Positions 1 to 64,000 of a stretch of DNA of 64,000 bases are shown piece by piece (position 1 is the stretch's first letter; the number at the start of each line of letters is the position of its first letter). The position numbers and the translations under genes are program-made. The DNA comes from Candidatus Anstonellales archaeon (lineage in GTDB: Archaea > Micrarchaeota > Micrarchaeia > Anstonellales > J096). The stretch is taken from NCBI GenBank assembly GCA_038896535.1, contig JAWACY010000002.1, positions 91,002 to 155,001 of the forward strand. The letters are read 5' to 3'. The notes beneath the pieces are model-generated. The model ran no database searches. It saw nothing but the letters and a program-made list of their open reading frames with translations, and was not told the origin of the DNA.

Positions 1-385
1 CAACATTATTGCTGCTCATATAATCATTTAACATTTTTAAAAATCTCTGCTTCTCCATATCATTAAGGCCAAAAAGTATTGGTTCAAGTGATTCAATATA
101 TATAGCTTGTGGCCTAATCCTTTGTACAAATTGCTCGAGGATAAGAAATAATGAAGTCGGATCATTGGCATTACTTATTTTCAAAACCCCGCTTTGTTTT
201 TCACTTCCGCCTGTCTGTGTTAAATCAACACATGCCCATGCTTTCTTGCCCTTTATATATTTCTCCACTTGCTTAAATGGGGTTTTTGTTAGAATAATGA
301 GCTTTATCCTTTTATCCTTATTTATACGCTCAACAAACTTTTCCTTTACAACTAACAAAGCCAAAGCATAAATTAAAGGCATAAT
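1..385 (-). CDS. hypothetical protein, N-terminal part (gene continues beyond window start)
   Basis: Reverse strand reads ATG at 385-383 then about 128 sense codons with no stop to position 1 (MIMPLIYALALLVVKEKFVERINKDKRIKLIIL...), which is unlikely by chance in AT-rich DNA. Absent from the ORF track because it is truncated by the window edge. Confidence 0.4.
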   Translation of the reverse strand, partial: MMPLIYALALLVVKEKFVERINKDKRIKLIILTKTPFKQVEKYIKGKKAWACVDLTQTGGSEKQSGVLKISNANDPTSLFLILEQFVQRIRPQAIYIESLEPILFGLNDMEKQRFLKMLNDYMSSNNV

Positions 386-470
386 CATATATTTAGGAAA
401 CATATTTAAATGTTATTACTCAAATAAATCAAATAAAAATCGCTTACTTACATACAATATCGGCGGTTTT

Positions 471-932
471 ATGCGAAAATTTAGGGATATAAAAGAAAAA
501 TATAAAAAAGCTGAACAAAAAGCACTGGAAAAAATAGATAAAATAGCAGATAAATTAAGAAAATCAAAAATATTAAAACCATTGTATGAAAGAAGAAAAA
601 AACTTGGCCCTTTTATTGCTTATGGTGATGTGTTAATAAATACAGGCATTCTATACCTGACATTAAAAAATAAATTGCTTGGCATATCCTCATTATATGC
701 TTATGCTTATGCAAAAGATGCTTTTAGGGCTTTGCAATTTTTTACAAACGAAACAAAAAGTCCGCTGGCTAAGTATTGCATGCTATACTTCTCATTAAAT
801 ATCCTAAGCTTTGGCTTTTATTCTCTAATGCCGTTTGAAAGTTATTTATCATTATATTTCTACATTAAGACAAATAGAAAAGCAGATCATAGAAAAGAAG
901 ATTATGGGAAAGACAATAATGACAATATTTAA
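471..932 (+). CDS. hypothetical protein with K/E-rich N-terminus and hydrophobic C-terminal half
   Basis: 153-aa ORF in an otherwise uncovered interval upstream of serS. No recognisable domain. Confidence 0.35.
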   Translation: MRKFRDIKEKYKKAEQKALEKIDKIADKLRKSKILKPLYERRKKLGPFIAYGDVLINTGILYLTLKNKLLGISSLYAYAYAKDAFRALQFFTNETKSPLAKYCMLYFSLNILSFGFYSLMPFESYLSLYFYIKTNRKADHRKEDYGKDNNDNI

Positions 933-954
933 ATTATTTCTTATATAAGCATAT

Positions 955-2205
955 ATGCTTGATCCAGATTTTATAAGAAATAACCATGACATAGTAATAA
1001 AGAAATTTGTTGACAGAGGGTATGATAAAGGGCTTGTCCTAGAATTTTTAGAGATAGATAAAGAATGGAGGGCAGTAAAACAAGAAAGCGATAAAAAAAG
1101 GGCTGAGAAAAATATCATATCAAACAATATAAAAGAGCATATTAAAGAGAAAAAGGACATAACAAAATTAAAAGAACAAGCACTTGAACTTGATAAGAAA
1201 ATAAAGGAGCTGGAGCAAAAAGAGAAGGGCCTTGAACAAAACAGGAAAAATATATTGTTGCAAATGCCAAATTTACAGCAAGATGATGTGCCAATAGGAA
1301 AAGATGAAAATGACAATGTCGAAATAAAAAAATGGCTTAAGCCATCAAAAACAAGCAGTGATATAAAACCACATTACGAGCTGCCTTTTTTTGATTTCGA
1401 AAGAGCAGCAAAAATATCGGGCCATAGGTTTGCTTTAATGTATGGCCATTTTGCAAAGCTTGAAAGAGCATTAATAAACTTCATGCTTAACATGCAAATA
1501 TTAAATGGTTATAAAGAGGTATGGGGCCCGCATTTAGTATTAACAAAAGCAATGATAGGAACTGGGCAATTGCCAAAATTTGAACAGGAACTTTATAAAA
1601 CAGATGACGATTTATGGCTTTTGCCAACAGCAGAGGTCATGCTTGTCAATATTTACAGGGAAGAAGTTTTAGAAAACCATTACCTACCAATAAGGTTGTG
1701 TAGCTATACTCCTTGTTATAGAAGAGAAGCAGGAGCTTATGGCAAGGATATTAAAGGTTTTTTAAGGCAGCACCAATTTGATAAGATAGAGCTTGTATCA
1801 ATAACAAGAGCAGAAGACAGCAAAACAGAACATGAAAAAATGCTTTCTGATGCAGAATCAATACTAAAAGCCCTTGAACTGCCATATAGAGTTATGCTAT
1901 TATGCACTTCTGACCTTGGCTTTGCATCTGCAAAAACTTATGATATAGAAGTATGGCTTCCAAGCCAAGATAAATATAGAGAAATAAGTTCAGTCAGTAA
2001 TTGCCTTGATTTTCAGGCAAGAAGGGCAAACATCAGATACTTAGAAAGGGGCGAGCTATATTTTGCCCATACATTGAACGGGTCTGGCCTTGCTGTTGGG
2101 AGGACACTCATAGCATTAGTAGAAAACATGCAGGAAAAAGATGGCATAAAAATACCAAAGGCATTACAACCATATTTTGAAAGCGATTTCATACATTTTG
2201 ATTAA
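955..2205 (+). CDS. serS: seryl-tRNA synthetase
   Basis: Class II aaRS motifs (GHRFALMYG, TAEV, CYRREAGAYGKD) and an N-terminal coiled-coil arm. 416 aa. Confidence 0.95.
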   Translation: MLDPDFIRNNHDIVIKKFVDRGYDKGLVLEFLEIDKEWRAVKQESDKKRAEKNIISNNIKEHIKEKKDITKLKEQALELDKKIKELEQKEKGLEQNRKNILLQMPNLQQDDVPIGKDENDNVEIKKWLKPSKTSSDIKPHYELPFFDFERAAKISGHRFALMYGHFAKLERALINFMLNMQILNGYKEVWGPHLVLTKAMIGTGQLPKFEQELYKTDDDLWLLPTAEVMLVNIYREEVLENHYLPIRLCSYTPCYRREAGAYGKDIKGFLRQHQFDKIELVSITRAEDSKTEHEKMLSDAESILKALELPYRVMLLCTSDLGFASAKTYDIEVWLPSQDKYREISSVSNCLDFQARRANIRYLERGELYFAHTLNGSGLAVGRTLIALVENMQEKDGIKIPKALQPYFESDFIHFD

Positions 2206-2217
2206 ATTTAAATATGT

Positions 2218-2826
2218 TTAAATGATTTTAATGCTTTTCAATGCTTTATGTTTTTGCAGCTCTATTAATAAGCGCTTTGCTGCTTTCCAATCTTCCACCC
2301 TTTTTATGTTATCATGCTCTAAGCCCTTATTATAAGGCTTGTCCATTAATAGAACAAATATTCCATTTTGTGCTGCTTTAAAAGCAAAGTCCTTATTATC
2401 TTCTACAAGTATTTTTATGCCGATTTCTCTGCAAATAATTTCTTTTGAATTCCTTGTTTTATCGAGGAAAAAAACGTCTTTTATTTCTGGAAAGTGCGTT
2501 CTTATCCAGAAAATAGTATCAGAATAAAGGCTATTATGCCTGGATGTAAGAGCATATATTTCATAAATCTTGGATAATTCTTTAATTGCTTCTTTTGCAT
2601 ATGGTAAACATGTTAGCTGCTTTAATTTGCCTGAAGCATAAAAATTATCAAGCAATCTTCTCTCTTCTTCCTTAGTTATGCCAAAGCATTTACTAAATTC
2701 CCAATGGCATATATGATATTCCTTATAACCAGTGCCTTTCAAGGCATTGAAAAAATCAAGAAATGCTTGCAAAAAATTTGCCAAAACTCCGTCAATATCA
2801 ACAGCCAGCTTTTCCATATTTTTCAT
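2218..2826 (-). CDS. HAD-superfamily 5'(3')-deoxyribonucleotidase-like hydrolase
   Basis: N-terminal VDIDGVLANF matches the NT5C/HAD motif I (DxDGVLADF). Internal ATG at 2826 or 2817 is preceded by a GGGGGG SD-like run, so the start was moved from the ORF-track start at 2856. Confidence 0.65.
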   Translation of the reverse strand: MKNMEKLAVDIDGVLANFLQAFLDFFNALKGTGYKEYHICHWEFSKCFGITKEEERRLLDNFYASGKLKQLTCLPYAKEAIKELSKIYEIYALTSRHNSLYSDTIFWIRTHFPEIKDVFFLDKTRNSKEIICREIGIKILVEDNKDFAFKAAQNGIFVLLMDKPYNKGLEHDNIKRVEDWKAAKRLLIELQKHKALKSIKII

Positions 2827-2946
2827 AGCCCCCCTTAAATGCCTGATTAATAGCATAATTAATTAAAATGAAATTGAATGAAACAAATTGAATGAAATTG
2901 AATAAAAATAATAAAAAATAATTAAAAAATGAAAATCTGGTTAAGA

Positions 2947-3312
2947 TTATTCAACTTTTATTTTTGGCGGCACGATTGGTGGCCTATAGTTTAAAACCCT
3001 TGCTATAAGTGTGCCATGAGATGAGCCAAGATAGTTTATAATATTTATCAATCTTTCTGTCTGCTCTTTATCAAGCTTTTTATTCTTCTTCCATTGCTCA
3101 ACAACATCTTTTGGTTCATCTCTGCCAAAAAGAACGCCTTTTAATGTTATGCTGCCAACGCCCTTATATTCAACTGTATATACATAATGGTATTCTATCA
3201 TGCCTTCATTCTCTTTTACATCACTTATACTTATATTTATGCCCATGCCTTCATGCTCTTTTCTGTCATTTATTTTGGCATTTATTTCATCAACTCTGTC
3301 TCCTAATATCAT
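2947..3312 (-). CDS. hypothetical protein
   Basis: 121-aa ORF with coding-like composition and no recognisable motif. Confidence 0.4.
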   Translation of the reverse strand: MILGDRVDEINAKINDRKEHEGMGINISISDVKENEGMIEYHYVYTVEYKGVGSITLKGVLFGRDEPKDVVEQWKKNKKLDKEQTERLINIINYLGSSHGTLIARVLNYRPPIVPPKIKVE

Positions 3313-3486
3313 ATTCCTACCTCTTAATGTATTATGCTCGTATTTATGAAAACATCAGAGCAAACATTTTAAAAATGTATTACTACCATAAATATATTAT
3401 TAATAACATTTTGATTTCATAATTATGATAAGCAAAGCAAGAAAGAAAAGGCAAGAAAAAAGAGTGAGATAAAGAAGAGTGAAATT

Positions 3487-4548
3487 ATGGTCCTAAGAAA
3501 TAATATTGCAAGCAAGAATACAAACAAGAATGCAAGCAAGAATAATATTAAAAGCAGGAATATTAATAAAAGCATAAGCATTCAGGGGCCTTTTGTTTAT
3601 ATAAAGCAAAAAAGGCCATCAATAGTGGATATAGGACATAAATATCTGGAAGCACTTGAAAAAGAAGATATGCTTGGTAATTTGAGCAGGCCTTATGAGA
3701 TAAAGGTGCATATAATAACTTCTGTTAGGCTAATGAGGCATATAAAAGAATCTTGCATAAAAATGAGTAATGAGATAAATGAATTAATAGCATTACTTGA
3801 ACAAATAAATAGCATATTAGTGAAAAAAGGAGCAACAAGCGCAAGTGTTATGCATAACCTCTATTTTATTGAGAAAAAAATAAAGTCAAAATATTCATAT
3901 GAATGGCAACAAGCAAAATCAAGATTAGAAGAAACATTAGAAAAACTTGAAACAAATATTGATAAAAGCAATGAAAGAAATAGGCCGAACGCAGCTGCCT
4001 TAGTTGTATCAATAATAAACAGGCTTAAAAAAAGGCACAGAAATCTGCAATCAATAATGTCTTATGCATGCAATAATGAGCAATTGCTTGAAAAGGAAAT
4101 GAGAAATTGGCTTGCATTGTGGCTTCAAAAAGCCATCGAAAAAACAGCAGAATTAAAAAAAGAGATTGAATCATTTAAGCAAGCATCATCTTTATTATGC
4201 CAAGAATATTGGGAGATTGATGCGATGATTGAAAATTCAAGAAGGGAGAGGAGAGAATTGTTAAAGCTGTTGGAGAAGAGGCGCAGTGCTGAAAAATTAA
4301 AAGACATCGGTAAAAAAATCGATAGCATGCTAATGCAAATAAAAAAGCAATTCTCTTATTTATATGATGAAGTAAGGTTTGAATTATTAGCAGGAAAACC
4401 CTGGTTTATATCTTCTGAGCTTATTAAGAATGGAGAAACAAATATTGGTAATTTAATAGAAGAAGCAAATAGGCATATTTTAAAAGGAAATTTAGAAGAA
4501 GCAAGAAAAACATTTAAACAAGCGCTTGCATTAATTAAGCAAAATTAA
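3487..4548 (+). CDS. hypothetical coiled-coil protein
   Basis: 353 aa, K/E/L-rich heptad-like sequence, no catalytic motif. Confidence 0.5.
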   Translation: MVLRNNIASKNTNKNASKNNIKSRNINKSISIQGPFVYIKQKRPSIVDIGHKYLEALEKEDMLGNLSRPYEIKVHIITSVRLMRHIKESCIKMSNEINELIALLEQINSILVKKGATSASVMHNLYFIEKKIKSKYSYEWQQAKSRLEETLEKLETNIDKSNERNRPNAAALVVSIINRLKKRHRNLQSIMSYACNNEQLLEKEMRNWLALWLQKAIEKTAELKKEIESFKQASSLLCQEYWEIDAMIENSRRERRELLKLLEKRRSAEKLKDIGKKIDSMLMQIKKQFSYLYDEVRFELLAGKPWFISSELIKNGETNIGNLIEEANRHILKGNLEEARKTFKQALALIKQN

Positions 4549-5532
4549 TTAAGCAAAACCTTTACTTGCGCTTGCACTTATGTGCCTTTTTTGTATTACT
4601 TTAAACGTCTCAAACGCATATCGCATTATTTCATCATCATTATAATTTAGCTTCAACCAGTTTAATAAACCATTTATCTGTTCAAGTGTTTCCATTCTAT
4701 CCAGTATCATCTCAATTACAGCATTATTCTTGTATTCTGGAAACTTAGAGAAAAATTCATCCAGCACTTTATGGCCTTGCTTTTTAAATGCTTTAGCAAG
4801 TGCTTTTCCAATAATGAATAGAGAGTGTAAATAAAGTTCCTTCTTCTCCTCAAATGCATTGAACAGCCAAATCTTAAATTTATCAGCTAAGTAATGGCAC
4901 ATTCCAGCATCAAAATCTTTATCATCTTTAAAATCAATCACAAATGATATTACAAGCATCGTGCAAAGCTTTTTATCTAAAGGCATTTGAGTTTCCATAT
5001 CCCTTTCAATTGCTTTTATGTAAAATTCAGGCCTTTCTTCAGCAAGCAATTTGGCAAATGAAAAAACAGCTTCAAATGCTGTATCAAAGTCATCTGATTT
5101 TATAGAATTATATAGCAAAGGCAATATTTCATTTAACCTCCTTATTTTTTTCCCGCTTGTTAAAATATTTTGCAATGCAATAATGCAGGCCATTCTATTA
5201 ATATCAAATTCCTTTATTATAATTTCCTCTAATTTATTCTGGTTATTCTGTAATAAATAAGGAGTAATGATAATTAATGCTTCTCCTCTTTTGTTTTCCT
5301 CAATACTAAAAAAGTGCTCAGCGACTTCAAGTGCTTCTTCTATTATTTTATTTCCTTTAACAATTCTTAAAATGTTCGGATTTGTTAAAGAATAAGCCCA
5401 AAAATCCCTTATTAATTCAAGTAATGTTCTCTCTTTAATGTCCTTTCTTTGTAATGACCCATAAGTAGCTCTATTTATTAACCTACTCCTCATACCATAA
5501 TTACCTAATTTATCTAATACAATTTCCCTCAT
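4549..5532 (-). CDS. hypothetical alpha-helical repeat protein
   Basis: ATG at 5532 lies 5 nt downstream of an AGGGGGG SD-like run. The ORF-track start at 5640 would add a K/N-rich low-complexity leader. Confidence 0.5.
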   Translation of the reverse strand: MREIVLDKLGNYGMRSRLINRATYGSLQRKDIKERTLLELIRDFWAYSLTNPNILRIVKGNKIIEEALEVAEHFFSIEENKRGEALIIITPYLLQNNQNKLEEIIIKEFDINRMACIIALQNILTSGKKIRRLNEILPLLYNSIKSDDFDTAFEAVFSFAKLLAEERPEFYIKAIERDMETQMPLDKKLCTMLVISFVIDFKDDKDFDAGMCHYLADKFKIWLFNAFEEKKELYLHSLFIIGKALAKAFKKQGHKVLDEFFSKFPEYKNNAVIEMILDRMETLEQINGLLNWLKLNYNDDEIMRYAFETFKVIQKRHISASASKGFA

Positions 5533-5802
5533 AAAAGCCCCCCTATTGTTTTTCTTATTTTTCTTATTTTTTCTTATGTTTTCCTTATTTTTGTTATGCT
5601 TTTTATAAAAATATTTATTATAGGAAAGGTTTAAAAACACATATATTGAAAAATTAGGACTATAAAATCATATTAATCATAATTAGAAAAATAATTAGAA
5701 AAAATAGAGGAGCAAGAGAAACAAAAAGCAATGAAATAGGGCAACATAAAAATAAGGCAATAAAAGCATTAATATTTTAAATAGTTGCTCTAATTTAAAA
5801 AT

Positions 5803-6612
5803 ATGGTAAATTTTAATTTCACTGGCATTCCATTCAAACCATCTTATAAATCAATATTTTCCCATATATTTGTCCCATTGTTATTTGCAGTCTTATTTTA
5901 CAGTTTCATTTTAATGCTCGAATCATTAATAGGGCTGTTTGCCAGCATAAATTTATCTTCAATTTTTGCTATTCCGCTTGTATTAATAATACTAATTTTT
6001 GCCTCATATTATGAAATAAAAAGGCACTACACAGTATATAAGATTGATAATAATGGCATAGAGATAATAACAGGCATAATAAATAAAAGAGAGGCAAAAG
6101 TACCATATAGAAATATACAAAACATCTTTGTAGAGAAGCATCTTGTTGATAGATTATTAAACATAGGAACTGTATATATAGAGACTGCAAGTGCAACAAA
6201 AGAAGAAAAAGACAGAATAGAGCTTTATGGGATTGAAGAACCAAATTTATTCTCTGATAAGATTAGCGAGAAGATAACGGCATTAAGCAAAGAAAAAATA
6301 GAAAATAAGGAATATGAAAGGATAAAGGCTGAGATTGAGAACATTAAAAAAGACTTGGCTGCTGTTAAAGAGGCAATAGAAGGTTTTGGGCAGCATGTTG
6401 AAATGCATGAAAATGAAGTAAATTATATAAAATCAGAAATTGAAAAGCTTGATTCTCAAATTAAAATTATTGTAACAAGGCTGGATATAATAACTAATGA
6501 ATACTACAGCCAAAAAAATGAAAAAACAGATTCAAAAATAGCTGGAGAAACAAAGATAAGGAAAATTAGAAAGAAGAGAAAACAAAACGAAGATGAAACA
6601 GATGAAAAATAA
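5803..6612 (+). CDS. membrane protein with bacterial-PH-like (YdbS/YdbT, DUF304) domain and coiled-coil tail
   Basis: Two N-terminal TM helices, then YRNIQNIFVEKHLVDRLLNIGTVYIET matching the bPH_2 consensus. C-terminus is coiled-coil with a K/R-rich end. Confidence 0.55.
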   Translation: MVNFNFTGIPFKPSYKSIFSHIFVPLLFAVLFYSFILMLESLIGLFASINLSSIFAIPLVLIILIFASYYEIKRHYTVYKIDNNGIEIITGIINKREAKVPYRNIQNIFVEKHLVDRLLNIGTVYIETASATKEEKDRIELYGIEEPNLFSDKISEKITALSKEKIENKEYERIKAEIENIKKDLAAVKEAIEGFGQHVEMHENEVNYIKSEIEKLDSQIKIIVTRLDIITNEYYSQKNEKTDSKIAGETKIRKIRKKRKQNEDETDEK

Positions 6613-6650
6613 ATAAAAGTAAATTAATAATCTATTTATATTTCGCTTAT

Positions 6651-6734
6651 GCTGGGGTCGCCTAGCCCGGTATGGCGGCAGCCTGCTAAGCTGCTTCCCG
6701 AAAGGGTTCGCGGGTTCAAATCCCGCCCCCGGCG
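6651..6734 (+). tRNA. tRNA-Ser (anticodon GCU)
   Basis: Cloverleaf readable by eye: acceptor GCUGGGG/CCCCGGC with one G-U pair, 3-bp D stem, anticodon stem GCAGC/GCUGC with loop CUGCUAA, 15-nt variable arm UUCCCGAAAGGGUUC, T arm GCGGG-UUCAAAU-CCCGC, discriminator G. CCA not encoded. Confidence 0.85.
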
Positions 6735-6917
6735 TTCTAAAAAAAGAGATAGAAAGAAGCAATAATAAAATTAAATGAAAAAATGAAAATATAATGATAT
6801 ATGGAAGTAAAATAATAAAATAAAAAGATTAAATAAAAAAAATAAAAAATAATTTATTCTGAAGTGTTCTAAAACATTTTGCACATTTTGCAATTTCAAT
6901 TATTTCAATTCACTTTT

Positions 6918-7073
6918 TCATGCATTGCCCAATACTTTCCATACGGCTGTGTTGCAATTAGGACATTTTCCATTCAAGAACTTCTTTTTCCCTCTTTTAG
7001 TATCTTTAACTACTTCCTTTGCATCTCTCATTTCTACATTAGCCTTACACTTTACGCAATATCCTTTTGCCAT
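6918..7073 (-). CDS. small zinc-ribbon protein (CxxC...CxxC), 51 aa
   Basis: Reverse strand translates to MAKGYCVKCKANVEMRDAKEVVKDTKRGKKKFLNGKCPNCNTAVWKVLGNA. Two CxxC pairs and a basic linker resemble a conserved archaeal small zinc-ribbon protein family. Below the ORF-track size cutoff. Confidence 0.55.
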   Translation of the reverse strand: MAKGYCVKCKANVEMRDAKEVVKDTKRGKKKFLNGKCPNCNTAVWKVLGNA

Positions 7074-7114
7074 TTTAACCACCCTTGTTTATATGGAATT
7101 ATATATTTATAAAC

Positions 7115-8047
7115 TTAACCAATGTCAGTATTTAATAAACCAGCATGCTTCAAAAATCTGTGTGCATTCATAAAAAATATATTGTACAACTCTGCTTTTG
7201 AAAAGTTTTTACGCATTTTAAGTTCAAGCTTTTTTAATTCATTTGCTTCTTTTATTGGCATTATTAAATCTTTCAATTTTATCCCATACATGTCAGAGCC
7301 AAGGGCAACAGCATTTTTACCAACATTATCAATCATTGCATCAATGCACTTTATAAAAGTATTCAAATCTTTAACCATATTCTTTGATATTGCAATTCCA
7401 ACAATGCCTTTATTATCAGCAACTTTATTAGCGCATTCCATATCTATGTTTCTCTGCTTATCAAAAAATTCCTTTATCCCAGTATGTGATACAAAAACCC
7501 TTCCTTTATCTGCAATTTTTTCATTTAATATATCCATAATACTTTTCCTGCTTAAATGGGCCAAGTCAATTAAGCAATGTTTATCCATGATAATGCTTAC
7601 TGCCTTTGACCCAATTTCTGACAATCCATTATCTTTCTTATCACTGCATCCAGAAGAAAATGCATTGCCATAATTCCATGTAAATCCGTATGATGAAATG
7701 CCCAAATCAGATAAAGCCTCTATTTCATCAAGCTCCAAGCCATAACAGCCTTCTAATGAGATAAGCATATTGAATTTTATTTTATTACGCATTTTCTTAT
7801 AAAACATAAGCTGCTTTATTATCTCTCTAAAAGCATTTAGCTCATAAACGCCTGCTTCAGTATAATTTAAAGGGAATATTGCTGCAATTATAACTGAAAA
7901 TTGGTTGTTCATATTCTTTATTATATTATCAGAAAAATCGTCATAACAAAGCATCCAAGGCTGTCTTGCCCTTATTATAAGGTCTTGATGCAGATCTATG
8001 TATTTCATAATTTTCTTTTGTATTATCATTTTAAATTTATTATACAT
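7115..8047 (-). CDS. membrane dipeptidase (peptidase M19 family)
   Basis: IDLHQDL aligns with the M19 DGHNDLP zinc site, VFVSHTGI with the SHSD motif and ALGSDMYG with the GSDFDG motif. Confidence 0.7.
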   Translation of the reverse strand: MYNKFKMIIQKKIMKYIDLHQDLIIRARQPWMLCYDDFSDNIIKNMNNQFSVIIAAIFPLNYTEAGVYELNAFREIIKQLMFYKKMRNKIKFNMLISLEGCYGLELDEIEALSDLGISSYGFTWNYGNAFSSGCSDKKDNGLSEIGSKAVSIIMDKHCLIDLAHLSRKSIMDILNEKIADKGRVFVSHTGIKEFFDKQRNIDMECANKVADNKGIVGIAISKNMVKDLNTFIKCIDAMIDNVGKNAVALGSDMYGIKLKDLIMPIKEANELKKLELKMRKNFSKAELYNIFFMNAHRFLKHAGLLNTDIG

Positions 8048-8096
8048 TTACTCATCATTTCACTCAATACTTTTTTCATTATTTATTTTCATTGAT

Positions 8097-8987
8097 TTAC
8101 TTTGATCGCAATTTGCTTGTTAAATCAAAATTTAGCGTTATGCCCATTTCAAATAATGTTTTCCAGTCTTTATAAATAATAGGAAATCCATGCCATAAAG
8201 ATAGGTCAATAACGTTCTTACTATCTATTGTCATATAAGCAGTGTATAGAGTTGATCCATATGTATTTAGAACAAGCTGTTCATATGCTGCTATGCCAAG
8301 AGCATCGCAAATTTTCTTATATACTGGATAAGCATAAAATGCCCAATCTTTGCCCCCCATATGTGGCATTGTTGGAGCAACACTATAAGCAAGAACAAAC
8401 CCAGGCACTGTTAAATGAAACACTCTTTTCTTTAATAGCTCAAATACTGCATATGGATGAATATTACTTATATCTTCATAAGTCAGCTTTTCCAGCTTTT
8501 TTTCTTCATTAAATTTCCTCAACGCTATTTTCTCTCCCATGGCTTTTAATACATCAACAAAATATATGCCGTGGCCTTCATAAAGTGCTTGCAAAGTATC
8601 AACTATAACATCATAAACACTATTGAATGTGATAAACCTGCTTTTAATGTCCAGCAATGAAAATATTGTATTAAATGTCCTTACTACCGCTTCATTAGCT
8701 GGTAGCCCAACATTTTCTGCGAATATATCACGCAATATTAGAAGCCTTTCTATATAAGCATTTCTCTCCTGTTTGCTAAGTAAATTAAAAGCTTGCGTGC
8801 CTTTTATTCTATTAACTGCACTGTTTATGAATGAATTGCTTATAAATTCAATGAATAATGGAGAAAATGTTTGAAATACATATGGAACATTTTCCTCGTC
8901 TTTTTCGAATATTCTTGGAGATATTATATTGCTAGAAAATCTTAACACATGCGCTGAATCCGCCCTTGGCATTGCGAAATCTAGCAC
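8097..8987 (-). CDS. hypothetical protein, possibly the C-terminal part of a frame-disrupted gene
   Basis: 296-aa ORF whose listed start is a GTG. Its frame stays open 10 codons further upstream and overlaps the end of the 8981-9397 ORF by 7 nt in another frame. Confidence 0.5.
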   Translation of the reverse strand: MLDFAMPRADSAHVLRFSSNIISPRIFEKDEENVPYVFQTFSPLFIEFISNSFINSAVNRIKGTQAFNLLSKQERNAYIERLLILRDIFAENVGLPANEAVVRTFNTIFSLLDIKSRFITFNSVYDVIVDTLQALYEGHGIYFVDVLKAMGEKIALRKFNEEKKLEKLTYEDISNIHPYAVFELLKKRVFHLTVPGFVLAYSVAPTMPHMGGKDWAFYAYPVYKKICDALGIAAYEQLVLNTYGSTLYTAYMTIDSKNVIDLSLWHGFPIIYKDWKTLFEMGITLNFDLTSKLRSK

Positions 8988-9397
8988 ATGCAGACTGAAT
9001 AAAGGCCTCTTTCTCTAAGTGCATCAACTAAAAGCATTGAGAATATTTTATCTGCTGAAATATTTGGGGATGTATGCGAAAAGCTTGTAGTAAAATCTGG
9101 TTTTATTCCAGCAATTTTCTCAAACCCGGCTGTAAATGCTTCTCTTGCCTTAGGGAATAATGGCTTTATCTCTTTTGATTCTCTTATCTTTCTTTCGTTC
9201 TCTTCTATTAATGCATTTACTGATGGTCTGACAATGCCATATTTAAAATTCTGATTCAATAAAACAGAGCCAGCTAAATTATTAACTTCTAACCTCCCCG
9301 CCATATTAAAAGCTGCAGAAATTTCATTAAAACATTCATATTTTTTATTAACTTTAACATAACTAACACCAAAATGTTTTTGTTGCTCCATATACAA
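8981..9397 (-). CDS. hypothetical protein, possibly the N-terminal part of a frame-disrupted gene
   Basis: 138-aa ORF ending CMC* directly abutting the next ORF, same strand, frames differ by one nucleotide. Confidence 0.45.
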   Translation of the reverse strand: MYMEQQKHFGVSYVKVNKKYECFNEISAAFNMAGRLEVNNLAGSVLLNQNFKYGIVRPSVNALIEENERKIRESKEIKPLFPKAREAFTAGFEKIAGIKPDFTTSFSHTSPNISADKIFSMLLVDALRERGLYSVCMC

Positions 9398-9443
9398 TGT
9401 TGTGTTTAGAAAGATTTTTAAATAATGGCCTATAATTTAATTA

Positions 9444-10118
9444 ATGCTCAATATTGCAAAAAAGGAGATAGAAAAAAATTTTCCATATTTCATACTCGGA
9501 TTCCAAGATGGGCTTGTTAATGTATTTGGTGTCATAATGGCAGTTGCTGTTGGCACTGGAAATGTTGCTGTAACAATTTTAGCTGGTCTCGCAGCAACAT
9601 TTGCTGAAAGCGTATCTATGGGCGCTGTTGCATATACAAGCACAAAAGCAGAGAGAGCATTAAATGAAAAGAAATTTGCTGAGCTTAATAAAAAAAGCAG
9701 AAATAGCTTGAAAATGCACATAAAGCATGTATTAAAAAGTCTCGATATGAAAGAAAGGGAAGCTAATGAAATAGCAAGCATAATGTCAAAAAATAAAAAG
9801 GCAAGCTTAAACTTCCTTATTAGCAATGAAATGAAGTTAAGCCCTGAGATGAAAAATCCTTTAAAATATGGCATAATTGTTTTACTCTCATCTTTTATTG
9901 GCTCTTTTGTGCCTTTAATAAGTTTCTTGTTTTTTCCTATAAAAATGGCTATAATTTATACTATATTATTTTGCGCCATATGCCTTTTCTTTGTCGGCGT
10001 TTATAAATCAAGGCTTTATAAGACAAACCCATTAAAAGAAGGCCTTGAATTATTAATTATAGGCATGACTTCTGCATTCATAGGATTTATAACTGGATAC
10101 ATGTTTGGAGCAAAATGA
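9444..10118 (+). CDS. VIT1/CCC1-family iron/manganese transporter
   Basis: N-terminal FILGFQDGLVNVFGVIMAVAVG matches the VIT-family GxxDGLVS signature. Multiple TM helices. Confidence 0.7.
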   Translation: MLNIAKKEIEKNFPYFILGFQDGLVNVFGVIMAVAVGTGNVAVTILAGLAATFAESVSMGAVAYTSTKAERALNEKKFAELNKKSRNSLKMHIKHVLKSLDMKEREANEIASIMSKNKKASLNFLISNEMKLSPEMKNPLKYGIIVLLSSFIGSFVPLISFLFFPIKMAIIYTILFCAICLFFVGVYKSRLYKTNPLKEGLELLIIGMTSAFIGFITGYMFGAK

Positions 10119-10198
10119 TAAGGCTAAAAATAATAAAGAAATCAAAGTAAATAAACTAAAGAATAATGATTTAAAATATTGCCTTTATAAATTATAGA

Positions 10199-10729
10199 AT
10201 GCCAAGAAAAAAAACAAATGATAAAGAAAACAATGATAAGGAGATGAAAAAAGCAAAAGGTATTGATAAAAAAGAAGAAAGGCGGGATAAAGCACATAAA
10301 AACAAAGAGCAAGACTTTGAATACACAAGTTATGACAAGCTTATAGAGAGGGCTTACGAGCTATTGCCATCGAGTAAACAAAAGGCTGGGGAGAGGTTCC
10401 AAATGCCAGAAATGGACATAATAATTGAAGGAAATAAAACAATAATAAAAAATTTTCAGCAGATAGCAGAAAAAATAAGAAGGCAAAAGGGTGACATTGC
10501 TGCTTATTTAAAAAAAGAACTTGGGGCTCCAGTAAGGGTAGAGGAAGCAAGCTTGGTAATACAAAAGAAAATAAAGCCGGAATTTTTAAAAAGAAAAATA
10601 GAGCTTTACATAGAGGATTTTGTCATTTGCCAAGAATGTAAAAGGCCAGATACGCATATTGCCTCAATACAGGGCATAAGATTTATAATATGTGAAGCTT
10701 GCGGAGCAAGAAGGGCGTTGAGAAAATGA
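10199..10729 (+). CDS. eif2b: translation initiation factor 2 subunit beta (aIF2-beta)
   Basis: YDKLIERAYELLP, EGNKTIIKNFQQIA and a C-terminal C4 zinc ribbon (CQECKRPDT...CEACGA). K/E-rich N-terminal extension. Confidence 0.9.
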   Translation: MPRKKTNDKENNDKEMKKAKGIDKKEERRDKAHKNKEQDFEYTSYDKLIERAYELLPSSKQKAGERFQMPEMDIIIEGNKTIIKNFQQIAEKIRRQKGDIAAYLKKELGAPVRVEEASLVIQKKIKPEFLKRKIELYIEDFVICQECKRPDTHIASIQGIRFIICEACGARRALRK

Positions 10730-11031
10730 AGAAGGATGAAATTAAAAATGAGGAAATAACTCATGTTTTATTGCCAAAAGGTAATGAAGTATTTGGCTTA
10801 ATACTTTCTGAGCTTGGCGGAGCAAGGTTTGTATGCCTATGCTCAGACAAAAAAGAAAGGATATGCAGAGTTCCTGGCAGGCTAAAAAGGGATGTATGGG
10901 TTAAAGAAGGCGATTATGTAATAATAAAACCTTGGGATGTTGAAGGAGATAAAAAAGGTGACATAATATATAGATACAGGCCTTTAGAAGTTGAATGGTT
11001 AAGAAAAAAGGGCCTTTTAAAAGAACTCTAA
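10726..11031 (+). CDS. eif1a: translation initiation factor 1A (aIF1A)
   Basis: S1/OB-fold sequence GNEVFGLILSELGGARFVCLCSDKKERICRVPGRLKRDVWVKEGDYVII. ATG at 10726 overlaps the aIF2-beta stop as ATGA. Confidence 0.9.
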   Translation: MKKDEIKNEEITHVLLPKGNEVFGLILSELGGARFVCLCSDKKERICRVPGRLKRDVWVKEGDYVIIKPWDVEGDKKGDIIYRYRPLEVEWLRKKGLLKEL

Positions 11032-11046
11032 TAATGGCTGTAAAAA

Positions 11047-11739
11047 ATGGCAGAAAGATGGAAGATAGAGGAACTAGTTTTTGATAAGAGGGCATTATTA
11101 ACAATAGCAAGGATAATGAAAAAAAATATAATAGCAAACATAGACTTTCCCATCTCGACTGGAAAAGAAGCAATAGTATTTAGAGCAAAAACAAAAACCG
11201 GATTTGCTGCTTTGAAAATATATAAAATAGAAACAACTCATTTCATAAAAAGGACTGATTATTTATATGGTGATCCAAGATTTAAGCATGTTAAAAAATC
11301 AATTGCTGATATTGTTTATGCATTCACAAAAAAAGAGTACAAAAACTTACTCATAGCAGAAAAAGCAAAAATAAATGCTCCAAAAGCATATTACCAAGAG
11401 AAGAATGTTATAGTCATGCAATTTTTAGGAATAGATGGACTGCCTTTCCCGAAGCTTGCAGAATTAAAAGAAGTTGAAAAAGATTATTTTTACTCAATTA
11501 TTGAAGATATAAGAAAGTTATACAAAGCAGGGCTAGTGCACAGCGATTTAAGTGAATTTAATATTCTTGCTGGTGATAAGCCATATATAATAGATTTTGC
11601 GCAGGGCGTTTTAACATCGCATCCTTATGCTGATGTATTTTTGAAAAAGGATATTGAAAATATCGTTACATTCTTCAATAAAAAAGCCAATATAAAAATG
11701 GGTATAGAAGAGGCATTAAATTATGTTAAAAACAATTAG
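11047..11739 (+). CDS. RIO-type serine/threonine protein kinase
   Basis: STGKEAIVF, ALKIYK and catalytic LVHSDLSEFNIL are typical of RIO1/RIO2. Confidence 0.9.
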   Translation: MAERWKIEELVFDKRALLTIARIMKKNIIANIDFPISTGKEAIVFRAKTKTGFAALKIYKIETTHFIKRTDYLYGDPRFKHVKKSIADIVYAFTKKEYKNLLIAEKAKINAPKAYYQEKNVIVMQFLGIDGLPFPKLAELKEVEKDYFYSIIEDIRKLYKAGLVHSDLSEFNILAGDKPYIIDFAQGVLTSHPYADVFLKKDIENIVTFFNKKANIKMGIEEALNYVKNN

Positions 11740-12571
11740 CGAATGGGCAAAGTTATTCAGAATAGAGCATGGCATAATGCTTAGCATATCTGCATATATA
11801 GGATTAAAATTAGCTAAATATGTGAATGAATTAAACATCATATTTTACATGCTTGTGCCATTGCTAATACAGATGGGGGCTTTTGCATTAAACGACTATT
11901 TTGATATAGAAGCAGATAAAAAAAATAAGAGATATGAAAGGCCATTAATAAAAGGCACAATAAAACCAATGCATGCTTATATTGCTGGCATCACATGCCT
12001 TTTTATTGGCATCATTACATCAATGCTTATAAATGAAAAAGCATTTTTATTTGTCATATTTCTGGCTGTGCTTTCATATCTTTATAATACAAAATTGAAA
12101 GACATTGCAATAGTTGGAAATATATACATTGCATTTACAATGGCTGCTCCTTTTTTATATGCCTCAATAGCAACGAACAGGTTTAACAATGCTCTTATGC
12201 TCATATCAATTTCTTCCTTTCTTATCGGGCTTGCAAGAGAAATAATAAAAACAGTGCAGGATTATGAAGGAGATGTAAAGGCAAGAAAAAGTAAAACATT
12301 GCCCTTCTATATAGGAAAAAAGAACAGCATGAATTTAGCATCATTCATTTTGCTCCTATTCTTTATACCAGCTTTTATTCTCTTATATGAACTGCATACA
12401 AATTATGATATAAAAATGCCTTTTATTTTTACTTCTCTTTATATAATATCAATAGCTATTGTTGCTTACTGCCTTGCATATGCAATAAAAGATATGCATT
12501 ATGAAATGATAAGAAAAATGACTTTATTTGCCATTGCACTTACTCTACTTTCACTAATATTGGGGTTGTAG
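11723..12571 (+). CDS. UbiA-family prenyltransferase, candidate DGGGP synthase
   Basis: NDYFDIEADKKNKRYERPLIKG is the UbiA NDxxDxxxD prenyl-diphosphate-binding motif. Polytopic membrane protein. GGGP synthase is encoded elsewhere in the window. Confidence 0.8.
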   Translation: MLKTISEWAKLFRIEHGIMLSISAYIGLKLAKYVNELNIIFYMLVPLLIQMGAFALNDYFDIEADKKNKRYERPLIKGTIKPMHAYIAGITCLFIGIITSMLINEKAFLFVIFLAVLSYLYNTKLKDIAIVGNIYIAFTMAAPFLYASIATNRFNNALMLISISSFLIGLAREIIKTVQDYEGDVKARKSKTLPFYIGKKNSMNLASFILLLFFIPAFILLYELHTNYDIKMPFIFTSLYIISIAIVAYCLAYAIKDMHYEMIRKMTLFAIALTLLSLILGL

Positions 12572-12634
12572 GATAACCTGGTAGTCTGCTGCCTTCGGGA
12601 GGCAGAGGTCCCGGTTCAAATCCGGGCATCCCCA
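12562..12634 (+). tRNA. tRNA-Pro (anticodon CGG)
   Basis: Folded by eye: acceptor GGGGUUG/CAUCCCC with one U-U mismatch at 5:68, D arm GGAU-AACCUGGUA-GUCU, anticodon stem CUGCC/GGCAG with loop UUCGGGA, 4-nt variable arm, T arm CCCGG-UUCAAAU-CCGGG, discriminator A. Overlaps the UbiA stop codon by 10 nt. Confidence 0.7.
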
Positions 12635-13149
12635 TTTTTAATGGCACCCCTATTTTTAATAAAAAACCTCGTAAACGGCTTAGCATAAAAAATGCCATTG
12701 CTAAACAATACGTCAGATATGTAAATATCAATGTTGTCATATTCAATAATAGCATTTTTCACTTCATATTTGCCTTTATCGCTACATAAATAAAGCTTAT
12801 TATCAGATATGCTTGATTTTGCATACACATTAAAATAGCCCCTACCATTTAACTCTTCAAGGCTTAAAAATTTCGAATGCTTTATTACTTCAATGACTGA
12901 TAATGGAGTTGTGTATATAGCATTATTTCTTATTTTTGCATTCATTATCTTTATTTCATCTCTTGCTTTTATATTTTTTATATGCATTGGCAAAGCATAA
13001 ACAAATGCTTTATTGTTATTCTGCATAATACTGAATCCATGCCCATAAACATGTAAAACAACTGCATTTGATATTTTTACATGGTCAAGTTCTTTTACTT
13101 TATATATGTCATTTAATAAAAAATCAACAGCCATAAATAAATAACTCAT
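12616..13149 (-). CDS. hypothetical protein
   Basis: 177-aa ORF with no recognisable motif. Its 3' end overlaps tRNA-Pro on the opposite strand by 19 nt. Confidence 0.4.
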   Translation of the reverse strand: MSYLFMAVDFLLNDIYKVKELDHVKISNAVVLHVYGHGFSIMQNNNKAFVYALPMHIKNIKARDEIKIMNAKIRNNAIYTTPLSVIEVIKHSKFLSLEELNGRGYFNVYAKSSISDNKLYLCSDKGKYEVKNAIIEYDNIDIYISDVLFSNGIFYAKPFTRFFIKNRGAIKNGDARI

Positions 13150-13179
13150 GCTTTTTTAAACTTTATTACAAAAAGTTTT

Positions 13180-13872
13180 ATGGCATTTTTTAAAGATAGA
13201 ACTTATTCCTTATCTCCTTCTTCCTTAGCTTTATTCAAAGAATGCAAAAGATGCTTCTGGCTTCATATAAATAAAAGGTTTAAAAGGCCTACATCTGCAT
13301 TTCCTTCATTGCCATCTGGTATAGATAAACTTATAAAAGAGCACTTTAACTATCATTTAGAAAGCGGCACAAGGCCAAAGGAACTTTCATTCTTATCAGA
13401 AAAGATAAATCTCTTTTCAAATAAAGAAATACTTAAAAAATGGATGGCAAATATTGAATGGCAAGACGAAGAAGGAAATAAGTTAAATGGTAAAATAGAC
13501 TATCTTTTAGAAGATGAGGAAAAAAGGGCTATAATAATAGATTTTAAAACAAAGGGCAGTTATGTGAATGAAAACGATGTTAAGAATATAGAAATTTTTT
13601 ACAAACCGCAGCTAGAGATTTATGCATATTTAGTAATGAAAAACGGCTTTTATGTGAATAACTATGGCTATTTGCTCTATTTCTACCCTAAAAGCATAAA
13701 TGAAGACGGAAGCTTCGTATTTGGCATTGAAGGAAAAAAAGTTATGCTTGATATTATGCAAGCAGAAGCATTATTTAAAGATGCAATAGAAACATTAAGG
13801 GGCCCATTGCCAGAAAGCAGCAAAACATGCGATTTCTGTTCCTGGGCTGATAAAAGAGCATATTTTATATAA
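13180..13872 (+). CDS. PD-(D/E)XK nuclease, Cas4/RecB-like, with four Cys
   Basis: N-terminal CKRC and C-terminal CDFC with a central IDYLLEDEE...IIDFKTKG motif (D...ExK) typical of Cas4-like nucleases. No CRISPR array nearby. Confidence 0.6.
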   Translation: MAFFKDRTYSLSPSSLALFKECKRCFWLHINKRFKRPTSAFPSLPSGIDKLIKEHFNYHLESGTRPKELSFLSEKINLFSNKEILKKWMANIEWQDEEGNKLNGKIDYLLEDEEKRAIIIDFKTKGSYVNENDVKNIEIFYKPQLEIYAYLVMKNGFYVNNYGYLLYFYPKSINEDGSFVFGIEGKKVMLDIMQAEALFKDAIETLRGPLPESSKTCDFCSWADKRAYFI

Positions 13873-13917
13873 AGTACATTTTATACTTTTCTTAATAGCC
13901 AACTTTGTTCAAATAAT

Positions 13918-14496
13918 TTAAACTAATCTTTTGTAAGCTGTCAGGCCATAATGCCCTTTGAAAAACTTATAATTTGCATTATACAAAGCTCTTTCTAGTT
14001 TCGTGCCTCTTTTTTCAATTACATAATTTAGCTCGTCTTCTTTTGGATTTTCCCCGCATACACAAACAACGTAGTTTAATTTTTTCTCTTTTGCTCTTTG
14101 CTCTGTAAGCTCTATAAGCTTTTCTCTTATGCCATGTCCCTCAAATGCTATTAATATTGCTATATCCTGTAAGTATAGAGTGTTTGCTTCATTACAGCTA
14201 TATAGGGATTTTGTCAGCTCGTTAAAGCATAAAGGCCATGATAATGATAAACCAACTAAAAGTCTATCGACATATGCTCCATAACTCGTTTTATATCTTA
14301 TAATTTCTTCCAGCTCTTTTATTTCTTTTTCCCCTATTTCAAAAGCAGTCCTTCTCAGAACTGATACAACATCATCTATATCTTCTTTTTCCAATAGCTT
14401 AAATTCCGTCTGCTCACTATCAACTGCAAAACTCTTAATACGCCTTCTTTCTAATGCTATTGGCTCTTCTATCTTCTTTTCTTTTGTTTTTTCCAC
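13918..14496 (-). CDS. putative GNAT-family acetyltransferase
   Basis: IAFEGHGIREKLIEL resembles GNAT motif A (R/QxxGxG/A). Weak call. Confidence 0.4.
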   Translation of the reverse strand: MEKTKEKKIEEPIALERRRIKSFAVDSEQTEFKLLEKEDIDDVVSVLRRTAFEIGEKEIKELEEIIRYKTSYGAYVDRLLVGLSLSWPLCFNELTKSLYSCNEANTLYLQDIAILIAFEGHGIREKLIELTEQRAKEKKLNYVVCVCGENPKEDELNYVIEKRGTKLERALYNANYKFFKGHYGLTAYKRLV

Positions 14497-14574
14497 ATTT
14501 TATATAATTGCATAAGTTTTTAAAGCCTTTATACAAATATTTTTTTAGTGATGACATGAACAACCTCTGAACAT

Positions 14575-15027
14575 ATGATGAAGCTGACAGCGTCTGAATT
14601 TGGTGGTAATATGTTTTTTGATCCTTTTGAATACATTGAAAGAATGAGAAAGCATTTTGATAAGCTATTTAAAAATAAGGAAGTTGGTATATTTACTATT
14701 GCTCCTGTCAATGCATATAAAGATGGTAGCAATGTTGTTTATGAATTTCATATGCCTGGGTTTAGAAAAGATGAAATAAAAATAAGTTTATATGATGGCA
14801 TAATACATGTAAAAGCAGAAAAGAAAAGTGATATAAAAAAGCATGGCAAGGAAAAGAGTAAAGAATATTTCTATGAGGAAAGGGCCATAACAAAAATGGA
14901 AAGAAAACTGCCTATTCCTGATGGGGCAATATTAGAAAAAATAAGTGCAGAATATAAAGATGGCATATTAAAACTTGTTGTGCCAATTAAAACAAGCAAG
15001 AATAAAAAAGACATAAGCATAAAATAA
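14575..15027 (+). CDS. hsp20: small heat-shock protein (Hsp20/alpha-crystallin family)
   Basis: Alpha-crystallin domain sequence (YEFHMPGFRKDEIKISLYDGIIHVKAEKK...AEYKDGILKLVVPIK). Confidence 0.9.
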   Translation: MMKLTASEFGGNMFFDPFEYIERMRKHFDKLFKNKEVGIFTIAPVNAYKDGSNVVYEFHMPGFRKDEIKISLYDGIIHVKAEKKSDIKKHGKEKSKEYFYEERAITKMERKLPIPDGAILEKISAEYKDGILKLVVPIKTSKNKKDISIK

Positions 15028-15311
15028 AAATAAGCATTTTATATTAATCATTTTCTATCAATCTATCCTGCAATCCAGTTTTTATTCTACCAAAATGCTA
15101 ACCCAAGATAGCCCACAGATAATACACAAGATAAATCAATAAAGTTAATAAAAAACAAATGAAAAAAGCGATAAACAATAAAAATAAAAAATAATAAAAT
15201 AATAAAAAAAGAAAAAAGAAAAAAATCAAAAAGAAAAAATCAACAAAAAGCAAATAAAAAAGCAAAACAAATGTTTAAAAATGTTGCATAACATAAATTA
15301 TTGGTGGTTTT

Positions 15312-17498
15312 ATGGTTGAGAAACTGCAAAGCCCTCCTCCAGCATATGAGGAAATAAATAAAAACACGAAGGATGAATCAAGAAAGCTGGCATTGGAAGC
15401 CCTTAACTCCCTCAGAAATAACCCCAAATTCAAACAAGAATGGTTAACAAAAGAATTAGGAGAAAAAATCTCATCAATAACAAAGAAAATAATAGAAAAC
15501 ACATCAGGAGAATCAAGAAAGTGGGCATTCGAAGCTCTTAACAACCTCCTACAAAACCCAAAATTCAACCCAGAATGGCTAAAACCAGAATTAGGAGGCA
15601 ATATATCATCAGTAGTTAATAAGATTATGAGAAACGATTCACTAAGTGAAGAGCAAAAAAGGGCCTCATTAAATAATTTAAATGGACTTCTTCAAAATGC
15701 AGAAAATCCCATACGGATATTGTCAGGACAAGGAGCCACACAACAAACACCAACAGTTAGAGGAGAAGTGGCAAGAAGAGCAAGGAGCCAGATGCAAAGT
15801 GAAAATTATTATAGAGGCATTTCTACTGCTCTGGCTTATTATTTAGTTGGTAAAACTAAATATGAATATTTAATAGCGGAGCAAAGGGATCAACTCCAAA
15901 AATATGGAGTTGATGAAAAAACATTTAATGCTTATATTAAATATTTTAGGGAAAAGGGGGTAAAAAGTAGCATTGTAGATAAAGACGCTTATATTAGGGG
16001 CGTGCCTTTAGAAGAAGCACTTTTTGTAATACTTGTAGTAACAGGGACTGGACCAGTTGGAATGGAGACAATAAGAGAGATAACTAAGAATTACAATGAA
16101 ACAAACAAAATGAAAGATATTAACGATTTATTTGGAGGGTCTTTGGCCCACTTAAGTCAACGAGGTGTAAGGGGAGCAAGTGGCTATAAACAGTATTTTG
16201 GTGGTGTGATTGATTATCTAACATGGGAAAGTCCTCAAACGCAAGCAGGACCTTTAGAAGCAATTGGAGATATATTAAGAATGGCTAATGATAACAGAAA
16301 GAATTGGGGAGAAAAAGCTGTAAAAGAAGCATTGGATAACATTAGGGGGCTACTGGCTCAACCAGCACCACCTAAAGTTGAAGAAGGAAAAGTTCCACCA
16401 GCAACAGAACCTATAATTGGAAGGCCAGGTGCTCCCCCTCATGCTGAACAACAACCTGCGCCTCCTATAGCAACACCAAAGCCCGCTGTCACCGCACAAC
16501 CACCAGAAAAAGTAGAATTATTATCGCAGGGAGATTTGCAGAAAATAGTTGATAAATTAAACCAAAATCAAAATAAACCGCCTTATACTAAGTATGGTGT
16601 AGATGAGAGTGAGAATAAAATTAATGTTGCTTATGAAGTGGTTAAAGTGTTGGGGCTTGGTGAAGGACTCACACAAGACATAGAAGAATCAAGAAGGCAA
16701 AGAGCAGCAGTTGATCATGCATATAAGATTATAACTAATTTATCACCAAATGTTGAGGAAAGGAGGCTTTATTTAAAGAATGTAAACCCAGCAGCATTTG
16801 AGGATTTGAGGAGAATATTAAGTGGAACATATGCTTCTAAACTTTTAGATGACATTATAGGTGATGAAGCTGGTAGAAAATATATAAACTTAAAAAACCT
16901 TGATGCATTATATACAACACTTACTAAAGATGGTAGACATGTGTTGATAAAAAGTTTATTGAACGCTGCTGGCGTTAATGAAAATGATTTCTTAGATTTT
17001 ATTAATTGGGATAAAGATAAAAAGGAAATTAAAAGTCTTAAAGACTTATGGGAAAGGCTTAGCGATGATGAAACAGGAGCAATGCTGGGAACTGCTGTGA
17101 TGTTTATTGCTGGGTATAAGGGTAATTATTTATACACATCTTATCGCAGCAGGGAGGGCGCAAAAACAGAAATAAGTTTTACTACAGAAGATGTTGAAAG
17201 CAAAATAGGCAAAGGTGGGGGAGTTGTATTAAGTATTAGGGCGCGCTATGGAAATGGACCAATAGAAACAATAACAGAAAAAGAAAAAGGAAAGGGGCCA
17301 ATAAGTGAAGAAGATAAGTCAGCACAACCAAGTCTAACGCCTGGCGGTGGAGGGGCTGAGACCCCCCCCACAGCGGAGGGAGGAGGAGAAGGAGAAAAAA
17401 GAGAAGGAACAGAAAGCCAACAACAAGAAAAAAAAGAAGAAAAACAAACAGAAACACCACAAGCACCAGAAGGACCAGGAGGACCAATAACACCATAA
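15312..17498 (+). CDS. hypothetical 728-aa protein with N-terminal 45-aa tandem repeats and Pro/Gly/Glu-rich C-terminus
   Basis: Two 135-bp tandem repeat units encode SRK(L/W)A(L/F)EALN(S/N)L..NPKF..EWL..ELG. A central APPxxP linker and a GGGGAETPPTAEGGGEGE tail follow. No signal peptide. Confidence 0.6.
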   Translation: MVEKLQSPPPAYEEINKNTKDESRKLALEALNSLRNNPKFKQEWLTKELGEKISSITKKIIENTSGESRKWAFEALNNLLQNPKFNPEWLKPELGGNISSVVNKIMRNDSLSEEQKRASLNNLNGLLQNAENPIRILSGQGATQQTPTVRGEVARRARSQMQSENYYRGISTALAYYLVGKTKYEYLIAEQRDQLQKYGVDEKTFNAYIKYFREKGVKSSIVDKDAYIRGVPLEEALFVILVVTGTGPVGMETIREITKNYNETNKMKDINDLFGGSLAHLSQRGVRGASGYKQYFGGVIDYLTWESPQTQAGPLEAIGDILRMANDNRKNWGEKAVKEALDNIRGLLAQPAPPKVEEGKVPPATEPIIGRPGAPPHAEQQPAPPIATPKPAVTAQPPEKVELLSQGDLQKIVDKLNQNQNKPPYTKYGVDESENKINVAYEVVKVLGLGEGLTQDIEESRRQRAAVDHAYKIITNLSPNVEERRLYLKNVNPAAFEDLRRILSGTYASKLLDDIIGDEAGRKYINLKNLDALYTTLTKDGRHVLIKSLLNAAGVNENDFLDFINWDKDKKEIKSLKDLWERLSDDETGAMLGTAVMFIAGYKGNYLYTSYRSREGAKTEISFTTEDVESKIGKGGGVVLSIRARYGNGPIETITEKEKGKGPISEEDKSAQPSLTPGGGGAETPPTAEGGGEGEKREGTESQQQEKKEEKQTETPQAPEGPGGPITP
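15375..15644 (+). repeat. 135-bp in-frame tandem repeat (2 copies) inside the 728-aa gene
   Basis: gaatcaagaaag... recurs at 15375 and 15510, with about 75 percent nucleotide identity by eye across the units. Confidence 0.7.
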
Positions 17499-17530
17499 AA
17501 TAATAAATACAGAACAGAGAACAGGACATT

Positions 17531-17615
17531 CGGGCAATGAGGGGGTTAGGTAGGATTGTTAGGTGGGGGCAGGGGGAGGTTGTTTTAGATGGGGTTATTT
17601 GGGCGGTTGGTTATT
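17531..17615 (+). other. G-run-rich tract in the convergent intergenic region
   Basis: GGGGG, GGUGGGGG, GGGGG, GGGG, GGG and other G runs within about 85 nt. Confidence 0.5.
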
Positions 17616-17880
17616 TATGAATACTGATGGAGAGATAGGATAAAAAGAATAAAAAGTTGAGCTTATTATATCACTTATCTTATGATATTATAGAGTAAAT
17701 AGATAAAGACAAATAAAATCAATGAGAGATGAAAAAAACACGATAACAGATTTGGGGAGAAGTGTTAAAAATAAGAGCGTGTGCTTTGTATATGGGCTGT
17801 TTTATCTCAAAAAATATCTCAAAAAAATCAACATGCGGAATTATATAGTATAAAAAGCAATAAAAACCAAATAAAATTCA

Positions 17881-20800
17881 TTATTTCTCTTCTTCAAGTT
17901 TTTTCTCTAATGCTTTCAAATCCTCAATGAGTTTATCAAATGTTTTTTGTTCGGATTGCTCTCGGAAAATACTAGGGGCACTAACCCTCAAAAAATTAAA
18001 GTACTCTTCATACCTGCCGCTGAAATCTCTAAAACACAGACCAGGCATATTATAAAGATCGTTTATATCATCCCTCATTTGGTTTTTGAATTCTTGTGAT
18101 GTTGTTTTTTTAGTGGCCATTTCTTGTGCTGTCTTTAGAAATTGCGCCTCATAACTATCTGGCACTAGTAAAAAATATGATTCAACACCATCTTGACCTA
18201 TTTTTCCTCCTACTGCTTTTATATAACCTAACGGATTATTTACGATAGATGTATAAAGATTTATTACCTTCTTGATTGAACTAAACTCCGTTTGTTCTTT
18301 TTCTGCTTCCTTTTGTTCTTGTGTTGGTTCTAGTTTTTTGTATAAATCGTTAAATAATCTTGTAATTTCCCCTTCGTTGCCAAGCAATTTTTTCAACGCT
18401 TCATATTCACTTTCTCCCAATATCTCTTTAGCGAGTTTTCCGTCTTCTACTTCTAGTAAAGGAGTATAATAATATATAATGGGCTCTAAATTCCTCAAAA
18501 CTGTTAAAACATCTTCAAAATAGCTTAAATAAGCATTTCTTATTTCACTCCTTATTTTAGATATTTCAAGCAACACATGATATTTAGCCCTTTCTGACAA
18601 ATTAAATTTTTTCAGCTTCTCAATTAGTCTTCTCTCTTCTTCCTTTAACTCATTTATTCTGTCTTTGGTTTTTTCCAATGCCTCGTTATTCAATTTTTCT
18701 AATTCATTTATGTAGTTATTTATTGTTCCGCTGTCATATTTTGATAAAAAATCATGTAATGAAACCTGCTCTCCGTTAAAATAAAACCTATAATGAAAAG
18801 GCGTAAATGGTTCTTTAATACCAAGCAAGCTTAAAAAAGGCGACAAAAGTGGCACTCTTGCTTTTTTCTCATCCTCATACTGTTGTTTTACTATTTCTCT
18901 AAATCTATTATCGATCTTACTAATCACATTGTCTTTATCTAAACCAAATTTCGTTGCAAATGACTCCGCAATTCCAGTCTTTATCTCCATAAATGGCGCT
19001 GCACTACCATAATTAACCTTAAAAAACATGAAATCTATTAAAGCTCTATAATCAAGCTTAATATAATCAGCGGCTTCCTCAATAGAAACACCGTATGTTT
19101 TTGCAAGCGCTAAAATCCTTCTTACGGAATAAGAAAGAGCACTTATTACATCCCCTGTATAATTCCATTTCCTTTCATATATAAGAGCCCCTACATCTTT
19201 CTTAAATTTTTCTATGTTGCTTATTCCACTCAATTTTTCTACTGCTTTAACCAATACCTCAACAACATCGCTTTCCTTCATATCGCCAGAAAGATAAAAA
19301 ACAGGTGAGCTGGGGTTTCGAATATCTATTTTTGTACTGAGATATGTTATTATTGCAGCCATTTCTCTTATTTGTTCCGGCTTTAGAGTATTCAGGTTAA
19401 CAAGTTTATTTAATCTTACGTATCTCTCCCTCATTTTTTCTGCTATTTTTTCTCTTAACGTTTTTCTTGCTTCGTCTCCATTATAAAAACTATAACTTAT
19501 CCATTGCTTCTTTTCCTCTTCCAACTCTTTTATCTCTTTTTCTCTTTGCCCCCTTATTATATCCCATGCTTTCTTGAATGCTTCCCCTCCTTGTTCAACA
19601 AGAGTAAATATAAATTTCGGTGGAAAGCCAAAAGTTGATATATCCTCCAATTTCGATATTGATGCAAATTGCAATGTTTCATAAAATGCTTCTAATGATG
19701 CATACACATAACTATTCTTGCCAAGAGGGTTTTTTCCATTTTCCAGTGCTTGCAGGATTCTTTCCATTAAACCCTTTGCTCTTATAATATCACCAAAAAT
19801 AAGAAGTTTATAAACAATTTCCATATGTTTTGACAGATCTTCTGTTTTTTCTATTTTTATCTCAGTCTTCAACAAATTATCTGCCAACACTGCAGTTCTC
19901 TTATAAAAATCAAAAGCCGAACTTAATACGTTCTTAGCTGCTTCCAATGGGGATATGCCAAGTTTTTTTATGTATTCTAATGCTGCTTCACCTGTATAAA
20001 CTATAATCTCTCCTGATTTGCCTGTTTCTACATAAATCATACCTCTTGCCCTTATATCTCTTTGATATTCACCACTAAATGCATTATTTACATACATAGC
20101 CAAAATATAAAATGCTGCCATTTGTGTATTTGTAAAAACAAATTTCCCAGATCTTATATTTAATGCGCCAGCCGGTGTTTCAAGGCTTAATTTACCGCCA
20201 GCCAGCCACCTAAAATCGAGTAAATCCGGGGCTAATGTAATGCCTGCATATGGCCCAAACTTATGAGACACTCCTGCTAAAAATTCTTCAACCTCGGCCT
20301 GAACATAAGGGTTCCATTGTGGCACTTCTGCCCCAATTGCAACGCCAGAACTAGAAGTTGGAACTTGCATTCTTCTGCCTTCAGGATGTGGTATTTCTTG
20401 TATTGTTCTTTCTTCTACCCTAACTCCAAATCCAGCTGTTGGTTGGAGCTTTTCTGTTGGGGTAATTATCACACCGAAACGAGGGCCTGCCTCTAACCTT
20501 TGTTCATAATAATTAGTTATTGCTGTTGTACCTCTGTTTATAAATACTTCCTCTAAAGCGTTTTTAATATCTTCCAAATTCGCATGTCTATTTTTTGAAC
20601 TCTTGTAAAGAGATTCAACTAGGCCCTCTAAATCTCCTTTTGTAAGATAAACAGTACCCCCCAACAGTTCTTTTATCTTCTGTAGTTCTCCTTCTGATAG
20701 TAAAATACCGCCAGACCCAGCCAAAGCTTGTGGGCCAGCTAATAAATCAATAGGTAGAACAAATACTCGACTCTCTTGATCATATATAACTACTTCCTTG

Positions 20801-20985
20801 CCATTATAGGTTATCTTACCATCCCTCCCTATTTTATAACCAGCATTTTTCATCTTATTTAAAAGCCAATCATAAACCTTTCTCCATGGTTCTCTCTTGT
20901 ATTCTTGCTTTTTTCTTTGCTCCTCTGCCTTCTCTGCTGTTTCCCTTGTTCGTTGTTCCAGTTTACTTCCTTTTTCTTGCCCCAA
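17881..20985 (-). CDS. giant hypothetical protein (1034 aa), fourth gene of the giant-protein operon
   Basis: Uninterrupted 3.1-kb ORF. N-terminal third is Gly-rich and beta-like (GPYAGITLAPDLLDFRWLAGGKLSLETPAGALNIRSGKF). The remainder is K/E-rich alpha-helical. No catalytic motif found. Confidence 0.7.
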   Translation of the reverse strand: MGQEKGSKLEQRTRETAEKAEEQRKKQEYKREPWRKVYDWLLNKMKNAGYKIGRDGKITYNGKEVVIYDQESRVFVLPIDLLAGPQALAGSGGILLSEGELQKIKELLGGTVYLTKGDLEGLVESLYKSSKNRHANLEDIKNALEEVFINRGTTAITNYYEQRLEAGPRFGVIITPTEKLQPTAGFGVRVEERTIQEIPHPEGRRMQVPTSSSGVAIGAEVPQWNPYVQAEVEEFLAGVSHKFGPYAGITLAPDLLDFRWLAGGKLSLETPAGALNIRSGKFVFTNTQMAAFYILAMYVNNAFSGEYQRDIRARGMIYVETGKSGEIIVYTGEAALEYIKKLGISPLEAAKNVLSSAFDFYKRTAVLADNLLKTEIKIEKTEDLSKHMEIVYKLLIFGDIIRAKGLMERILQALENGKNPLGKNSYVYASLEAFYETLQFASISKLEDISTFGFPPKFIFTLVEQGGEAFKKAWDIIRGQREKEIKELEEEKKQWISYSFYNGDEARKTLREKIAEKMRERYVRLNKLVNLNTLKPEQIREMAAIITYLSTKIDIRNPSSPVFYLSGDMKESDVVEVLVKAVEKLSGISNIEKFKKDVGALIYERKWNYTGDVISALSYSVRRILALAKTYGVSIEEAADYIKLDYRALIDFMFFKVNYGSAAPFMEIKTGIAESFATKFGLDKDNVISKIDNRFREIVKQQYEDEKKARVPLLSPFLSLLGIKEPFTPFHYRFYFNGEQVSLHDFLSKYDSGTINNYINELEKLNNEALEKTKDRINELKEEERRLIEKLKKFNLSERAKYHVLLEISKIRSEIRNAYLSYFEDVLTVLRNLEPIIYYYTPLLEVEDGKLAKEILGESEYEALKKLLGNEGEITRLFNDLYKKLEPTQEQKEAEKEQTEFSSIKKVINLYTSIVNNPLGYIKAVGGKIGQDGVESYFLLVPDSYEAQFLKTAQEMATKKTTSQEFKNQMRDDINDLYNMPGLCFRDFSGRYEEYFNFLRVSAPSIFREQSEQKTFDKLIEDLKALEKKLEEEK

Positions 20986-21038
20986 TATCCCACCATTTAT
21001 TTATTAAAATATTCATTTCCTCGGCATGTGCACAATCA

Positions 21039-24000
21039 TTACCTAGTAGCCTTCAGTTTTGAGATCCTAAAAATGGCATCAAAATATGCTTTCACTACCT
21101 CTCCTGTTCTTTGAATGTTCAGTGCTATGTCGCCCCCATATTGACTTATTTCTGCGGGCCATGTCTCTGATATTGCCATACTACCATACACAACAATTCC
21201 TTGGAGCAGTTCATTACTTAGATCTTTACCAATAACTGTGGCTCTATACACACCACTACCAAGACGCCATGTCTCATCACTTATATTATTAAAAACAATC
21301 TCACCATTCTTGATGCTATAATTTATCTCTCTTACTTCATTGTTGAAAGTAAAATCCCCCCTTACACCAGTGCCACCTGGAGTCATGCCTGGCCCACCTA
21401 TATCATGAGTATAAACACCAGTTGCAAGCCAACTTTTATATTTACTGATCTGCCCAATAATAATATCTTCCCTTTCTTTATTTTTTATCTTTACTCCCTC
21501 GCTCGTTTTAACTCTCTCGCCAAAAGCAAGTTGAACATTTGTAACTCTTCTAAGACCAGTTAGATATGTGTTAACTAAATTAAATGTGCCTGTCATTCTT
21601 CTGGCTATTAACTCATCTGCCTTTTCTCCTCCTGCTCCTACATATTGTGTCCCCCCTGTTCCGAAAAATAGCCACTTATTATCTTCTCCTGCAAGAAAGC
21701 CAAGCCACCCACTTGTAGCATCTTTTTGCCCCTTAGCTATATCTATATTTGTTCCTATTAATAACTTACCACTAACAAACTTCGCCTCTAATCTCCCCTC
21801 TAATGCTCCGCCTGTTATTGTTATCCTCTCCTTGCCATTAATTGTTTTGCCGTTTAAATTTTTTAAAACCGCTTCTCCTGTCTTTAAAGGCCCTAAATTT
21901 CTTGTCCACCCACCTAAAACAATAAGCCTCCCTTCTTGGTTTGGGGCAAGAGCAACAATTGCTGATATCTTATTCTTATCATCAAATTCAACATGCACAA
22001 AAGCATGCCTAACCTCCAAATCCTCTATTTTCTCTCTTCCAATACCAGCAATAGCATTAATGGTTTCTGTATCTAAACCTGCGTATGAAAGAAATTGCAA
22101 AACAGTCTTAGGATCTCCTTCTTTTTCTCCATTAACTATCAAAAGGTAATCCCTTAAAAAATACGTAAGAGCTGCTTGTAAACGCCTCCTCCCCTCATTA
22201 AAGTTGTTTATAATACCAAATTGAAAATCAGTACCAAAACTTTGAAGAGTTTCTATTTGTTTTTTTAATAGTGGATCACCTAGATCCTCATTTATTGTTC
22301 TCACAGAATACCCTAATGCTGCTAAAGCAATTGGTGCATTCCTGTATGGATTTGTATATTGAAATTGTGCTCCATATTCTAACTGTACTTTTTTAGGTGT
22401 CCAATGCTTAGTGACTTTATCAACAAAACCTTTTGCTTCCCAATTTGTTGTTCCTGGGGGCGCACTTATCCCACTAATATATACGCCCCGTCTTCCCATT
22501 ACGTCATAAATTTTACCTACGAAGATACTATAATTCCTTTGATCAAGATAGGATAAACCACCTAAGCCACCACCACCAATTGGTAAGTTCTGCCCAATTA
22601 AAAAACCGCCCCATTGATTAACCTGAAGTGCTGGGGCTGCTACAAAACCATCAATACTTGGTTTATTATGCAAGGCTATAACAAGACCATCTAGACTAGC
22701 CAGAGTTGTTCCCTTTGTTTCTCTTCCTCCTTGCACACCAGTTTCAATCACCAATCCCTGCGCCTTTGCCAAATTCCCCTCCTTTGCCTTTTCCCTTACC
22801 CCTAAGTTATTAAGATAATTTATATACTCCTTTGCTTGTTCTTGTGGTACATAAAAGTATCCTGCTTCTGCATAAGTTCCATTTGGTTGTCTATAAAAAA
22901 TTCTTGCTTTATACTCTCCTTTCTCTATTTCCCCTCCTTTTGTTTTTTCGAAAACAAGGCCAGTTTCAACACCAGTCGGTAATAATAAATTCAACTTGTC
23001 CAAAGTTGTTAATTCTTTTGGCCCTTTATAAGATGCGTTGGCTTCAACAGTCCACAAAGTATTCCCGTCGTTGAGATTCACTCTTTTAAATCTTCCCTCT
23101 GCTATTGTTACTGCCCCCGAATCACTTGAGCCCCCGCCACCACTCAACTCAGCTTCTGTTCTGGTTATGCCTGGAAAGGCCCGTTGAATGTAGCTAAGTC
23201 TTCCGCTGAAATATCTACTCCATTGTCCCTCGCCATTTCTTTCCGCTCTGTAAGTACCGCCAAACGTTCCTTCAATAACTTTAAATGTCAGAGGTCCTTC
23301 AATTGGCAAATACTTGCTCAATATCTTGTTTAATTTACTATAATCAAATGTAAAATAAGGCAAGATTAATTGCAATGCTGGTGTGGTTAAATTAAATTCC
23401 AACATTTCTCCGTTTTCTATTGTTTTTCTGAGTTCTTCAAATGTTTTTGGTAGTGCAGTTGGTATTTCGCCAGGAAGAAGATAACCATGAAGAGAATTAT
23501 ACACGGTTCTTGGAAGGTTGATATTGATCTTTAAATCTGGTATATTTACAGTAAAACCTTGTTGTTCTGTTTGTGTTATTTTTATTTTAAAAGTTTCTAA
23601 GCCAGTAGTCTGGTCTCTTTCAACTTTAAGATTTTCCATTTTTATATCTTGAATGGTTGGAAATATTTTATTTAATTCAGTTCCGACTTCACGCAGAAAA
23701 TTTATTGCGCCTGCTGTATAATTACTTTCATATAATGCCTGCGCACTACCTAAAATCAAAGACAACCCATGGCTAAGTATCTCAGTGTTGCCTTGTTTGC
23801 TTACAAAGGGCGTTAGATAAACTGCAGCAGCAAAATGCAGCTCAGGGCGTATCATAGAAAGATTCTCAATAAAAATCCTTAATTTTTCTCCTTCTACTGT
23901 CTTAAGAAATTCTCTAATTTTACTCATCGTTATACGTTCAGGGTCTCCGCCAAGCAAGGAAGCGGCATGCTTGGCTATATAAATTTGTGCGTAGTAATTA

Positions 24001-24833
24001 AGTAGCGCGAACTGTTTCTGTGTTGTCGTATTAGATCCTAAGGCCTCAAAGAATTTATTTCTAATTTCTAAATCTTTTGCCAAATTTTCATCACCATAGG
24101 GCAATATGAATTTTCTCAGTTCTGCCATTTGTTTCTCATTTTCAATTTCAATTTTGCCGTCATAATAAGCAAAAATGTCAGCTATAGCAGTTTGTCTTCT
24201 TCCATAAAATGTTGATAGAATTCTATGGAACAGCGTTCTTGTATCAAGATTGAGATTACTCAAAAGATCTTCGAAATCCTTGAGATCTCCATCTTTCCTT
24301 TTAATCTTTTCTTCTAGAACTTTCTCTAATTTTTCTCCTAATAGCCTTTTGTATTTAGTTTCAAGTTTTTTTAGGTTACCCCAAACTTCTTCTAATCTCT
24401 TTATAAAATCATCAATCTTTCCTCTTACAGTTTTTGCGTCTGCATCGGGGGGAATATTTAGAAAACAATCCGCATAAGCATCCTCTATTATTTTAGCCTG
24501 GGAGGTTAATTCATTTAATAATTTCTTATATTCTTGTATGAGCTCCCTTTCCTTCTCTGAAAAAAAGTCTAGATTAAGTTTACTTAAATATTGAACAAAC
24601 TCATTTAATGTTCTGTAGTTCAAGGCGTATTGGGTATATTTAGGCACTTCTTCCTCTATTTTCTGTGGAGCCTTCATATTAAATAGAAGCGTTAAACCCA
24701 TTACTACGCTCTCTCTTTGCTTCTGCGCCTCATTTGCTGTTTCTATTGCTCTTCTTTTTCCTTCTGTTAGTTCTTCTGTTAGTTGTGGTGTTTCTTTTTT
24801 TCCGACCGGACTTTTTTCTTGTGTGGCTGGCAT
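21039..24833 (-). CDS. giant hypothetical protein (1264 aa), third gene of the operon
   Basis: Uninterrupted 3.8-kb ORF. N-terminal 600 aa are helical and K/E-rich, C-terminal 650 aa are Gly-rich (GGGGLGG, GGPGMTPGGTGVRGDF). No Walker motif or protease motif seen. Confidence 0.7.
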   Translation of the reverse strand: MPATQEKSPVGKKETPQLTEELTEGKRRAIETANEAQKQRESVVMGLTLLFNMKAPQKIEEEVPKYTQYALNYRTLNEFVQYLSKLNLDFFSEKERELIQEYKKLLNELTSQAKIIEDAYADCFLNIPPDADAKTVRGKIDDFIKRLEEVWGNLKKLETKYKRLLGEKLEKVLEEKIKRKDGDLKDFEDLLSNLNLDTRTLFHRILSTFYGRRQTAIADIFAYYDGKIEIENEKQMAELRKFILPYGDENLAKDLEIRNKFFEALGSNTTTQKQFALLNYYAQIYIAKHAASLLGGDPERITMSKIREFLKTVEGEKLRIFIENLSMIRPELHFAAAVYLTPFVSKQGNTEILSHGLSLILGSAQALYESNYTAGAINFLREVGTELNKIFPTIQDIKMENLKVERDQTTGLETFKIKITQTEQQGFTVNIPDLKININLPRTVYNSLHGYLLPGEIPTALPKTFEELRKTIENGEMLEFNLTTPALQLILPYFTFDYSKLNKILSKYLPIEGPLTFKVIEGTFGGTYRAERNGEGQWSRYFSGRLSYIQRAFPGITRTEAELSGGGGSSDSGAVTIAEGRFKRVNLNDGNTLWTVEANASYKGPKELTTLDKLNLLLPTGVETGLVFEKTKGGEIEKGEYKARIFYRQPNGTYAEAGYFYVPQEQAKEYINYLNNLGVREKAKEGNLAKAQGLVIETGVQGGRETKGTTLASLDGLVIALHNKPSIDGFVAAPALQVNQWGGFLIGQNLPIGGGGLGGLSYLDQRNYSIFVGKIYDVMGRRGVYISGISAPPGTTNWEAKGFVDKVTKHWTPKKVQLEYGAQFQYTNPYRNAPIALAALGYSVRTINEDLGDPLLKKQIETLQSFGTDFQFGIINNFNEGRRRLQAALTYFLRDYLLIVNGEKEGDPKTVLQFLSYAGLDTETINAIAGIGREKIEDLEVRHAFVHVEFDDKNKISAIVALAPNQEGRLIVLGGWTRNLGPLKTGEAVLKNLNGKTINGKERITITGGALEGRLEAKFVSGKLLIGTNIDIAKGQKDATSGWLGFLAGEDNKWLFFGTGGTQYVGAGGEKADELIARRMTGTFNLVNTYLTGLRRVTNVQLAFGERVKTSEGVKIKNKEREDIIIGQISKYKSWLATGVYTHDIGGPGMTPGGTGVRGDFTFNNEVREINYSIKNGEIVFNNISDETWRLGSGVYRATVIGKDLSNELLQGIVVYGSMAISETWPAEISQYGGDIALNIQRTGEVVKAYFDAIFRISKLKATR

Positions 24834-24863
24834 AGAAAAATTTGAATAAATGAGTTTAAAAAT

Positions 24864-26711
24864 CTATATGAAATACTTGCAAGGAGAATTTAAAAGCGTT
24901 AGATTAATATCGCACTTATAGTCTAATTCTTTCGTTGCTCCGCCTATATTTCTTTGCACATTTTCTATTGTTAAATTAATTGTATAACTCTTTTTTTCGT
25001 CTTCACGCATATTATTAAAACCGTCCCTTGATGCTGTGGCATTAAATAGCATATAAGCTTGTTTTGGTTGAGATGTAGTCGTGTCGTTAACAATACTTAT
25101 TAATGCTGATAATTCAGCCAATAAATCACTGCCATCTTTAACCCCATACTTAGGAGCATTATCACAGCTCAAATATCTGTTTTGAGATATGTCAAAACCG
25201 CAAAATATATAACTGTATTTAAGAGTGCCGGGCAGCAATATAACTTTAACCGGCTGAGGAGAGCAAGCCAAAGATCCCATGCAATAAAACACCCTACTCT
25301 TATTGTTATCATCCTCATTGCTTTCAGCTATACTATTTTCAGGATCAGCACTCGTATTTACCTCTATTATTTTAAATTCATCTTCGCATATTAAATTGAA
25401 TTTTACTATATTATTATCTGGTGATAGCTCATATTTATCCTCTATTATTGTGCTTTGTGTTTGTGTTGTTTCTTTAATTTTCAATGATAAATTTGCTTTT
25501 CCTTGTGGCGGGAAATTTTCAAAAATAATCGATGCATTACACTCATAACTTCTGCCTTGGCCTATTTCATTGCCATTAAATGGGCATGATATGTCTGATT
25601 TTAAGTTTGGTGTCAATATATTTACTGTTATTTGTGTAGTTATTGTATAACCACTACACCCAGATTCTAATGATTGAATTGTAACATTAAATGTCAGGCT
25701 TGCTGGCATTGGTTGATTGCCATTATAATTTAAATCCCCTGTTACATCAGCACTACTGCCACTAGCTATTTCCACCTGATTATCAAGAGAAAAAGCGAAA
25801 TTATTATCATTAGGCACTACAGATATAACTTTTATCTTCTCTTCTCCATTATTTGTGACTTTTATTGTAACTTTTGTAGGGTTTCCAGTATATACAATTC
25901 CATTACTTGATAACTGAACATTTATTAATTTACAATATGGCACATTAACCGGCAAGCTTATTGAGTAAGCATCTGTAGGTTGCCTGAAATATCTTATTCC
26001 TTCCCTAAAAGAAAAATAAGTATCATTCATATCAACAAGTAAGACACAAAAATAATTGGCATTTGCATTTATTGAATTTGGATTATTACTTATTGTGAAA
26101 GTTTTGGCAAAACTATTGCCTGATTCGCCACTTATAGATTGATAATAATTGTTAACAGATATATCCCCATGACAATACATTACTGCTGAACCATTTGAGA
26201 CTTTCCAGTTATTATCATTATTATAATATTTAACATTTACTTGCCTCCCGTTTGAAATTGAGAAAGCACATGAACCAGTTTTATTAAAATAATAATAACC
26301 AACGCCATTACCAAAATCTGTTTTACAATTGTTTGATGCGTCGAATGGAAGCGAGCCTTGTTGGATAAAATTTACTGTTAAATTTTGCAATCCGGGCCCA
26401 GTTCCGCCAGTCGAGCCAAATGAAGAGCTTGTTGATGATATTACATCACCAGTAGGCCAAAACTTTAAAGTTAGGTTTGCTAAAACGTTAAATGGTTTAT
26501 TTGGTATTACTTTTTGAACTCTTACACCATTTTGATAAAAATCAACTGAAAAGTTAAATAACCATGAAATTGGAGCAATTAAATCAAAATTAGTTTGTTG
26601 CCCTGAACGAGGAGCATTTCCTGCCTTATATAAGTCACTTCCAGATTGTGATGTTTGTGCACTAAAAACAATTGTTAAAATTAAAAATAAAAAAAATATT
26701 TTTTTTATCAT
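24864..26711 (-). CDS. secreted Cys-rich, N-glycosylation-sequon-rich protein (615 aa) with signal peptide, second gene of the operon
   Basis: MIKKIFFLFLILTIVFSAQTSQ is a typical signal peptide. More than 25 N-x-S/T sequons and about 20 Cys. KVTIKVTNNGEEKIKVISVVPNDNNFAFSL resembles CARDB-like beta-sandwich adhesion domains. Confidence 0.7.
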   Translation of the reverse strand: MIKKIFFLFLILTIVFSAQTSQSGSDLYKAGNAPRSGQQTNFDLIAPISWLFNFSVDFYQNGVRVQKVIPNKPFNVLANLTLKFWPTGDVISSTSSSFGSTGGTGPGLQNLTVNFIQQGSLPFDASNNCKTDFGNGVGYYYFNKTGSCAFSISNGRQVNVKYYNNDNNWKVSNGSAVMYCHGDISVNNYYQSISGESGNSFAKTFTISNNPNSINANANYFCVLLVDMNDTYFSFREGIRYFRQPTDAYSISLPVNVPYCKLINVQLSSNGIVYTGNPTKVTIKVTNNGEEKIKVISVVPNDNNFAFSLDNQVEIASGSSADVTGDLNYNGNQPMPASLTFNVTIQSLESGCSGYTITTQITVNILTPNLKSDISCPFNGNEIGQGRSYECNASIIFENFPPQGKANLSLKIKETTQTQSTIIEDKYELSPDNNIVKFNLICEDEFKIIEVNTSADPENSIAESNEDDNNKSRVFYCMGSLACSPQPVKVILLPGTLKYSYIFCGFDISQNRYLSCDNAPKYGVKDGSDLLAELSALISIVNDTTTSQPKQAYMLFNATASRDGFNNMREDEKKSYTINLTIENVQRNIGGATKELDYKCDINLTLLNSPCKYFI

Positions 26712-26723
26712 TTTTTCACTTTA

Positions 26724-29700
26724 TTATGTAGATTCAGCATTCTTAAATAATTCTTCTGCCATTTCTTCTGGATCTCTTGTTATTGTTCTCCCCCATGCAT
26801 CTACATCTTCTGTTCTTAAACCTATCTGTTCTAAAAGCCAATTAACTGCCCTCTCTGCTCCAGACACAATAACTGTAAGTATTGGGACAAAGTAAGGGCC
26901 TACTTGAATAACAGAAATGCTAGGGTTAACAGACCAGTTCTCTCGCTCATAACTAACTGTATAAGTATTTATTAATCCCACTGATGGAATTGGGCTCCTT
27001 GCCCAAGATAAACCAAATTTTCCACCGCCAATTGCATAACTAGCTCCTGCTCCCCACATTAAACCGGCGCTGCTAAAACCAACAAATGGAGAAACAGTTA
27101 AATCTCCTAATCTAACATATGGGGACAGAGCAGCCATTCCATAAATAGCGAGGGCATTAGTTGCACTAGCACTAAGAAGCCAGGCAAGTCCAACATTCTC
27201 ATTCCCAAATATTGGGAATGCAGTACTTATTCCAACTCCGGGATTTACAAATTTTCCATTAACAAACATAATTTGTGGCTGAATAGTAAATGGCCCCTCA
27301 CGAAACTCTAAGCCAACAATTGCTGTCCTTCTCAATCTATCAGCAAATAATTTTTGCTTTTCTTTTAATGTTAATTCTCTTGGCCTCTGCTCTCTTACCT
27401 CTTTTATTATTGGTTTAATCTTCTCTTGGTCTTTTTTATCAAATTCAAGCCCGCCTAATTTCTGGCCATTACTGTCTTTTACTTCAATAAATATTTTATC
27501 ATTTGTTTCTGTTACTGTATAATTATAATTCCTAAGATTGTGAGCCACATTTTTAAGTCCTTCTTTTGTATTTTCTCCTATATTAGGTATCTGATCGATC
27601 TGATCATCGGTTGGCACATTAACGACCCAATTACCATTTTGCTTCGTGAGAGTTAAATTTTGCTGTAATTTCTTTATTGCTTCTTCAGCAAGGTTGCCGC
27701 CTACATCAGAAGGTAATATTGAACGAAATTCCGTCAAAGATATTTCATAACCAACAACTTCTGTTCTTATTATTGATTCCGTTGCTGTTGTTGGTAGGCT
27801 AACTACTGGCACAACTGGAAGGAGTGTTAAGTCTGGCTTTCTTGGCTGAATAAAAATTGGTGTTCCTACATTATCTATCATACCATAAAATTCTACTTTT
27901 GGCAGTTGCGGAGCTCTACTAACACTTTCTGAAGGAACAGGCATAGTTATAGAAAATTCTCCTCCCCACCTTGAAACGCTGCCATAACCAAGCTCAACAT
28001 CGCCATTCAATACAAAATAGTTGCGCCATATAAGTGCATCTTTTTTGTTATCCTCTTCTTTTTCATTCTTTTGTGATAGCATTAAAATTGCCATACTGGC
28101 ACTTGATGCCATTATTATATTTTCTCTATCATTTTCTGGTGTCAGGACAAGCCTATCATTTTTCGTTACTAATATATCATCTTTTGCGGCTGCGTTAACT
28201 GTTACATTCCCTCTATTATCAACATTAACTCTATAAACTGTTATTCTTTCACCATTTGGCTTTAAGATATCTATGTTATAAGTTCCGGGCTTTAAATTTT
28301 TTGCTTTAATTGTCTCTTGAATATTTTCAATCTTTTGTTGACTGCCAAACACATTTCTGTTTATATTGATGCCTTCTGTTGCTTTTTGCCATCCAGCTAT
28401 CCAATTTTGAGCATTAAATGCATTTCCAACCAGATCTTCAAATGGATATTCAACTGCCTGTATTGCAAACAAAACTGCTGCAGCATCTTCAACCGATATT
28501 TTATTACTAAGGCCAAGTTCTTGTATCAATTTTCTTGCACTATCTCTTAAGTTATTCTTTTCTGTATCAGACATGGAATCAAAAATCCTTTGTGTATTAT
28601 TCAGAAAGTAATCAAAAACCGCGTTATATCTCCTCCTATATACTTCATTAGCTTCTTCGCTTACATAACCAAAATACCTTCTTATAACAAATTCTTTTAG
28701 GCCATTCAAATCATTTACTCTGCTGCCTTTAGCATATTTAACAATCCAAGCAACAGATGGATAATAGCCAAGAAATTCTTGGCTGTATTCATAACTTGCT
28801 GTTATACTATAACCTTTACCTTTCTTCTTTTCTCCTGCTGGTTTATAATATACTCTTGTCTCTGTTGCCCCTTGTGGTGGTTGTGGCTGCAGTGGTGATT
28901 CAGGTGGTTTTTGTTCAACTTCAACATACTTAACCGGTAGCTTTGGTTGTATGCTTTCTACAAGTTTTAGAATACGCAAACCCTGCTTTTGCTCTTCTGA
29001 TCCTTTAGCAAAATATTCGTTTTTATTAAGCTCTTCATTAAAAGCAGAAATCTCATTATCGGTTTTTAAATGCTCCTTTATAATATTAAGCACATCGACC
29101 TTTTCATTATCAGGCAACTGCTTATTCATAATTTGTATTAATGCTATTCTCCTGATTAAAGGCTCTAAAAACAAGGGCATAAAATCTTCTTCTATCCCTA
29201 CTCTTTTTGCCAGTGAAACAAGCTCACTCCTTATATCATTATCCTCTTTCTTTAACTGTTCTATCTGTGCAATAACATCTTTTAGATTAACATTATTCTT
29301 CAACATAAATACAACATCATTTATATCATAACCATAATCCCATAATAAACTTTTTACATCTTCCTCATTATTTTCATTGATAGTAATATTTTTTTGTTTT
29401 AATTTTTCTTTTATTTGCTGCCACACAACATCTGACCATTTTTCTTTTATTTTGTCTTCCAGATATTCGTTAAAATCTCTATACTTCATGCTTCTTAAGT
29501 TAATACTTTTTTCATACCAGTCTTCATCCAAAAGTTCAGCAACAAATGATAAATATTCATCCGCTGTCATTGAATTCATTATTTGAGTCAAAAAATTTTG
29601 CCTTCTCATAGAAACAATTGAAAATGCTTCTCTATCCCCTGCACTTCTATATGATAATCTTTCTTGAATAAGAATTAAAGCAAATTGGTTTGCAACTGTC

Positions 29701-30680
29701 ATTGTAGAAGCTTTTGCATTCATATCAGCAAATGTTTTTGCCAGCTTTCTGTATTGCTTTTCAAACTCTTCTTTTTCTTGATCTCCTGAATTTTTACTTA
29801 TACTGTCTTTATAGAATTTTTGTAGTTTATCATAAAATTCTGAGACAATAAGATAAATAGATGCCAGCTTTCCTGCTTCTGCATCAAAAAGATGAAGATA
29901 CTTACTTGGCAATTTTCCTCCTTCTACCAATCTTTCTACTACTCCCCTTAAGTCATTCATGCCTTTACTCAACTCATCGTAAAAATCATTCATCGATTTT
30001 GTTAGGTCTACTTTTTGTTCTCTTTCTCCTATTTGTTCATTAGAAATTAAAATGGAATAACCCTTAGCTAGAGTCAAATTCAAATATGCAACAGAATCAT
30101 AAAGCTCTTTGCCGGTTTTGAGCTTTTTTTCATCAAATAATGCTTTCATAATAAGTCCTATTGTTGCTTCCATATATACATTTTTTTCTTTTGCTGGCAA
30201 TTCTAAACTTTGGCCAATTGAATCAAAACCATCATAAGCAATGCCAATAACTTGCAATAGACTAAGCCTTATTCTTCCAGCTTCTGTTCCAACATCTTTT
30301 AACTCTGCAAGAGATTTTATCACATCTGCAATCTCTTCATCCCCTAATCCTTTCCTTTTTGCAGCTAATTCAACAAGCATTGCTGCTTCTATTGTTGACG
30401 CATATCTTGCCTTTTCTTTAGGGTCTTTTTCATTCAATATACTCTCTATAAGTCCCCTATCAGTCCTTACAAGATAGGCAATTCTACCAAAAAAAGTTCT
30501 AGGCCATATTTTTGCATAACCTTGCTTTACTAATCTATCTATTAACTCACCTTCATTTTTTATTTGAAATTTGTTTACATATGCACTTAATACTTCTTCG
30601 CTTACCCCATATTTTTGTGCTAATTGCTTAACATCAATTTGTTTTTCAGTTGCTGTTTGATCAGGCATTTTTACACCCAT
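26724..30680 (-). CDS. giant hypothetical protein (1318 aa) with C-terminal Gly-zipper-like hydrophobic membrane region, first gene of the operon
   Basis: Uninterrupted 3.96-kb ORF. First 900 aa are K/E-rich and helical. Last 200 aa contain hydrophobic Gly/Ala/Ser-rich stretches (VGLAWLLSASATNALAIYGMAALSPYV, VSPFVGFSSAGLMWGAGASYAIGGG, VGPYFVPILTVIVSGA). Confidence 0.7.
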   Translation of the reverse strand: MGVKMPDQTATEKQIDVKQLAQKYGVSEEVLSAYVNKFQIKNEGELIDRLVKQGYAKIWPRTFFGRIAYLVRTDRGLIESILNEKDPKEKARYASTIEAAMLVELAAKRKGLGDEEIADVIKSLAELKDVGTEAGRIRLSLLQVIGIAYDGFDSIGQSLELPAKEKNVYMEATIGLIMKALFDEKKLKTGKELYDSVAYLNLTLAKGYSILISNEQIGEREQKVDLTKSMNDFYDELSKGMNDLRGVVERLVEGGKLPSKYLHLFDAEAGKLASIYLIVSEFYDKLQKFYKDSISKNSGDQEKEEFEKQYRKLAKTFADMNAKASTMTVANQFALILIQERLSYRSAGDREAFSIVSMRRQNFLTQIMNSMTADEYLSFVAELLDEDWYEKSINLRSMKYRDFNEYLEDKIKEKWSDVVWQQIKEKLKQKNITINENNEEDVKSLLWDYGYDINDVVFMLKNNVNLKDVIAQIEQLKKEDNDIRSELVSLAKRVGIEEDFMPLFLEPLIRRIALIQIMNKQLPDNEKVDVLNIIKEHLKTDNEISAFNEELNKNEYFAKGSEEQKQGLRILKLVESIQPKLPVKYVEVEQKPPESPLQPQPPQGATETRVYYKPAGEKKKGKGYSITASYEYSQEFLGYYPSVAWIVKYAKGSRVNDLNGLKEFVIRRYFGYVSEEANEVYRRRYNAVFDYFLNNTQRIFDSMSDTEKNNLRDSARKLIQELGLSNKISVEDAAAVLFAIQAVEYPFEDLVGNAFNAQNWIAGWQKATEGININRNVFGSQQKIENIQETIKAKNLKPGTYNIDILKPNGERITVYRVNVDNRGNVTVNAAAKDDILVTKNDRLVLTPENDRENIIMASSASMAILMLSQKNEKEEDNKKDALIWRNYFVLNGDVELGYGSVSRWGGEFSITMPVPSESVSRAPQLPKVEFYGMIDNVGTPIFIQPRKPDLTLLPVVPVVSLPTTATESIIRTEVVGYEISLTEFRSILPSDVGGNLAEEAIKKLQQNLTLTKQNGNWVVNVPTDDQIDQIPNIGENTKEGLKNVAHNLRNYNYTVTETNDKIFIEVKDSNGQKLGGLEFDKKDQEKIKPIIKEVREQRPRELTLKEKQKLFADRLRRTAIVGLEFREGPFTIQPQIMFVNGKFVNPGVGISTAFPIFGNENVGLAWLLSASATNALAIYGMAALSPYVRLGDLTVSPFVGFSSAGLMWGAGASYAIGGGKFGLSWARSPIPSVGLINTYTVSYERENWSVNPSISVIQVGPYFVPILTVIVSGAERAVNWLLEQIGLRTEDVDAWGRTITRDPEEMAEELFKNAEST

Positions 30681-30730
30681 TAAATTTTTATTTAGTTATA
30701 TTTAAAAATGTTGCTAAAATAAAAAAAGGT

Positions 30731-31309
30731 ATGAAAGCAATTTACATACATTTGTTTTGTATTGGCCTTATGTTATTAATTTTATTTGCTTCATTTATAA
30801 TAGCAAAACAGGAAATGCAAAGAAATACACTGCTTATAAGTGCTTTTGGATTCCTTGCCCTTTTATGGCTTATTTTTACAACATCATTGACAATTGCAAT
30901 TAAATTCCTGCCAAATAATGAGATATTGAAATTCTTAATAAAAGAAAGAAGGATTGTTGGGCTTTATGGCTTCTTTTTTGCTTTGATACATATCACTTTA
31001 GTACTAAACTTTTTTTTCAGATGGGACATTGAAAAGGCAATTTTTGGTAATACTTACAGATTTATTGGCGGGATCGCACTGCTTCTTTTATCATTATTAG
31101 CAATAACAAGCAATAATTTCTCTATGGCATTATTAAAGAAAAACTGGAAAACATTGCATTATTTAATATATATAATAATAATTCTAGCGCTAATTCATGC
31201 AGCAAACATAGGCTTAATTTTCATGAAAAATGATTACATAAAATATGGCATAATACTTTTATCAGCAGCAGTTTTATTATATAAATTTAAAAATCTTTTC
31301 TTAAAATAG
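30731..31309 (+). CDS. ferric-reductase-like / MsrQ-YedZ-like heme-binding membrane protein
   Basis: Six predicted TM helices with conserved His inside helices (LIHITLV, LHYLIY, LIHAANIG), typical of the ferric reductase transmembrane-component family. ATG at 30731 follows AAAGGT. Confidence 0.55.
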   Translation: MKAIYIHLFCIGLMLLILFASFIIAKQEMQRNTLLISAFGFLALLWLIFTTSLTIAIKFLPNNEILKFLIKERRIVGLYGFFFALIHITLVLNFFFRWDIEKAIFGNTYRFIGGIALLLLSLLAITSNNFSMALLKKNWKTLHYLIYIIIILALIHAANIGLIFMKNDYIKYGIILLSAAVLLYKFKNLFLK

Positions 31310-31312
31310 AGT

Positions 31313-31744
31313 ATGGAGTATAATAAATTTTATGCTTTATTCCTTATATTGATGCTAATTTTCTTATATGGCTGTTATCAAAGCACAAGCCCATCAAATA
31401 CTGAAATCAAAGAGGAGTTAGCAAATATTAATAAAAGTAATGAAAGCATTAATGTAATTAATATAACAAGCAGTGGTTTTATACCAGACACAATAAAAAT
31501 AAAGAAAGGCCAGGCAGTGAAATTCGTTAATGTCGATACAAACAAACATTGGCCAGCATCAGATGTCCATCCAACACATAATGTATATCCTGAAAAAGGG
31601 GGTTGTATAGGGAGTAAATTCGATGCATGCAAGCCCTTGCAAAAAGATGAGTCATTTATATTTGTATTCAATGAAATAGGAACTTGGGATTATCATGACC
31701 ATCTAAACCCTGGATTAAAAGGTAAAATTATTGTTGAGGGCTGA
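31313..31744 (+). CDS. cupredoxin-fold lipoprotein-like protein with non-canonical metal-site residues
   Basis: Signal/lipobox-like N-terminus (LIFLYGCYQ). IKIKKGQAVKFVNVDTNKHWPASDVHPTHNV and FNEIGTWDYHDHLNPGLKGKIIVEG mirror the plastocyanin/halocyanin pattern (TWTN..PHNV ... GTYDYYCTPHxxMKGKIVV), but with His/Asp in place of the Cys ligand. Confidence 0.5.
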   Translation: MEYNKFYALFLILMLIFLYGCYQSTSPSNTEIKEELANINKSNESINVINITSSGFIPDTIKIKKGQAVKFVNVDTNKHWPASDVHPTHNVYPEKGGCIGSKFDACKPLQKDESFIFVFNEIGTWDYHDHLNPGLKGKIIVEG

Positions 31745-31799
31745 GAAATAAAAAAGAAAAAAAGCAAACATATTTATTATTTTACACCCTATTTATTTT

Positions 31800-32210
31800 A
31801 TGTTCTCAAAAAAATTTCTCTATACATTGGATGCAGATGAAGTTATTGATATAACACATGATATAAAAAATGCTGTTGAAGAAAGCAAGATAAAGAATGG
31901 CATATGCAATGTTTTTGCTAAAGGTTCTACTGCCGCATTAATATTGAGTGAGTATGAGCATGGCCATATAAAAGATTTATTTAATGCAATGGAAATAATA
32001 GCGCCATCAAAAAATTATTATGAGCATGACAAAGCATGGCATGATGGCAATGGAAAAAGCCACATAAGAGCAGCATTTTTACAGCAACATTTGACAATGC
32101 CATTAATAAACAAAAGGCTTGAAATAGGCCAATGGCAAAACATTCTATTGATAAATCTTGATACAAGAAAAAGAGAAAGGGAAGTATTGCTTTCTATATT
32201 GGAGGGCTAA
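31800..32210 (+). CDS. YjbQ/UPF0047-family protein (secondary thiamine-phosphate synthase-like)
   Basis: GICNVFAKGSTAALILSEYEHGHIKDL and HIRAAFLQQHLTMPLINKRLEIGQWQNILLINLD match the YjbQ family. Confidence 0.8.
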   Translation: MFSKKFLYTLDADEVIDITHDIKNAVEESKIKNGICNVFAKGSTAALILSEYEHGHIKDLFNAMEIIAPSKNYYEHDKAWHDGNGKSHIRAAFLQQHLTMPLINKRLEIGQWQNILLINLDTRKREREVLLSILEG

Positions 32211-32211
32211 A

Positions 32212-32583
32212 ATGAGAAAAGGCATAAACGCAGAAAGAGAGCTTTTTCATTTACTAGAAAATAAAGGGTTCTTCGTAATAAGGGCTGCTGGTTCAGGGCA
32301 TCTAAAAAGCCCTGACTTACTTGCTTTTAAACTCGGCACTTATATTGGTTTTGAAGTAAAGGCACACAATAAAAAAGAATTAAGATTTAGCAGAGAGCAG
32401 CTGGATAATATGGAAAAATGGGAAAAAAACACAGGCATTGCTTTATACATAGCATGGAAAGTGCCCAAAAAAGGTTTTTTGTTTCTTCCTACAAAATATA
32501 TAAACAAAAACGACGGAGCAAAAACTGTTAGCATAAAACTTGATGAAGCTTATAAACTTGCTTACAAAGAATGGGAACTTTAA
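32212..32583 (+). CDS. hjc: Holliday junction resolvase Hjc
   Basis: GINAERELFHLLENKGFFVIRAAGSG...PDLLAF...GFEVKAH carries the archaeal Hjc PD-(D/E)XK motifs. ATG at 32212 lies 1 nt after the YjbQ stop. Confidence 0.9.
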   Translation: MRKGINAERELFHLLENKGFFVIRAAGSGHLKSPDLLAFKLGTYIGFEVKAHNKKELRFSREQLDNMEKWEKNTGIALYIAWKVPKKGFLFLPTKYINKNDGAKTVSIKLDEAYKLAYKEWEL

Positions 32584-32584
32584 C

Positions 32585-33880
32585 TTATGCTCTTGGCTTT
32601 TTTTCCTTCGGCGGAGGGTATGTTTTTTCTTCTCTTGGTTTTTCCTGGGCCGGATATTCAGCATAGTAATACCTAATCGGATCTGGATTCCAAGGGTTAG
32701 TTAAACCGGCCGCGATAAACCTTGCTATAACATGTTGTAATATTTCTGCTTCTGAAGCAATATTTTTCATTACATCTTCTTTTATTCCAAGGGCACTTAT
32801 GTTTTTAAACAATTCATATTCATCTCCTTTCGTATAATCACCCCCTCGCGGTAGATAATATGAATTAATCTGTGTTAAAAAAGAAAATGGTTTATCACTA
32901 GATATCATGTTTGTTGCTTCTATTAAATATTTTCTAGCTTTCTCTCCTTCACCTATTCCAATAATAAGATTTGTATGCCCAACAAATGAATCTTCTTTCT
33001 TTTTATCTTCTTTTAATAAAAATGCATTCATGTAAGAAATGCTGACTTTTTCTTTTTCATTTCTAAGAGCTATTGATAAAAAAGACCCTAAAAGAAATGA
33101 GCTAGAATCACAATCTAAGACTCTTTCATTCATTGCGCTTACAAGATCAGCTGTTGCTTTTGGCTTATAACCCAACATCCACACAGATAAAGTCATTGAT
33201 ATAATAGCAGCTTCAATCTTTTCTTCAGTAGTCAAATACCTCCTTTCCTCTGATATAGTTTTAGAAATTATTCCATTATAAAGTGCCTGTGTTAAAGTCA
33301 TTATGCGCAAAAAATTTCTAACTTGATTCTTTACTTCTCTATATTTTTTATTTCCCATCTCTGCTTTCAGATGATCAAACTTATTATAGAACTGTTCTTC
33401 ATTTTCATATCCTATTGATCCTAAGAATACAATTATCTTTTCATCTACCATATCTTCTGCTAAAAGCTCTGGACTCATAATTTTTAATACATCTGCCGGC
33501 CTTTTTTCTTTTTGCCCATCAATTCTTGCTGCTATAGTATTTCCTCCTTTGCTGTATTCTATTATTAATGAGCTAATAGCAAGGCCGTGCTGTTTAAACT
33601 TGTTTTCTAATATTTCTTTAACCATATTTATCTTTCTGCCAACTTCTTTTTCATCTCCTTCCCTATGCAAGAAATAAAGCACTAACTTCCCTGTCTTTTT
33701 AAATTCTTCTACTGCTTTCTTGTAAGCATCAATATTTACCCCTGTCATTTTTAATTGAGTGATAGTATGTTGTGATAATAAAACTTCATTGGCAAATCTC
33801 TCTCTGTCTTTTTTATCTTTTAAATCATATTTAGTTTTTTCTTGCTTTTGCTCTTTGCTCTTTTGCACACCATTTGCCAT
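32585..33880 (-). CDS. hypothetical protein (431 aa)
   Basis: Long ORF with coding-like composition and a Pro/Lys-rich C-terminus. No recognisable domain. Confidence 0.5.
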   Translation of the reverse strand: MANGVQKSKEQKQEKTKYDLKDKKDRERFANEVLLSQHTITQLKMTGVNIDAYKKAVEEFKKTGKLVLYFLHREGDEKEVGRKINMVKEILENKFKQHGLAISSLIIEYSKGGNTIAARIDGQKEKRPADVLKIMSPELLAEDMVDEKIIVFLGSIGYENEEQFYNKFDHLKAEMGNKKYREVKNQVRNFLRIMTLTQALYNGIISKTISEERRYLTTEEKIEAAIISMTLSVWMLGYKPKATADLVSAMNERVLDCDSSSFLLGSFLSIALRNEKEKVSISYMNAFLLKEDKKKEDSFVGHTNLIIGIGEGEKARKYLIEATNMISSDKPFSFLTQINSYYLPRGGDYTKGDEYELFKNISALGIKEDVMKNIASEAEILQHVIARFIAAGLTNPWNPDPIRYYYAEYPAQEKPREEKTYPPPKEKKPRA

Positions 33881-33926
33881 ATTAACATTAATAGTAGATG
33901 TTTTTAAATTTTTAGTGTCTCGAAAG

Positions 33927-35678
33927 TTAAATAATTTCTAATGTATCAATGTTTAAAAGTTCTAAGCATGTTTTTATTACTGCTAAAAATCTTTTTGTCA
34001 GAAAAAGGCGTTTATGTGCTTGCTCTTTATCTTCGCTTATTATTTTGTATTTCTCATAAAATGTATTGAATGCATTGGCAAGTTCAAATGCATAATCTGC
34101 AATGACATTTGGCTCGAAAGTATTTGCAGACTTTTGGACATAATATGGAAATTGCCATATCAATCTTGCAACTGCCCTTTCATCCTCATTTAATACAACA
34201 TTTAGAGATAGCTGCTTTTTTTCCATTTCTTTATACTCAGCATTATAATCAGCAATATCGCTTTTAACTTTATTTAAAATACTATTTGCCCTTGCATAGG
34301 CATATAGTAAATAAACACCGCTTGCCCCATCTAACTTCAATGCTTTATCCCAATCAAAAACAACAATGCTGTTGTTTGCCATTCTCAACATTGAGTATTT
34401 AATTGCAGCAAGTGCTATTTTTTTCTTATCCCCCCTCTCAATCCTTGCAATGCCCTCATTAAGCAAATCATCTGCAGTAAAACCTATCCATGTGCCTTTT
34501 CTCCCTGAAAAACGCTCTTCTTTTTTTCTAACATGGCCATAAGATACATGGAAAAAGTCATTTTCATTAATAATGCCCATCTCAACTAATGCTTTCTTCA
34601 ATACATTTTGATGGGGCTGTTGTTCCTGCCCAATAACATTTATGATGATTGGGTCTTTCACATTATAAAAATTAAGCCCTTCATCAGAGGATTCATAAAT
34701 GCCATTATGAGATTTAAATAAAATGCAACATAAATGGCCTGCTTTAAACATATGAAATATTATGTCTTTTCCAAGATATGTTGGTATGCCATTGCTTCTA
34801 ACAATCACTTTATATTGATTATCATTTTGATTAGCATCATTTATTTTTATTACAACGCAATCTTTATACTCTCCTTGCTCCGGCATTTCAACATTTTTAA
34901 GTGCCTTTATTTTTCTTATCCCATCATCAAATAATTTTATAACATCGCTTTCATAAATTGCAAAATCATGCCTTACTCCATATTCCCTAGCAGTCTCCCT
35001 TTGTGCATTTACAACATTTCTTATGAATTCCTTAAAACCTTGCTCTTTTCCGGCTTCAATATTTTTCATTAATTCTGCTATTTCTTTTATATTCTCTTCC
35101 TTCTCAGCCAGTTCATTTGCTTTTATATAATCAAGCCCAATATCAAAATCAAATTTCCCAGTGTTTTGTGTTTTGCCAAATTTTTTATAATACCAATAAC
35201 TTTGTGCAACCTGAAGGCCAAGGTCATTTATATAGTCCATTCTTATTACATCATAGCCATAATAATGCATAATATTCGAGATTGCCATGCATATAAGTGC
35301 ATTTCTTAAATGGCCAATATGCCATGGTTTATTTGGGTTAACAGAAGGCCCCTCTATTATGCAATGTCTCTTTTTTCTCTCAAATGTATAAGAAGAGAAT
35401 AGCAAATTTTTATTATCCGCATAGAGGTTTAAAAATCCGTTAATGGCTTTTAAACGAAATCCGCTTAAATTGTATTTATCAAGATCAATGCTTTCTAAAT
35501 CTTGGGCAATTTTATAAACATTCCCGCCTTTTTCTTTTGCTATTTTGAATGCTATTGTACTTGCTATGTCCCCCTGCTCTTGAGATTTTGGCAATGATAT
35601 TGTATTAAAAACAAGCTCATTTGCTAATCCTGTTTCTTTTGCTATAGCATATGAAAACTTATTTATAACATCAAGCAC
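33927..35678 (-). CDS. argS: arginyl-tRNA synthetase
   Basis: Class I HIGH motif PWHIGHLRNALI and the ArgRS N-terminal anticodon-binding region. 583 aa. Confidence 0.95.
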   Translation of the reverse strand: MLDVINKFSYAIAKETGLANELVFNTISLPKSQEQGDIASTIAFKIAKEKGGNVYKIAQDLESIDLDKYNLSGFRLKAINGFLNLYADNKNLLFSSYTFERKKRHCIIEGPSVNPNKPWHIGHLRNALICMAISNIMHYYGYDVIRMDYINDLGLQVAQSYWYYKKFGKTQNTGKFDFDIGLDYIKANELAEKEENIKEIAELMKNIEAGKEQGFKEFIRNVVNAQRETAREYGVRHDFAIYESDVIKLFDDGIRKIKALKNVEMPEQGEYKDCVVIKINDANQNDNQYKVIVRSNGIPTYLGKDIIFHMFKAGHLCCILFKSHNGIYESSDEGLNFYNVKDPIIINVIGQEQQPHQNVLKKALVEMGIINENDFFHVSYGHVRKKEERFSGRKGTWIGFTADDLLNEGIARIERGDKKKIALAAIKYSMLRMANNSIVVFDWDKALKLDGASGVYLLYAYARANSILNKVKSDIADYNAEYKEMEKKQLSLNVVLNEDERAVARLIWQFPYYVQKSANTFEPNVIADYAFELANAFNTFYEKYKIISEDKEQAHKRLFLTKRFLAVIKTCLELLNIDTLEII

Positions 35679-35731
35679 ATAACCACCTGGTCTCAGATTT
35701 TTAAATAAATAAAGTCAATTTCATAACGTTT

Positions 35732-36409
35732 TCAGCCATAAACTTTTGGTTGCTCTGATGGAAAATGAATAAATATTTTACTTATTTCTTCCTTTATTTT
35801 CTCTTTCTCTTTCTTATCTATTTTTATTTTATCTAATTTCTCCTCCCATTGTTTTAAAGAATCAAGCACTGCTGCTAAAAGTTCATCTTTTGTAATGTCA
35901 GAGAGCACTATTAAGAGTTGTGCTGCATAACTGTTTTTTGATTGCCCCAACCCTTTTATCGCCCTCAAAGATAAAAGCCTCGATTCCTGCGTATTAAGAT
36001 TTAAATATCTCGTCAGATGGAAGCTTAATAATTTCAAGCTCAATGTATCATCAAAATTTAGCAATAATGATAAAAAGTCATCTATGCCATCAAAAGAGGA
36101 AGTGTAATCAAGCACTGCTGTTGTTATATCTTCTGCTTTTATATTTTGCCCCCTTTCTTTTGCAAGTGACATGCTTAAAAAATCTCTAAAATATCTAAAT
36201 GAGCTTAACCTTTCATTTATTATGGCTATAATATAACCCTTTATTACATCATCATTTTTTTTGTATATCTCTACCAATTCCTTTTTCAAGCTCTCTTTAT
36301 CAGCCCATGATAATGCAACAGGATAAGATGATATATCACTAATAATTTTTCTTACCCTCTCTCTTATAATTTCATAATTCACATTTTCTTTTGGCATTTT
36401 ATCCCTCAT
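35732..36409 (-). CDS. hypothetical helical-repeat protein
   Basis: 225 aa with a K/E-rich C-terminus. Overlaps the downstream gene start by 4 nt. Confidence 0.5.
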   Translation of the reverse strand: MRDKMPKENVNYEIIRERVRKIISDISSYPVALSWADKESLKKELVEIYKKNDDVIKGYIIAIINERLSSFRYFRDFLSMSLAKERGQNIKAEDITTAVLDYTSSFDGIDDFLSLLLNFDDTLSLKLLSFHLTRYLNLNTQESRLLSLRAIKGLGQSKNSYAAQLLIVLSDITKDELLAAVLDSLKQWEEKLDKIKIDKKEKEKIKEEISKIFIHFPSEQPKVYG

Positions 36410-36819
36410 ATGATTTTTATTTCTAAATCAGCAATTAAATGTGAGGCATAGGATATAAAAGCATATACTACCTGCTCTTGGATAATAAAAAATATAAAAC
36501 CAGTATATAATAACAATGCAACAATCGAATGCGTAAAACCCCTATGCCTTGGTATAAAAACCACTGTTAATATATAAACAATTAAAACAATTGCACTATA
36601 AAGAACATTGTTTGTGAAAAGCCATAATGCAAATGCAAAAGCAATAGATAAGGCAAAAACAAGTTTTCTTATTATGCTTGTTCCTATGTCTATGTCTGGG
36701 AGAAGTGATGATATAATTATTAATGGAACTGCCATCATAAAATTTTCTATGTCATTTTTATAAAATGCTGCAAAAAGGCAGAGAACAAGTGCTACTATGA
36801 TATGCATATACCATTGCAT
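36406..36819 (-). CDS. membrane-bound metal-dependent hydrolase (YdjM/DUF457 family)
   Basis: LPDIDIG, HRGFTHS and HLIADL are the DUF457 His/Asp motifs. Four TM helices. Confidence 0.6.
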   Translation of the reverse strand: MQWYMHIIVALVLCLFAAFYKNDIENFMMAVPLIIISSLLPDIDIGTSIIRKLVFALSIAFAFALWLFTNNVLYSAIVLIVYILTVVFIPRHRGFTHSIVALLLYTGFIFFIIQEQVVYAFISYASHLIADLEIKII

Positions 36820-36867
36820 AATAAAGAAAAAATGATAAAATTTAAATACTTATTACAAAATGATATT

Positions 36868-38688
36868 ATGTGCGGTATAACTGGTTATATAGGAAAATTG
36901 CCTGCATCAATAGAAGCAATAAATGCGTTGTCAATACTCGAATATAGGGGATATGATTCAGCAGGCATAGCTGCAAGTAATGGAAAAAATATTATAACAA
37001 AAAAATTGAACGGATATGTAGAAGAGCTTAAAAAAGAAGTGCTGACAAACAAGATTTTTTTGAGCACTGATTATTATATGGCAATAGCCCATACAAGATG
37101 GGCTACACACGGAAAGCCAACAATGAAAAATGCACACCCTCATTTAAGTTGCAATAATGAAATTGCTATAGTACATAATGGGATAATAGAAAATTATGAA
37201 GAAATAAAGGAGATGCTTATACATAAAGGCCATGTCTTTAATTCAGAAACTGATTCAGAAGTTATAGCACATTTAATAGAAGAGCATATGAAAAGCAAAA
37301 CATTCATAGAAGCAACAAAAAAGGCATTAGAAATGCTTAAAGGAACTTATGGACTTGCAATTTTATCAAGTAAGCATGATTGCATAATATGCGCAAGATT
37401 AGCCAGTCCATTAAAAATAGGCGTTGCAAATCATGGCTTTTATATAAGTTCTGACGTTAATGCCTTAATAGGCAGGGCACAAAAATACCTTTCCTTGAAT
37501 GATGGGCAGATTGCAATAATAAAAAGGGATTCTTACAAAATAGAAGGAAATGCTGAATTAAAGGCAATTTCATTTACAAAAGATGAAGTCTCAAAAGGAG
37601 CTTTCCCAACTTATATGCTTAAAGAGATATTTGAACAAGAAAAAGCTGTCAGGATGGCATTGTCTGGAAAAAGCAACTTTGGCAGGCTTAAATTGCTTAA
37701 AGAACAGATAAATAAGGGAAATGCTGAATATGGCCTTGGAGATATTGGCAGCATTAATGTTTCATACATGAAAAAAGTAAAGAGAATTGCATTGATAGGA
37801 GCAGGCACATCTTACCATGCTTGTTTATTGGGCTCATATTTATTTAATTCCATAAATGATTTTGAAGCACATGCATTTCTATCATCAGAAGCGATAAAAA
37901 CAATAAAGCCGCATTATGACCTATACATATTTATAAGCCAATCAGGAGAAACAGCAGATACGATTGAAGTATTAAGGCAAGTAAACAAAATGGGTAAGCC
38001 AACATTTGGCATATGCAATGTGCCTGGAAGCACAATAGCAGAAGAAACAATGGGGGGCAAATTTACCTATGCTGGCCCAGAGTTAAGCGTTGCTTCAACA
38101 AAATCTTTTACAACACAGCTTGCAGTTCTATATCTCATGTATTTATACTTTAAAGCTGTTAATAATATTGATGTAGAGCAGGAATTAAAAGAACTTGAAA
38201 GACTGCCGGAAAAAATAGGAAAATGCATAATGGAAAATGATAAGAAAGCAAAAGATCTTGCATATGAAATAGGAAATTCAAATTATCTTATTTACATAGG
38301 AAGAAATTTATACTACCCAATAGCACTTGAAGGAGCATTGAAAATGAAGGAGATAGCTTATATTCCATGCATCGCATATGCAGGAGGGGAATTAAAACAC
38401 GGCCCATTAGCACTTGTTAATGAAAATACTAATGTCATAGCAATAAATCCTGAGAATGAAGCAAAGCATGAGATGGAAAGCAACATAAAAGAAGTTGAAG
38501 CAAGGAGGGGAAATATTATACTCATATCTGATCATAATGCTAATTTCAATTTGCCCAAAACAATGCCAGTATTTTATCCAATTCTCTCTATATTACCATT
38601 ACAACTCTTAGCACATCATACAGCTACAATAAAAGGGAATAACATTGATAAGCCAAGGAATTTAGCAAAAAGTGTTACTGTAAAATAA
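36868..38688 (+). CDS. glmS: glutamine--fructose-6-phosphate aminotransferase (isomerising)
   Basis: N-terminal MCGITGYIG with Cys2 glutaminase nucleophile after Met removal, and two SIS domains (ISQSGETADT). The real start is the ATG at 36868, not the ORF-track 36802. Confidence 0.95.
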   Translation: MCGITGYIGKLPASIEAINALSILEYRGYDSAGIAASNGKNIITKKLNGYVEELKKEVLTNKIFLSTDYYMAIAHTRWATHGKPTMKNAHPHLSCNNEIAIVHNGIIENYEEIKEMLIHKGHVFNSETDSEVIAHLIEEHMKSKTFIEATKKALEMLKGTYGLAILSSKHDCIICARLASPLKIGVANHGFYISSDVNALIGRAQKYLSLNDGQIAIIKRDSYKIEGNAELKAISFTKDEVSKGAFPTYMLKEIFEQEKAVRMALSGKSNFGRLKLLKEQINKGNAEYGLGDIGSINVSYMKKVKRIALIGAGTSYHACLLGSYLFNSINDFEAHAFLSSEAIKTIKPHYDLYIFISQSGETADTIEVLRQVNKMGKPTFGICNVPGSTIAEETMGGKFTYAGPELSVASTKSFTTQLAVLYLMYLYFKAVNNIDVEQELKELERLPEKIGKCIMENDKKAKDLAYEIGNSNYLIYIGRNLYYPIALEGALKMKEIAYIPCIAYAGGELKHGPLALVNENTNVIAINPENEAKHEMESNIKEVEARRGNIILISDHNANFNLPKTMPVFYPILSILPLQLLAHHTATIKGNNIDKPRNLAKSVTVK

Positions 38689-38738
38689 GAAAGTGAATAA
38701 GAAGGTAAATAAGAAAGATTTTTTAACCCTACTATTGA

Positions 38739-39521
38739 ATGTTGGTTATGGACAAAAAAAAGGTTGCTGAATACATAAAAGAAAGGCTTGAAAAACAAGG
38801 AGCTATGATATTCTCACTTATTGACCCTCTGGATTATAAAAATGAGGAAGAAATTTTTAGAACAGCAAAAAATTTGAATGAAGGAAATGTTGATTGCATC
38901 CTTATTGGCGGCTCAATAGGTGTGCAGGGCCATTATTTAGATGAAATAATAAAAGGCATAAAAAGCATATCATCTATCCCTATTATCCTATTTCCAGGCA
39001 ATATAGGGACATTAAGCCCATTTGCTGATGCTGTTTATTTTATGAGCTTATTAAATTCTAGAAATAATTACTGGATAACAAGGGCACAAATGCTTGCTGC
39101 TCCTGTTGTAAAAAAGATTGGCATAGAAGCATTATCTGTTGCTTATCTTGTTGTTGAGCCTGGTGGCTCTGTTGGCTTTGTAGGAGAAGTTGACCTATTA
39201 CCAAGAAGCAATTTAAAAGTTGCCAGCGCATATGCAATGGCTGCTGAAATAATGGGCTTTAAATATATCCTAACTGATGCTGGCAGCAATCCAGACAGGC
39301 ATATTCCTTTGCCATTTATTAAAGCAGTAAGAAATTCCACTTCACTGCCATATATTGTTGCTGGCGGGATAAAAAAGCCGGAGCAAGCAAAATCTATTAT
39401 AGAAGCTGGTGCAGACATTGTGCAGATAGGAACAGCATTCGAGCAAGATAACGGCTTAGAAAAAATAAAAGCTTTTGTCAATGCAGTAAGAGAAGCAGGA
39501 AAAAAGAGAAAGCAGTATTAG
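38739..39521 (+). CDS. geranylgeranylglyceryl phosphate synthase (PcrB/GGGPS family)
   Basis: LIDPLDY, DCILIGGSIGV and C-terminal IVAGGIKKPEQAKSIIEAGADIVQIGTAFE match the TIM-barrel GGGPS signature. Confidence 0.85.
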   Translation: MLVMDKKKVAEYIKERLEKQGAMIFSLIDPLDYKNEEEIFRTAKNLNEGNVDCILIGGSIGVQGHYLDEIIKGIKSISSIPIILFPGNIGTLSPFADAVYFMSLLNSRNNYWITRAQMLAAPVVKKIGIEALSVAYLVVEPGGSVGFVGEVDLLPRSNLKVASAYAMAAEIMGFKYILTDAGSNPDRHIPLPFIKAVRNSTSLPYIVAGGIKKPEQAKSIIEAGADIVQIGTAFEQDNGLEKIKAFVNAVREAGKKRKQY

Positions 39522-39656
39522 GCTCGTATTAGGCTTATATTGTCAAGACTTTTAAATATCAAATGCGCTCATCTCTTCCGTGTTTATGCCTATTAAAAAT
39601 TAATGGTAAAAAATCAATCTAAAATCCTAACTGCAACAATTAATGCCTAATTGATT

Positions 39657-40322
39657 TTAGTTTAATCTTTCTGTTAGGGTTATATATGGGAATTCCTCTT
39701 GCAACATTTCATCTTCATCTCTTATGTAATCTAATGTTTCCAAGTCAGATTTTGCTTTGCCTGATAAGTCAAATAAATTCATTCTTGAAACGCCAGCGAG
39801 GACAAAACCAAAAACTTCTGTATTATCTTTCAATGCTTTTGCCTGCTCAATAATAGTTGTTTCGCTTTCCCCATGAGCTTCTTTTAATGCTTCTGTATTT
39901 TCTACTTTAATAACAAGCATTGCATTGAAGAACATATCTCTAAGCTTGCTAAAAGGAAATGAAAATATATTATTGGCTAAAGCATTTTTATCATCATTTT
40001 TACCGCCATTTTTATCATTTAATTTATTGTTATCATATACATAAAATTGGTAATATGGCAAATTTATGAGAACGCCTTTTTTCCTGTATGAATCCCTGCC
40101 TATTGGATAAAAAATTAGCAAATATTGCTCAAAAATTTCTTTGCCATTCAATGCATCTCCAAACTCATTAGGTGTTTTAATAGTTGCTTTCACTGCAACA
40201 AAATCGCATTTTCTGAGTTTTTTTACCAACCCTTCATTGCCAGTTATTTGAATCTCAAAATAAGGTTTTTCTGCATTGCTTTTTTCTGCATTGTTTTTTT
40301 TATCCTTTAACATATCAACCAC
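39657..40322 (-). CDS. hypothetical protein
   Basis: 221-aa ORF, no recognisable domain. Confidence 0.45.
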   Translation of the reverse strand: MVDMLKDKKNNAEKSNAEKPYFEIQITGNEGLVKKLRKCDFVAVKATIKTPNEFGDALNGKEIFEQYLLIFYPIGRDSYRKKGVLINLPYYQFYVYDNNKLNDKNGGKNDDKNALANNIFSFPFSKLRDMFFNAMLVIKVENTEALKEAHGESETTIIEQAKALKDNTEVFGFVLAGVSRMNLFDLSGKAKSDLETLDYIRDEDEMLQEEFPYITLTERLN

Positions 40323-40329
40323 AATATAA

Positions 40330-41118
40330 TTGTTATATTACGTATTTAAAAATGTTTCTACTATAAAAATTATTATGACACTATGCATGGGATTTGGGCA
40401 AAATAAAGAAATAAAAAGGAGTGCTGAAAATGATAAGAATAATGAAGGGTATAAGATAAAAAGCAAAATAGCATCCTTTTATGGATTAAAGGATAAAATA
40501 AATGGGGATAAAATAAATGGGGGAATGAATAGAATCAAAAGAATGCCAAGAGCATTTGCCATTGCTTATGCTATTTTATCTTCTCTTTCCTACATTAATG
40601 GATTAAATTATTTGGCTAAATCAAATATGGACATTGCTTTTTATAATAGCATTGCAGGAATTAATTTAAATACAAGAACAACAAATTATGAAGAAATGGC
40701 AAGAAAAATAAAAGAAATAAGGGCTGATTTTTTAACTAACTCAATAGAGATGAAATTATTGAACAACATGAACAGACAGTTTAAAGAAGGAGAAAAAATA
40801 AATTTAGATATTGACATCACAGCAGATAAAGATCTTTATATAATGGCTGCTCTTATAGTAATAGGTGGAGGAAGAATGGCATTAATTGTTAATAAAGAGG
40901 AAGAAAATAATTTAACTATAAGGATTTCATTCACAATAAGTAAAGGGTTAATAAAAGAAATTAATGGGCTTAAAGTTTTATACTTAAAACTTATTGTTAG
41001 CGGGGTCGATAAAGAATTATTAGCAAAAAAAAGTACTAATGAAAAAATAGATAATGAAAATATAGATAAAGAAGACGTTTTAATAAAGGTGTTTAATCTT
41101 GCCATACCATTAGCTTAA
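40330..41118 (+). CDS. hypothetical protein
   Basis: 262-aa ORF with an Asn/Lys-rich N-terminus. No recognisable domain. Confidence 0.4.
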   Translation: MLYYVFKNVSTIKIIMTLCMGFGQNKEIKRSAENDKNNEGYKIKSKIASFYGLKDKINGDKINGGMNRIKRMPRAFAIAYAILSSLSYINGLNYLAKSNMDIAFYNSIAGINLNTRTTNYEEMARKIKEIRADFLTNSIEMKLLNNMNRQFKEGEKINLDIDITADKDLYIMAALIVIGGGRMALIVNKEEENNLTIRISFTISKGLIKEINGLKVLYLKLIVSGVDKELLAKKSTNEKIDNENIDKEDVLIKVFNLAIPLA

Positions 41119-41164
41119 ATACAATTAGCTTATAGCACTAGTAGAGTTAAGTTTAAAAAACAAA

Positions 41165-41758
41165 TTGAGAAAATGCTTTATGCGAGATGTTGTTGTTGCA
41201 ATATCAATATTATTAATAGTTGCTTTCATTATTAGCATATTGCTAATTTTTGCTACTGCAAAACAAACAGGCCAAATTTTAAGTGTGGAGAAACAATCAA
41301 TAGAGAACGCCATAATAGAAGACGCAAGCCAGAGATTCAGAGGGGCTGATATAATAGATATTGTAAAACTTACAAAAAAAGATAACAATGAGGTTGCAGT
41401 ATTAAGAGTAACATATAATTATTCTTCAATATGCCCAAAAAGGGAGCATGTTTACTATTCTTATCCAGAAGGCAGGTTTTTGCCTCAATACCCAATAGAA
41501 GTAATAACATCTTGCGACTTATGCAGGAATAGCAATAATTGCTTAATCGCATATGAAGAGGAAGCAATCATTGCAAGCACAAATATTAAAGGCACTGAAA
41601 AACTTAGAGATTTCGTAATAAATGAAGGGGCCAGCCCGATACCAAAAAAGATAGGAGAAAATGTTTGGAAGGTTACATGGATCTCTGAAGATGGGAAGAT
41701 AGGCACGGCCAGCTTTACAAATAAAGGAGAGCTTATACAAGTTTCTGTTAGCTCTTAA
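41165..41758 (+). CDS. hypothetical membrane-anchored protein
   Basis: Single N-terminal TM helix (VVVAISILLIVAFIISILLIFA) and an extracytoplasmic domain containing four Cys. Confidence 0.4.
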   Translation: MRKCFMRDVVVAISILLIVAFIISILLIFATAKQTGQILSVEKQSIENAIIEDASQRFRGADIIDIVKLTKKDNNEVAVLRVTYNYSSICPKREHVYYSYPEGRFLPQYPIEVITSCDLCRNSNNCLIAYEEEAIIASTNIKGTEKLRDFVINEGASPIPKKIGENVWKVTWISEDGKIGTASFTNKGELIQVSVSS

Positions 41759-41777
41759 TTGCATTAAAGGTGGTAAA

Positions 41778-42884
41778 ATGATTGAATTAAAAGAACTGCC
41801 ATTGGTAAAAGCAGATGAGCCATTATCTAAAGGCATTGCACTTTTATTAAAACCATCTCCGATTGTTGGTGTTTTAGAAGGCAATAACTTAATTGGGGTA
41901 TTAGATGACAGACATTTGAGCATAAGGGCAAAAGATGCTTCGCAGATAAAATGTTCCAGTGTTTCCATAAAGTGCCATAAAATAAAGAAAATCGGCAGCA
42001 TAGAGCATTTAATAAAAATTTTTGCTAACGAGCATTTCAAAGCACTTCCTGTTGTTGGAAAAGATAACAGGCCAGTTGGTTATTATTCAAGGAGCGAGAT
42101 ATTAAAGGCAATTGTTGATAAAGGCCTTTTGCCAGATGTTAGCATAACAGATATTATGTCTGCTCCTATTTATACAATAGATTCAAATGCAACATTAGGA
42201 GAAGCAAAAGCAAGAATGAAAGAGCTGGGCGTAAAAAGATTGACAGTATTGGAGAATGGCAGATTAATTGGTGTCATATCAAGCTTTGATCTTATAGCAT
42301 TGAAAATAAAACCAAAACAAAGACAAAGCATGCAACTTGTAAAAGAAGTGAAAAATATTGAAAATACAAAAGTAAAAGAGCTTTTAAGAGAGCCATTGCT
42401 TATAGTAGCAAAAACAGATAGGCTTTATGATGTTGTAACAAAAATGTATGAAAAAAATGTTTCTTATGCATTAGTAGTTGAAAGCTTGGAAAAAAGAAAG
42501 CCAATTGGCATATTAACAGCAAGGGCGATATTCAAAAAAGTTTTAGAGAACATAGAAAAGCCAAAAACAAAAATAGAGATATCTGGATTAAAAGATAAAA
42601 ATATGTGGGCCTTTGATGAGATAAAAGATGCATTTATGAAGTTGGCAGAAAAAATAAATAAAATAAAAAGCCTTGATAAAATATCAATAACAATCAAAGA
42701 AGGAAAAAGCACTTATCGTTATAATGTAGGGGTTTATTCAGAAGGCAAAATAGAGCATTTCCATTCAGAAGATGAAGAGCTTTTAATGGCTGCTTATAAA
42801 GTCATTGACATAATAAAAGCGCGGGCGTTAAAAGAAAAGGGAAGAAAACACTTAAGAAAACCGGCTGAAGAGGAATTTGAATGA
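41778..42884 (+). CDS. CBS-domain protein (two CBS pairs)
   Basis: Repeated CBS-like units (e.g. DIMSAPIYTIDSNATLGEAKARMKELGVKRLTVLENGRLIGVISSFDL). Confidence 0.7.
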   Translation: MIELKELPLVKADEPLSKGIALLLKPSPIVGVLEGNNLIGVLDDRHLSIRAKDASQIKCSSVSIKCHKIKKIGSIEHLIKIFANEHFKALPVVGKDNRPVGYYSRSEILKAIVDKGLLPDVSITDIMSAPIYTIDSNATLGEAKARMKELGVKRLTVLENGRLIGVISSFDLIALKIKPKQRQSMQLVKEVKNIENTKVKELLREPLLIVAKTDRLYDVVTKMYEKNVSYALVVESLEKRKPIGILTARAIFKKVLENIEKPKTKIEISGLKDKNMWAFDEIKDAFMKLAEKINKIKSLDKISITIKEGKSTYRYNVGVYSEGKIEHFHSEDEELLMAAYKVIDIIKARALKEKGRKHLRKPAEEEFE

Positions 42885-43306
42885 AAAAACATAGGGCACA
42901 AGTTTCATTTGAATTGCTTGCTATTATCTTCTTTATTTTTGCATTATTTATCCCTATATTATATTTTTTTTACATAAGGTCTTCAGATATAACAAGGCAG
43001 GCATCAAATGATTATGCAAGTGCTTATTTAGATGCAATTTATTCAAATGCTTTATCTGTCTATCATGCTGGTAATGGCAGTTATGTCATAGCAGTCATAA
43101 ATGTCCCGAATGGAATAAAGAATATTGCTATAAAAAATATAAACAGCATGCCAATATTACTTGTAATTGAAACTGAAGGCAGTAATATGACAAAGATCAT
43201 GCCAGCAAATACAACTATAGATGGAAAAGATAGATTGATATTGCCAGGAATAAGAGAGATAAACATAAGTTATGACGGAAATGCTATATTAATAAAGCCA
43301 AAATAA
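42881..43306 (+). CDS. archaeal type IV pilin-like protein with class III signal peptide
   Basis: MKKHRA|QVSFELLAIIFFIF has Q at +1 and E at +5 after a basic leader, the prepilin-peptidase recognition pattern, followed by a hydrophobic helix. ATGA overlap with the CBS gene. Confidence 0.6.
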   Translation: MKKHRAQVSFELLAIIFFIFALFIPILYFFYIRSSDITRQASNDYASAYLDAIYSNALSVYHAGNGSYVIAVINVPNGIKNIAIKNINSMPILLVIETEGSNMTKIMPANTTIDGKDRLILPGIREINISYDGNAILIKPK

Positions 43307-43343
43307 ACAGCAATAAATAAAAAAAGGCAGAATAAAATATTTT

Positions 43344-44609
43344 ATGGCAAGCGTTATAGCACTAATAGAAAAAAATAAAAAATTACTGATTGAATTACAT
43401 GAAAAGGATAAATCAATGTATTCAAATGCATTAACACTCCCAGGCGGGCATATAGAAAAGGGCGAAAACGAGGAGCAAGCATTAATAAGAGAAATGAAAG
43501 AAGAGCTTGACATTTTACCATTGAAATATAAAAAACTCGGCACATTCAAAGTAATAAAAGATTTTAACAATTATTCTTATGAGCATGTTTTTCACATAAC
43601 CTCATTTGAAGGCAAGATAAAAAAATTGTCAGCAAGCAATCTATTCTGGATAAATAAAAACATTGCTGAAAGTATGCTAGAATTAGAGCCAGATAAAAAT
43701 GCTGTTAGATTTCTATTCAAAAAGGGAAAACAAAGAGCATTAAAATGCTTTGGCATAGAATTCAAAACAAAAAATGTTTTTTTAGATTTTCATAAAAAAT
43801 ATGGGCCAGTAACAGTAATAAAAGGGAAGAGAAACATTATGATAAAAAGCGGTGAAAAGCCGAAAAGTTCTGGTCTTTTTCTTGCATTTGAAACAGCAAA
43901 GAAAATGAAAAGTAATAAAGTTTATAAAGTTCTTGACATAGGCACTGGCAATGGAGCAGTTTTATTTGGCATATATGCATTTGCTGATATAGATTGCTAT
44001 TGCATAGAAAAGCATGCAGGTCCTTTAAAAGAATTAAAAACTAATGCTGAGATAAATAAATTGAGAAACATAAAAATAATAAGAAAAGATATAAATAAGG
44101 ATATAAATTTAATAGAAAATAAGAATAAAACCTTCGATTTTATAACAAGCAATATAGCACAACTCCCATACAATGCTGGGATTATTAAAAAACTCAGATT
44201 AAATAAAGAGAGCATAGATTATAATTTTGCTAAATCCAATGGCTGGCAAAATATAAAAAGCGTTTTGTCATTGTCAAAAAAAATATTGAATAAGGACGGA
44301 AAGTTAATGCTATTAATGTTTTCATTTTTAGGCACTTCTAAAAGAACTGGCAAAGAAAAATGTCTCATTGAATTAGCAAAAGACAATTTCTCATTTAGGC
44401 TATGTAATTCATATATAAGAAAGATAAGGGGCAATGGCATAACAGCATCTGCATTGCCAGCAATTGCAAAACACTACCCAAAAGCAGAATTTTTCTATTT
44501 GACAAAAAATGGAATTAAAAAATGCTATGCAAGAAAAGCATATAAAATGTTTTCTCATAATTTTCCATTATACACAAAAATGGAGGTCTGGGAGTTATGC
44601 AGAAGATAA
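43344..44609 (+). CDS. Nudix hydrolase fused to class I SAM-dependent methyltransferase
   Basis: Nudix box GGHIEKGENEEQALIREMKEELDI at aa 34-57. MTase motif I VLDIGTGNGAVL near aa 196 and a degenerate motif-IV-like FDFITSNIAQLPY near aa 264. Confidence 0.7.
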   Translation: MASVIALIEKNKKLLIELHEKDKSMYSNALTLPGGHIEKGENEEQALIREMKEELDILPLKYKKLGTFKVIKDFNNYSYEHVFHITSFEGKIKKLSASNLFWINKNIAESMLELEPDKNAVRFLFKKGKQRALKCFGIEFKTKNVFLDFHKKYGPVTVIKGKRNIMIKSGEKPKSSGLFLAFETAKKMKSNKVYKVLDIGTGNGAVLFGIYAFADIDCYCIEKHAGPLKELKTNAEINKLRNIKIIRKDINKDINLIENKNKTFDFITSNIAQLPYNAGIIKKLRLNKESIDYNFAKSNGWQNIKSVLSLSKKILNKDGKLMLLMFSFLGTSKRTGKEKCLIELAKDNFSFRLCNSYIRKIRGNGITASALPAIAKHYPKAEFFYLTKNGIKKCYARKAYKMFSHNFPLYTKMEVWELCRR

Positions 44610-45166
44610 TTTTTATTGGCGGAGCTTCAGGAGTAGGAAAGACAACATTTGCTAGAGAACTCGCAATTAAAAACAAAGCAGAATATTTGCACTTCTTCAA
44701 GTATTTTCATTCATTTTTTGGGAAGCCTGATAAAAAGCATTATTATGAATTATTGAATTATTTTACTCAAATACTAATAAAGCAATTAAAAGCATCTGAC
44801 AATGATGTTTTCATTGACATGCATTATGCTCTCCAGTTAGATAGCATAAATTGTTGGAGTAAAAGGGCAGTTGATCCAAATGCAAAGTTTTATCCAAGCC
44901 TAAAAAAGGAAAGCATAAAATTGTTAAAAAGTTATTTTGATGTCTATGCTATAATGTTATTAACTGGATATGGAAACATTGATAAAAGATTTGGCATTAG
45001 AAAAGAGCAATTCGAAAAAGAACAAGAAGGAGAGCTAGAGCAATATTTAAATCTACCATTGGAGAATGAAAGGAAATTAATGCTATTAAGGACTGATCTA
45101 AAATTTATGGCTCAACTTCTTCAATCGTATATTCTGGGAAAAAGGCTGGAAAATCAAATGATTTAA
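44597..45166 (+). CDS. P-loop NTPase, predicted nucleotide or polynucleotide kinase
   Basis: Walker A IFIGGASGVGKTT and Walker-B-like VFIDMHYAL. Overlaps the Nudix-MTase gene by 13 nt. Confidence 0.6.
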   Translation: MQKIIFIGGASGVGKTTFARELAIKNKAEYLHFFKYFHSFFGKPDKKHYYELLNYFTQILIKQLKASDNDVFIDMHYALQLDSINCWSKRAVDPNAKFYPSLKKESIKLLKSYFDVYAIMLLTGYGNIDKRFGIRKEQFEKEQEGELEQYLNLPLENERKLMLLRTDLKFMAQLLQSYILGKRLENQMI

Positions 45167-45713
45167 ACCTTTCATAATTTATTTCTTCTTTTTTCTTATC
45201 ATCTATTTTTGCTATTGTAACAACCTTCTTTTCTCTGTCCACATTTATTACTTCTAAACCAGCGAATTTAAAGAATGCTTTTATTTTTTCAATTTCATCT
45301 TTTATGACCTTTCTTAACTTAACTTTCACAATAACGCTCTTGCCAGCAAGTGGATGGTTAAAATCTATTGTCACTCTGCCAGCTTCTATTTTCTTAACAG
45401 TTCCTTGTATTGGTCCGTATGGCCCTTTAAATTCCAATGTCTGCCCTTCTCTTATATCAGCATTTGCAAAAGCAGATAGGGGATATGTCTTTACAAGGCT
45501 TAAATCTCTTTCCCCAAATGCTTCATGCTTGTTCAGCTCTTTTTCCATCTCTTGCCCTTCTTTAAGCCTGCCTATATCAATATCAATGGCATTGAATATT
45601 GAATTATAACCATATATTATAAGCGCCCCTTGTTCTTTTGTTTCAATGCTTAAATCGCCATCTTTTTCTTTTATCTTGTAATCAACAACAAGAAAATCTC
45701 CAAATATTGCCAT
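45105..45713 (-). CDS. FKBP-type peptidyl-prolyl cis-trans isomerase (archaeal long SlyD-like)
   Basis: FKBP fold with an IF-domain insertion and DFNHPLAGK signature. The C-terminal end overlaps the convergent kinase gene by 62 nt. Confidence 0.9.
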   Translation of the reverse strand: MAIFGDFLVVDYKIKEKDGDLSIETKEQGALIIYGYNSIFNAIDIDIGRLKEGQEMEKELNKHEAFGERDLSLVKTYPLSAFANADIREGQTLEFKGPYGPIQGTVKKIEAGRVTIDFNHPLAGKSVIVKVKLRKVIKDEIEKIKAFFKFAGLEVINVDREKKVVTIAKIDDKKKEEINYERFKSFDFPAFFPEYTIEEVEP

Positions 45714-45772
45714 TTTACCACCAATACATAATTAAAACATACGATTTTTAAATTCTCCTTAAAAATTCATTT

Positions 45773-46741
45773 ATGGATGCAAAAAAAGCTCTTGCTATCT
45801 TTATTGCATTAATATTACTTGGGGAAGCTTTATATTTAATATTTATAAATAATCAAAGAGTAAATATAGGCAACAATAATGAAGAACAAAGAGAGCTTTT
45901 TACTGCTATTATAAAAGCAAAAATAGTGAAGCTTGACAGGATAACAACAAAAAATAGCGATTTAGCAAATGCATTAAGTTTTTGCAACCAAAATAAAATA
46001 ATGGATGATTACATAATAAGCTGCCAAGAGCAGGGCAATTTGAGCAGTATTTTAAAAAATTTCGATGGTTTTAACAGCACTACATTCAGATATAAGATTA
46101 ATACAGAGAAAGTCATTACAAAGGTAAGCCAAGGCAATTTCACGCAAGACATGGATATTACACTACCATATTACATAGAATTAAATGGAACAATAGAGCT
46201 TGAGGGCACAGCAACAATAATAAATGATTCAATATCAAGCATAAGTATAAACAGCATATACACAAAGAGAGACTTAATAAATGAGAGCGCTAAAGTGTTA
46301 GAATCAAAAATTATTAATTATTTATATTCAATACCATTTGATTATAGAAATATCATTCCAAAAAATAATGAATCAAATATTAATATTAGAAATGTTGTTT
46401 ATACAAACATGACAAATATAGAAAAACCAGATTTTGTATCATTTGTTGGAGAAGGGTATATAATAGTAAATGACGCTGTTAATGCAGAAGAAGTAAAAAA
46501 GTATTACAAAGATGCTGTGATGCCAAATATCATTTATGAAACAAAAGAAAAGATTAATAATAATTATAATTTCAGTTATTCAATTTTATATAATCTAACT
46601 TTAAACACAAGTATTGGGCTAATAAACACATCTTATAATAGCAATAAAACAATAAATGAGGGAGAATATTTAAACATATCAATTGATTTAATAAAGTCAG
46701 GCGATTTAATAATAAGTAAAAAATTAACAATTATTGGTTGA
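45773..46741 (+). CDS. hypothetical membrane-anchored Asn-rich extracellular protein
   Basis: N-terminal TM/signal-anchor (ALAIFIALILLGEALYLIF) followed by a domain very rich in Asn/Ile/Ser with many N-x-S/T sequons. Confidence 0.45.
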   Translation: MDAKKALAIFIALILLGEALYLIFINNQRVNIGNNNEEQRELFTAIIKAKIVKLDRITTKNSDLANALSFCNQNKIMDDYIISCQEQGNLSSILKNFDGFNSTTFRYKINTEKVITKVSQGNFTQDMDITLPYYIELNGTIELEGTATIINDSISSISINSIYTKRDLINESAKVLESKIINYLYSIPFDYRNIIPKNNESNINIRNVVYTNMTNIEKPDFVSFVGEGYIIVNDAVNAEEVKKYYKDAVMPNIIYETKEKINNNYNFSYSILYNLTLNTSIGLINTSYNSNKTINEGEYLNISIDLIKSGDLIISKKLTIIG

Positions 46742-46819
46742 TTTTATTAAGATTTTATTGTTTATTAAGATTTTATTGATGGCCACATTAATAATCAATT
46801 TATTTAATAATTAAGTTAT

Positions 46820-48814
46820 TTAATAACCAATTTCATTATTTTTTAGTCTCATGATCTCTAGCTCATCTATATACTTTTTGAAGATTTTTAATAATATGGG
46901 CTTAACAATTTTCATAGACAAAATCCTTATAAATGAAGCTGGCGCTGAAAAAAGCGTTTTTATGCTTAGCCTTTCTTTTTTATCTTTTGAAACTTGTATG
47001 TTCAATATGAAATTTCTTAAATTATCATTAGCATAAAATGCAATTAATTTTTCTGTTCTTATTATATGTAGCAGTTCAACATAGCTCTTAATCGATCTCT
47101 GCCCATATTTAATAAGAGATGAGATTATTGGCTCTTTAATATCATTTCTTGCGTATAACCCCTCAGCTTCAAACAACTTATTTAATTCATTTAGATAATT
47201 TAAAAATGACCTATTATCATATAAGCTTTTTTTCTCTTCTATCAATCTATCCAAAAATGAAGCAGCGATATTTGACATAATGTTAAGCTTTGTAAAAAAT
47301 CCTATTTTGCTCTCTTTAAAAATATCTCTTATCTCATAAAAGTCTATATAGCTATCAGCATTTTTAACATAAAATGGCAAAAGATAAATTAATTTATTTC
47401 TTACAATAAATGAATAATCACCATCAATAAATTTGTAGAATTCAAACTCTTTGTACTTTTCATTTAATACTTTCAATACTTCATTATCAAAAGCTATGTT
47501 GCTGAACTGTTTTGTTTTTGCCATGCTATAAACAAAATCATTTATAATTTCATTAACAGCTCTGACTAAATATATATCGTTAATATTATCAGAATTGAGC
47601 GTTTTTATTAAATTACATACAAACATTGAATAATATAACAAAAATGCTTTTCGTTCTTTTTCTGATTCTGATATTGGGTCACTCTTATTTCTTTGCTTTC
47701 TGTAATCACTAACTTCATTCTTCACTTTTTCTTTTATTCTCCTAACTACAAAAATTGGGATGCCGGCATTATTAAAATAAGAATCAACGCTTTCTAATGC
47801 TGGGTTGGTCTGTTTAAATAATAGTTCATCATAAGCCTTATCCATAACTTCTATAAATAGTCTCTTCCTACGTTCATGCATTATATAGTTTTCAAGATTA
47901 ATTGGTATTCTGTAATCAAGCATTGATAAGCTGCCCGTATCAATATTTAGCGCTAAAGATGGGGTGTATATTATTTCATTCATAACACAAATGCCCAATG
48001 GCCTTAAAACTAATTTTCCTTTTTCAAAATTTACCACATCACACATCAATCTTAGTATTTTTTCATGTTCTGAGAATAAAGCATTTAGCCATTCATGCCT
48101 TACAGGCTTATAAAAAAGCCTTATTTTATCAAATCCATATTTAAAAGCCATATTCAGGGCAATTATTAACTGCATCGGGTTTCTAAATGCCTTATCTTCC
48201 TTAACATTATCCTGATCAAAATAATAATCTGGGTATTTTTTATCATTATTATTAAATTCCACATCATAGCAATTGTTTTTATCAGCACGGGTAAATTTAA
48301 AGCTATATGAGATTTGTAAATGTGTTCTATAATCATTTCCAACAATCATATACCTAGGCCCAGATAATGATAATAGGTCTTTTTTTATGTAATCTTGCCC
48401 ATCTTCTTCATTTTTTGATTTTATATCAAATGCATTTTTTAATATAAAATGATGAATCCTTAAATAGCGCAACTCATTAACAATATCGCTTCCAAATATG
48501 TAAATAAGTAACCTATCAAATTTCTCTGATACTGGGGGAAAATGTTCATTTAAAAATACTTTACTCGGGTGATAGCCATCTATGCCAATTATTTCTTGCC
48601 TAAACTCTGATAAATTTTTGTCTACTTCAAATATTTTATCTATTAATGTTCCAGCCACTTTTATTTGCTCTGCTAATTTAGCATTTAATTTGTCATAAAA
48701 ACTGCTATCAGTTCTTAAAAAAATCTTCCTGCATTTTATGAGCTGTTTTTTCAAAGCTTGCAAATAATCATGTCTTTCAATTATTAATCTTTTTCTTGTA
48801 TCAAAGCCCCCCAT
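46820..48814 (-). CDS. hypothetical protein (664 aa)
   Basis: Long uninterrupted ORF with no recognised motif. Confidence 0.55.
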   Translation of the reverse strand: MGGFDTRKRLIIERHDYLQALKKQLIKCRKIFLRTDSSFYDKLNAKLAEQIKVAGTLIDKIFEVDKNLSEFRQEIIGIDGYHPSKVFLNEHFPPVSEKFDRLLIYIFGSDIVNELRYLRIHHFILKNAFDIKSKNEEDGQDYIKKDLLSLSGPRYMIVGNDYRTHLQISYSFKFTRADKNNCYDVEFNNNDKKYPDYYFDQDNVKEDKAFRNPMQLIIALNMAFKYGFDKIRLFYKPVRHEWLNALFSEHEKILRLMCDVVNFEKGKLVLRPLGICVMNEIIYTPSLALNIDTGSLSMLDYRIPINLENYIMHERRKRLFIEVMDKAYDELLFKQTNPALESVDSYFNNAGIPIFVVRRIKEKVKNEVSDYRKQRNKSDPISESEKERKAFLLYYSMFVCNLIKTLNSDNINDIYLVRAVNEIINDFVYSMAKTKQFSNIAFDNEVLKVLNEKYKEFEFYKFIDGDYSFIVRNKLIYLLPFYVKNADSYIDFYEIRDIFKESKIGFFTKLNIMSNIAASFLDRLIEEKKSLYDNRSFLNYLNELNKLFEAEGLYARNDIKEPIISSLIKYGQRSIKSYVELLHIIRTEKLIAFYANDNLRNFILNIQVSKDKKERLSIKTLFSAPASFIRILSMKIVKPILLKIFKKYIDELEIMRLKNNEIGY

Positions 48815-48947
48815 AAAATAAAATAGAATTCGTTTTTTAAAATTTTACTTCCAATAAGCAATTCACAATAATTCAAGATAAACTTTTACTCCTACTAATC
48901 TCCAATTTATTCTTTCCCTTATTTTTCCAATGCTTTATCATTTTTTC

Positions 48948-50330
48948 TTATCTTTTGCCTGCTCTTATTATTTTTTGCCCAGCCGCCTTTCTTAATAGCT
49001 CAGCTATTTCTTTATAGACATTTTCAGCAGCCAATGTTAAAGCTGTTCTGCCTTTATTATCTTTAACATTGATATCTGCTCCTTTTTCTATTAATAATTT
49101 AACTCCCTCTAATTTAACTTTTTCTTTTTTGTTATTGTAACCATCAATAAGAGTCATTAAAGCAGTTTCTCCTCTATTATTTATGATATTTGGATTAACG
49201 CCTGCTTTTAATAGTAATTCAGTTATTTCATTGGTTTCATGAATCCCATAAGTAGAATATATTAAAGCAGTATTGCCTTCTTTATCTTTAACATTGATAT
49301 CTGCTCCTTTTTCTATTAATAATTTAATTGCTTCTACATTACCGTAAGGAGTGTCAACAGCATAAATTAAAGCTGTTTTTTCTTCATCATCTCTTGCATT
49401 TACATCTACTCCTTTTTCTATTAATAATTTAATTATCTCTATATAGCCTCTGTAAGCAGCTAACATTAAAGCTGTTCTGCCTTTATTATCTTTAGCATTT
49501 ACATCTACTCCTAATTCTATTAATGATTTAACTGCTTTTTTATTGCCAATGTTAGCAGCATACATTAAAGCAATGGCCCCATATCTACTTTTAATGCTTT
49601 CTTTTGCTCCTGATTTTATTAATAATTCAAGTATTTCTACATCACCATTTGCTGCAAAATATACCAAAGCAGTATTGCCATATTTATCTTTAGCGTTTAC
49701 ATCTATGCCTGATTTTATTAATAATTCAACTGCTTCTTTATTTTCATATTCAGAAAAAGCAGCATGCATTAAAGCTGTTCTGCCATCTATATCTTGAGCA
49801 TTTACATATGCCCCTAATTTTATTAATAATTTAATTGCCTCTGCATTGCCTCTTGAAGCGCTATAAATTAAAGCTGTCCTGCCTTTATTATCTTGAGCAT
49901 TTACATATGCCCCTTTTAACAAAGCTTTGACAATCATGGCAATTTTTCTCTTTCGACAATTAACCATTAGTTTTCCGTTTTCTTTCTGGATCTGCACAAA
50001 TCTATAATATTTTTTTAATTTTGCATTTATTTCTTCATTTATCTCCTTAAAAGCAATTGCTAATATTCCACTTTCATCATTTATTACTCTTTCTGCTATT
50101 TCCTTATACCTCTTCTGTCTGGCTAAGCTAAGGATTTCCTTCTTTTTTTCTTCTATTGTATTTTTTATCGTATTTTTTTCCTCATCTACTAATGGCTGCT
50201 TATTATGAAATGCATTACCATATTTATTAGAATTAGATACATTATTTCCTTCTTGCTTTACATTGTTCCCTTCTTGCTTTACTACTTTAATCACATTTTT
50301 AATTTCTCCACTTCCCATCATCTTACCCAA
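48948..50330 (-). CDS. ankyrin-repeat protein (about 9 ANK repeats)
   Basis: Repeated 33-aa units GRTAL(M/I)xAAxxGxxExxKLLIExGADVNA. A K/N/E-rich N-terminal region precedes the repeats. Confidence 0.85.
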   Translation of the reverse strand: MGKMMGSGEIKNVIKVVKQEGNNVKQEGNNVSNSNKYGNAFHNKQPLVDEEKNTIKNTIEEKKKEILSLARQKRYKEIAERVINDESGILAIAFKEINEEINAKLKKYYRFVQIQKENGKLMVNCRKRKIAMIVKALLKGAYVNAQDNKGRTALIYSASRGNAEAIKLLIKLGAYVNAQDIDGRTALMHAAFSEYENKEAVELLIKSGIDVNAKDKYGNTALVYFAANGDVEILELLIKSGAKESIKSRYGAIALMYAANIGNKKAVKSLIELGVDVNAKDNKGRTALMLAAYRGYIEIIKLLIEKGVDVNARDDEEKTALIYAVDTPYGNVEAIKLLIEKGADINVKDKEGNTALIYSTYGIHETNEITELLLKAGVNPNIINNRGETALMTLIDGYNNKKEKVKLEGVKLLIEKGADINVKDNKGRTALTLAAENVYKEIAELLRKAAGQKIIRAGKR

Positions 50331-50421
50331 ATAAATAGGTTTATATTTATTTTATAGCAGTTTTTAAAAATGTATTTTTTATTTATTTTTTATTTTCATT
50401 TATTTTGCTGTTATTAAGCAA

Positions 50422-50841
50422 TTGTCGAAATGTATGGTTAAAGATTTTAAAAATGGAAGAAATATTAAACAATGCATGAAAACAAACACAACAAATACAA
50501 TAACAAAAGGAGTAAATAGATTGGAAAATTGGCAGAGACAGGAAAATGAGCAGGAGAAAAAAGAGAAAAATGGGCAAATAGGAAAAGATAAATCAAATAA
50601 AAAAGACAAATTTATAGAAGCAATAAAAAGAGGAGATATTACATCTGTTGAGAGGTATTTAAAAAATGGGGTTAATCCAAACACAAAAGAAAAGAGAACA
50701 GGGTTTTATGCTGTTGAAGTTGCTATATGGTTCGGGAAAGAAAACATAGTAGAATTATTAAAAGAATATGGAGCAAACATGAAAATAGCAGAAGATTTCA
50801 GAAAAAAAATAGAACTTGGGCCTCTTTTTCCGTACTTTTAA
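50422..50841 (+). CDS. small ankyrin-repeat-like protein
   Basis: FIEAIKRGDITSVERYLKNGVNPNTKEKRTGFYAVEVAIWFGKENIVELLKEYGANMK contains one to two ANK-like repeats. Confidence 0.5.
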   Translation: MSKCMVKDFKNGRNIKQCMKTNTTNTITKGVNRLENWQRQENEQEKKEKNGQIGKDKSNKKDKFIEAIKRGDITSVERYLKNGVNPNTKEKRTGFYAVEVAIWFGKENIVELLKEYGANMKIAEDFRKKIELGPLFPYF

Positions 50842-50878
50842 ATTTTTTTAAATATTTTTTAAACTATTTAATTAAAGA

Positions 50879-51400
50879 TTAATGCCCATCTTTGATGCCC
50901 ATCTTTGATAATATATAATTAGATATGTGCTTTGCATTTTCGCCTAAAAGAAAAACAGGGCCCTTGTCTTTTATCCCATACGTTATAACATGCTCTTTTG
51001 TAGCATAAGCCATAAATGCAAGCCCTGCAATATCTTCTTCTCCTTTTATCAATAAAGCTCCGCCATTTAGCATTAAATGTTTGGCAATGCCCAAAAGCTC
51101 TTTATTAAATGTCCCAGCATTATTTTTTGCCTGCATTATATGCCTGAATGTTTGCTTTAACCTTGCTTTATCTTCTTCTCTTATTTCTTTTCTCAAATTC
51201 CTAAAATCGAATACAGCGACAAAGGGCTTAAACCCATAATCTAAACATGATAGCGTTACAACATCTCCTACGCATACTAAATTTCTATTATTGGCTTGAG
51301 CAAAATCAATAATATTGTTAATATCGCAAATACTTCCAAATGGACTTGCTAAAACTTTCCTGAGCTCTTCATTTATTTTTATTTCCATTTTATCATGCAC
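50879..51400 (-). CDS. DUF359-family protein, candidate GTP-dependent dephospho-CoA kinase
   Basis: LRKVLASPFGSICD...VCVGDVVTLSCLDYGFKPFVAVFDFRNLRKE fits the DUF359 pattern LkkPlG...vGDvvt...G..P.iaivD.kT.R. Confidence 0.55.
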   Translation of the reverse strand: MHDKMEIKINEELRKVLASPFGSICDINNIIDFAQANNRNLVCVGDVVTLSCLDYGFKPFVAVFDFRNLRKEIREEDKARLKQTFRHIMQAKNNAGTFNKELLGIAKHLMLNGGALLIKGEEDIAGLAFMAYATKEHVITYGIKDKGPVFLLGENAKHISNYILSKMGIKDGH

Positions 51401-51431
51401 TAAAAGCTAATAAAAGGAAGCTAATAAAAAG

Positions 51432-51791
51432 CTAATCCCTTGTAATATCGAAAATTGTTTTTATGCCAACAATCAATATTACTGGGGCTAGAAAGAGTAT
51501 TAATGCTTTTAAAAATAGTAGTAATGGCTCGGTTATAAATGCTGGCATTATATCGCTTGTTAAATTGCTCTTTAAAAATTCACTTGCAATTATAACTGCT
51601 GTGACTGAAACAAGCAGTTTTACAACCTCTTCTGGTGTTATATTCAATAAGCCCACTATAAAACCAAACAATAATATTGAGATTAATATGATATTGTTTT
51701 GTAGGAATACATAAACAACACAAGCTATTATTCCAACAATAAAAGATGTCGTCCCTATAATATCAAAAATATTTGTTTTCTGCTCAGGCAT
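51432..51791 (-). CDS. small polytopic membrane protein
   Basis: 119 aa with three to four hydrophobic helices. Confidence 0.4.
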   Translation of the reverse strand: MPEQKTNIFDIIGTTSFIVGIIACVVYVFLQNNIILISILLFGFIVGLLNITPEEVVKLLVSVTAVIIASEFLKSNLTSDIMPAFITEPLLLFLKALILFLAPVILIVGIKTIFDITRD

Positions 51792-51805
51792 TCAACCACC
51801 AAAAA

Positions 51806-52024
51806 TCAAAGGGAATAAATATAGACTATTGAATCTCCTCTTAAAAACATCTTTTCAGCATTTATTTCCTGGCCGTTTTCAAGCTTCATATTAACTTTTA
51901 GCAATGATAGGTTTAAATGTATGTCATATGCAACAAGCTTTGCTTTTATTTCTCTATTCCCTTTTATGCCTATAACAACATCTTTGCCAACCATCTCATT
52001 TATATAATCAAAGGGTTTTGCCAT
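51806..52024 (-). CDS. Sm-like (LSm) archaeal protein
   Basis: GKDVVIGIKGNREIKAKLVAYDIHLNLSL...FLRGDSIVYIY matches the Sm1/Sm2 motifs. Confidence 0.8.
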   Translation of the reverse strand: MAKPFDYINEMVGKDVVIGIKGNREIKAKLVAYDIHLNLSLLKVNMKLENGQEINAEKMFLRGDSIVYIYSL

Positions 52025-52041
52025 TTTATCAACCTTCTTAT

Positions 52042-52356
52042 TTAACTGCTTGATTGTTGATTACTTTGTTTAGCATCATTTAAAAAACCTTCCCTTTTTT
52101 GTATGTAAACTGGCTCGACTCTTTTTAATACTTCCTTGTCAGCATAAACATAAAATGTTACCCTTATTGCCCTCAAACCAGCCCTTTGTTCTATTTTCTT
52201 AATTATAGTTAACTCTGGGTCTTTTCCAATAGCTGATATTATAGCACTTTTTATCTCTGCTCTTGTTGGGGTTGCTTTATCAAAATGCAAATCAGCAATA
52301 TATTCTTCCCTTCCTATTGCATTATTATCATTTTTTGTTATTATATTTATTTTCAT
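52042..52356 (-). CDS. rps24e: ribosomal protein S24e
   Basis: DKATPTRAEIKSAI...RVTFYVYADKEVLKRVEPVYI fits the S24e family. Confidence 0.8.
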   Translation of the reverse strand: MKINIITKNDNNAIGREEYIADLHFDKATPTRAEIKSAIISAIGKDPELTIIKKIEQRAGLRAIRVTFYVYADKEVLKRVEPVYIQKREGFLNDAKQSNQQSSS

Positions 52357-52360
52357 CTTA

Positions 52361-52762
52361 TCACTCTTTAAATACTCTTAAAACTGCTTTTCTGCCTAAT
52401 GCTTCCATAACTTCTATCTCTTTGCCTTCTGCGACCTCATTTTTTAGCTCATCTGGAATTATCACATCAAATGTTTCATAATTATCTTTATCCATTACAT
52501 TAGCGATATTGCCATTTATTGCTAAAACCTGTGCTGTTCTCTTTTTAACAACAGGCACTTCAACACTTGCATCAGTAGGCACTAAGAGTGTCTTTTTTTG
52601 ATTATCAAATATGCCTATTGCAGTAACTCTCATTTTTGCTGAGCCATGCTTGCCTGGTTTTGACACTTCTATGCTTACAACTTTGCAAGGAATGTCATCA
52701 ATAACTACAAACCTCCCGACTTTCAATTCTTTTGCTTCAACCTTTATTACTTCATCTGTCAT
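52361..52762 (-). CDS. eif5a: translation initiation factor 5A (aIF5A)
   Basis: Hypusination loop SKPGKHGSAKMRV and the C-terminal OB domain. Confidence 0.95.
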   Translation of the reverse strand: MTDEVIKVEAKELKVGRFVVIDDIPCKVVSIEVSKPGKHGSAKMRVTAIGIFDNQKKTLLVPTDASVEVPVVKKRTAQVLAINGNIANVMDKDNYETFDVIIPDELKNEVAEGKEIEVMEALGRKAVLRVFKE

Positions 52763-53247
52763 AACAATCCCCTTGATTTTCTGCCTGCTTTTGTTAAGCC
52801 TCTGAATGCCCTGCCTGTTCTTTTTACTACATTTGAAGCATGCTTATCTTTAACATCTCTGGTAGCAAGCAAAACCTCATAAAATACATGCTGTCCATCT
52901 TCCCCAACATAATAACTTCCTAAAACTTCTGCATTTCTGTGCTTTCTAGCAACCCTTTGTTCAGCAATTGCCTGCTTATTCAATGAGGTTTGAATATATC
53001 TATAATTATGCCTAGCTTTTCTTCCTGCCTTTGGAGATGGTCTTTTTCTAAGCCCTTTTTTAACCATGCATCTAACAACAAAAAATCCTTTTTTCGCCTT
53101 ATATCCAAGCGCTCTAGCCCTTTCAGGATTTAAAGGCTTATCTACTCTTACAATTGCGCCTTGCTTTCTCCATTCAGCAAGCCTGTTTTTGTAGTAATCA
53201 GGCCTTGTCTTAAATGTTTGTTGAAAATTCTTCATTATATGTCCCAT
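52759..53247 (-). CDS. rpl15e: ribosomal protein L15e
   Basis: Highly basic 162-aa protein with recognisable L15e sequence (WRKQGAIVRVDKP...GYKAKKGFFVVRCMV). Confidence 0.9.
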   Translation of the reverse strand: MGHIMKNFQQTFKTRPDYYKNRLAEWRKQGAIVRVDKPLNPERARALGYKAKKGFFVVRCMVKKGLRKRPSPKAGRKARHNYRYIQTSLNKQAIAEQRVARKHRNAEVLGSYYVGEDGQHVFYEVLLATRDVKDKHASNVVKRTGRAFRGLTKAGRKSRGLL

Positions 53248-53256
53248 ATTACCGCC

Positions 53257-53634
53257 TCATGCTTCTTTATTTATGATCATAATTGCCTTTGCGATATCGC
53301 CTTTTGCTTTTTTTAATGCCTGTTCAGCTATTTCTTTGCTTACATTTGCCTGCTTTGACACAAAATCTACATCAGCAGCATTTATTTTATAAACTTCTTG
53401 CATTTCTTGCCTTTCTTCTCCAGCTTCATGTTTTTCCTTTTCTTCCTTTATTACCTTGCCTTCTACTATAAATGTTTTTTTGCCTGCCTGTTCCATTTCA
53501 ATTACTGAAGGCGTTTCTATCTTTATTTCATGTTTTGTTGTTTTAATAATAACTTCAACTGCATCAATACTATCAACCTTTATACCGGCCTGCTTGAGCA
53601 TTGCCATCATTTTTTCTCTACTCATACCAAACAT
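53257..53634 (-). CDS. nac: nascent polypeptide-associated complex protein (NAC alpha homologue)
   Basis: NAC domain (VEVIIKTTKHEIKIETPSVIEMEQAGKKTFIVEG) plus C-terminal UBA-like DVDFVSKQANVSKEIAEQALKKAKGDIAKAI. Confidence 0.85.
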   Translation of the reverse strand: MFGMSREKMMAMLKQAGIKVDSIDAVEVIIKTTKHEIKIETPSVIEMEQAGKKTFIVEGKVIKEEKEKHEAGEERQEMQEVYKINAADVDFVSKQANVSKEIAEQALKKAKGDIAKAIMIINKEA

Positions 53635-53650
53635 GTTCTCATCTCTATAA

Positions 53651-54244
53651 TCATGCTGCTATAATTTTTTGCTCGCTTTTCCTTACAATAACATGTGAAA
53701 CTGGATTTATCTTATTAAGCTCTCTTCCTAAATCCTTTGCAAATGTATCTAATAATATACTCTTTATTAACTCTTCTCTTGTTTTACTGCTTGCTGCTTT
53801 TAAAACAAATGCCTTTGCTGCTTTTCTAAGATTTTTCTTTACTACTTCTGAAACTTTTCTCAATGTTATTATGACAATCTTAAGCCTTATTTTCTGCCCA
53901 TCATTTGTATTGACATCAATGACTTCATGTATAACACTCCTATGTTTTCTTGCAAGGCTCCTTAAATATGATTGTGCAACTTCATGGCCTATGAATTCTG
54001 TTTTTACTGTTCCTTGGCCGAGTTCAATTACTCTTAACAAAACTGTTGTATAAAGGCTTAAAGGAGATGCCTTTATATCTTCAAGCTCGTTCAAAGCCAC
54101 TTTTATTATTCTATTTATTACTGTATCCTTCCTTCCTATAAGCTCACCAACTTGTTTATTATTAAATAATGCTGGAGCAATGATAGCATATTCAGTTTTT
54201 TGTTTTCCTTTTTCTGCTTTTGCTGCTCTTGTTCTTCTTGCCAT
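53651..54244 (-). CDS. rps3ae: ribosomal protein S3Ae (S1e)
   Basis: The 197-aa sequence matches the S3Ae family along its length. Confidence 0.9.
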   Translation of the reverse strand: MARRTRAAKAEKGKQKTEYAIIAPALFNNKQVGELIGRKDTVINRIIKVALNELEDIKASPLSLYTTVLLRVIELGQGTVKTEFIGHEVAQSYLRSLARKHRSVIHEVIDVNTNDGQKIRLKIVIITLRKVSEVVKKNLRKAAKAFVLKAASSKTREELIKSILLDTFAKDLGRELNKINPVSHVIVRKSEQKIIAA

Positions 54245-54257
54245 TTTATCACTCTTA

Positions 54258-54719
54258 TTATGCTCTTATAAGTGCTGCTGCCTCTTCTGGGTCATATTTC
54301 CATGTAGCACTTATCTCGCCTTTTTTCTTATAATATGAAGCAAGCCTGTTTATTTTGCTCAAAATATGGTTATATTTAACCCTATTTGCAATGTCCTTCT
54401 TATTCTTTTTCAAATGCTCCCATAACCTGACAGCTTTTCTAATTAAGTTAAGCATGTCCTCAGGCATTTTTGTATATATTTTTTCCTGCTTGAGAAATTG
54501 TTTCATGCTAACTCCTGTAAGCCCTTTGAATGAAGGCACACCATACTGGTCTCTTAAAATTACTCCTATATTTGCAGTACTATTGCCCTGCCTAAAAAGT
54601 TTTTTTACAATGTCCTTTGCCTCTTCTGCATTTAACTGCGCAAATGCTGGACTGCTTTTCTTCCTGCCAGCAAATTTACTTGAACTTTTTCCTTTTTTCT
54701 TTGAATGCAATCTTGCCAT
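54258..54719 (-). CDS. rps15: ribosomal protein S15 (archaeal S15/eukaryotic S13e type)
   Basis: N-terminal S13e extension and C-terminal S15 fold (GVILRDQYGVP...SKINRLASYYKKKG). Confidence 0.9.
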   Translation of the reverse strand: MARLHSKKKGKSSSKFAGRKKSSPAFAQLNAEEAKDIVKKLFRQGNSTANIGVILRDQYGVPSFKGLTGVSMKQFLKQEKIYTKMPEDMLNLIRKAVRLWEHLKKNKKDIANRVKYNHILSKINRLASYYKKKGEISATWKYDPEEAAALIRA

Positions 54720-55037
54720 TTAATCACCCAATTCAATCATATTTTCTTTATACCCCATCTTTATGAGCAATTCTTTTGCCTTTTTTTTATGCTCACCTTG
54801 CAACATTATCTTATCATCTTTTAAAGACCCACCGCAAGCAAGTTTTGATTTCAACTGCTTGAAAATTTCTTTTATCTGGCTCTTTTCTATGCCTTCAACA
54901 ATTGTTATAAATTTCTTGAACTTTGCTTTTGCAGTATATATTTTTATTCTTTTAACCGCTCCTTCTCTTGTCAATGTATCACAAACGCAAAGTTCAAGTG
55001 GTAAATTACATGTAGGACATTTTTCTCCTATTATAAT
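54720..55037 (-). CDS. sui1: translation initiation factor aIF1 (SUI1), start codon non-canonical or uncertain
   Basis: SUI1 domain (KIYTAKAKFKKFITIVEGI...LQGEHKKKAKELL) preceded in frame by the archaeal N-terminal zinc knuckle GEKCPTCNLPLELCVCD. Between the in-frame TAA and this motif the only codons are GAG GAG GTT GAT ATT ATA ATA, immediately after AGGAGG. The ORF-track start at 54974 is a TTG inside the conserved domain. Confidence 0.75.
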   Translation of the reverse strand: MIIGEKCPTCNLPLELCVCDTLTREGAVKRIKIYTAKAKFKKFITIVEGIEKSQIKEIFKQLKSKLACGGSLKDDKIMLQGEHKKKAKELLIKMGYKENMIELGD

Positions 55038-55067
55038 ATCAACCTCCTCTTACTGCCATTATATATT

Positions 55068-55256
55068 TTAACTTGCATAACCTCCTTTTTCAAACTCTTT
55101 ACCATGTATGAATGTTATTATTCTTGCTCGCATCCTTTTTAATTTCTTTATTTTCACTTCATCCTGGGCTGATAAAGCAAGCATCTCCTTCTCAATATTT
55201 TCAAGCTGCTTTTTCAGCTCATCAACAGGCATTGATTTCAATTCTTTTTTCTTCAT
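55068..55256 (-). CDS. rpl29: ribosomal protein L29 (uL29)
   Basis: MKKKELKSMPVDELKKQLENIEKEMLAL...KIKKLKRMRARIITF matches the uL29 pattern. Lies between S3 and SUI1 as in archaeal S10-spc clusters. Confidence 0.8.
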   Translation of the reverse strand: MKKKELKSMPVDELKKQLENIEKEMLALSAQDEVKIKKLKRMRARIITFIHGKEFEKGGYAS

Positions 55257-55264
55257 TCTACCAC

Positions 55265-55918
55265 CTAATTATTTTGCTCCTGCTGCTCTTGGCTTTGTTT
55301 TTCATTTTCTTGATCTGCATATATCTCTGGCTTAACAAGCCTTGCAATCTCCTTTCTGGCTATTCTTACTGTTATGCCAATAATACCAGATTTCGTCAAT
55401 GCTCCATACTTATAAACACCAACATATCTTGATACATCCCCCGCTTTTGGTACAAATCCAGCACTCACTTTTATACTTTTTGCCTTGCTTCCCTTTGCAC
55501 CAAGCTTTCCACCAGCAATTATTTCAACCCCCAAAGCTCCAGCGTTCATTACAGAACGCATAAGCTTATTAAGAACTGCCTTTACTTTTTCTCCTCTTTC
55601 TATTGCATTTGCTGCTCTTTTTGCAACAATCCTTGGCTCAAGCCATGGCTCTTTGACATCTATTACTGTTATATTAGGATTGTCTATGCCAAAATCATTT
55701 TTTATTTTTTCAACAATGCTCTGTATTTTCCTGCTTTTTTTATTCATCAATCTCTTTGGATCAAGCATCTCTATATATATTCTTGTCTCTACCGGGCTCT
55801 TTTGTATTATAACATTAGCAACAAGCACATTATCAAGCTCTTTTTCAAGAAATTCTGCAATCATGGATTTTTTTATTGCATCTGATATAAATTTATTTTT
55901 TATACTTGTCATAACCAT
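55265..55918 (-). CDS. rps3: ribosomal protein S3 (uS3)
   Basis: KH domain and S3 C-terminal domain, with an acidic Q/E-rich tail. Confidence 0.95.
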   Translation of the reverse strand: MVMTSIKNKFISDAIKKSMIAEFLEKELDNVLVANVIIQKSPVETRIYIEMLDPKRLMNKKSRKIQSIVEKIKNDFGIDNPNITVIDVKEPWLEPRIVAKRAANAIERGEKVKAVLNKLMRSVMNAGALGVEIIAGGKLGAKGSKAKSIKVSAGFVPKAGDVSRYVGVYKYGALTKSGIIGITVRIARKEIARLVKPEIYADQENEKQSQEQQEQNN

Positions 55919-55932
55919 ATTATCACCACATA

Positions 55933-56634
55933 CTATTTATCAATATCTTCATGCCCTTCGCCTTTTTCTTTTTCTCTGCTCTTTTTTTCTCTTGCTTTTC
56001 CTTTTTTGTCTTTGCTTTCTTTTTGTTTGCTTTCTTTTTGTTTTTCTTTTTCTTTGCTTTCTGCTTTTATACTTTCCTGACTTTGACTTGTTTCTCTTCC
56101 TTCTGTCTGCTTTGGCTCTTGCTTCTCCTTTAATTCCTGCTTCTTCTCCTTTAATTCCTGCTTCGGTTTTACTGGCTTTGCTCCTTTTTGCATTACAACA
56201 ATTTCAAGCCTTGCTAATTCATAAGACCTTGGCATCCTCCTTCCCTTTGGTTGCATTCTTCTATATGCCGCTTTTTTATTAGCGCATGCATGAGCAATAA
56301 AAAGCATTTCTTCATTTGCTCCTTTTCTAACTGCATTTGCAATAGCATCTTTTAATAAAGACAAAACATATTTTACTGCTTTTACTGGATATCTGCCTTT
56401 TCTGCCGTTCAATTCTTTTCTATGAGCAAGCTTTTTATTATGGGTTTTATAAAAAATAGGGGTTTTTCCTTCTTTCCCAAGAGAAGCTTTTTCAAGAAAA
56501 ACAATGGCTTTTTGAACATTCATATTTCTTATATTATTACAAACTTGACAAAGATCCTTGAATGAAGCATTAATTGCCTCATTCCTTGCTTTTCCTACAA
56601 TATTATTTTCTTCATCAAATTTCATTGTATACAT
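55933..56634 (-). CDS. rpl22: ribosomal protein L22 (uL22) with about 85-aa K/E-rich C-terminal extension
   Basis: Core L22 (NIVGKARNEAINASFKDLCQV...YPVKAVKYVLSLLKDAIANA) plus a low-complexity KEKQ-rich tail encoded by the short-period repetitive DNA at 55933-56190. Confidence 0.9.
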   Translation of the reverse strand: MYTMKFDEENNIVGKARNEAINASFKDLCQVCNNIRNMNVQKAIVFLEKASLGKEGKTPIFYKTHNKKLAHRKELNGRKGRYPVKAVKYVLSLLKDAIANAVRKGANEEMLFIAHACANKKAAYRRMQPKGRRMPRSYELARLEIVVMQKGAKPVKPKQELKEKKQELKEKQEPKQTEGRETSQSQESIKAESKEKEKQKESKQKESKDKKGKAREKKSREKEKGEGHEDIDK

Positions 56635-56638
56635 GTTA

Positions 56639-57058
56639 TCACTTTGCTGCTACAAACTTGCTTCCTCTTGTTGCCCCTATTCCAGGGCTTGAATGGCTCT
56701 CGAATTTCACAGTATATGAATATTCTCCCAATCTATGGCCAAGCTTATCTATTGTTATATCAACTGGCTTCCATTCTTTGCCATTATAAACAAGGAATCT
56801 CAGCCCAAGCCATTCTGGAATAATAACAGCTTCTCTGCAATGCGTCTTTATAGGTTTTTTTTGCAAATCTTCTTTTTTTGCAAGTTTTTTCCTAACTTTT
56901 TTAACTAAGTTTGCATACTCAATATTTCTTCCATCAAGCATTGACATTATTGCCCTTCTGCTTCTTGCTTTTACAAGTTTTGCAAATTCTTCAATAGGCA
57001 TTGCCTTTAATTCTTGCTCATTTTTTCCTCTATAAACATCCTTTGCTATTTCTACCAT
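56639..57058 (-). CDS. rps19: ribosomal protein S19 (uS19)
   Basis: GHRLGEYSYTVKFESHS and a conserved C-terminal region. Confidence 0.95.
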   Translation of the reverse strand: MVEIAKDVYRGKNEQELKAMPIEEFAKLVKARSRRAIMSMLDGRNIEYANLVKKVRKKLAKKEDLQKKPIKTHCREAVIIPEWLGLRFLVYNGKEWKPVDITIDKLGHRLGEYSYTVKFESHSSPGIGATRGSKFVAAK

Positions 57059-57070
57059 TTTGCCACCTCG

Positions 57071-57838
57071 TCATTGATTTTGCTGCTTTGATGCGGCTGT
57101 CTTTCTAGATTTTCTGCCGGTCATTTTTGCTCTAAGATGGCCAACTTTTTGTCCAGGAACTGCATGCTTTCCAACAGTTGTAGGCTTACCGCCATGATGC
57201 TCTTTTCCTCCAAATGGATGGTCATAAGCAGACATTTTAACGCCCCTTACCCTTGGCCATATTGCATTTGCTGCTTTTCTATATTTATAAAATGCATTTC
57301 CTGCTTTTAATAATGGCTTCTCTTTTATTCCCCCGCCAGCAGCAACGCCAACCTGGGCAAGGCATTCTGGATTAAGATTAATGATTTTGTTGCTCGGCAG
57401 TTTTATTTGCACATAATCCGCGCTTTTCATCAATATCTGTGCAAAACTGCCTGCTGCTTTTGCTATTTTCCCACCATCGCCTGGTTGCTTCTCTATATTA
57501 TAAATGTAAAATCCTTCTGGTATTGATTTCAAAGGCAAGACATTCCCAAGCTTTATGCTTGCTTGCTCTCCTATCTCTATATTGCTTCCTGATACAATGC
57601 CCTCTGATGCAATTAAATAACCTTCATTCCCATCATTAAACTTTACTTTTGCTAATATTGTATTTCTTTCTGGTGCATCTACAAAATCTTTTATAGTACA
57701 TGTTAATAATGGCTTTTCTTTTCTGACTGCTTTTGGATAAAAATCATTATAGCTGACTTTAGCTTTAAACCTATGGCTCTTCGCCCTATATCTTGGCGTG
57801 CCTTTTCCTCTTACTTGCTGTTTTAATCTTTTTCCCAT
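57071..57838 (-). CDS. rpl2: ribosomal protein L2 (uL2)
   Basis: MSAYDHPFGGKEHHGGKPTTVGK and the C-terminal basic region. Confidence 0.95.
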   Translation of the reverse strand: MGKRLKQQVRGKGTPRYRAKSHRFKAKVSYNDFYPKAVRKEKPLLTCTIKDFVDAPERNTILAKVKFNDGNEGYLIASEGIVSGSNIEIGEQASIKLGNVLPLKSIPEGFYIYNIEKQPGDGGKIAKAAGSFAQILMKSADYVQIKLPSNKIINLNPECLAQVGVAAGGGIKEKPLLKAGNAFYKYRKAANAIWPRVRGVKMSAYDHPFGGKEHHGGKPTTVGKHAVPGQKVGHLRAKMTGRKSRKTAASKQQNQ

Positions 57839-57842
57839 ACTA

Positions 57843-58094
57843 TCACGCTATATTTAATTGTGTGGCAAGCTCCTCAATATTAACTTCTGGAGCAAATTTA
57901 ACATAAGCAATTTTTTTACCTTTCCTGACATGAGTATTAATTTTTTCTACTTTAACTTTAAAAATCCTTTCTATTTCTTTCTTTATTTCCTGTGCATTTG
58001 CATTTATATTCACAAAAAATGCGAGCTTCCTTTCTTTTAAAGAAAGTTTTATAATTTTTTCTGTTCTTACTGGGGCTATTATTATTCCTGCCAT
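57843..58094 (-). CDS. rpl23: ribosomal protein L23 (uL23)
   Basis: PVRTEKIIKLSLKERKLAFFVNINANAQEIKKEIERIFKVKVEKINT matches uL23. Overlaps L4 by 13 nt. Confidence 0.9.
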   Translation of the reverse strand: MAGIIIAPVRTEKIIKLSLKERKLAFFVNINANAQEIKKEIERIFKVKVEKINTHVRKGKKIAYVKFAPEVNIEELATQLNIA

Positions 58095-58852
58095 TTTCTC
58101 ATCTCCTCTATTGCTTTTTCTGTATATATTGCAACCCTTCCTGCATGAGTGCCTGGAGCAAGATGCTTGACTTTAAGCTCATCAATATTTACAGCATCAA
58201 CGCCTTTAATATTTTCTATAGCTTTTGCAAACTTCAATTCATCTTTTGCACAAACCAGTAATGCTGATTTAGGATATTTTTTATTTCTCCCTCTTTTTTT
58301 AGCTGCTCTCTCAAGTTCTTTTGGCATTATTTTACTTAAAAATTCCACAAATGTTTTTGTCTTTATCGTTGCTTTGTCCAAATTATTAAATGATATAATA
58401 ATGGGCAAATCAACATCAACCTTATGGCCCCTTGTAATAACAATTTCCCTATTAGCTGTTGCTGCAATAGCACTTCTCAATGCAAGCATATATTCTTTTT
58501 TATTCATTTTTTCTTCTATTTTTTTCTCAGGTTTTGGCGGATGTGCTCTTCTTCCCTTAACAGAGCTAGGAATGATCCTTACCCTGCCTGGAATGCCACC
58601 CCCATAAAATTCTCTTGGCCTCATTGCTTGCCCTCTATTCTTCAATGATTTATAAGCTTCTTTTCTTCCAACATAAGTTGCTGAAGTTTCCAGGCCAGCC
58701 CATCTATAAGCTCCTTTTGGCTGTCTTTCTTTGCTTTCCTCTGATATGACTGCTCTTGCAATAACCTCCTTTCTGTATGGAGTTGCAAAAATGCTTGGCA
58801 GATCAATTTCCTTGACAGCATTGCCTTCAATATCATAAACTTTTGCTTTCAT
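58082..58852 (-). CDS. rpl4: ribosomal protein L4 (uL4)
   Basis: The 256-aa sequence matches archaeal L4/L1e (KGAYRWAGLETSATYVGRKEAY...GGIPGRVRI). Confidence 0.9.
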   Translation of the reverse strand: MKAKVYDIEGNAVKEIDLPSIFATPYRKEVIARAVISEESKERQPKGAYRWAGLETSATYVGRKEAYKSLKNRGQAMRPREFYGGGIPGRVRIIPSSVKGRRAHPPKPEKKIEEKMNKKEYMLALRSAIAATANREIVITRGHKVDVDLPIIISFNNLDKATIKTKTFVEFLSKIMPKELERAAKKRGRNKKYPKSALLVCAKDELKFAKAIENIKGVDAVNIDELKVKHLAPGTHAGRVAIYTEKAIEEMRKWQE

Positions 58853-58872
58853 ATTATCATCTCATTATCATT

Positions 58873-59820
58873 TCATATTGTAAAGCTTGCATCTTTTATT
58901 TCCTTTAATGTTTGTTTTCTTATTGATAATCTAAATCTCAAAAGCCTCTTAACAGGGCCAGGCAAGCTACCTTTAATTATTATAGCATCATTTTTTAAAA
59001 CTCCATAATTTTGGAACCCGCCTTTTGGATTTATCTCTATTGCTTTTTCTTTTGGCAAAACTGCCATTACTAACTTATTTAACTCGACCCTTTTATGATA
59101 ACCAGTCTGCCCTGCATGAGGGACAGTATAAAATGTATAAGGCGGTTTAAACTGCCCCAATGTACCGACATGCCTTATTTTACCTGTTGCTTTTCTCCTC
59201 TGCTTGGCTATGCCAAATCTTCTAACTGGTCCTTGCCAACCTTTGCCTTTTGTTACTGCTGATACATCAACAAACATACCAGCTTTTAAAACATCTCCTG
59301 CTCTTATTTGCTTTCCTAAAAGGCTCAAGCCATAATCAACAGCTTCATTTAAATCATTTCCACCTATCCCTAGCTCAAGTTTCTCTATGTGCTTTTTCCC
59401 TATGCCAGTTAATGAAGGCATAGAAAAGCATAAAAGCCTTGCATTCTCATACTTGTCCTTTATTTCATTAATTTTGCTCGCTGTTGCTTTAACATTCTTT
59501 ATATTCATTAATTTTAATACATCTTTATTATCTGTTAATATGTCCTTGCAGTATGAATCTTTTATTAATCTTACTCCATATGCATATAATGGAGGTGCTT
59601 CAACAACAGTTGCTCCTCCAGCATATTCTATAAGCCCTTTCTTACCTTCTGCCTGCTCTAGCCATGTTGCTGTAAGCATACCAGCTTTATATCCAGCAAA
59701 ACCCAGAATAGCTTTTTCTTTAACTACTGGCCATGCATTAAATCCAGCATTCTCATTATCAGCTCTCTTTCTAGGCCTAAAAGCCATTGATCCTCTTCTT
59801 GGTTTTCTTATATCTGTCAT
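58873..59820 (-). CDS. rpl3: ribosomal protein L3 (uL3)
   Basis: GKGWQGPVRRFG and N-terminal PRRGSMAFRPRKRA. Confidence 0.95.
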   Translation of the reverse strand: MTDIRKPRRGSMAFRPRKRADNENAGFNAWPVVKEKAILGFAGYKAGMLTATWLEQAEGKKGLIEYAGGATVVEAPPLYAYGVRLIKDSYCKDILTDNKDVLKLMNIKNVKATASKINEIKDKYENARLLCFSMPSLTGIGKKHIEKLELGIGGNDLNEAVDYGLSLLGKQIRAGDVLKAGMFVDVSAVTKGKGWQGPVRRFGIAKQRRKATGKIRHVGTLGQFKPPYTFYTVPHAGQTGYHKRVELNKLVMAVLPKEKAIEINPKGGFQNYGVLKNDAIIIKGSLPGPVKRLLRFRLSIRKQTLKEIKDASFTI

Positions 59821-59924
59821 AAAACCACCGGTTGCCCTCTTTTGTTGAGGGTCCGCTATTATATTAAAATCTAAATATAGTTTAAGATAATAAATTTGCC
59901 TATCATTTTTTAAATATATGCTCT

Positions 59925-60240
59925 TTTTTCTTGCTTTTTTCTTTTTTCATTCTTTTTATTCTTTTTTTATCCATTTTTTATATTTTTTTATCCATTTTTT
60001 ATTGCTCTGATTATATCATCTTTATTATATTATCATGCTTATTATATCATGCTTATTGTTCTCGTTATTCATTCAGCTTTATTATTTCATTCAGCCTTAT
60101 TATTCATATCCTTATGCTCTCATCATCTTTCTATAATCCTGCTTCTAACATTCTCTCTACAACATTCTGCTCTCTAACATTATGCTCATATCATTCTCCT
60201 ATTTTATCCTTTTTCTTTTTATATTATCTGTTTTTTGCCT
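59925..60240. repeat. G-depleted (plus strand) pyrimidine-rich tract with nested short tandem duplications, upstream of rpl3
   Basis: About 315 bp with very few G on the plus strand. Adjacent imperfect direct duplications: tatccattttttat x2, tattatatcatgcttat x2, ttcattcagcYttattatt x2, ctaacattMtSctc x2. The plus-strand ORF 59931-60272 here is spurious low complexity. Confidence 0.6.
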
Positions 60241-60243
60241 TGT

Positions 60244-61092
60244 TCATTCTTCCTTTTCTTCCTTTTTGCTAATTTTCGGCATAAAATAAAATAAGTTTTC
60301 TGGCTTTCTGGAACGGAAGAATAAAGTGCTTCTCAGCATCCAGCCTATGAATCCTGACGGGTGCCTTTTGTCCTCAATATTAAAATGCTTAAACATATTT
60401 TTAAACATGTTGAGGTTTTTTTGATTGCTCTCATTTACCATATTCACAATGTTTTCTGTTACTATTATATTCCCTTTTTCTGCAAGCCTTTGTATCTTCA
60501 TGCTAACATTTATAGGCTTGCCTATTATATCATAATGTATTTTACTATAAGGTGAACCTATTTTAACAGCTATTGCATAACCAGAATCACAAGCTATGCC
60601 ATAATCAACTTTTTGCATGCCTAAATCATGCATTACATCGCTTATTTCATGCATTGCTCTTGATATTGCATAAGAGCATAGAAGTGTTCTCTTTATACTA
60701 TCCTCTATTTTTTGGCAAGGAAAAAATGATATTACGCCATCTCCAAGAAATTTTAATACATGCCCCCCAGCTATCTCTGTTAAACTGCCGGTTATATTAG
60801 AAAAAATTGATATTATGGCCGCAATGTCTTTAGCATTTTTCTCGTAACTTAGCTGTGTGAATCCTCTCAAATCTGTGGCAAGGAATGCGCAATAAAAAGG
60901 CCTTGATTTATGCGCATTCCAATAATCATGTAAAAAATTTTGTGCAGGGTCATTTGGCGGGCTGTTTATTTCTTTTTTTATCTTTGCTATCTTTGCTATC
61001 TGAATACCAACTTTTTCAGCTTTTTCTAATGTATCTACCTCTGTTTCTCTCTCTTTAAAAAACGGCTGGGCTTTTATATCCTCATTGGCCAT
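60244..61092 (-). CDS. class III adenylyl/guanylyl cyclase catalytic-domain protein
   Basis: FLATDLRGFT (metal-binding Asp), KFLGDGV (second Asp) and YDIIGKPINVSMKIQ (substrate/transition-state region) reproduce the class III cyclase motif order. K/E-rich C-terminal tail. Confidence 0.7.
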   Translation of the reverse strand: MANEDIKAQPFFKERETEVDTLEKAEKVGIQIAKIAKIKKEINSPPNDPAQNFLHDYWNAHKSRPFYCAFLATDLRGFTQLSYEKNAKDIAAIISIFSNITGSLTEIAGGHVLKFLGDGVISFFPCQKIEDSIKRTLLCSYAISRAMHEISDVMHDLGMQKVDYGIACDSGYAIAVKIGSPYSKIHYDIIGKPINVSMKIQRLAEKGNIIVTENIVNMVNESNQKNLNMFKNMFKHFNIEDKRHPSGFIGWMLRSTLFFRSRKPENLFYFMPKISKKEEKEE

Positions 61093-61572
61093 GCCAATAT
61101 TTATAGTTTAAGATTTAAAAATGTGATATTTTAACAGCAATAAATTTAATGACATAAAATTTAATGACATAATATTGGCAATATGACAATAATCTATAAT
61201 ATTTTACTATAATGTTTGCAATAACATAATAACATTTTGCAATGATATTGTTGTTAACTTATTTGAATGATCCACAACTTCACAACAAATCAGAAGTTAA
61301 GGATGGGACTGACGAAGAATTAAAAGAAAACTTAAAGATTTAAGTATGTTCTTCTTTATACCTATGCTAAAAGATTTATGAATAAAAGGAAATGAGAACG
61401 CTGCTTCTTAATTATTTCTTTAGTAACAGCGTGGCTGATATAGTTGATAAACAGAATATTTACATAAAAATCGTAAGAAAACACTCACTGATCATTCACT
61501 GATTTTTCATAATAGTGGATATGTTTACATCAGGCAATGAAGGGTAAATGAAGAAAGAGTGATGCTATGATG

Positions 61573-62763
61573 CTAATTGAAACGTTTTAGAGCAAGCTCA
61601 AATGCTTCTGGGTTTTTGTATCTTTCTGTTATTTCTTCCCTCGCTTCCTTTTCTGTTTTTATTCCTAACTTAACAGCAACAATAAGCCAGTTTGCTGGTG
61701 TGTTTGGACTTGTTATCTCAATAATTCTATGTACTAATTCTCTAAGTTTATCCACCATAAAAAGGTTTACAAATAAGTGCGCTCTTGAGCCTAGAGACAT
61801 AAAATCGCAAGGGTCTGGTTCAACTGAATTAACAAAGGCCAGCAGGTCCAGAAGTTTTTTTCGGTCTTCAAAAAGAGAACAATAGAAGTGGATGAACTGG
61901 TTTATGGAGACAACTGTAATGCCTCTTTCTAAGTCATATGCATTATAATTGCCTAGGTTTTCAACTTCTAATGGGTAATCATAGGTCTCGCCATTCTTTT
62001 TATTATGCACGTGTACATGTTTAAAGTAATCAAGAGAAAGAGCGCTTTCTAGCAATCGTTCTTCTATTTCCCAAGATCTAAAAATTCCATGGAATGTATC
62101 TACATCAATATAAACAAGTTCAGGATTATTTTTTAAGAACGCGGAGGTATAAGTTTTTTCTAAACCACTTGAAAGAACTGCTTTACTTGGTTCTAATAAA
62201 CATGGACTTGTTTCATCTATTATTATTTTCTCTCCTTTTCTTAATTGTTCAAGAGCCCAAATGACTTTATTGAATCTTCTGGTTGAACTTATTAACCTTA
62301 TTTCAAGATCAGAAAACGGGTCTTTTTCGTAGCTGTAAACCACAGGGATGGTTAAACTTCTACCGATACAATTTAAATCGCCTTTAATATTCTCTATTCC
62401 ACTCAGACCAGAGAAAAAGTATGGGAAAGCTGGGAGACCTTCTGTAAACGGAGCAAAAACAAAATCTATTGAGGAAGTTATAGAGTTTATTGCAGCTACA
62501 AAGTCTTCAGAATAATCCTCAACGAATAGAGCTTGCCTTACTGAAGTGCCAGAGAACTTGCCTAACTTTTGATAAAGGTCATTGAAAAAATCCATTCTCT
62601 TCGCATTCTCAACATAATTTTTTGGGCTATATTCTTCACAAATCATGAGTTTTGAGAAAGCCTTCTCAGGATTTTCTGGTAAAGAATTCTTCACCTTTTC
62701 TCTTAGAGTCTGAAGATACTTTAAACGCCTTTCTATTATAATGTCCGCAAACATATATATCAT
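61573..62763 (-). CDS. hypothetical protein (396 aa) in a compositionally distinct segment
   Basis: Uninterrupted ORF. GC visibly higher than neighbours (about 35 percent against 27 percent by eye). Contains an acidic D..D...E.EE stretch (VYIDVDTFHGIFRSWEIEERLLE) that could be a metal site. No family assigned. Confidence 0.5.
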   Translation of the reverse strand: MIYMFADIIIERRLKYLQTLREKVKNSLPENPEKAFSKLMICEEYSPKNYVENAKRMDFFNDLYQKLGKFSGTSVRQALFVEDYSEDFVAAINSITSSIDFVFAPFTEGLPAFPYFFSGLSGIENIKGDLNCIGRSLTIPVVYSYEKDPFSDLEIRLISSTRRFNKVIWALEQLRKGEKIIIDETSPCLLEPSKAVLSSGLEKTYTSAFLKNNPELVYIDVDTFHGIFRSWEIEERLLESALSLDYFKHVHVHNKKNGETYDYPLEVENLGNYNAYDLERGITVVSINQFIHFYCSLFEDRKKLLDLLAFVNSVEPDPCDFMSLGSRAHLFVNLFMVDKLRELVHRIIEITSPNTPANWLIVAVKLGIKTEKEAREEITERYKNPEAFELALKRFN

Positions 62764-63110
62764 TGTTTTAACTTTTCTCTTACTCTCTCAACAATATCTG
62801 ATTTAACTTCGCCGCCAGACCTAGCCATAATAGCCGGAATAGCAGCTCTTGTCGCTGCCTCTCTGAATCTTAAGTCGCTTGCCTCCCTAAATATGTCAAT
62901 TATTTCCAAAGGACTTAAATTAAGACCTTTTTCCTTAAAGAAAGGTTCTAACAAATCGACGAGTTCTCTTGATTTCATAGTTAAAAGACTATCTGGCTCA
63001 ATGTTTTTTGAAGATAAAAATTTTGTTAAGCCATTTACCAATTCATCTGCTTTTTCGCCAAACCTTCCTTTAAAAACTTCTTCAATACATTTTATTGCCA
63101 TATTTACCAC
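62760..63110 (-). CDS. hypothetical protein (116 aa)
   Basis: Overlaps the downstream 396-aa gene by 4 nt (ATGA), so a two-gene operon is likely. Same elevated GC. Confidence 0.45.
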   Translation of the reverse strand: MVNMAIKCIEEVFKGRFGEKADELVNGLTKFLSSKNIEPDSLLTMKSRELVDLLEPFFKEKGLNLSPLEIIDIFREASDLRFREAATRAAIPAIMARSGGEVKSDIVERVREKLKQ

Positions 63111-63170
63111 AATATAATTATATGGGGGTAAAGTTTTTAAATATTATCGTTTTTGGCTGTTTTCAGATAT

Positions 63171-63322
63171 TGCCGCGGGTGGGATTCGAACCCACGACCT
63201 CCAGATAGCCCAAAGCCAAATTATAAATTTATAAATTAAATTCAAACATCATTGCATAAGCTCAGCACTCATAGATATATGCTTCCATGAGTCTGGCGTT
63301 CTACCAACTAAACTACCGCGGC
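63171..63322 (-). tRNA. tRNA-Met (anticodon CAU) with 79-nt intron at the canonical 37/38 position
   Basis: Exons give acceptor GCCGCGG/CCGCGGC, D arm GUUU-AGUUGGUA-GAAC, anticodon stem CCAGA/UCUGG with loop CUCAUG|A, variable arm AGGUC, T arm GUGGG-UUCGAAU-CCCAC, discriminator A. Intron begins GAAGCAUAUAUCUAUGAGUGCUGAG and contains CUAUGAG, which can pair with the anticodon-loop CUCAUGG for a bulge-helix-bulge. G1:C72 suggests an elongator or Ile2-type tRNA rather than initiator. Confidence 0.8.
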
Positions 63323-63373
63323 ATTATTTTTTATTAATGCAAATGATTTAAATAATTTTACACAAATCTAATC

Positions 63374-63961
63374 ATGGTAGAAAAAACACACGAAGCAATA
63401 AATATGCCTTGGGAAGATGAAAGGGCAAGAGTTTTTGTTAGCGACATAGGCATAATTTCTAGCAATGGTAAATATGGATATAACCTCATGTCTTGCGAAT
63501 GGACACATCAAATATCTTATAACCCAGCCAGAATTAGCATATCTGTAAATAAAGAAAGTGCGACACTTGAAAATATCATGGAGAGAAAATATTTTGGAGT
63601 AAATATACTAGAAGAAAAACAAGCATTGGTATCAAGCATATGTGGAAACATATCAGGAAAAGATGTTGATAAAATCTCTGTAATAAAAGCACTTGGCTAT
63701 GAATTTGAAAAGGCAAAATATATAGATGTATTATTATTAAGAGATGCTTTATTTAATGCTGAATGCAAAGTCATAAATATCTTAGATATTGGTGACCATG
63801 TGCTTTTTATAGGAGATATTATTGAAGCAAAAAGAAGGAATGGGGCTCCATTAATATATCATGCTGCATCTTATTGGAAAATTGGCGAAAAATTGAGCAG
63901 GCCATCAAAGGAGGAGGTTGATAAAATTAATGCAATCATAGAGAAGTTCAAGAAAAATTAA
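63374..63961 (+). CDS. flavin reductase-like FMN-binding split-barrel domain protein
   Basis: GYNLMSCEWTHQISYNPARISISV and GDHVLFIGDIIEAK match the flavin reductase-like domain family. Confidence 0.7.
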   Translation: MVEKTHEAINMPWEDERARVFVSDIGIISSNGKYGYNLMSCEWTHQISYNPARISISVNKESATLENIMERKYFGVNILEEKQALVSSICGNISGKDVDKISVIKALGYEFEKAKYIDVLLLRDALFNAECKVINILDIGDHVLFIGDIIEAKRRNGAPLIYHAASYWKIGEKLSRPSKEEVDKINAIIEKFKKN

Positions 63962-64000
63962 AAATGGCGATAAAATGGAAAATGAGAATAAAATAATTGG

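What the first reader, a model, noticed from the sequence alone, without database searches (positions are those of the whole stretch)
43344..45166. Nudix hydrolase-methyltransferase fusion overlapping a P-loop kinase gene: candidate nucleic-acid end-processing or repair cassette
One polypeptide carries a canonical Nudix box (GGHIEKGENEEQALIREMKEELDI) followed by a class I SAM MTase (VLDIGTGNGAVL, degenerate motif-IV-like SNIAQLPY). Its gene overlaps by 13 nt a Walker-A/B kinase (GGASGVGKTT). A pyrophosphohydrolase, methylase and kinase together would be a logical RNA end-remodelling set, loosely reminiscent of the bacterial Pnkp/Hen1 repair logic. I am not aware of this exact fusion being described, and I cannot search.
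Basis: partly seen in the sequence, partly recalled or inferred. Interest (0 to 1): 0.55.

Follow-up and report, generated by a model that had tools for sequence, protein, structure and literature searches.

The report
Conserved Nudix–methyltransferase–kinase gene module
A DPANN archaeon encodes a rare fusion of a Nudix pyrophosphatase to an uncharacterised N-methyltransferase, followed by a small nucleotide-kinase-like gene. The same three activities sit together as separate genes in many ultra-small bacteria, so this is a real but unstudied enzyme module that most likely acts on a nucleotide-type small molecule and not on RNA ends.

Summary
A 421-aa Nudix+class-I-methyltransferase ORF (43344-44609) overlaps a 189-aa P-loop ORF (44597-45166) by 13 nt, in a Ca. 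Anstonellales (DPANN) archaeon. The fusion is rare: one other example turned up among 1.84 billion cluster representatives. It reflects a conserved operon. In 16 independent loci carrying this methyltransferase family, 12 also have a Nudix gene and 10 have the same P-loop family, usually directly downstream. Most loci are from CPR bacteria.

The methyltransferase belongs to an uncharacterised HemK/MTS-like clade. Motif IV reads N-(P/I)-(P/A)-Q in place of NPPY, and there is a C-terminal insertion. The SAM motifs are intact. The kinase resembles archaeal adenylate kinases weakly and shows no PNK/Clp1 features. No ligase, phosphoesterase or Hen1-type methylase occurs in any locus. Accessory genes are GT4 glycosyltransferases, sulfotransferases, APH-like kinases and phosphoribosyltransferases.

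My best reading is a small-molecule module: Nudix or PRTase produces a nucleoside monophosphate, the methyltransferase N-methylates it, and the kinase re-phosphorylates it. The Pnkp/Hen1-like RNA-repair idea is not supported. The substrate remains unknown. The window copy is the most divergent member and lacks a family-specific loop motif.

The parts
43344..44609 (+). Gene for the 421-aa Nudix-methyltransferase fusion protein (stop codon included)
   Evidence: ORF. Pfam NUDIX plus MTS/Methyltransf_31. An identical protein is present in an NCBI MAG and in a Logan assembly.
43344..43727 (+). Nudix domain (aa 1 to about 128), MutT/NudG-like
   Evidence: Pfam PF00293 covers aa 4-91. PDB phmmer hits to MutT, CTP pyrophosphohydrolase and related proteins cover aa 4-123. 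It is 42% identical (E 1e-32) to the Nudix half of the second fusion, P0003.
43446..43514 (+). Nudix box G35-I57 (GHIEKGENEEQALIREMKEELDI). The catalytic REx2EE is intact and the penultimate G is D56.
   Evidence: Read directly from the translation and aligned to the MutT Nudix box.
43761..44606 (+). Methyltransferase module (aa 140-421). It has a small N-terminal beta-sheet, a class I Rossmann core, and an insertion of about 45 aa between the last two core strands.
   Evidence: About 30 stand-alone homologues of 255-290 aa cover this whole region. AF2 model from alignment A2: pLDDT 88, pTM 0.88. PDB profile and Foldseek hits are to MJ0882, 3evz, PrmC/HemK, RsmC and AerE, over the core only.
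43929..43961 (+). Methyltransferase motif I, VLDIGTGNGAV (aa 196-206), the SAM-binding loop
   Evidence: G200 and G202 are invariant in the family. The motif follows predicted strand beta1.
44148..44171 (+). Motif IV region, S269-N-I-A-Q-L-P-Y276. The family consensus is S-N-(P/I)-(P/A)-Q-(M/L)-P.
   Evidence: S269, N270 and Q273 are nearly invariant and P275 is invariant. It aligns with NPPY of HemK and of P0112.
44220..44246 (+). Loop where the family motif H-D-x-G-G-x-D-G-W is replaced by YNFAKSNGW (aa 293-301), preceded by an insertion of about 8 aa
   Evidence: Five of the 7 deviations from family-conserved columns fall here (alignment).
44582..44586 (+). GGAGG Shine-Dalgarno-like element 10 nt upstream of the P-loop gene's ATG, inside the fusion gene
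   Evidence: Sequence read.
44597..45166 (+). Gene for the 189-aa P-loop kinase-like protein. It overlaps the fusion gene by 13 nt (44597-44609).
   Evidence: ORF. Homologues lie next to the methyltransferase in L002, L003, L004, L006, L007, L008, L014, L016 and L018.
44618..44647 (+). Walker A, GGASGVGKTT (aa 8-17)
   Evidence: G8, G9, G14, K15 and T17 are invariant in the 10-member family alignment.
44810..44824 (+). FIDMH (aa 72-76): Walker-B-like acidic residue followed by the invariant H76
   Evidence: H76 is invariant. The stretch aligns to the 'iiDtH' strand of archaeal adenylate kinases.

Best explanation
The two genes form the minimal, fused version of a conserved three-enzyme module found mainly in CPR bacteria and here in a DPANN archaeon. 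The module comprises a Nudix pyrophosphohydrolase, an uncharacterised HemK/MTS-like N-methyltransferase, and a small P-loop kinase of nucleoside-monophosphate-kinase type.

The most likely mechanism acts on a free, nucleotide-type small molecule.
1. The Nudix enzyme cleaves a nucleoside triphosphate or NDP-X compound to the monophosphate. In one relative a phosphoribosyltransferase is fused to the methyltransferase in place of the Nudix domain, and it would make the monophosphate from a base plus PRPP.
2. The methyltransferase transfers a methyl group from SAM to an exocyclic amino or amide nitrogen of that compound.
3. The kinase re-phosphorylates the product.

In larger versions of the cluster, GT4 glycosyltransferases, sulfotransferases (with APS kinase) and APH-like kinases would decorate the same metabolite further.

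Shown: the domain identities, the intact SAM, Nudix and Walker motifs, the rarity and single origin of the fusion, and the conserved gene linkage. Inferred: the substrate class, N-methylation chemistry, and the order of steps.
For: Linkage. Sixteen independent loci carry this methyltransferase family: the window, L002-L011, L013-L016 and L018 (L012 and L017 are near-duplicates).
- Twelve of the 16 also have a Nudix gene. Two of these are fusions, and five have Nudix directly upstream in the same order as in the fusion.
- Ten of the 16 have the same P-loop family. Eight of these have it directly downstream, from an overlap up to a 64-nt gap.
- This holds across GC contents of 0.29-0.50 and protein identities of 20-30%.
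- Homology of the P-loop partners: BLASTP E 2e-14; hhalign E 8e-34 and 1e-41.

Nucleotide theme.
- The fused Nudix is nearest to MutT and to CTP/pyrimidine-NTP diphosphatases.
- The same methyltransferase family is fused to a purine-type PRTase in P0112, which lies next to a bona fide NAPRTase. In L015 it lies next to a StiP PRTase.
- Nudix and PRTase both produce nucleoside 5'-monophosphates (established enzymology).
- Archaeal adenylate kinases are the only PDB matches to the kinase that extend beyond Walker A. They run through the D-x-H strand and the LID-like 'LLeaD..I..Rq' segment. All 10 members match the kinase-type AAA_18 model.

N-methylation. All 23 family members hit the HemK/PrmC/PrmB/Mtq2 and MTS models, which describe Gln-N5, guanine-N2 and adenine-N6 methylases. 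Motif IV occupies the NPPY position.

Intact cofactor site.
Against: No substrate was tested. Every family assignment is below the curated equivalog cut-offs, and the adenylate-kinase similarity is marginal (E about 2e-3).

The partner Nudix proteins fall into at least three clades, including NudE/ADP-ribose-pyrophosphatase-like ones. No single conserved Nudix substrate is therefore implied.

The recurrent GT4, sulfotransferase, PIG-L, APS-kinase and CstII-like neighbours fit a glycan or amino-sugar pathway equally well.

In operons with the NPPQ-type methyltransferase, the P-loop kinase is replaced by protein-kinase-like or APH-like proteins, which usually phosphorylate hydroxyl groups of sugars or other small molecules.

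The window copy has lost the family's HDxGGxDG loop, and its kinase has deletions in two conserved segments. Its activity may be altered or lost.

Two loci, L005 and L013, carry the methyltransferase alone.
Confidence: 0.4

Rival explanations
1. Glycan or amino-sugar decoration module, with Nod-factor-like logic. The methyltransferase N-methylates a free amino group of a deacetylated sugar. The Nudix enzyme hydrolyses a nucleotide-sugar or controls the donor pool. The kinase phosphorylates a sugar. GT4, sulfotransferase and a CstII-like transferase build and decorate a surface glycoconjugate of these episymbiotic cells.
For: GT4 genes lie inside the cluster in L002, L008 and L016 (two copies in L016). 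Sulfotransferases occur in L002, L004, L010 and L011, and L011 also has an APS-kinase/cytidylyltransferase-like fusion. A PIG-L/BshB1-like deacetylase lies directly upstream of the PRTase-MTase fusion. The X221 family gives CstII sialyltransferase as its only PDB match. Some partner Nudix proteins are NudE/ADP-sugar-hydrolase-like. APH-like kinases occur in L006 and L018.
Against: None of these accessory genes is present in the window (tblastn found no hits) or in the minimal three-gene operons L006, L014 and L018. The conserved core is Nudix+MTase+kinase only. The PRTase fusion and the NAPRTase and StiP neighbours point to bases and nucleotides, not sugars. The CstII match is not significant (E 7.4). 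The fused Nudix is MutT/NTP-diphosphatase-like, not nucleotide-sugar-hydrolase-like.
Confidence: 0.25
2. RNA 5'-end or cap-like remodelling or repair cassette. Nudix removes pyrophosphate or a cap, the kinase phosphorylates 5'-OH ends, and the methylase marks the RNA end, by analogy with Pnkp/Hen1.
For: Some Nudix models for RNA pyrophosphohydrolases (RppH, YtkD) give weak hits (E 2e-4 to 5e-4). The PHROG 'polynucleotide kinase' and Pfam AAA_33 models give weak hits to the P-loop protein (E about 1e-3). The three genes are truly linked.
Against: The PNK-type hits cover Walker A only (aa 1-42). The methyltransferase is HemK/MTS-like, not a Hen1-type 2'-O-methylase. No RNA ligase, phosphoesterase, or THUMP, PUA or other RNA-binding domain occurs in any of the 16 loci; the only ligase seen is the NAD-dependent DNA ligase LigA in L011/L012, taken as housekeeping. 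The PRTase fusion has no place in an RNA-end pathway.
Confidence: 0.1
3. Protein methyltransferase. This would be a divergent HemK/Mtq2/AerE-like enzyme that methylates a Gln or Asn side-chain amide, or a Lys, of a protein or peptide. Nudix and the kinase would be regulatory or unrelated neighbours.
For: The best curated-model hits are PrmC, PrmB and Mtq2. The top Foldseek hits include the peptide Asn-N-methyltransferase AerE and PrmC bound to RF1. L004 also carries an MvdD-type ATP-grasp and a radical-SAM gene of the kind seen in peptide natural-product clusters. A YegD-like Hsp70 lies beside the methyltransferase in L002 and L011.
Against: The NPPY tyrosine, which defines the family, is Gln in nearly all members. 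Scores are far below cut-off (46.8 bits against 199.1). The model's N-terminal domain is a beta-sheet, not PrmC's helical bundle. The fusions to Nudix and PRTase and the tight coupling to a small kinase are unexplained. No precursor-peptide gene recurs.
Confidence: 0.1
4. The window copy is a decaying relic. The module is real elsewhere, but in this archaeon the methyltransferase and the kinase have lost activity or acquired a new one.
For: The window proteins are the most divergent members of both families. The HDxGGxDG loop is replaced. The AFAKRGF and LID-like segments of the kinase are shortened. Conserved columns retained are 27 of 34 for the methyltransferase and 17 of 23 for the kinase.
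Against: Both ORFs are intact and translationally coupled, and they keep all cofactor motifs (Nudix box, SAM motifs I-IV, Walker A, D/H, K89-R90). Other family members show equally low retention (0.70-0.77). DPANN proteins are generally fast-evolving.
Confidence: 0.15

Closest known systems
HemK/PrmC, PrmB, Mtq2 (N5-glutamine methyltransferases) and the MTS family (RsmC/RlmG, MJ0882)
   Same: Class I SAM fold with motif I (D/E)xGxGxG. A motif IV at the NPPY position begins with an invariant Asn. A 'GG.DG' loop follows motif IV, and a 'P.SG(L/V)F' segment precedes motif I. All 23 members hit these models.
   Different: Motif IV is N-(P/I)-(P/A)-Q, so Tyr/Phe is replaced by Gln. The N-terminal domain is a small beta-sheet. 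A conserved insertion of about 45 aa (R.IR..G.T..SL..I...YP) lies between the last core strands. Scores are far below every curated cut-off. The family is fused or linked to Nudix, PRTase and a small kinase, not to translation factors.
Bacterial Pnkp/Hen1 RNA repair system
   Same: It combines a kinase and a methyltransferase in adjacent, co-oriented genes.
   Different: There is no ligase or phosphoesterase domain and no Hen1-type 2'-O-methyltransferase. The kinase is not demonstrably of the PNK family. A Nudix domain is not part of Pnkp/Hen1.
Nucleotide-level base-modification pathways of phages (dNTP pyrophosphatase + base-modifying enzyme + dNMP kinase, e.g. dCTPase/dCMP hydroxymethylase/dNMP kinase, or MazZ+PurZ for 2-aminoadenine). 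This comparison rests on my own knowledge, not on a tool result.
   Same: The logic is the same: an NTP pyrophosphohydrolase supplies the monophosphate, an enzyme modifies the base at the monophosphate level, and a kinase returns it to the di/triphosphate pool.
   Different: The enzyme families differ: Nudix instead of MazG/dUTPase-like, and a SAM N-methyltransferase instead of thymidylate-synthase-like or PurA-like enzymes. No viral copies were found. The module is chromosomal in CPR and DPANN cells. No free-nucleotide N-methyltransferase of this kind is known to me.
NAD salvage fusions (NadM-Nudix, NadR kinase, NAPRTase)
   Same: Nudix, a P-loop kinase and a PRTase co-occur around a pyridine nucleotide (PMC7824862, section 3.4.8). 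L009 places the methyltransferase fusion next to a bona fide NAPRTase.
   Different: No NMN adenylyltransferase is present. A methyltransferase is not part of known NAD salvage. The NAPRTase neighbour is seen in one locus only.
Nod-factor decoration enzymes NodS (N-methyltransferase), NodH (sulfotransferase), NodPQ and NodB. This comparison rests on my own knowledge.
   Same: N-methyltransferase, sulfotransferase, APS kinase, deacetylase and glycosyltransferase co-occur in the extended clusters.
   Different: No homology to NodS was shown. The conserved core (Nudix and a small P-loop kinase) has no counterpart in Nod-factor synthesis. The accessory genes are absent from the window.

Membership tests
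Nudix hydrolase superfamily (PF00293) | Nudix box GX5EX7REUXEEXGU with catalytic REx2EE | tested here: met
   G35-I57 fits the box except G to D at position 56. REMKEE is intact.
Nudix hydrolase superfamily (PF00293) | Score above the Pfam gathering threshold | tested here: met
   37.9 bits against 21.1.
MutT 8-oxo-dGTP diphosphatase / NudG (NCBIfam equivalogs) | Score above the curated equivalog cut-off | tested here: not met
   TIGR00586 scores 38.2 against 97.9. PRK10546 scores 42.7 against 156. These are the nearest relatives only.
Class I SAM-dependent methyltransferase, MTS family (PF05175) | Rossmann core with SAM motifs I-III and a score above gathering | tested here: met
   MTS scores 25.9 against 23. 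D198/G200/G202, E222 and D249 lie at the ends of predicted beta1, beta2 and beta3.
HemK/PrmC N5-glutamine methyltransferase | Motif IV (N/D)PPY | tested here: not met
   The window has NIAQ. The family consensus is N(P/I)(P/A)Q, and only P0112 has NPPY.
HemK/PrmC N5-glutamine methyltransferase | Score above the curated cut-off, and an N-terminal helical substrate-binding domain | tested here: not met
   TIGR03534 scores 45.7-46.8 against 199.1. The AF2 model has three N-terminal beta-strands instead.
Pnkp/Hen1 RNA repair system | Hen1-type 2'-O-methyltransferase next to a Pnkp with kinase, phosphoesterase and ligase domains | tested here: not met
   No such domains are found in the window genes or in 15 related loci.
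Polynucleotide kinase / Clp1-type P-loop kinases | Homology extending beyond Walker A to the PNK acceptor-binding and catalytic Asp region | tested here: not met
   AAA_33 (E 0.0028, aa 5-41) and phrog_505 (E 0.0013, aa 1-42) cover Walker A only. No PNK or Clp1 chain appears among the PDB profile hits.
Archaeal-type adenylate kinase (AdkA) / NMP kinases | Walker A, the D-T-H strand, a LID segment with arginines, and significant sequence or fold similarity | tested here: inconclusive
   Profile hits to 7owe, 1nks, 6ln3 and 6pjw at E 1e-3 to 9e-3 align the 'iiDtH' strand and the 'LLeaDp..I..Rq' segment. No structure prediction or fold search was possible for this protein.
Known anti-phage defence systems (PADLOC) | Specific match of the component proteins to one system | tested here: not met
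   Only generic domain hits were found: PDC-S07 for Nudix, mad2 for the methyltransferase core, and a weak VakA hit.

The most novel reading that the evidence does not exclude
CPR bacteria and some DPANN archaea have a previously unrecognised pathway that N-methylates a free nucleotide at the monophosphate level and returns it to the phosphorylated pool. The steps would be Nudix or PRTase, then an NxxQ-type HemK/MTS-like methyltransferase, then an AdkA-like kinase. The product would be either a methylated nucleotide for incorporation or signalling, or the core of a new sulfated or glycosylated nucleoside-like metabolite used in the episymbiotic lifestyle.
Probability: 0.2. Interest if true: 0.75.

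Novelty: new variant of a known kind. Interest (0 to 1): 0.45.

Why it matters
CPR bacteria and DPANN archaea have tiny genomes and depend on hosts for nucleotides. A conserved, horizontally shared enzyme module in these lineages is therefore likely to matter for their metabolism or their interaction with hosts.

The module is defined by two uncharacterised protein families: an NxxQ-motif HemK/MTS-like methyltransferase and a small AdkA-like kinase. Rare Nudix and PRTase fusions to the methyltransferase link the activities as a 'Rosetta stone'.

If the substrate is a free nucleotide, this would be a new route to base-methylated nucleotides or nucleoside-like metabolites. If it is a sugar, it defines a new glycan-decoration cassette.

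The finding turns an isolated odd fusion into a testable three-enzyme system with soluble, small proteins.

Tried and rejected
- Word-index homologue searches with each window protein returned only the proteins themselves. A profile search recovered few members. The exhaustive representative search was needed to find the family.
- Single-sequence AlphaFold of the fusion failed, with pLDDT 32. The alignment-based model of the methyltransferase part succeeded.
- PADLOC gave generic hits only, so I rejected a defence-system reading.
- PHROGs and a viral-contig scan found no viral copies.
- An Rfam scan of 15 loci, looking for a riboswitch that might name the ligand, found nothing.
- A sigma-70 promoter and terminator scan of the window region was uninformative for an archaeon.
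- tblastn of the accessory families (X221, sulfotransferase, GT4, YegD-like, PKL-like) against the whole window found nothing.
- Five literature searches found no description of this fusion or cluster.
The NIAQ-subgroup alignment worked.
- I considered a pterin (NudB/MptE-like) pathway and an isoprenoid-phosphate pathway and dropped both for lack of any specific hit.
Full report
**Observation.**

The window is AT-rich (GC about 0.30). Identical proteins deposited in public databases assign it to a Candidatus Anstonellales archaeon, class Micrarchaeia, a DPANN lineage. One search lists ORF 43344-44609 (+, 421 aa) and ORF 44597-45166 (+, 189 aa). They overlap by 13 nt, and a GGAGG lies 10 nt upstream of the second ATG.

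- **Nudix domain.** The first protein has a Nudix domain. Pfam scores it 37.9 bits against a cut-off of 21.1. The box is G35-I57, with REMKEE intact and only the penultimate Gly changed to Asp.
- **Methyltransferase domain.** The same protein carries a class I methyltransferase domain. MTS scores 25.9 bits against 23, and Methyltransf_31 scores 31.5 against 27.
- **P-loop protein.** The second protein has a perfect Walker A, GGASGVGKTT. It matches only generic P-loop models, all below threshold.
- **Not an artefact.** The fusion appears in two independent assemblies.

**How rare is the fusion?**

An exhaustive HMMER search of 1.84 billion cluster representatives found a single other protein with both halves. 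This is P0003: 418 aa, 33% identical, aligned as one stretch 5-387 that includes the linker. The two Nudix halves are 42% identical (E 1e-32). They are each other's closest relatives among the Nudix proteins examined, which points to one fusion event.

The search also showed that residues of about 160-390 define a family of roughly 30 stand-alone proteins of 255-290 aa. One further fusion, P0112, carries a phosphoribosyltransferase domain in place of the Nudix domain.

**The methyltransferase family.**

Alignment shows the following features:
- a conserved P-x-S-G-L-F segment;
- motif I;
- an acidic residue at the end of beta2 (E222 in the window protein);
- D/N after beta3 (D249);
- motif IV, S-N-(P/I)-(P/A)-Q-(M/L)-P;
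- a loop H-D-x-G-G-x-D-G-(W/R);
- F-D-F-L-G;
- an insertion of about 45 residues carrying R.IR..G.T..SL..I...YP.

An AlphaFold model built from this alignment is confident (pLDDT 88, pTM 0.88). It places the motifs at the expected strand ends.

Curated models and PDB profiles put the family next to HemK/PrmC, PrmB, Mtq2, RsmC and MJ0882, always far below the cut-offs. Matches cover the Rossmann core only. Foldseek returns generic class I methyltransferases, with AerE, PrmC and MmtN on top and TM at most 0.61.

The terminal PY is coincidental. The defining Tyr of NPPY enzymes is Gln throughout this family, so I do not file it as HemK.

The SAM pocket is intact. The window copy, however, replaces the HDxGGxDG loop with YNFAKSNG and carries an extra insertion. 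It retains 27 of 34 family-conserved columns, and 5 of its 7 deviations fall in that loop.

**Gene neighbourhoods.**

I fetched 15 further independent loci that carry the family. I classified their ORFs by HMM and by all-against-all BLAST.

Nudix genes accompany the methyltransferase in 12 of 16 loci.
- In L003, L004, L006, L014 and L018, Nudix lies directly upstream, in the same order as in the fusion.
- In L008 it is fused.

The window's P-loop family accompanies the methyltransferase in 10 of 16 loci.
- Eight loci have it directly downstream: overlap in the window and L007, gaps of 1-2 nt in L002, L008, L014 and L016, and gaps of 46-64 nt in L018 and L006.
- Homology statistics are BLASTP E 2e-14 and hhalign E 8e-34 and 1e-41.

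The loci span GC 0.29-0.50. They include a Saccharibacteria genome (L004) and other bacterial contigs with RecO or LigA. A Flavobacteriales genome (L005) has the methyltransferase alone.

The kinase is linked to the methyltransferase in relatives, and the SAM pocket is intact.

**Accessory genes.**

| Accessory gene | Loci |
|---|---|
| GT4 glycosyltransferases | L002, L008, L016 |
| Sulfotransferases | L002, L004, L010, L011 |
| APS-kinase fusion | L011 |
| APH-like kinases | L006, L018 |
| Protein-kinase-like family directly upstream of NPPQ-type methyltransferases | L011, L015 |
| YegD-like Hsp70 | L002, L011 |
| 221-aa family whose only PDB match is the sialyltransferase CstII (E 7.4, not significant) | L003, L007, L014 |
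| StiP PRTase | L015 |
| PIG-L deacetylase plus NAPRTase | L009 |

None of these accessory genes occurs in the 64-kb window. No locus has an RNA ligase, a phosphoesterase or an RNA-binding domain; the only ligase is the NAD-dependent DNA ligase LigA in L011/L012, about 1 kb from the methyltransferase gene, which I take as housekeeping. No riboswitch, viral copy, defence-system match or publication was found.

**The kinase.**

A 10-member alignment shows invariant GG..GK.T, F34, H76 (in h-h-D/E-x-H), K89-R90 and E146.
- All members hit the kinase-type AAA_18 model, and several hit AAA_17 or AAA_33, all below threshold.
- In the PDB, the only matches that extend past Walker A are archaeal adenylate kinases. 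They run through the 'iiDtH' strand and a LID-like 'LLeaDp..I..Rq' segment, at E 1e-3 to 9e-3.
- PNK-type hits cover Walker A only.

I read the protein as a nucleoside-monophosphate-kinase-like enzyme with low-to-moderate confidence. The window copy is again the most divergent member, with deletions in the AFAKRGF and LID-like segments.

**Mechanism.**

Shown: three enzymes with intact catalytic motifs are encoded as a conserved, often translationally coupled unit.

Inferred: they act in sequence on one small molecule. Two different domains that produce nucleoside 5'-monophosphates are fused to the same methyltransferase family. One is Nudix, which acts on NTP or NDP-X. The other is a PRTase, which acts on a base plus PRPP. 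The partner kinase looks like an NMP kinase, and the methyltransferase's relatives all methylate amino or amide nitrogens.

The most economical scheme is:
1. NTP or NDP-X is converted to NMP;
2. NMP is N-methylated;
3. methyl-NMP is phosphorylated to methyl-NDP.

The logic resembles phage nucleotide-level base modification (my own knowledge). In extended clusters the product could be glycosylated and sulfated into a nucleoside-like metabolite. I give this 0.4.

**Rival readings.**
- The main rival, at 0.25, is a glycan or amino-sugar decoration cassette. The accessory genes favour it, but it does not explain the minimal core or the PRTase fusions.
- RNA-end remodelling: 0.1.
- HemK-like protein methylation: 0.1.
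- Decay or neofunctionalisation of the window copy is a non-exclusive caveat: 0.15.

**Novelty and score.**

Every domain belongs to a known superfamily. The methyltransferase clade, the kinase family and their conserved operon with Nudix appear to be undescribed, and the fusion is known from two sequences only. I rate it a new variant of a known kind, with interest 0.45. It is a solid, testable module in poorly understood organisms. It is built from common enzyme folds, and its substrate is still unknown.

Noticed in passing
window 17881-30680 (- strand): Four consecutive giant ORFs (1034, 1264, 615 and 1318 aa) have no Pfam hit at E<=1e-4. The segment has higher GC (0.35-0.39 against about 0.30) and strongly negative GC skew.
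   Followed up: partly
window 48948-50330 (- strand): A 460-aa protein made almost entirely of ankyrin repeats (Ank_2 at 265 bits). This is unusual for an archaeon.
   Followed up: partly
window 45105-45166: The P-loop gene (+) and the FKBP-type peptidyl-prolyl isomerase gene (45105-45713, -) overlap convergently by 62 nt.
   Followed up: no
window 42881-43306 (+ strand): The 141-aa ORF just upstream of the fusion gene has a pilin-like N-terminus, MKKHRAQVSFELLAIIFFIF (class III signal-peptide-like, judged by eye). It has no family hit.
   Followed up: no
L004 1258-1557 and 9309-9608: In the Saccharibacteria contig, near-identical direct repeats bracket about 8 kb. The repeats are 98% identical, and each carries an identical 245-aa ORF. 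The 8 kb holds the module plus ATP-grasp, sulfotransferase, nucleotidyltransferase and radical-SAM genes. This may be a mobile island or an assembly artefact.
   Followed up: partly
L009 1145-4741: A phosphoribosyltransferase-methyltransferase fusion (P0112, motif IV NPPY) is flanked by a PIG-L/BshB1-like deacetylase and a bona fide nicotinate phosphoribosyltransferase, which scores 328 bits against a cut-off of 297.
   Followed up: partly
L003 742-1407; L007 1206-1871; L014 2572-3225: A conserved 217-221-aa family ('X221') with motifs LLLGSG, IYTTGFY and EIYIAGFDGYK is linked to the operon. It has no Pfam or NCBIfam hit. Its only PDB match is the sialyltransferase CstII at a non-significant E of 7.4.
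   Followed up: partly
L011 3506-4351; L015 575-1192: A 205-281-aa family overlaps the start of the NPPQ-type methyltransferase genes. It has weak protein-kinase-like matches (motifs APR..L.D and IDFERP). It may be a non-homologous replacement of the P-loop kinase.
   Followed up: partly
L013 2198-3406; L014 4092-5039: A DDE transposase and a reverse transcriptase lie next to the module in two loci. Together with the CPR/DPANN/Flavobacteriales distribution, this hints at horizontal transfer.
   Followed up: no

Follow-up and report, generated by a model that had tools for sequence, protein, structure and literature searches.

How does translation of the gene for initiation factor aIF1 (SUI1) begin when its reading frame holds no canonical start codon ahead of a conserved N-terminal domain? 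The question is raised by a locus in a 64,000-nucleotide stretch of DNA (hereafter the window) from a Candidatus Anstonellales archaeon (Micrarchaeia, DPANN). aIF1 is a core translation factor, and here its gene lies in a cluster with the order uL22-uS3-uL29-aIF1-uS15-S3Ae; the order uL29-aIF1 also recurs in most of the 80 archaeal loci surveyed below. The gene, its neighbours and the upstream limit of its frame are as follows.

54720..55034, minus strand: coding sequence of aIF1/SUI1 with the favoured AUA as its first codon, 104 codons plus TAA, assigned from its translation, Pfam, NCBIfam and PDB 4mo0.
55068..55256, minus strand: uL29 gene, upstream, with ATG as its first codon and a stop 33 nt ahead of the ATA.
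54258..54719, minus strand: uS15 (S13e) gene, downstream, whose ATG follows the aIF1 stop with no gap (TAAATG).
55050..55052, minus strand: in-frame TAA closing the aIF1 frame upstream, located from the sequence and its translation.

The uL29 gene ends in AAA GGA GGT TAT GCA AGT TAA (stop at 55070-55068), after which comes the 33-nt spacer. Neither a terminator nor a meaningful promoter signal was found between uL29 and aIF1, and folding of the aIF1 start region gave no regulatory RNA structure (z = -0.63). A TATA-like A+T stretch upstream of aIF1 was set aside; judged by eye, its spacing is not conserved in relatives.

The gene product is a genuine full-length aIF1. It passes the curated threshold of the Pfam SUI1 family (PF01253; E = 2.4e-16, 60.4 bits against a cutoff of 25.5) and scores 110 bits against NCBIfam NF002096 (cutoff 98) over model positions 3-100. 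The best solved relative is Methanocaldococcus jannaschii aIF1 (4mo0_A, E = 4.1e-26), with residues 4-102 of the product aligned to residues 3-101 of the chain. The closest database protein, P0001, is 99% identical and comes from a Candidatus Anstonellales metagenome-assembled genome (Micrarchaeia, DPANN). No second aIF1 copy was evident within the 64-kb window.

Read from the upstream TAA (55052-55050), the frame runs GAG GAG GTT GAT ATT(55037-35) ATA(55034-32) ATA(55031-29) GGA GAA AAA TGT CCT ACA TGT. Its translation, *EEVDIIIGEKCPTCNLPLELCVCD, continues uninterrupted into the SUI1 domain and ends at a TAA at 54722-54720. From the upstream TAA to the zinc knuckle the frame has no ATG, GTG or TTG codon, as an earlier note on this DNA had observed for the seven codons GAG GAG GTT GAT ATT ATA ATA. 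Seven codons that include no canonical start are by themselves statistically ordinary. The key point is a selected, conserved N-terminal domain of aIF1 to which no canonical start is available. Two elements of the frame bear on this.

54981..55019, minus strand: zinc-knuckle codons CPTCNLPLELCVC, marked by conserved Cys residues and synonymous change.
54972..54974, minus strand: TTG, the first canonical in-frame codon, not the start; it lies downstream of the knuckle and is replaced by TTA in L001 and L002 and by CTC in L086.

The archaeal N-terminal knuckle, CxxC-x7-CxC, is in frame with the SUI1 domain and the reading frame between them is continuous, in agreement with the earlier note. In an alignment of 23 orthologues, the knuckle residues C7, C10, C17 and C19 are invariant. 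Over 16 knuckle codons, the ratio of synonymous to non-synonymous changes is 7:1 between the window gene and L001 and 7:3 between the window gene and L002, with all four Cys kept. Since change in the knuckle is mostly synonymous and its Cys residues are invariant, the knuckle is evidently translated and under purifying selection; the earlier note had named an untranslated knuckle as the finding that would speak against its reading, and these ratios run counter to it. The open reading frame as a whole is intact and has evolved conservatively over its entire length.

Three close relatives, obtained solely by exact-protein look-ups, allowed the start region to be compared. L003, assembled independently from the same species, differs from the window at 3 of 3400 nt (99.91% identity), and its start region is identical. 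L001 (74% nucleotide identity) and L002 (71%) belong to diverged species; in both, aIF1 follows uL29 and no canonical start precedes the knuckle. Their start regions read AGGAGG ATG ATA TAA followed by ATA GTA AGC AAC ACA TGT in L001, and TAA AAG GAG GTT GAT AGA ATA GTA GAA AAT TGC in L002. Alignment of orthologous 5' regions, one check that the earlier note had proposed, finds the non-canonical start shared by L001 and L002.

In all three sequences (window, L001 and L002) the region before the knuckle carries AGGAGG-N-TGAT, with ATA RTA following 3-4 nt on. The candidate start codons and the element upstream of them in the window are listed here.

55038..55048, minus strand: extended Shine-Dalgarno (SD) sequence AGGAGGTTGAT (GGAGG plus 1 nt plus TGAT; the ideal is GGAGGTGAT), recognised by duplex energy and conservation.
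55032..55034, minus strand: ATA, the most likely start (AUA, a near-cognate of AUG with a third-position mismatch), from SD spacing and comparison with L001 and L002.
55035..55037, minus strand: ATT, an alternative start, less likely; its spacing to the TGAT is 0, and its equivalent is AGA in L002 and TAA in L001.
55029..55031, minus strand: second ATA, an alternative start; it lies 3 nt too far from the SD, and its equivalent is GTA in L001 and L002.

The AGGAGG at 55048-55043 stands 5 nt 5' of the ATT, exactly as had been noted before. Paired with a generic archaeal anti-SD tail, a sequence assumed here as the 16S rRNA gene lies outside the window, the aIF1 SD gives a duplex of -13.6 kcal/mol and ranks first of 72 gene starts in the window, the second reaching -11.0. 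It is kept as AGGAGG(T/A)TGAT in L001 and L002. Start geometry elsewhere in the window is rigid: GGTG is followed by 5 nt before the start in 7/7 genes that have it, and NTGAT by 3 nt in 5/6. The sixth NTGAT-type gene, which departs from the 3-nt spacing, is leaderless. The first ATA of aIF1 lies exactly 3 nt past the TGAT (TTGAT, att, ATA), and the same layout is found in L002 (GGAGGTTGAT aga ATA). In L001 the first Cys is preceded by ATA GTA AGC AAC ACA, among which ATA is the sole near-cognate, with one mismatch to AUG; the candidates in L002 are ATA or an AAG buried within the SD.

Considering this rigid SD spacing in the genome together with the comparative alignment, the first ATA (55034-55032) is favoured over ATT. 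The second ATA matches the commonest distance from Met to the first Cys in the orthologue alignment, -4, and it is where the NCBI annotation of P0001 (MGEKCPTC...) begins, the gene start at L003:1828 being ATA. The most likely start codon, judged from these sequences, is the first ATA at 55034-55032, with the neighbouring ATA or ATT less likely; the coding sequence would be one codon longer with the ATT start and one codon shorter with the second ATA. We infer the use of AUA by elimination and geometry. The AUU/AUA-type start that the earlier note had put forward stands in so far as a non-canonical AUH start is supported by L003, L001 and L002; its emphasis on ATT shifts to the first ATA, which spacing and alignment favour.

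Within the window this arrangement is singular. Among 168 stop-to-stop open reading frames of at least 70 codons, only aIF1 has a near-cognate codon preceded by a strong SD 5' of its first canonical start, and it is the only one of about 70 genes with no canonical start at all. The others begin with ATG, occasionally GTG or TTG, and carry 5' either a GGTG-type SD or, when leaderless, a TTTAAA promoter some 27 nt away. GAGGAGGTTGAT occurs once more, at 63911 on the plus strand; there it is simply part of a coding region (EEVD) close to the end of a different gene, and it was ruled out as an SD. An alternative genetic code in which ATA specifies Met was likewise ruled out, as ATA occupies conserved Ile positions within aIF1 itself (RIKIY). 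The comparative sequences support the conclusion that initiation on this gene has to occur at a non-canonical AUH codon preceded by a strong SD.

Two short out-of-frame reading frames overlap the start region.

55039..55059, minus strand: ATG GCA GTA AGA GGA GGT TGA (MAVRGG*), out of frame, within a 14-nt insertion and with no SD before it.
55031..55042, minus strand: TTG ATA TTA TAA, out of frame; the TTG lies inside the SD and the stop overlaps the ATA codons.

The MAVRGG* frame is present over the SD at 55059-55039, as described in the earlier note, which had offered an upstream mini-ORF as the alternative to a non-canonical start. That alternative fares poorly: the mini-ORF lies within a 14-nt species-specific insertion and is missing from L001 and L002, and it is probably incidental. 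The second frame has counterparts (TTG ATA TTA TAA in the window, TTG ATA GAA TAG in L002 and ATG ATA TAA in L001) that all end at or beside the ATA. Only 0-1 nt separates GGAGG from this NTG, a spacing that no real start in the window has, and the frame of the mini-ORF is that of aIF1 in L001 and the +1 frame in the window and L002. From its sequence, this NTG-ATA-...-stop frame probably just follows from the SD (GGNTGAT) together with an A+T-rich spacer.

With these data in hand, three ways of explaining the missing start codon away can be weighed together. A sequencing or assembly error, or a decaying pseudogene, would be a simple account, as one G-to-A change converts ATG to ATA and metagenome-derived sequences may contain errors; yet the second assembly is identical at the start region though it differs at three other positions, and the two diverged species also lack a canonical start. 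Decay is further opposed by the intact, conservatively evolving frame of a core translation factor with no second copy evident in the window, and we regard this account as extremely unlikely. Translation might instead begin at the TTG after the knuckle (54974-54972). No canonical codon precedes it in frame, and it gives the ORF that a mechanical ORF finder reports; the product would be an 84-aa protein without the knuckle, whose codons would be an untranslated relic. However, this codon is not conserved (TTA in L001 and L002, CTC in L086), its use would remove a domain whose four Cys are kept and whose changes are mostly synonymous, and no SD lies 5' of it, the strong SD preceding the AUH codons instead; a start at this TTG is hardly credible.

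Recoding is the third possibility: initiation at a canonical out-of-frame codon (the ATG of MAVRGG*, or the TTG/ATG after GGAGG), followed by a +1 frameshift at GGU UGA or by termination-reinitiation. The SD-like AGGAGG beside GGU-UGA loosely recalls the RF2 shift site, a 2-3 codon NTG-ATA-...-stop frame sits at or next to the ATA in the window, L001 and L002, and a review notes that the S. solfataricus aIF1 gene was formerly annotated with a -1 frameshift, which was later put down to a possible sequencing error (PMC8211752). The RF2 (prfB) +1 frameshift is similar in that an SD-like element lies near an in-frame UGA in a translation-factor gene and the circuit in both cases would be autoregulatory in concept. 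It differs in that aIF1 has neither a conserved zero-frame ORF nor a slippery P-site codon, and the spacing from SD to shift site is wrong: tRNA-Gly would re-pair poorly from GGU to GUU, and the SD covers part of the P-site codon rather than lying 3 nt upstream. An RF2-type programmed +1 frameshift was accordingly rejected on conservation, spacing and codon re-pairing. As for recoding more generally, the MAVRGG frame is confined to the species-specific insertion, the NTG after GGAGG belongs to the SD and stands 0-1 nt away as against GGTG+5 for real starts, and no common mechanism fits mini-ORFs whose frames differ between L001 and the other two sequences. Such recoding seems very unlikely.

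The distribution of such starts was followed in a genome scan with the pattern CGLPx[DE]LCVC, which misses close relatives of the CNLP type; 80 archaeal loci were kept of at least 583 matches. A gene was scored as having a canonical start if any ATG, GTG or TTG lay ahead of the first Cys and downstream of the preceding in-frame stop, a Cys-anchored criterion. Most sampled archaeal aIF1 genes begin with ATG. No canonical start was present in 11 of 83 archaeal loci, a figure to be read as about 3-4 origins, the loci being phylogenetically non-independent. The near-cognate start is conserved in 3/3 close relatives; the other loci among the 11, outside the Anstonellales group, belong to Hadarchaeota and Aenigmatarchaeota, and the nearest outgroups use TTG: the nearest Micrarchaeia beyond the ATA clade (L004, L005, L086, L090, L092 and L093) have a weak TTG at -4 or -5. 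Among neighbouring genes in the same loci, a canonical start was missing from 0/70 for uS3, 0/61 for uL14 and 1/62 for uS17 (together 1/193); errors of the method raise rather than lower these counts, and the rows for aIF1 and uL24, inflated by gap columns, were left out of this control.

Five Hadarchaeota loci (L051, L053, L059, L064 and L075) contain zero canonical codons in this interval, and in two more (L033 and L041) the sole canonical codon is a GTG that is not conserved and immediately precedes the first Cys. The seven share one arrangement: GGAGGTG, the uL29 stop, a single codon, then CTG at -4. For comparison, L021 has GTG at the position of the CTG, and in-frame ATG codons stand at -6 in L025 and L027. 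An out-of-frame ATG overlaps the uL29 stop (ATGA) in five of the seven, not in L051 or L075, and opens ORFs of 7-50 aa. In the Aenigmatarchaeota, L076 has an ATA overlapping the TAG stop of uL29 (ATAG) and L077 a CTG overlapping its TGA stop (CTGA), and aIF1 of L017 probably starts at CTG, to judge from its sequence. Three proteins considered as hidden non-canonical starts, P0072, P0083 and P0092, were ruled out: their genes have TTG or ATG at -4 and the truncation is a gene-caller artefact. A metagenome scan with the single protein gave no match, and one with a 4-sequence alignment returned two distant loci only, with ATG starts.

Near-cognate starts in Micrarchaeia seem to extend to a neighbouring gene. 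In L006, L010, L015 and L045, uL29 has no canonical start and shows GGTG followed after 5-7 nt by ATA, ATC or ATT and then AAG; uL29 of L007 and L016 is, on the same sequence features, probably near-cognate as well. L045 is the complete ARM-1 genome, and in L015 an in-frame TGA stands directly before the ATA. The Micrarchaeia genomes whose uL29 has an ATH start have ATG on aIF1, and uL29 in the window has ATG. The ATH starts on uL29 indicate that near-cognate AUH initiation in Micrarchaeia is not exclusive to the fidelity factor, which weakens the case for the aIF1 start as a purpose-built circuit; drift, or a selection of starts that is relaxed overall, may account for the near-cognate starts of this group.

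What such a start would do for aIF1 is suggested by biochemistry in another archaeon. In the S. solfataricus 30S complex, AUG and AUU mRNAs were both bound without aIF1 and only AUG mRNA with it (PMC4705826; PMC6237735), a codon rejection reported for that species with AUU mRNA. As aIF1 destabilises complexes on non-AUG codons, the yield from AUA should drop as aIF1 rises. We propose that aIF1 here would be an intact, expressed gene of a uL22-uS3-uL29-aIF1-uS15 ribosomal-protein operon of Candidatus Anstonellales, on whose mRNA the long SD (AGGAGGUUGAU) would place the 30S subunit on the AUA. Initiator Met-tRNA would pair with AUA despite the third-position mismatch, and the strong SD would supply basal recruitment for an otherwise very inefficient codon. 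A rise in aIF1 would then lower its own initiation and a fall would raise it, closing a negative feedback. Near-cognate initiation at AUA on a strong SD, with negative feedback by aIF1, is in our judgement the best explanation of the locus and a reasonably probable one. Its two parts differ in strength: a near-cognate-initiated aIF1 is well supported, and the autoregulatory loop, of the kind known for IF3 and eIF1 and drawn solely from aIF1 biochemistry in other archaea, is plausible only.

The main competitor accepts the AUA start as real and dispenses with a dedicated feedback. Output of aIF1 might simply be tuned below that of the co-transcribed ribosomal proteins, or an ATG- or TTG-to-ATA mutation might have been tolerated in an A+T-rich, small-population DPANN genome in which selection on start codons is generally relaxed. 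The near-cognate uL29 starts behind an SD in other Micrarchaeia speak for this, as do a genome of 32% G+C that favours G-to-A drift, the weak TTG already used by the closest relatives, and the retention of ATG on aIF1 in most archaea. Against it, aIF1 is the sole gene of about 70 in the window to lack a canonical start, and its SD, the strongest there, looks compensatory rather than neglected. Near-cognate aIF1 starts moreover occur in at least three phyla, including the non-DPANN Hadarchaeota, and almost never on uS3, uL14 or uS17; and any AUA start is expected from the reported biochemistry to be sensitive to aIF1, so that some feedback would be automatic. We consider an AUA start with no dedicated feedback unlikely, though it deserves to be taken seriously, and retain AUA initiation under negative aIF1 feedback as the preferred explanation.

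That explanation would link the archaeal gene to known circuits in the other two domains. In the bacterial infC gene, an AUU start on the mRNA of IF3 underlies translational autorepression (Butler 1987 and Sacerdot 1996, as summarised in PMC3326321). Both cases have an AUH start with a third-position mismatch on the fidelity factor's own mRNA, and in both proofreading is expected to repress the factor's own initiation. They differ in that IF3 is unrelated to aIF1, the codon here is most likely AUA and is accompanied by an exceptionally strong SD, and the aIF1 trait, seen in sequence, is restricted to certain archaeal lineages rather than widespread. Eukaryotic eIF1 (SUI1) is autoregulated through an AUG in poor context (Ivanov 2010 and Martin-Marcos 2011, as given in PMC3326321 and PMC6237735). 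It is orthologous to aIF1, shares its SUI1 fold and small-subunit role, and likewise has a suboptimal site on its own mRNA; however, eukaryotes keep AUG and weaken the Kozak context for scanning, whereas here the codon is non-AUG, positioned by an SD in a polycistronic operon. Canonical archaeal aIF1 (M. jannaschii 4mo0; P. abyssi 5jb3/5jbh) shares the family, length, CxxC...CxC knuckle and place after uL29, but there an ATG lies 2-4 codons before the first Cys, where the window gene has no ATG, GTG or TTG.

No description of a non-AUG start or of autoregulation of archaeal aIF1 was found in the searchable literature; in Monestier et al. (2018), autoregulation of eIF1 comes up solely by way of analogy. 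The non-canonical start of P0001 is already in the NCBI annotation, a bare fact in the databases that carries no interpretation.

A wider reading may be offered tentatively: that the archaeal proofreading factor is made from a deliberately poor start, and that aIF1-dependent feedback evolved independently several times, completing a pattern across three domains. The poor starts in question would be AUA in this gene, CUG in Hadarchaeota, either of the two in some Aenigmatarchaeota and UUG in many Micrarchaeia, each coupled to a strong SD or to an overlap of stop and start. Provided that the AUA and CUG starts are used and are sensitive to aIF1, the same control logic would operate in all three domains and repeatedly within archaea. 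A broader version would hold that Micrarchaeia routinely use AUH starts on selected operon genes (aIF1, uL29), which would imply altered initiation stringency in reduced genomes. The aIF1 mRNAs that combine a strong SD with AUA or CUG would be natural substrates for testing proofreading by aIF1, and reconstituted systems exist for P. abyssi and S. solfataricus.

Finally, gene callers shorten P0002 and P0003 to 94 aa, placing the start inside the zinc knuckle. Such truncation means that aIF1, and uL29 in some Micrarchaeia, are mis-annotated or can seem absent or defective in genome surveys.

Spacing between the Shine-Dalgarno (SD) sequence and the start codon is unusually rigid across the window, with GGTG followed by exactly 5 nt in all seven starts (7/7) and NTGAT followed by exactly 3 nt in five of six. 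Genes that exemplify this spacing are:
51806-52060 (-)
53651-54265 (-)
54258-54719 (-)
57071-57847 (-)
In many other genes of the window TTTAAA lies ∼27 nt upstream of the ATG, a placement consistent with leaderless transcripts.

The uL29 gene directly upstream of aIF1 lacks a usable ATG, GTG or TTG at other Micrarchaeia loci (L006, L010, L015, L045 and probably L007 and L016; L045 is AP024486.1, Micrarchaeota ARM-1). The start region of these genes reads GGTG, then 5–7 nt, then ATA, ATC or ATT followed by AAG. This codon pair lies at the N-terminus, which is conserved as M-K-I-K-D-I-R. The L015 uL29 gene has an in-frame TGA immediately before the ATA. The uL29 pattern suggests that AUA, AUC and AUU start codons are in wider use across Micrarchaeia.

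In Hadarchaeota, the sole conserved candidate aIF1 start at L033, L041, L051, L053, L059, L064 and L075 is a CTG four codons before the first Cys of the zinc knuckle; L021 carries GTG at this position. An out-of-frame ATG overlaps the uL29 stop (ATGA) in five of these seven CTG loci and opens a non-conserved ORF of 7–50 aa; in sister genomes (L025 and L027) the same ATG is in frame with aIF1. At two Aenigmatarchaeota loci the presumed aIF1 starts are near-cognate codons that overlap the uL29 stop within a 4-nt stretch, a classic coupling geometry:
L076: ATAG (start ATA, stop TAG)
L077: CTGA (start CTG, stop TGA)

Automatic gene callers cut aIF1 short within the zinc knuckle in five database proteins (P0002, P0003, P0072, P0083 and P0092), yielding products of 94 or 92 aa; such truncation affects genes with a non-canonical start and also those whose start is only weak. 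Two of them come from diverged relatives that also lack a canonical start:
L001:1430-1714, P0002
L002:359-643, P0003
NCBI labels these archaeal proteins 'stress response translation initiation inhibitor YciH', YciH being the name of the bacterial paralogue.

A second copy of the aIF1 leader sequence GAGGAGGTTGAT, located near the 3' end of ORF 63356-63961, was considered as an SD and rejected:
63911-63922 (+), second GAGGAGGTTGAT
Read in frame, this copy codes for EEVD, so the match is a coincidence.

Two ribosomal proteins encoded in the aIF1 operon have Glu-rich tails:
55933-56634 (-), uL22, 233 aa; its C-terminal tail is long, repeat-like and rich in Lys and Glu (KPKQELKEKKQELKEKQEPKQ...KEKEKQKESKQKESK...)
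55265-55918 (-), uS3, ending in the Gln/Glu-rich QENEKQSQEQQEQNN

Rfam detected a complete tRNA, which ARAGORN did not report at these coordinates:
63171-63322 (-), tRNA, 61.9 bits, spanning 152 nt
This tRNA presumably contains an intron of ∼80 nt.
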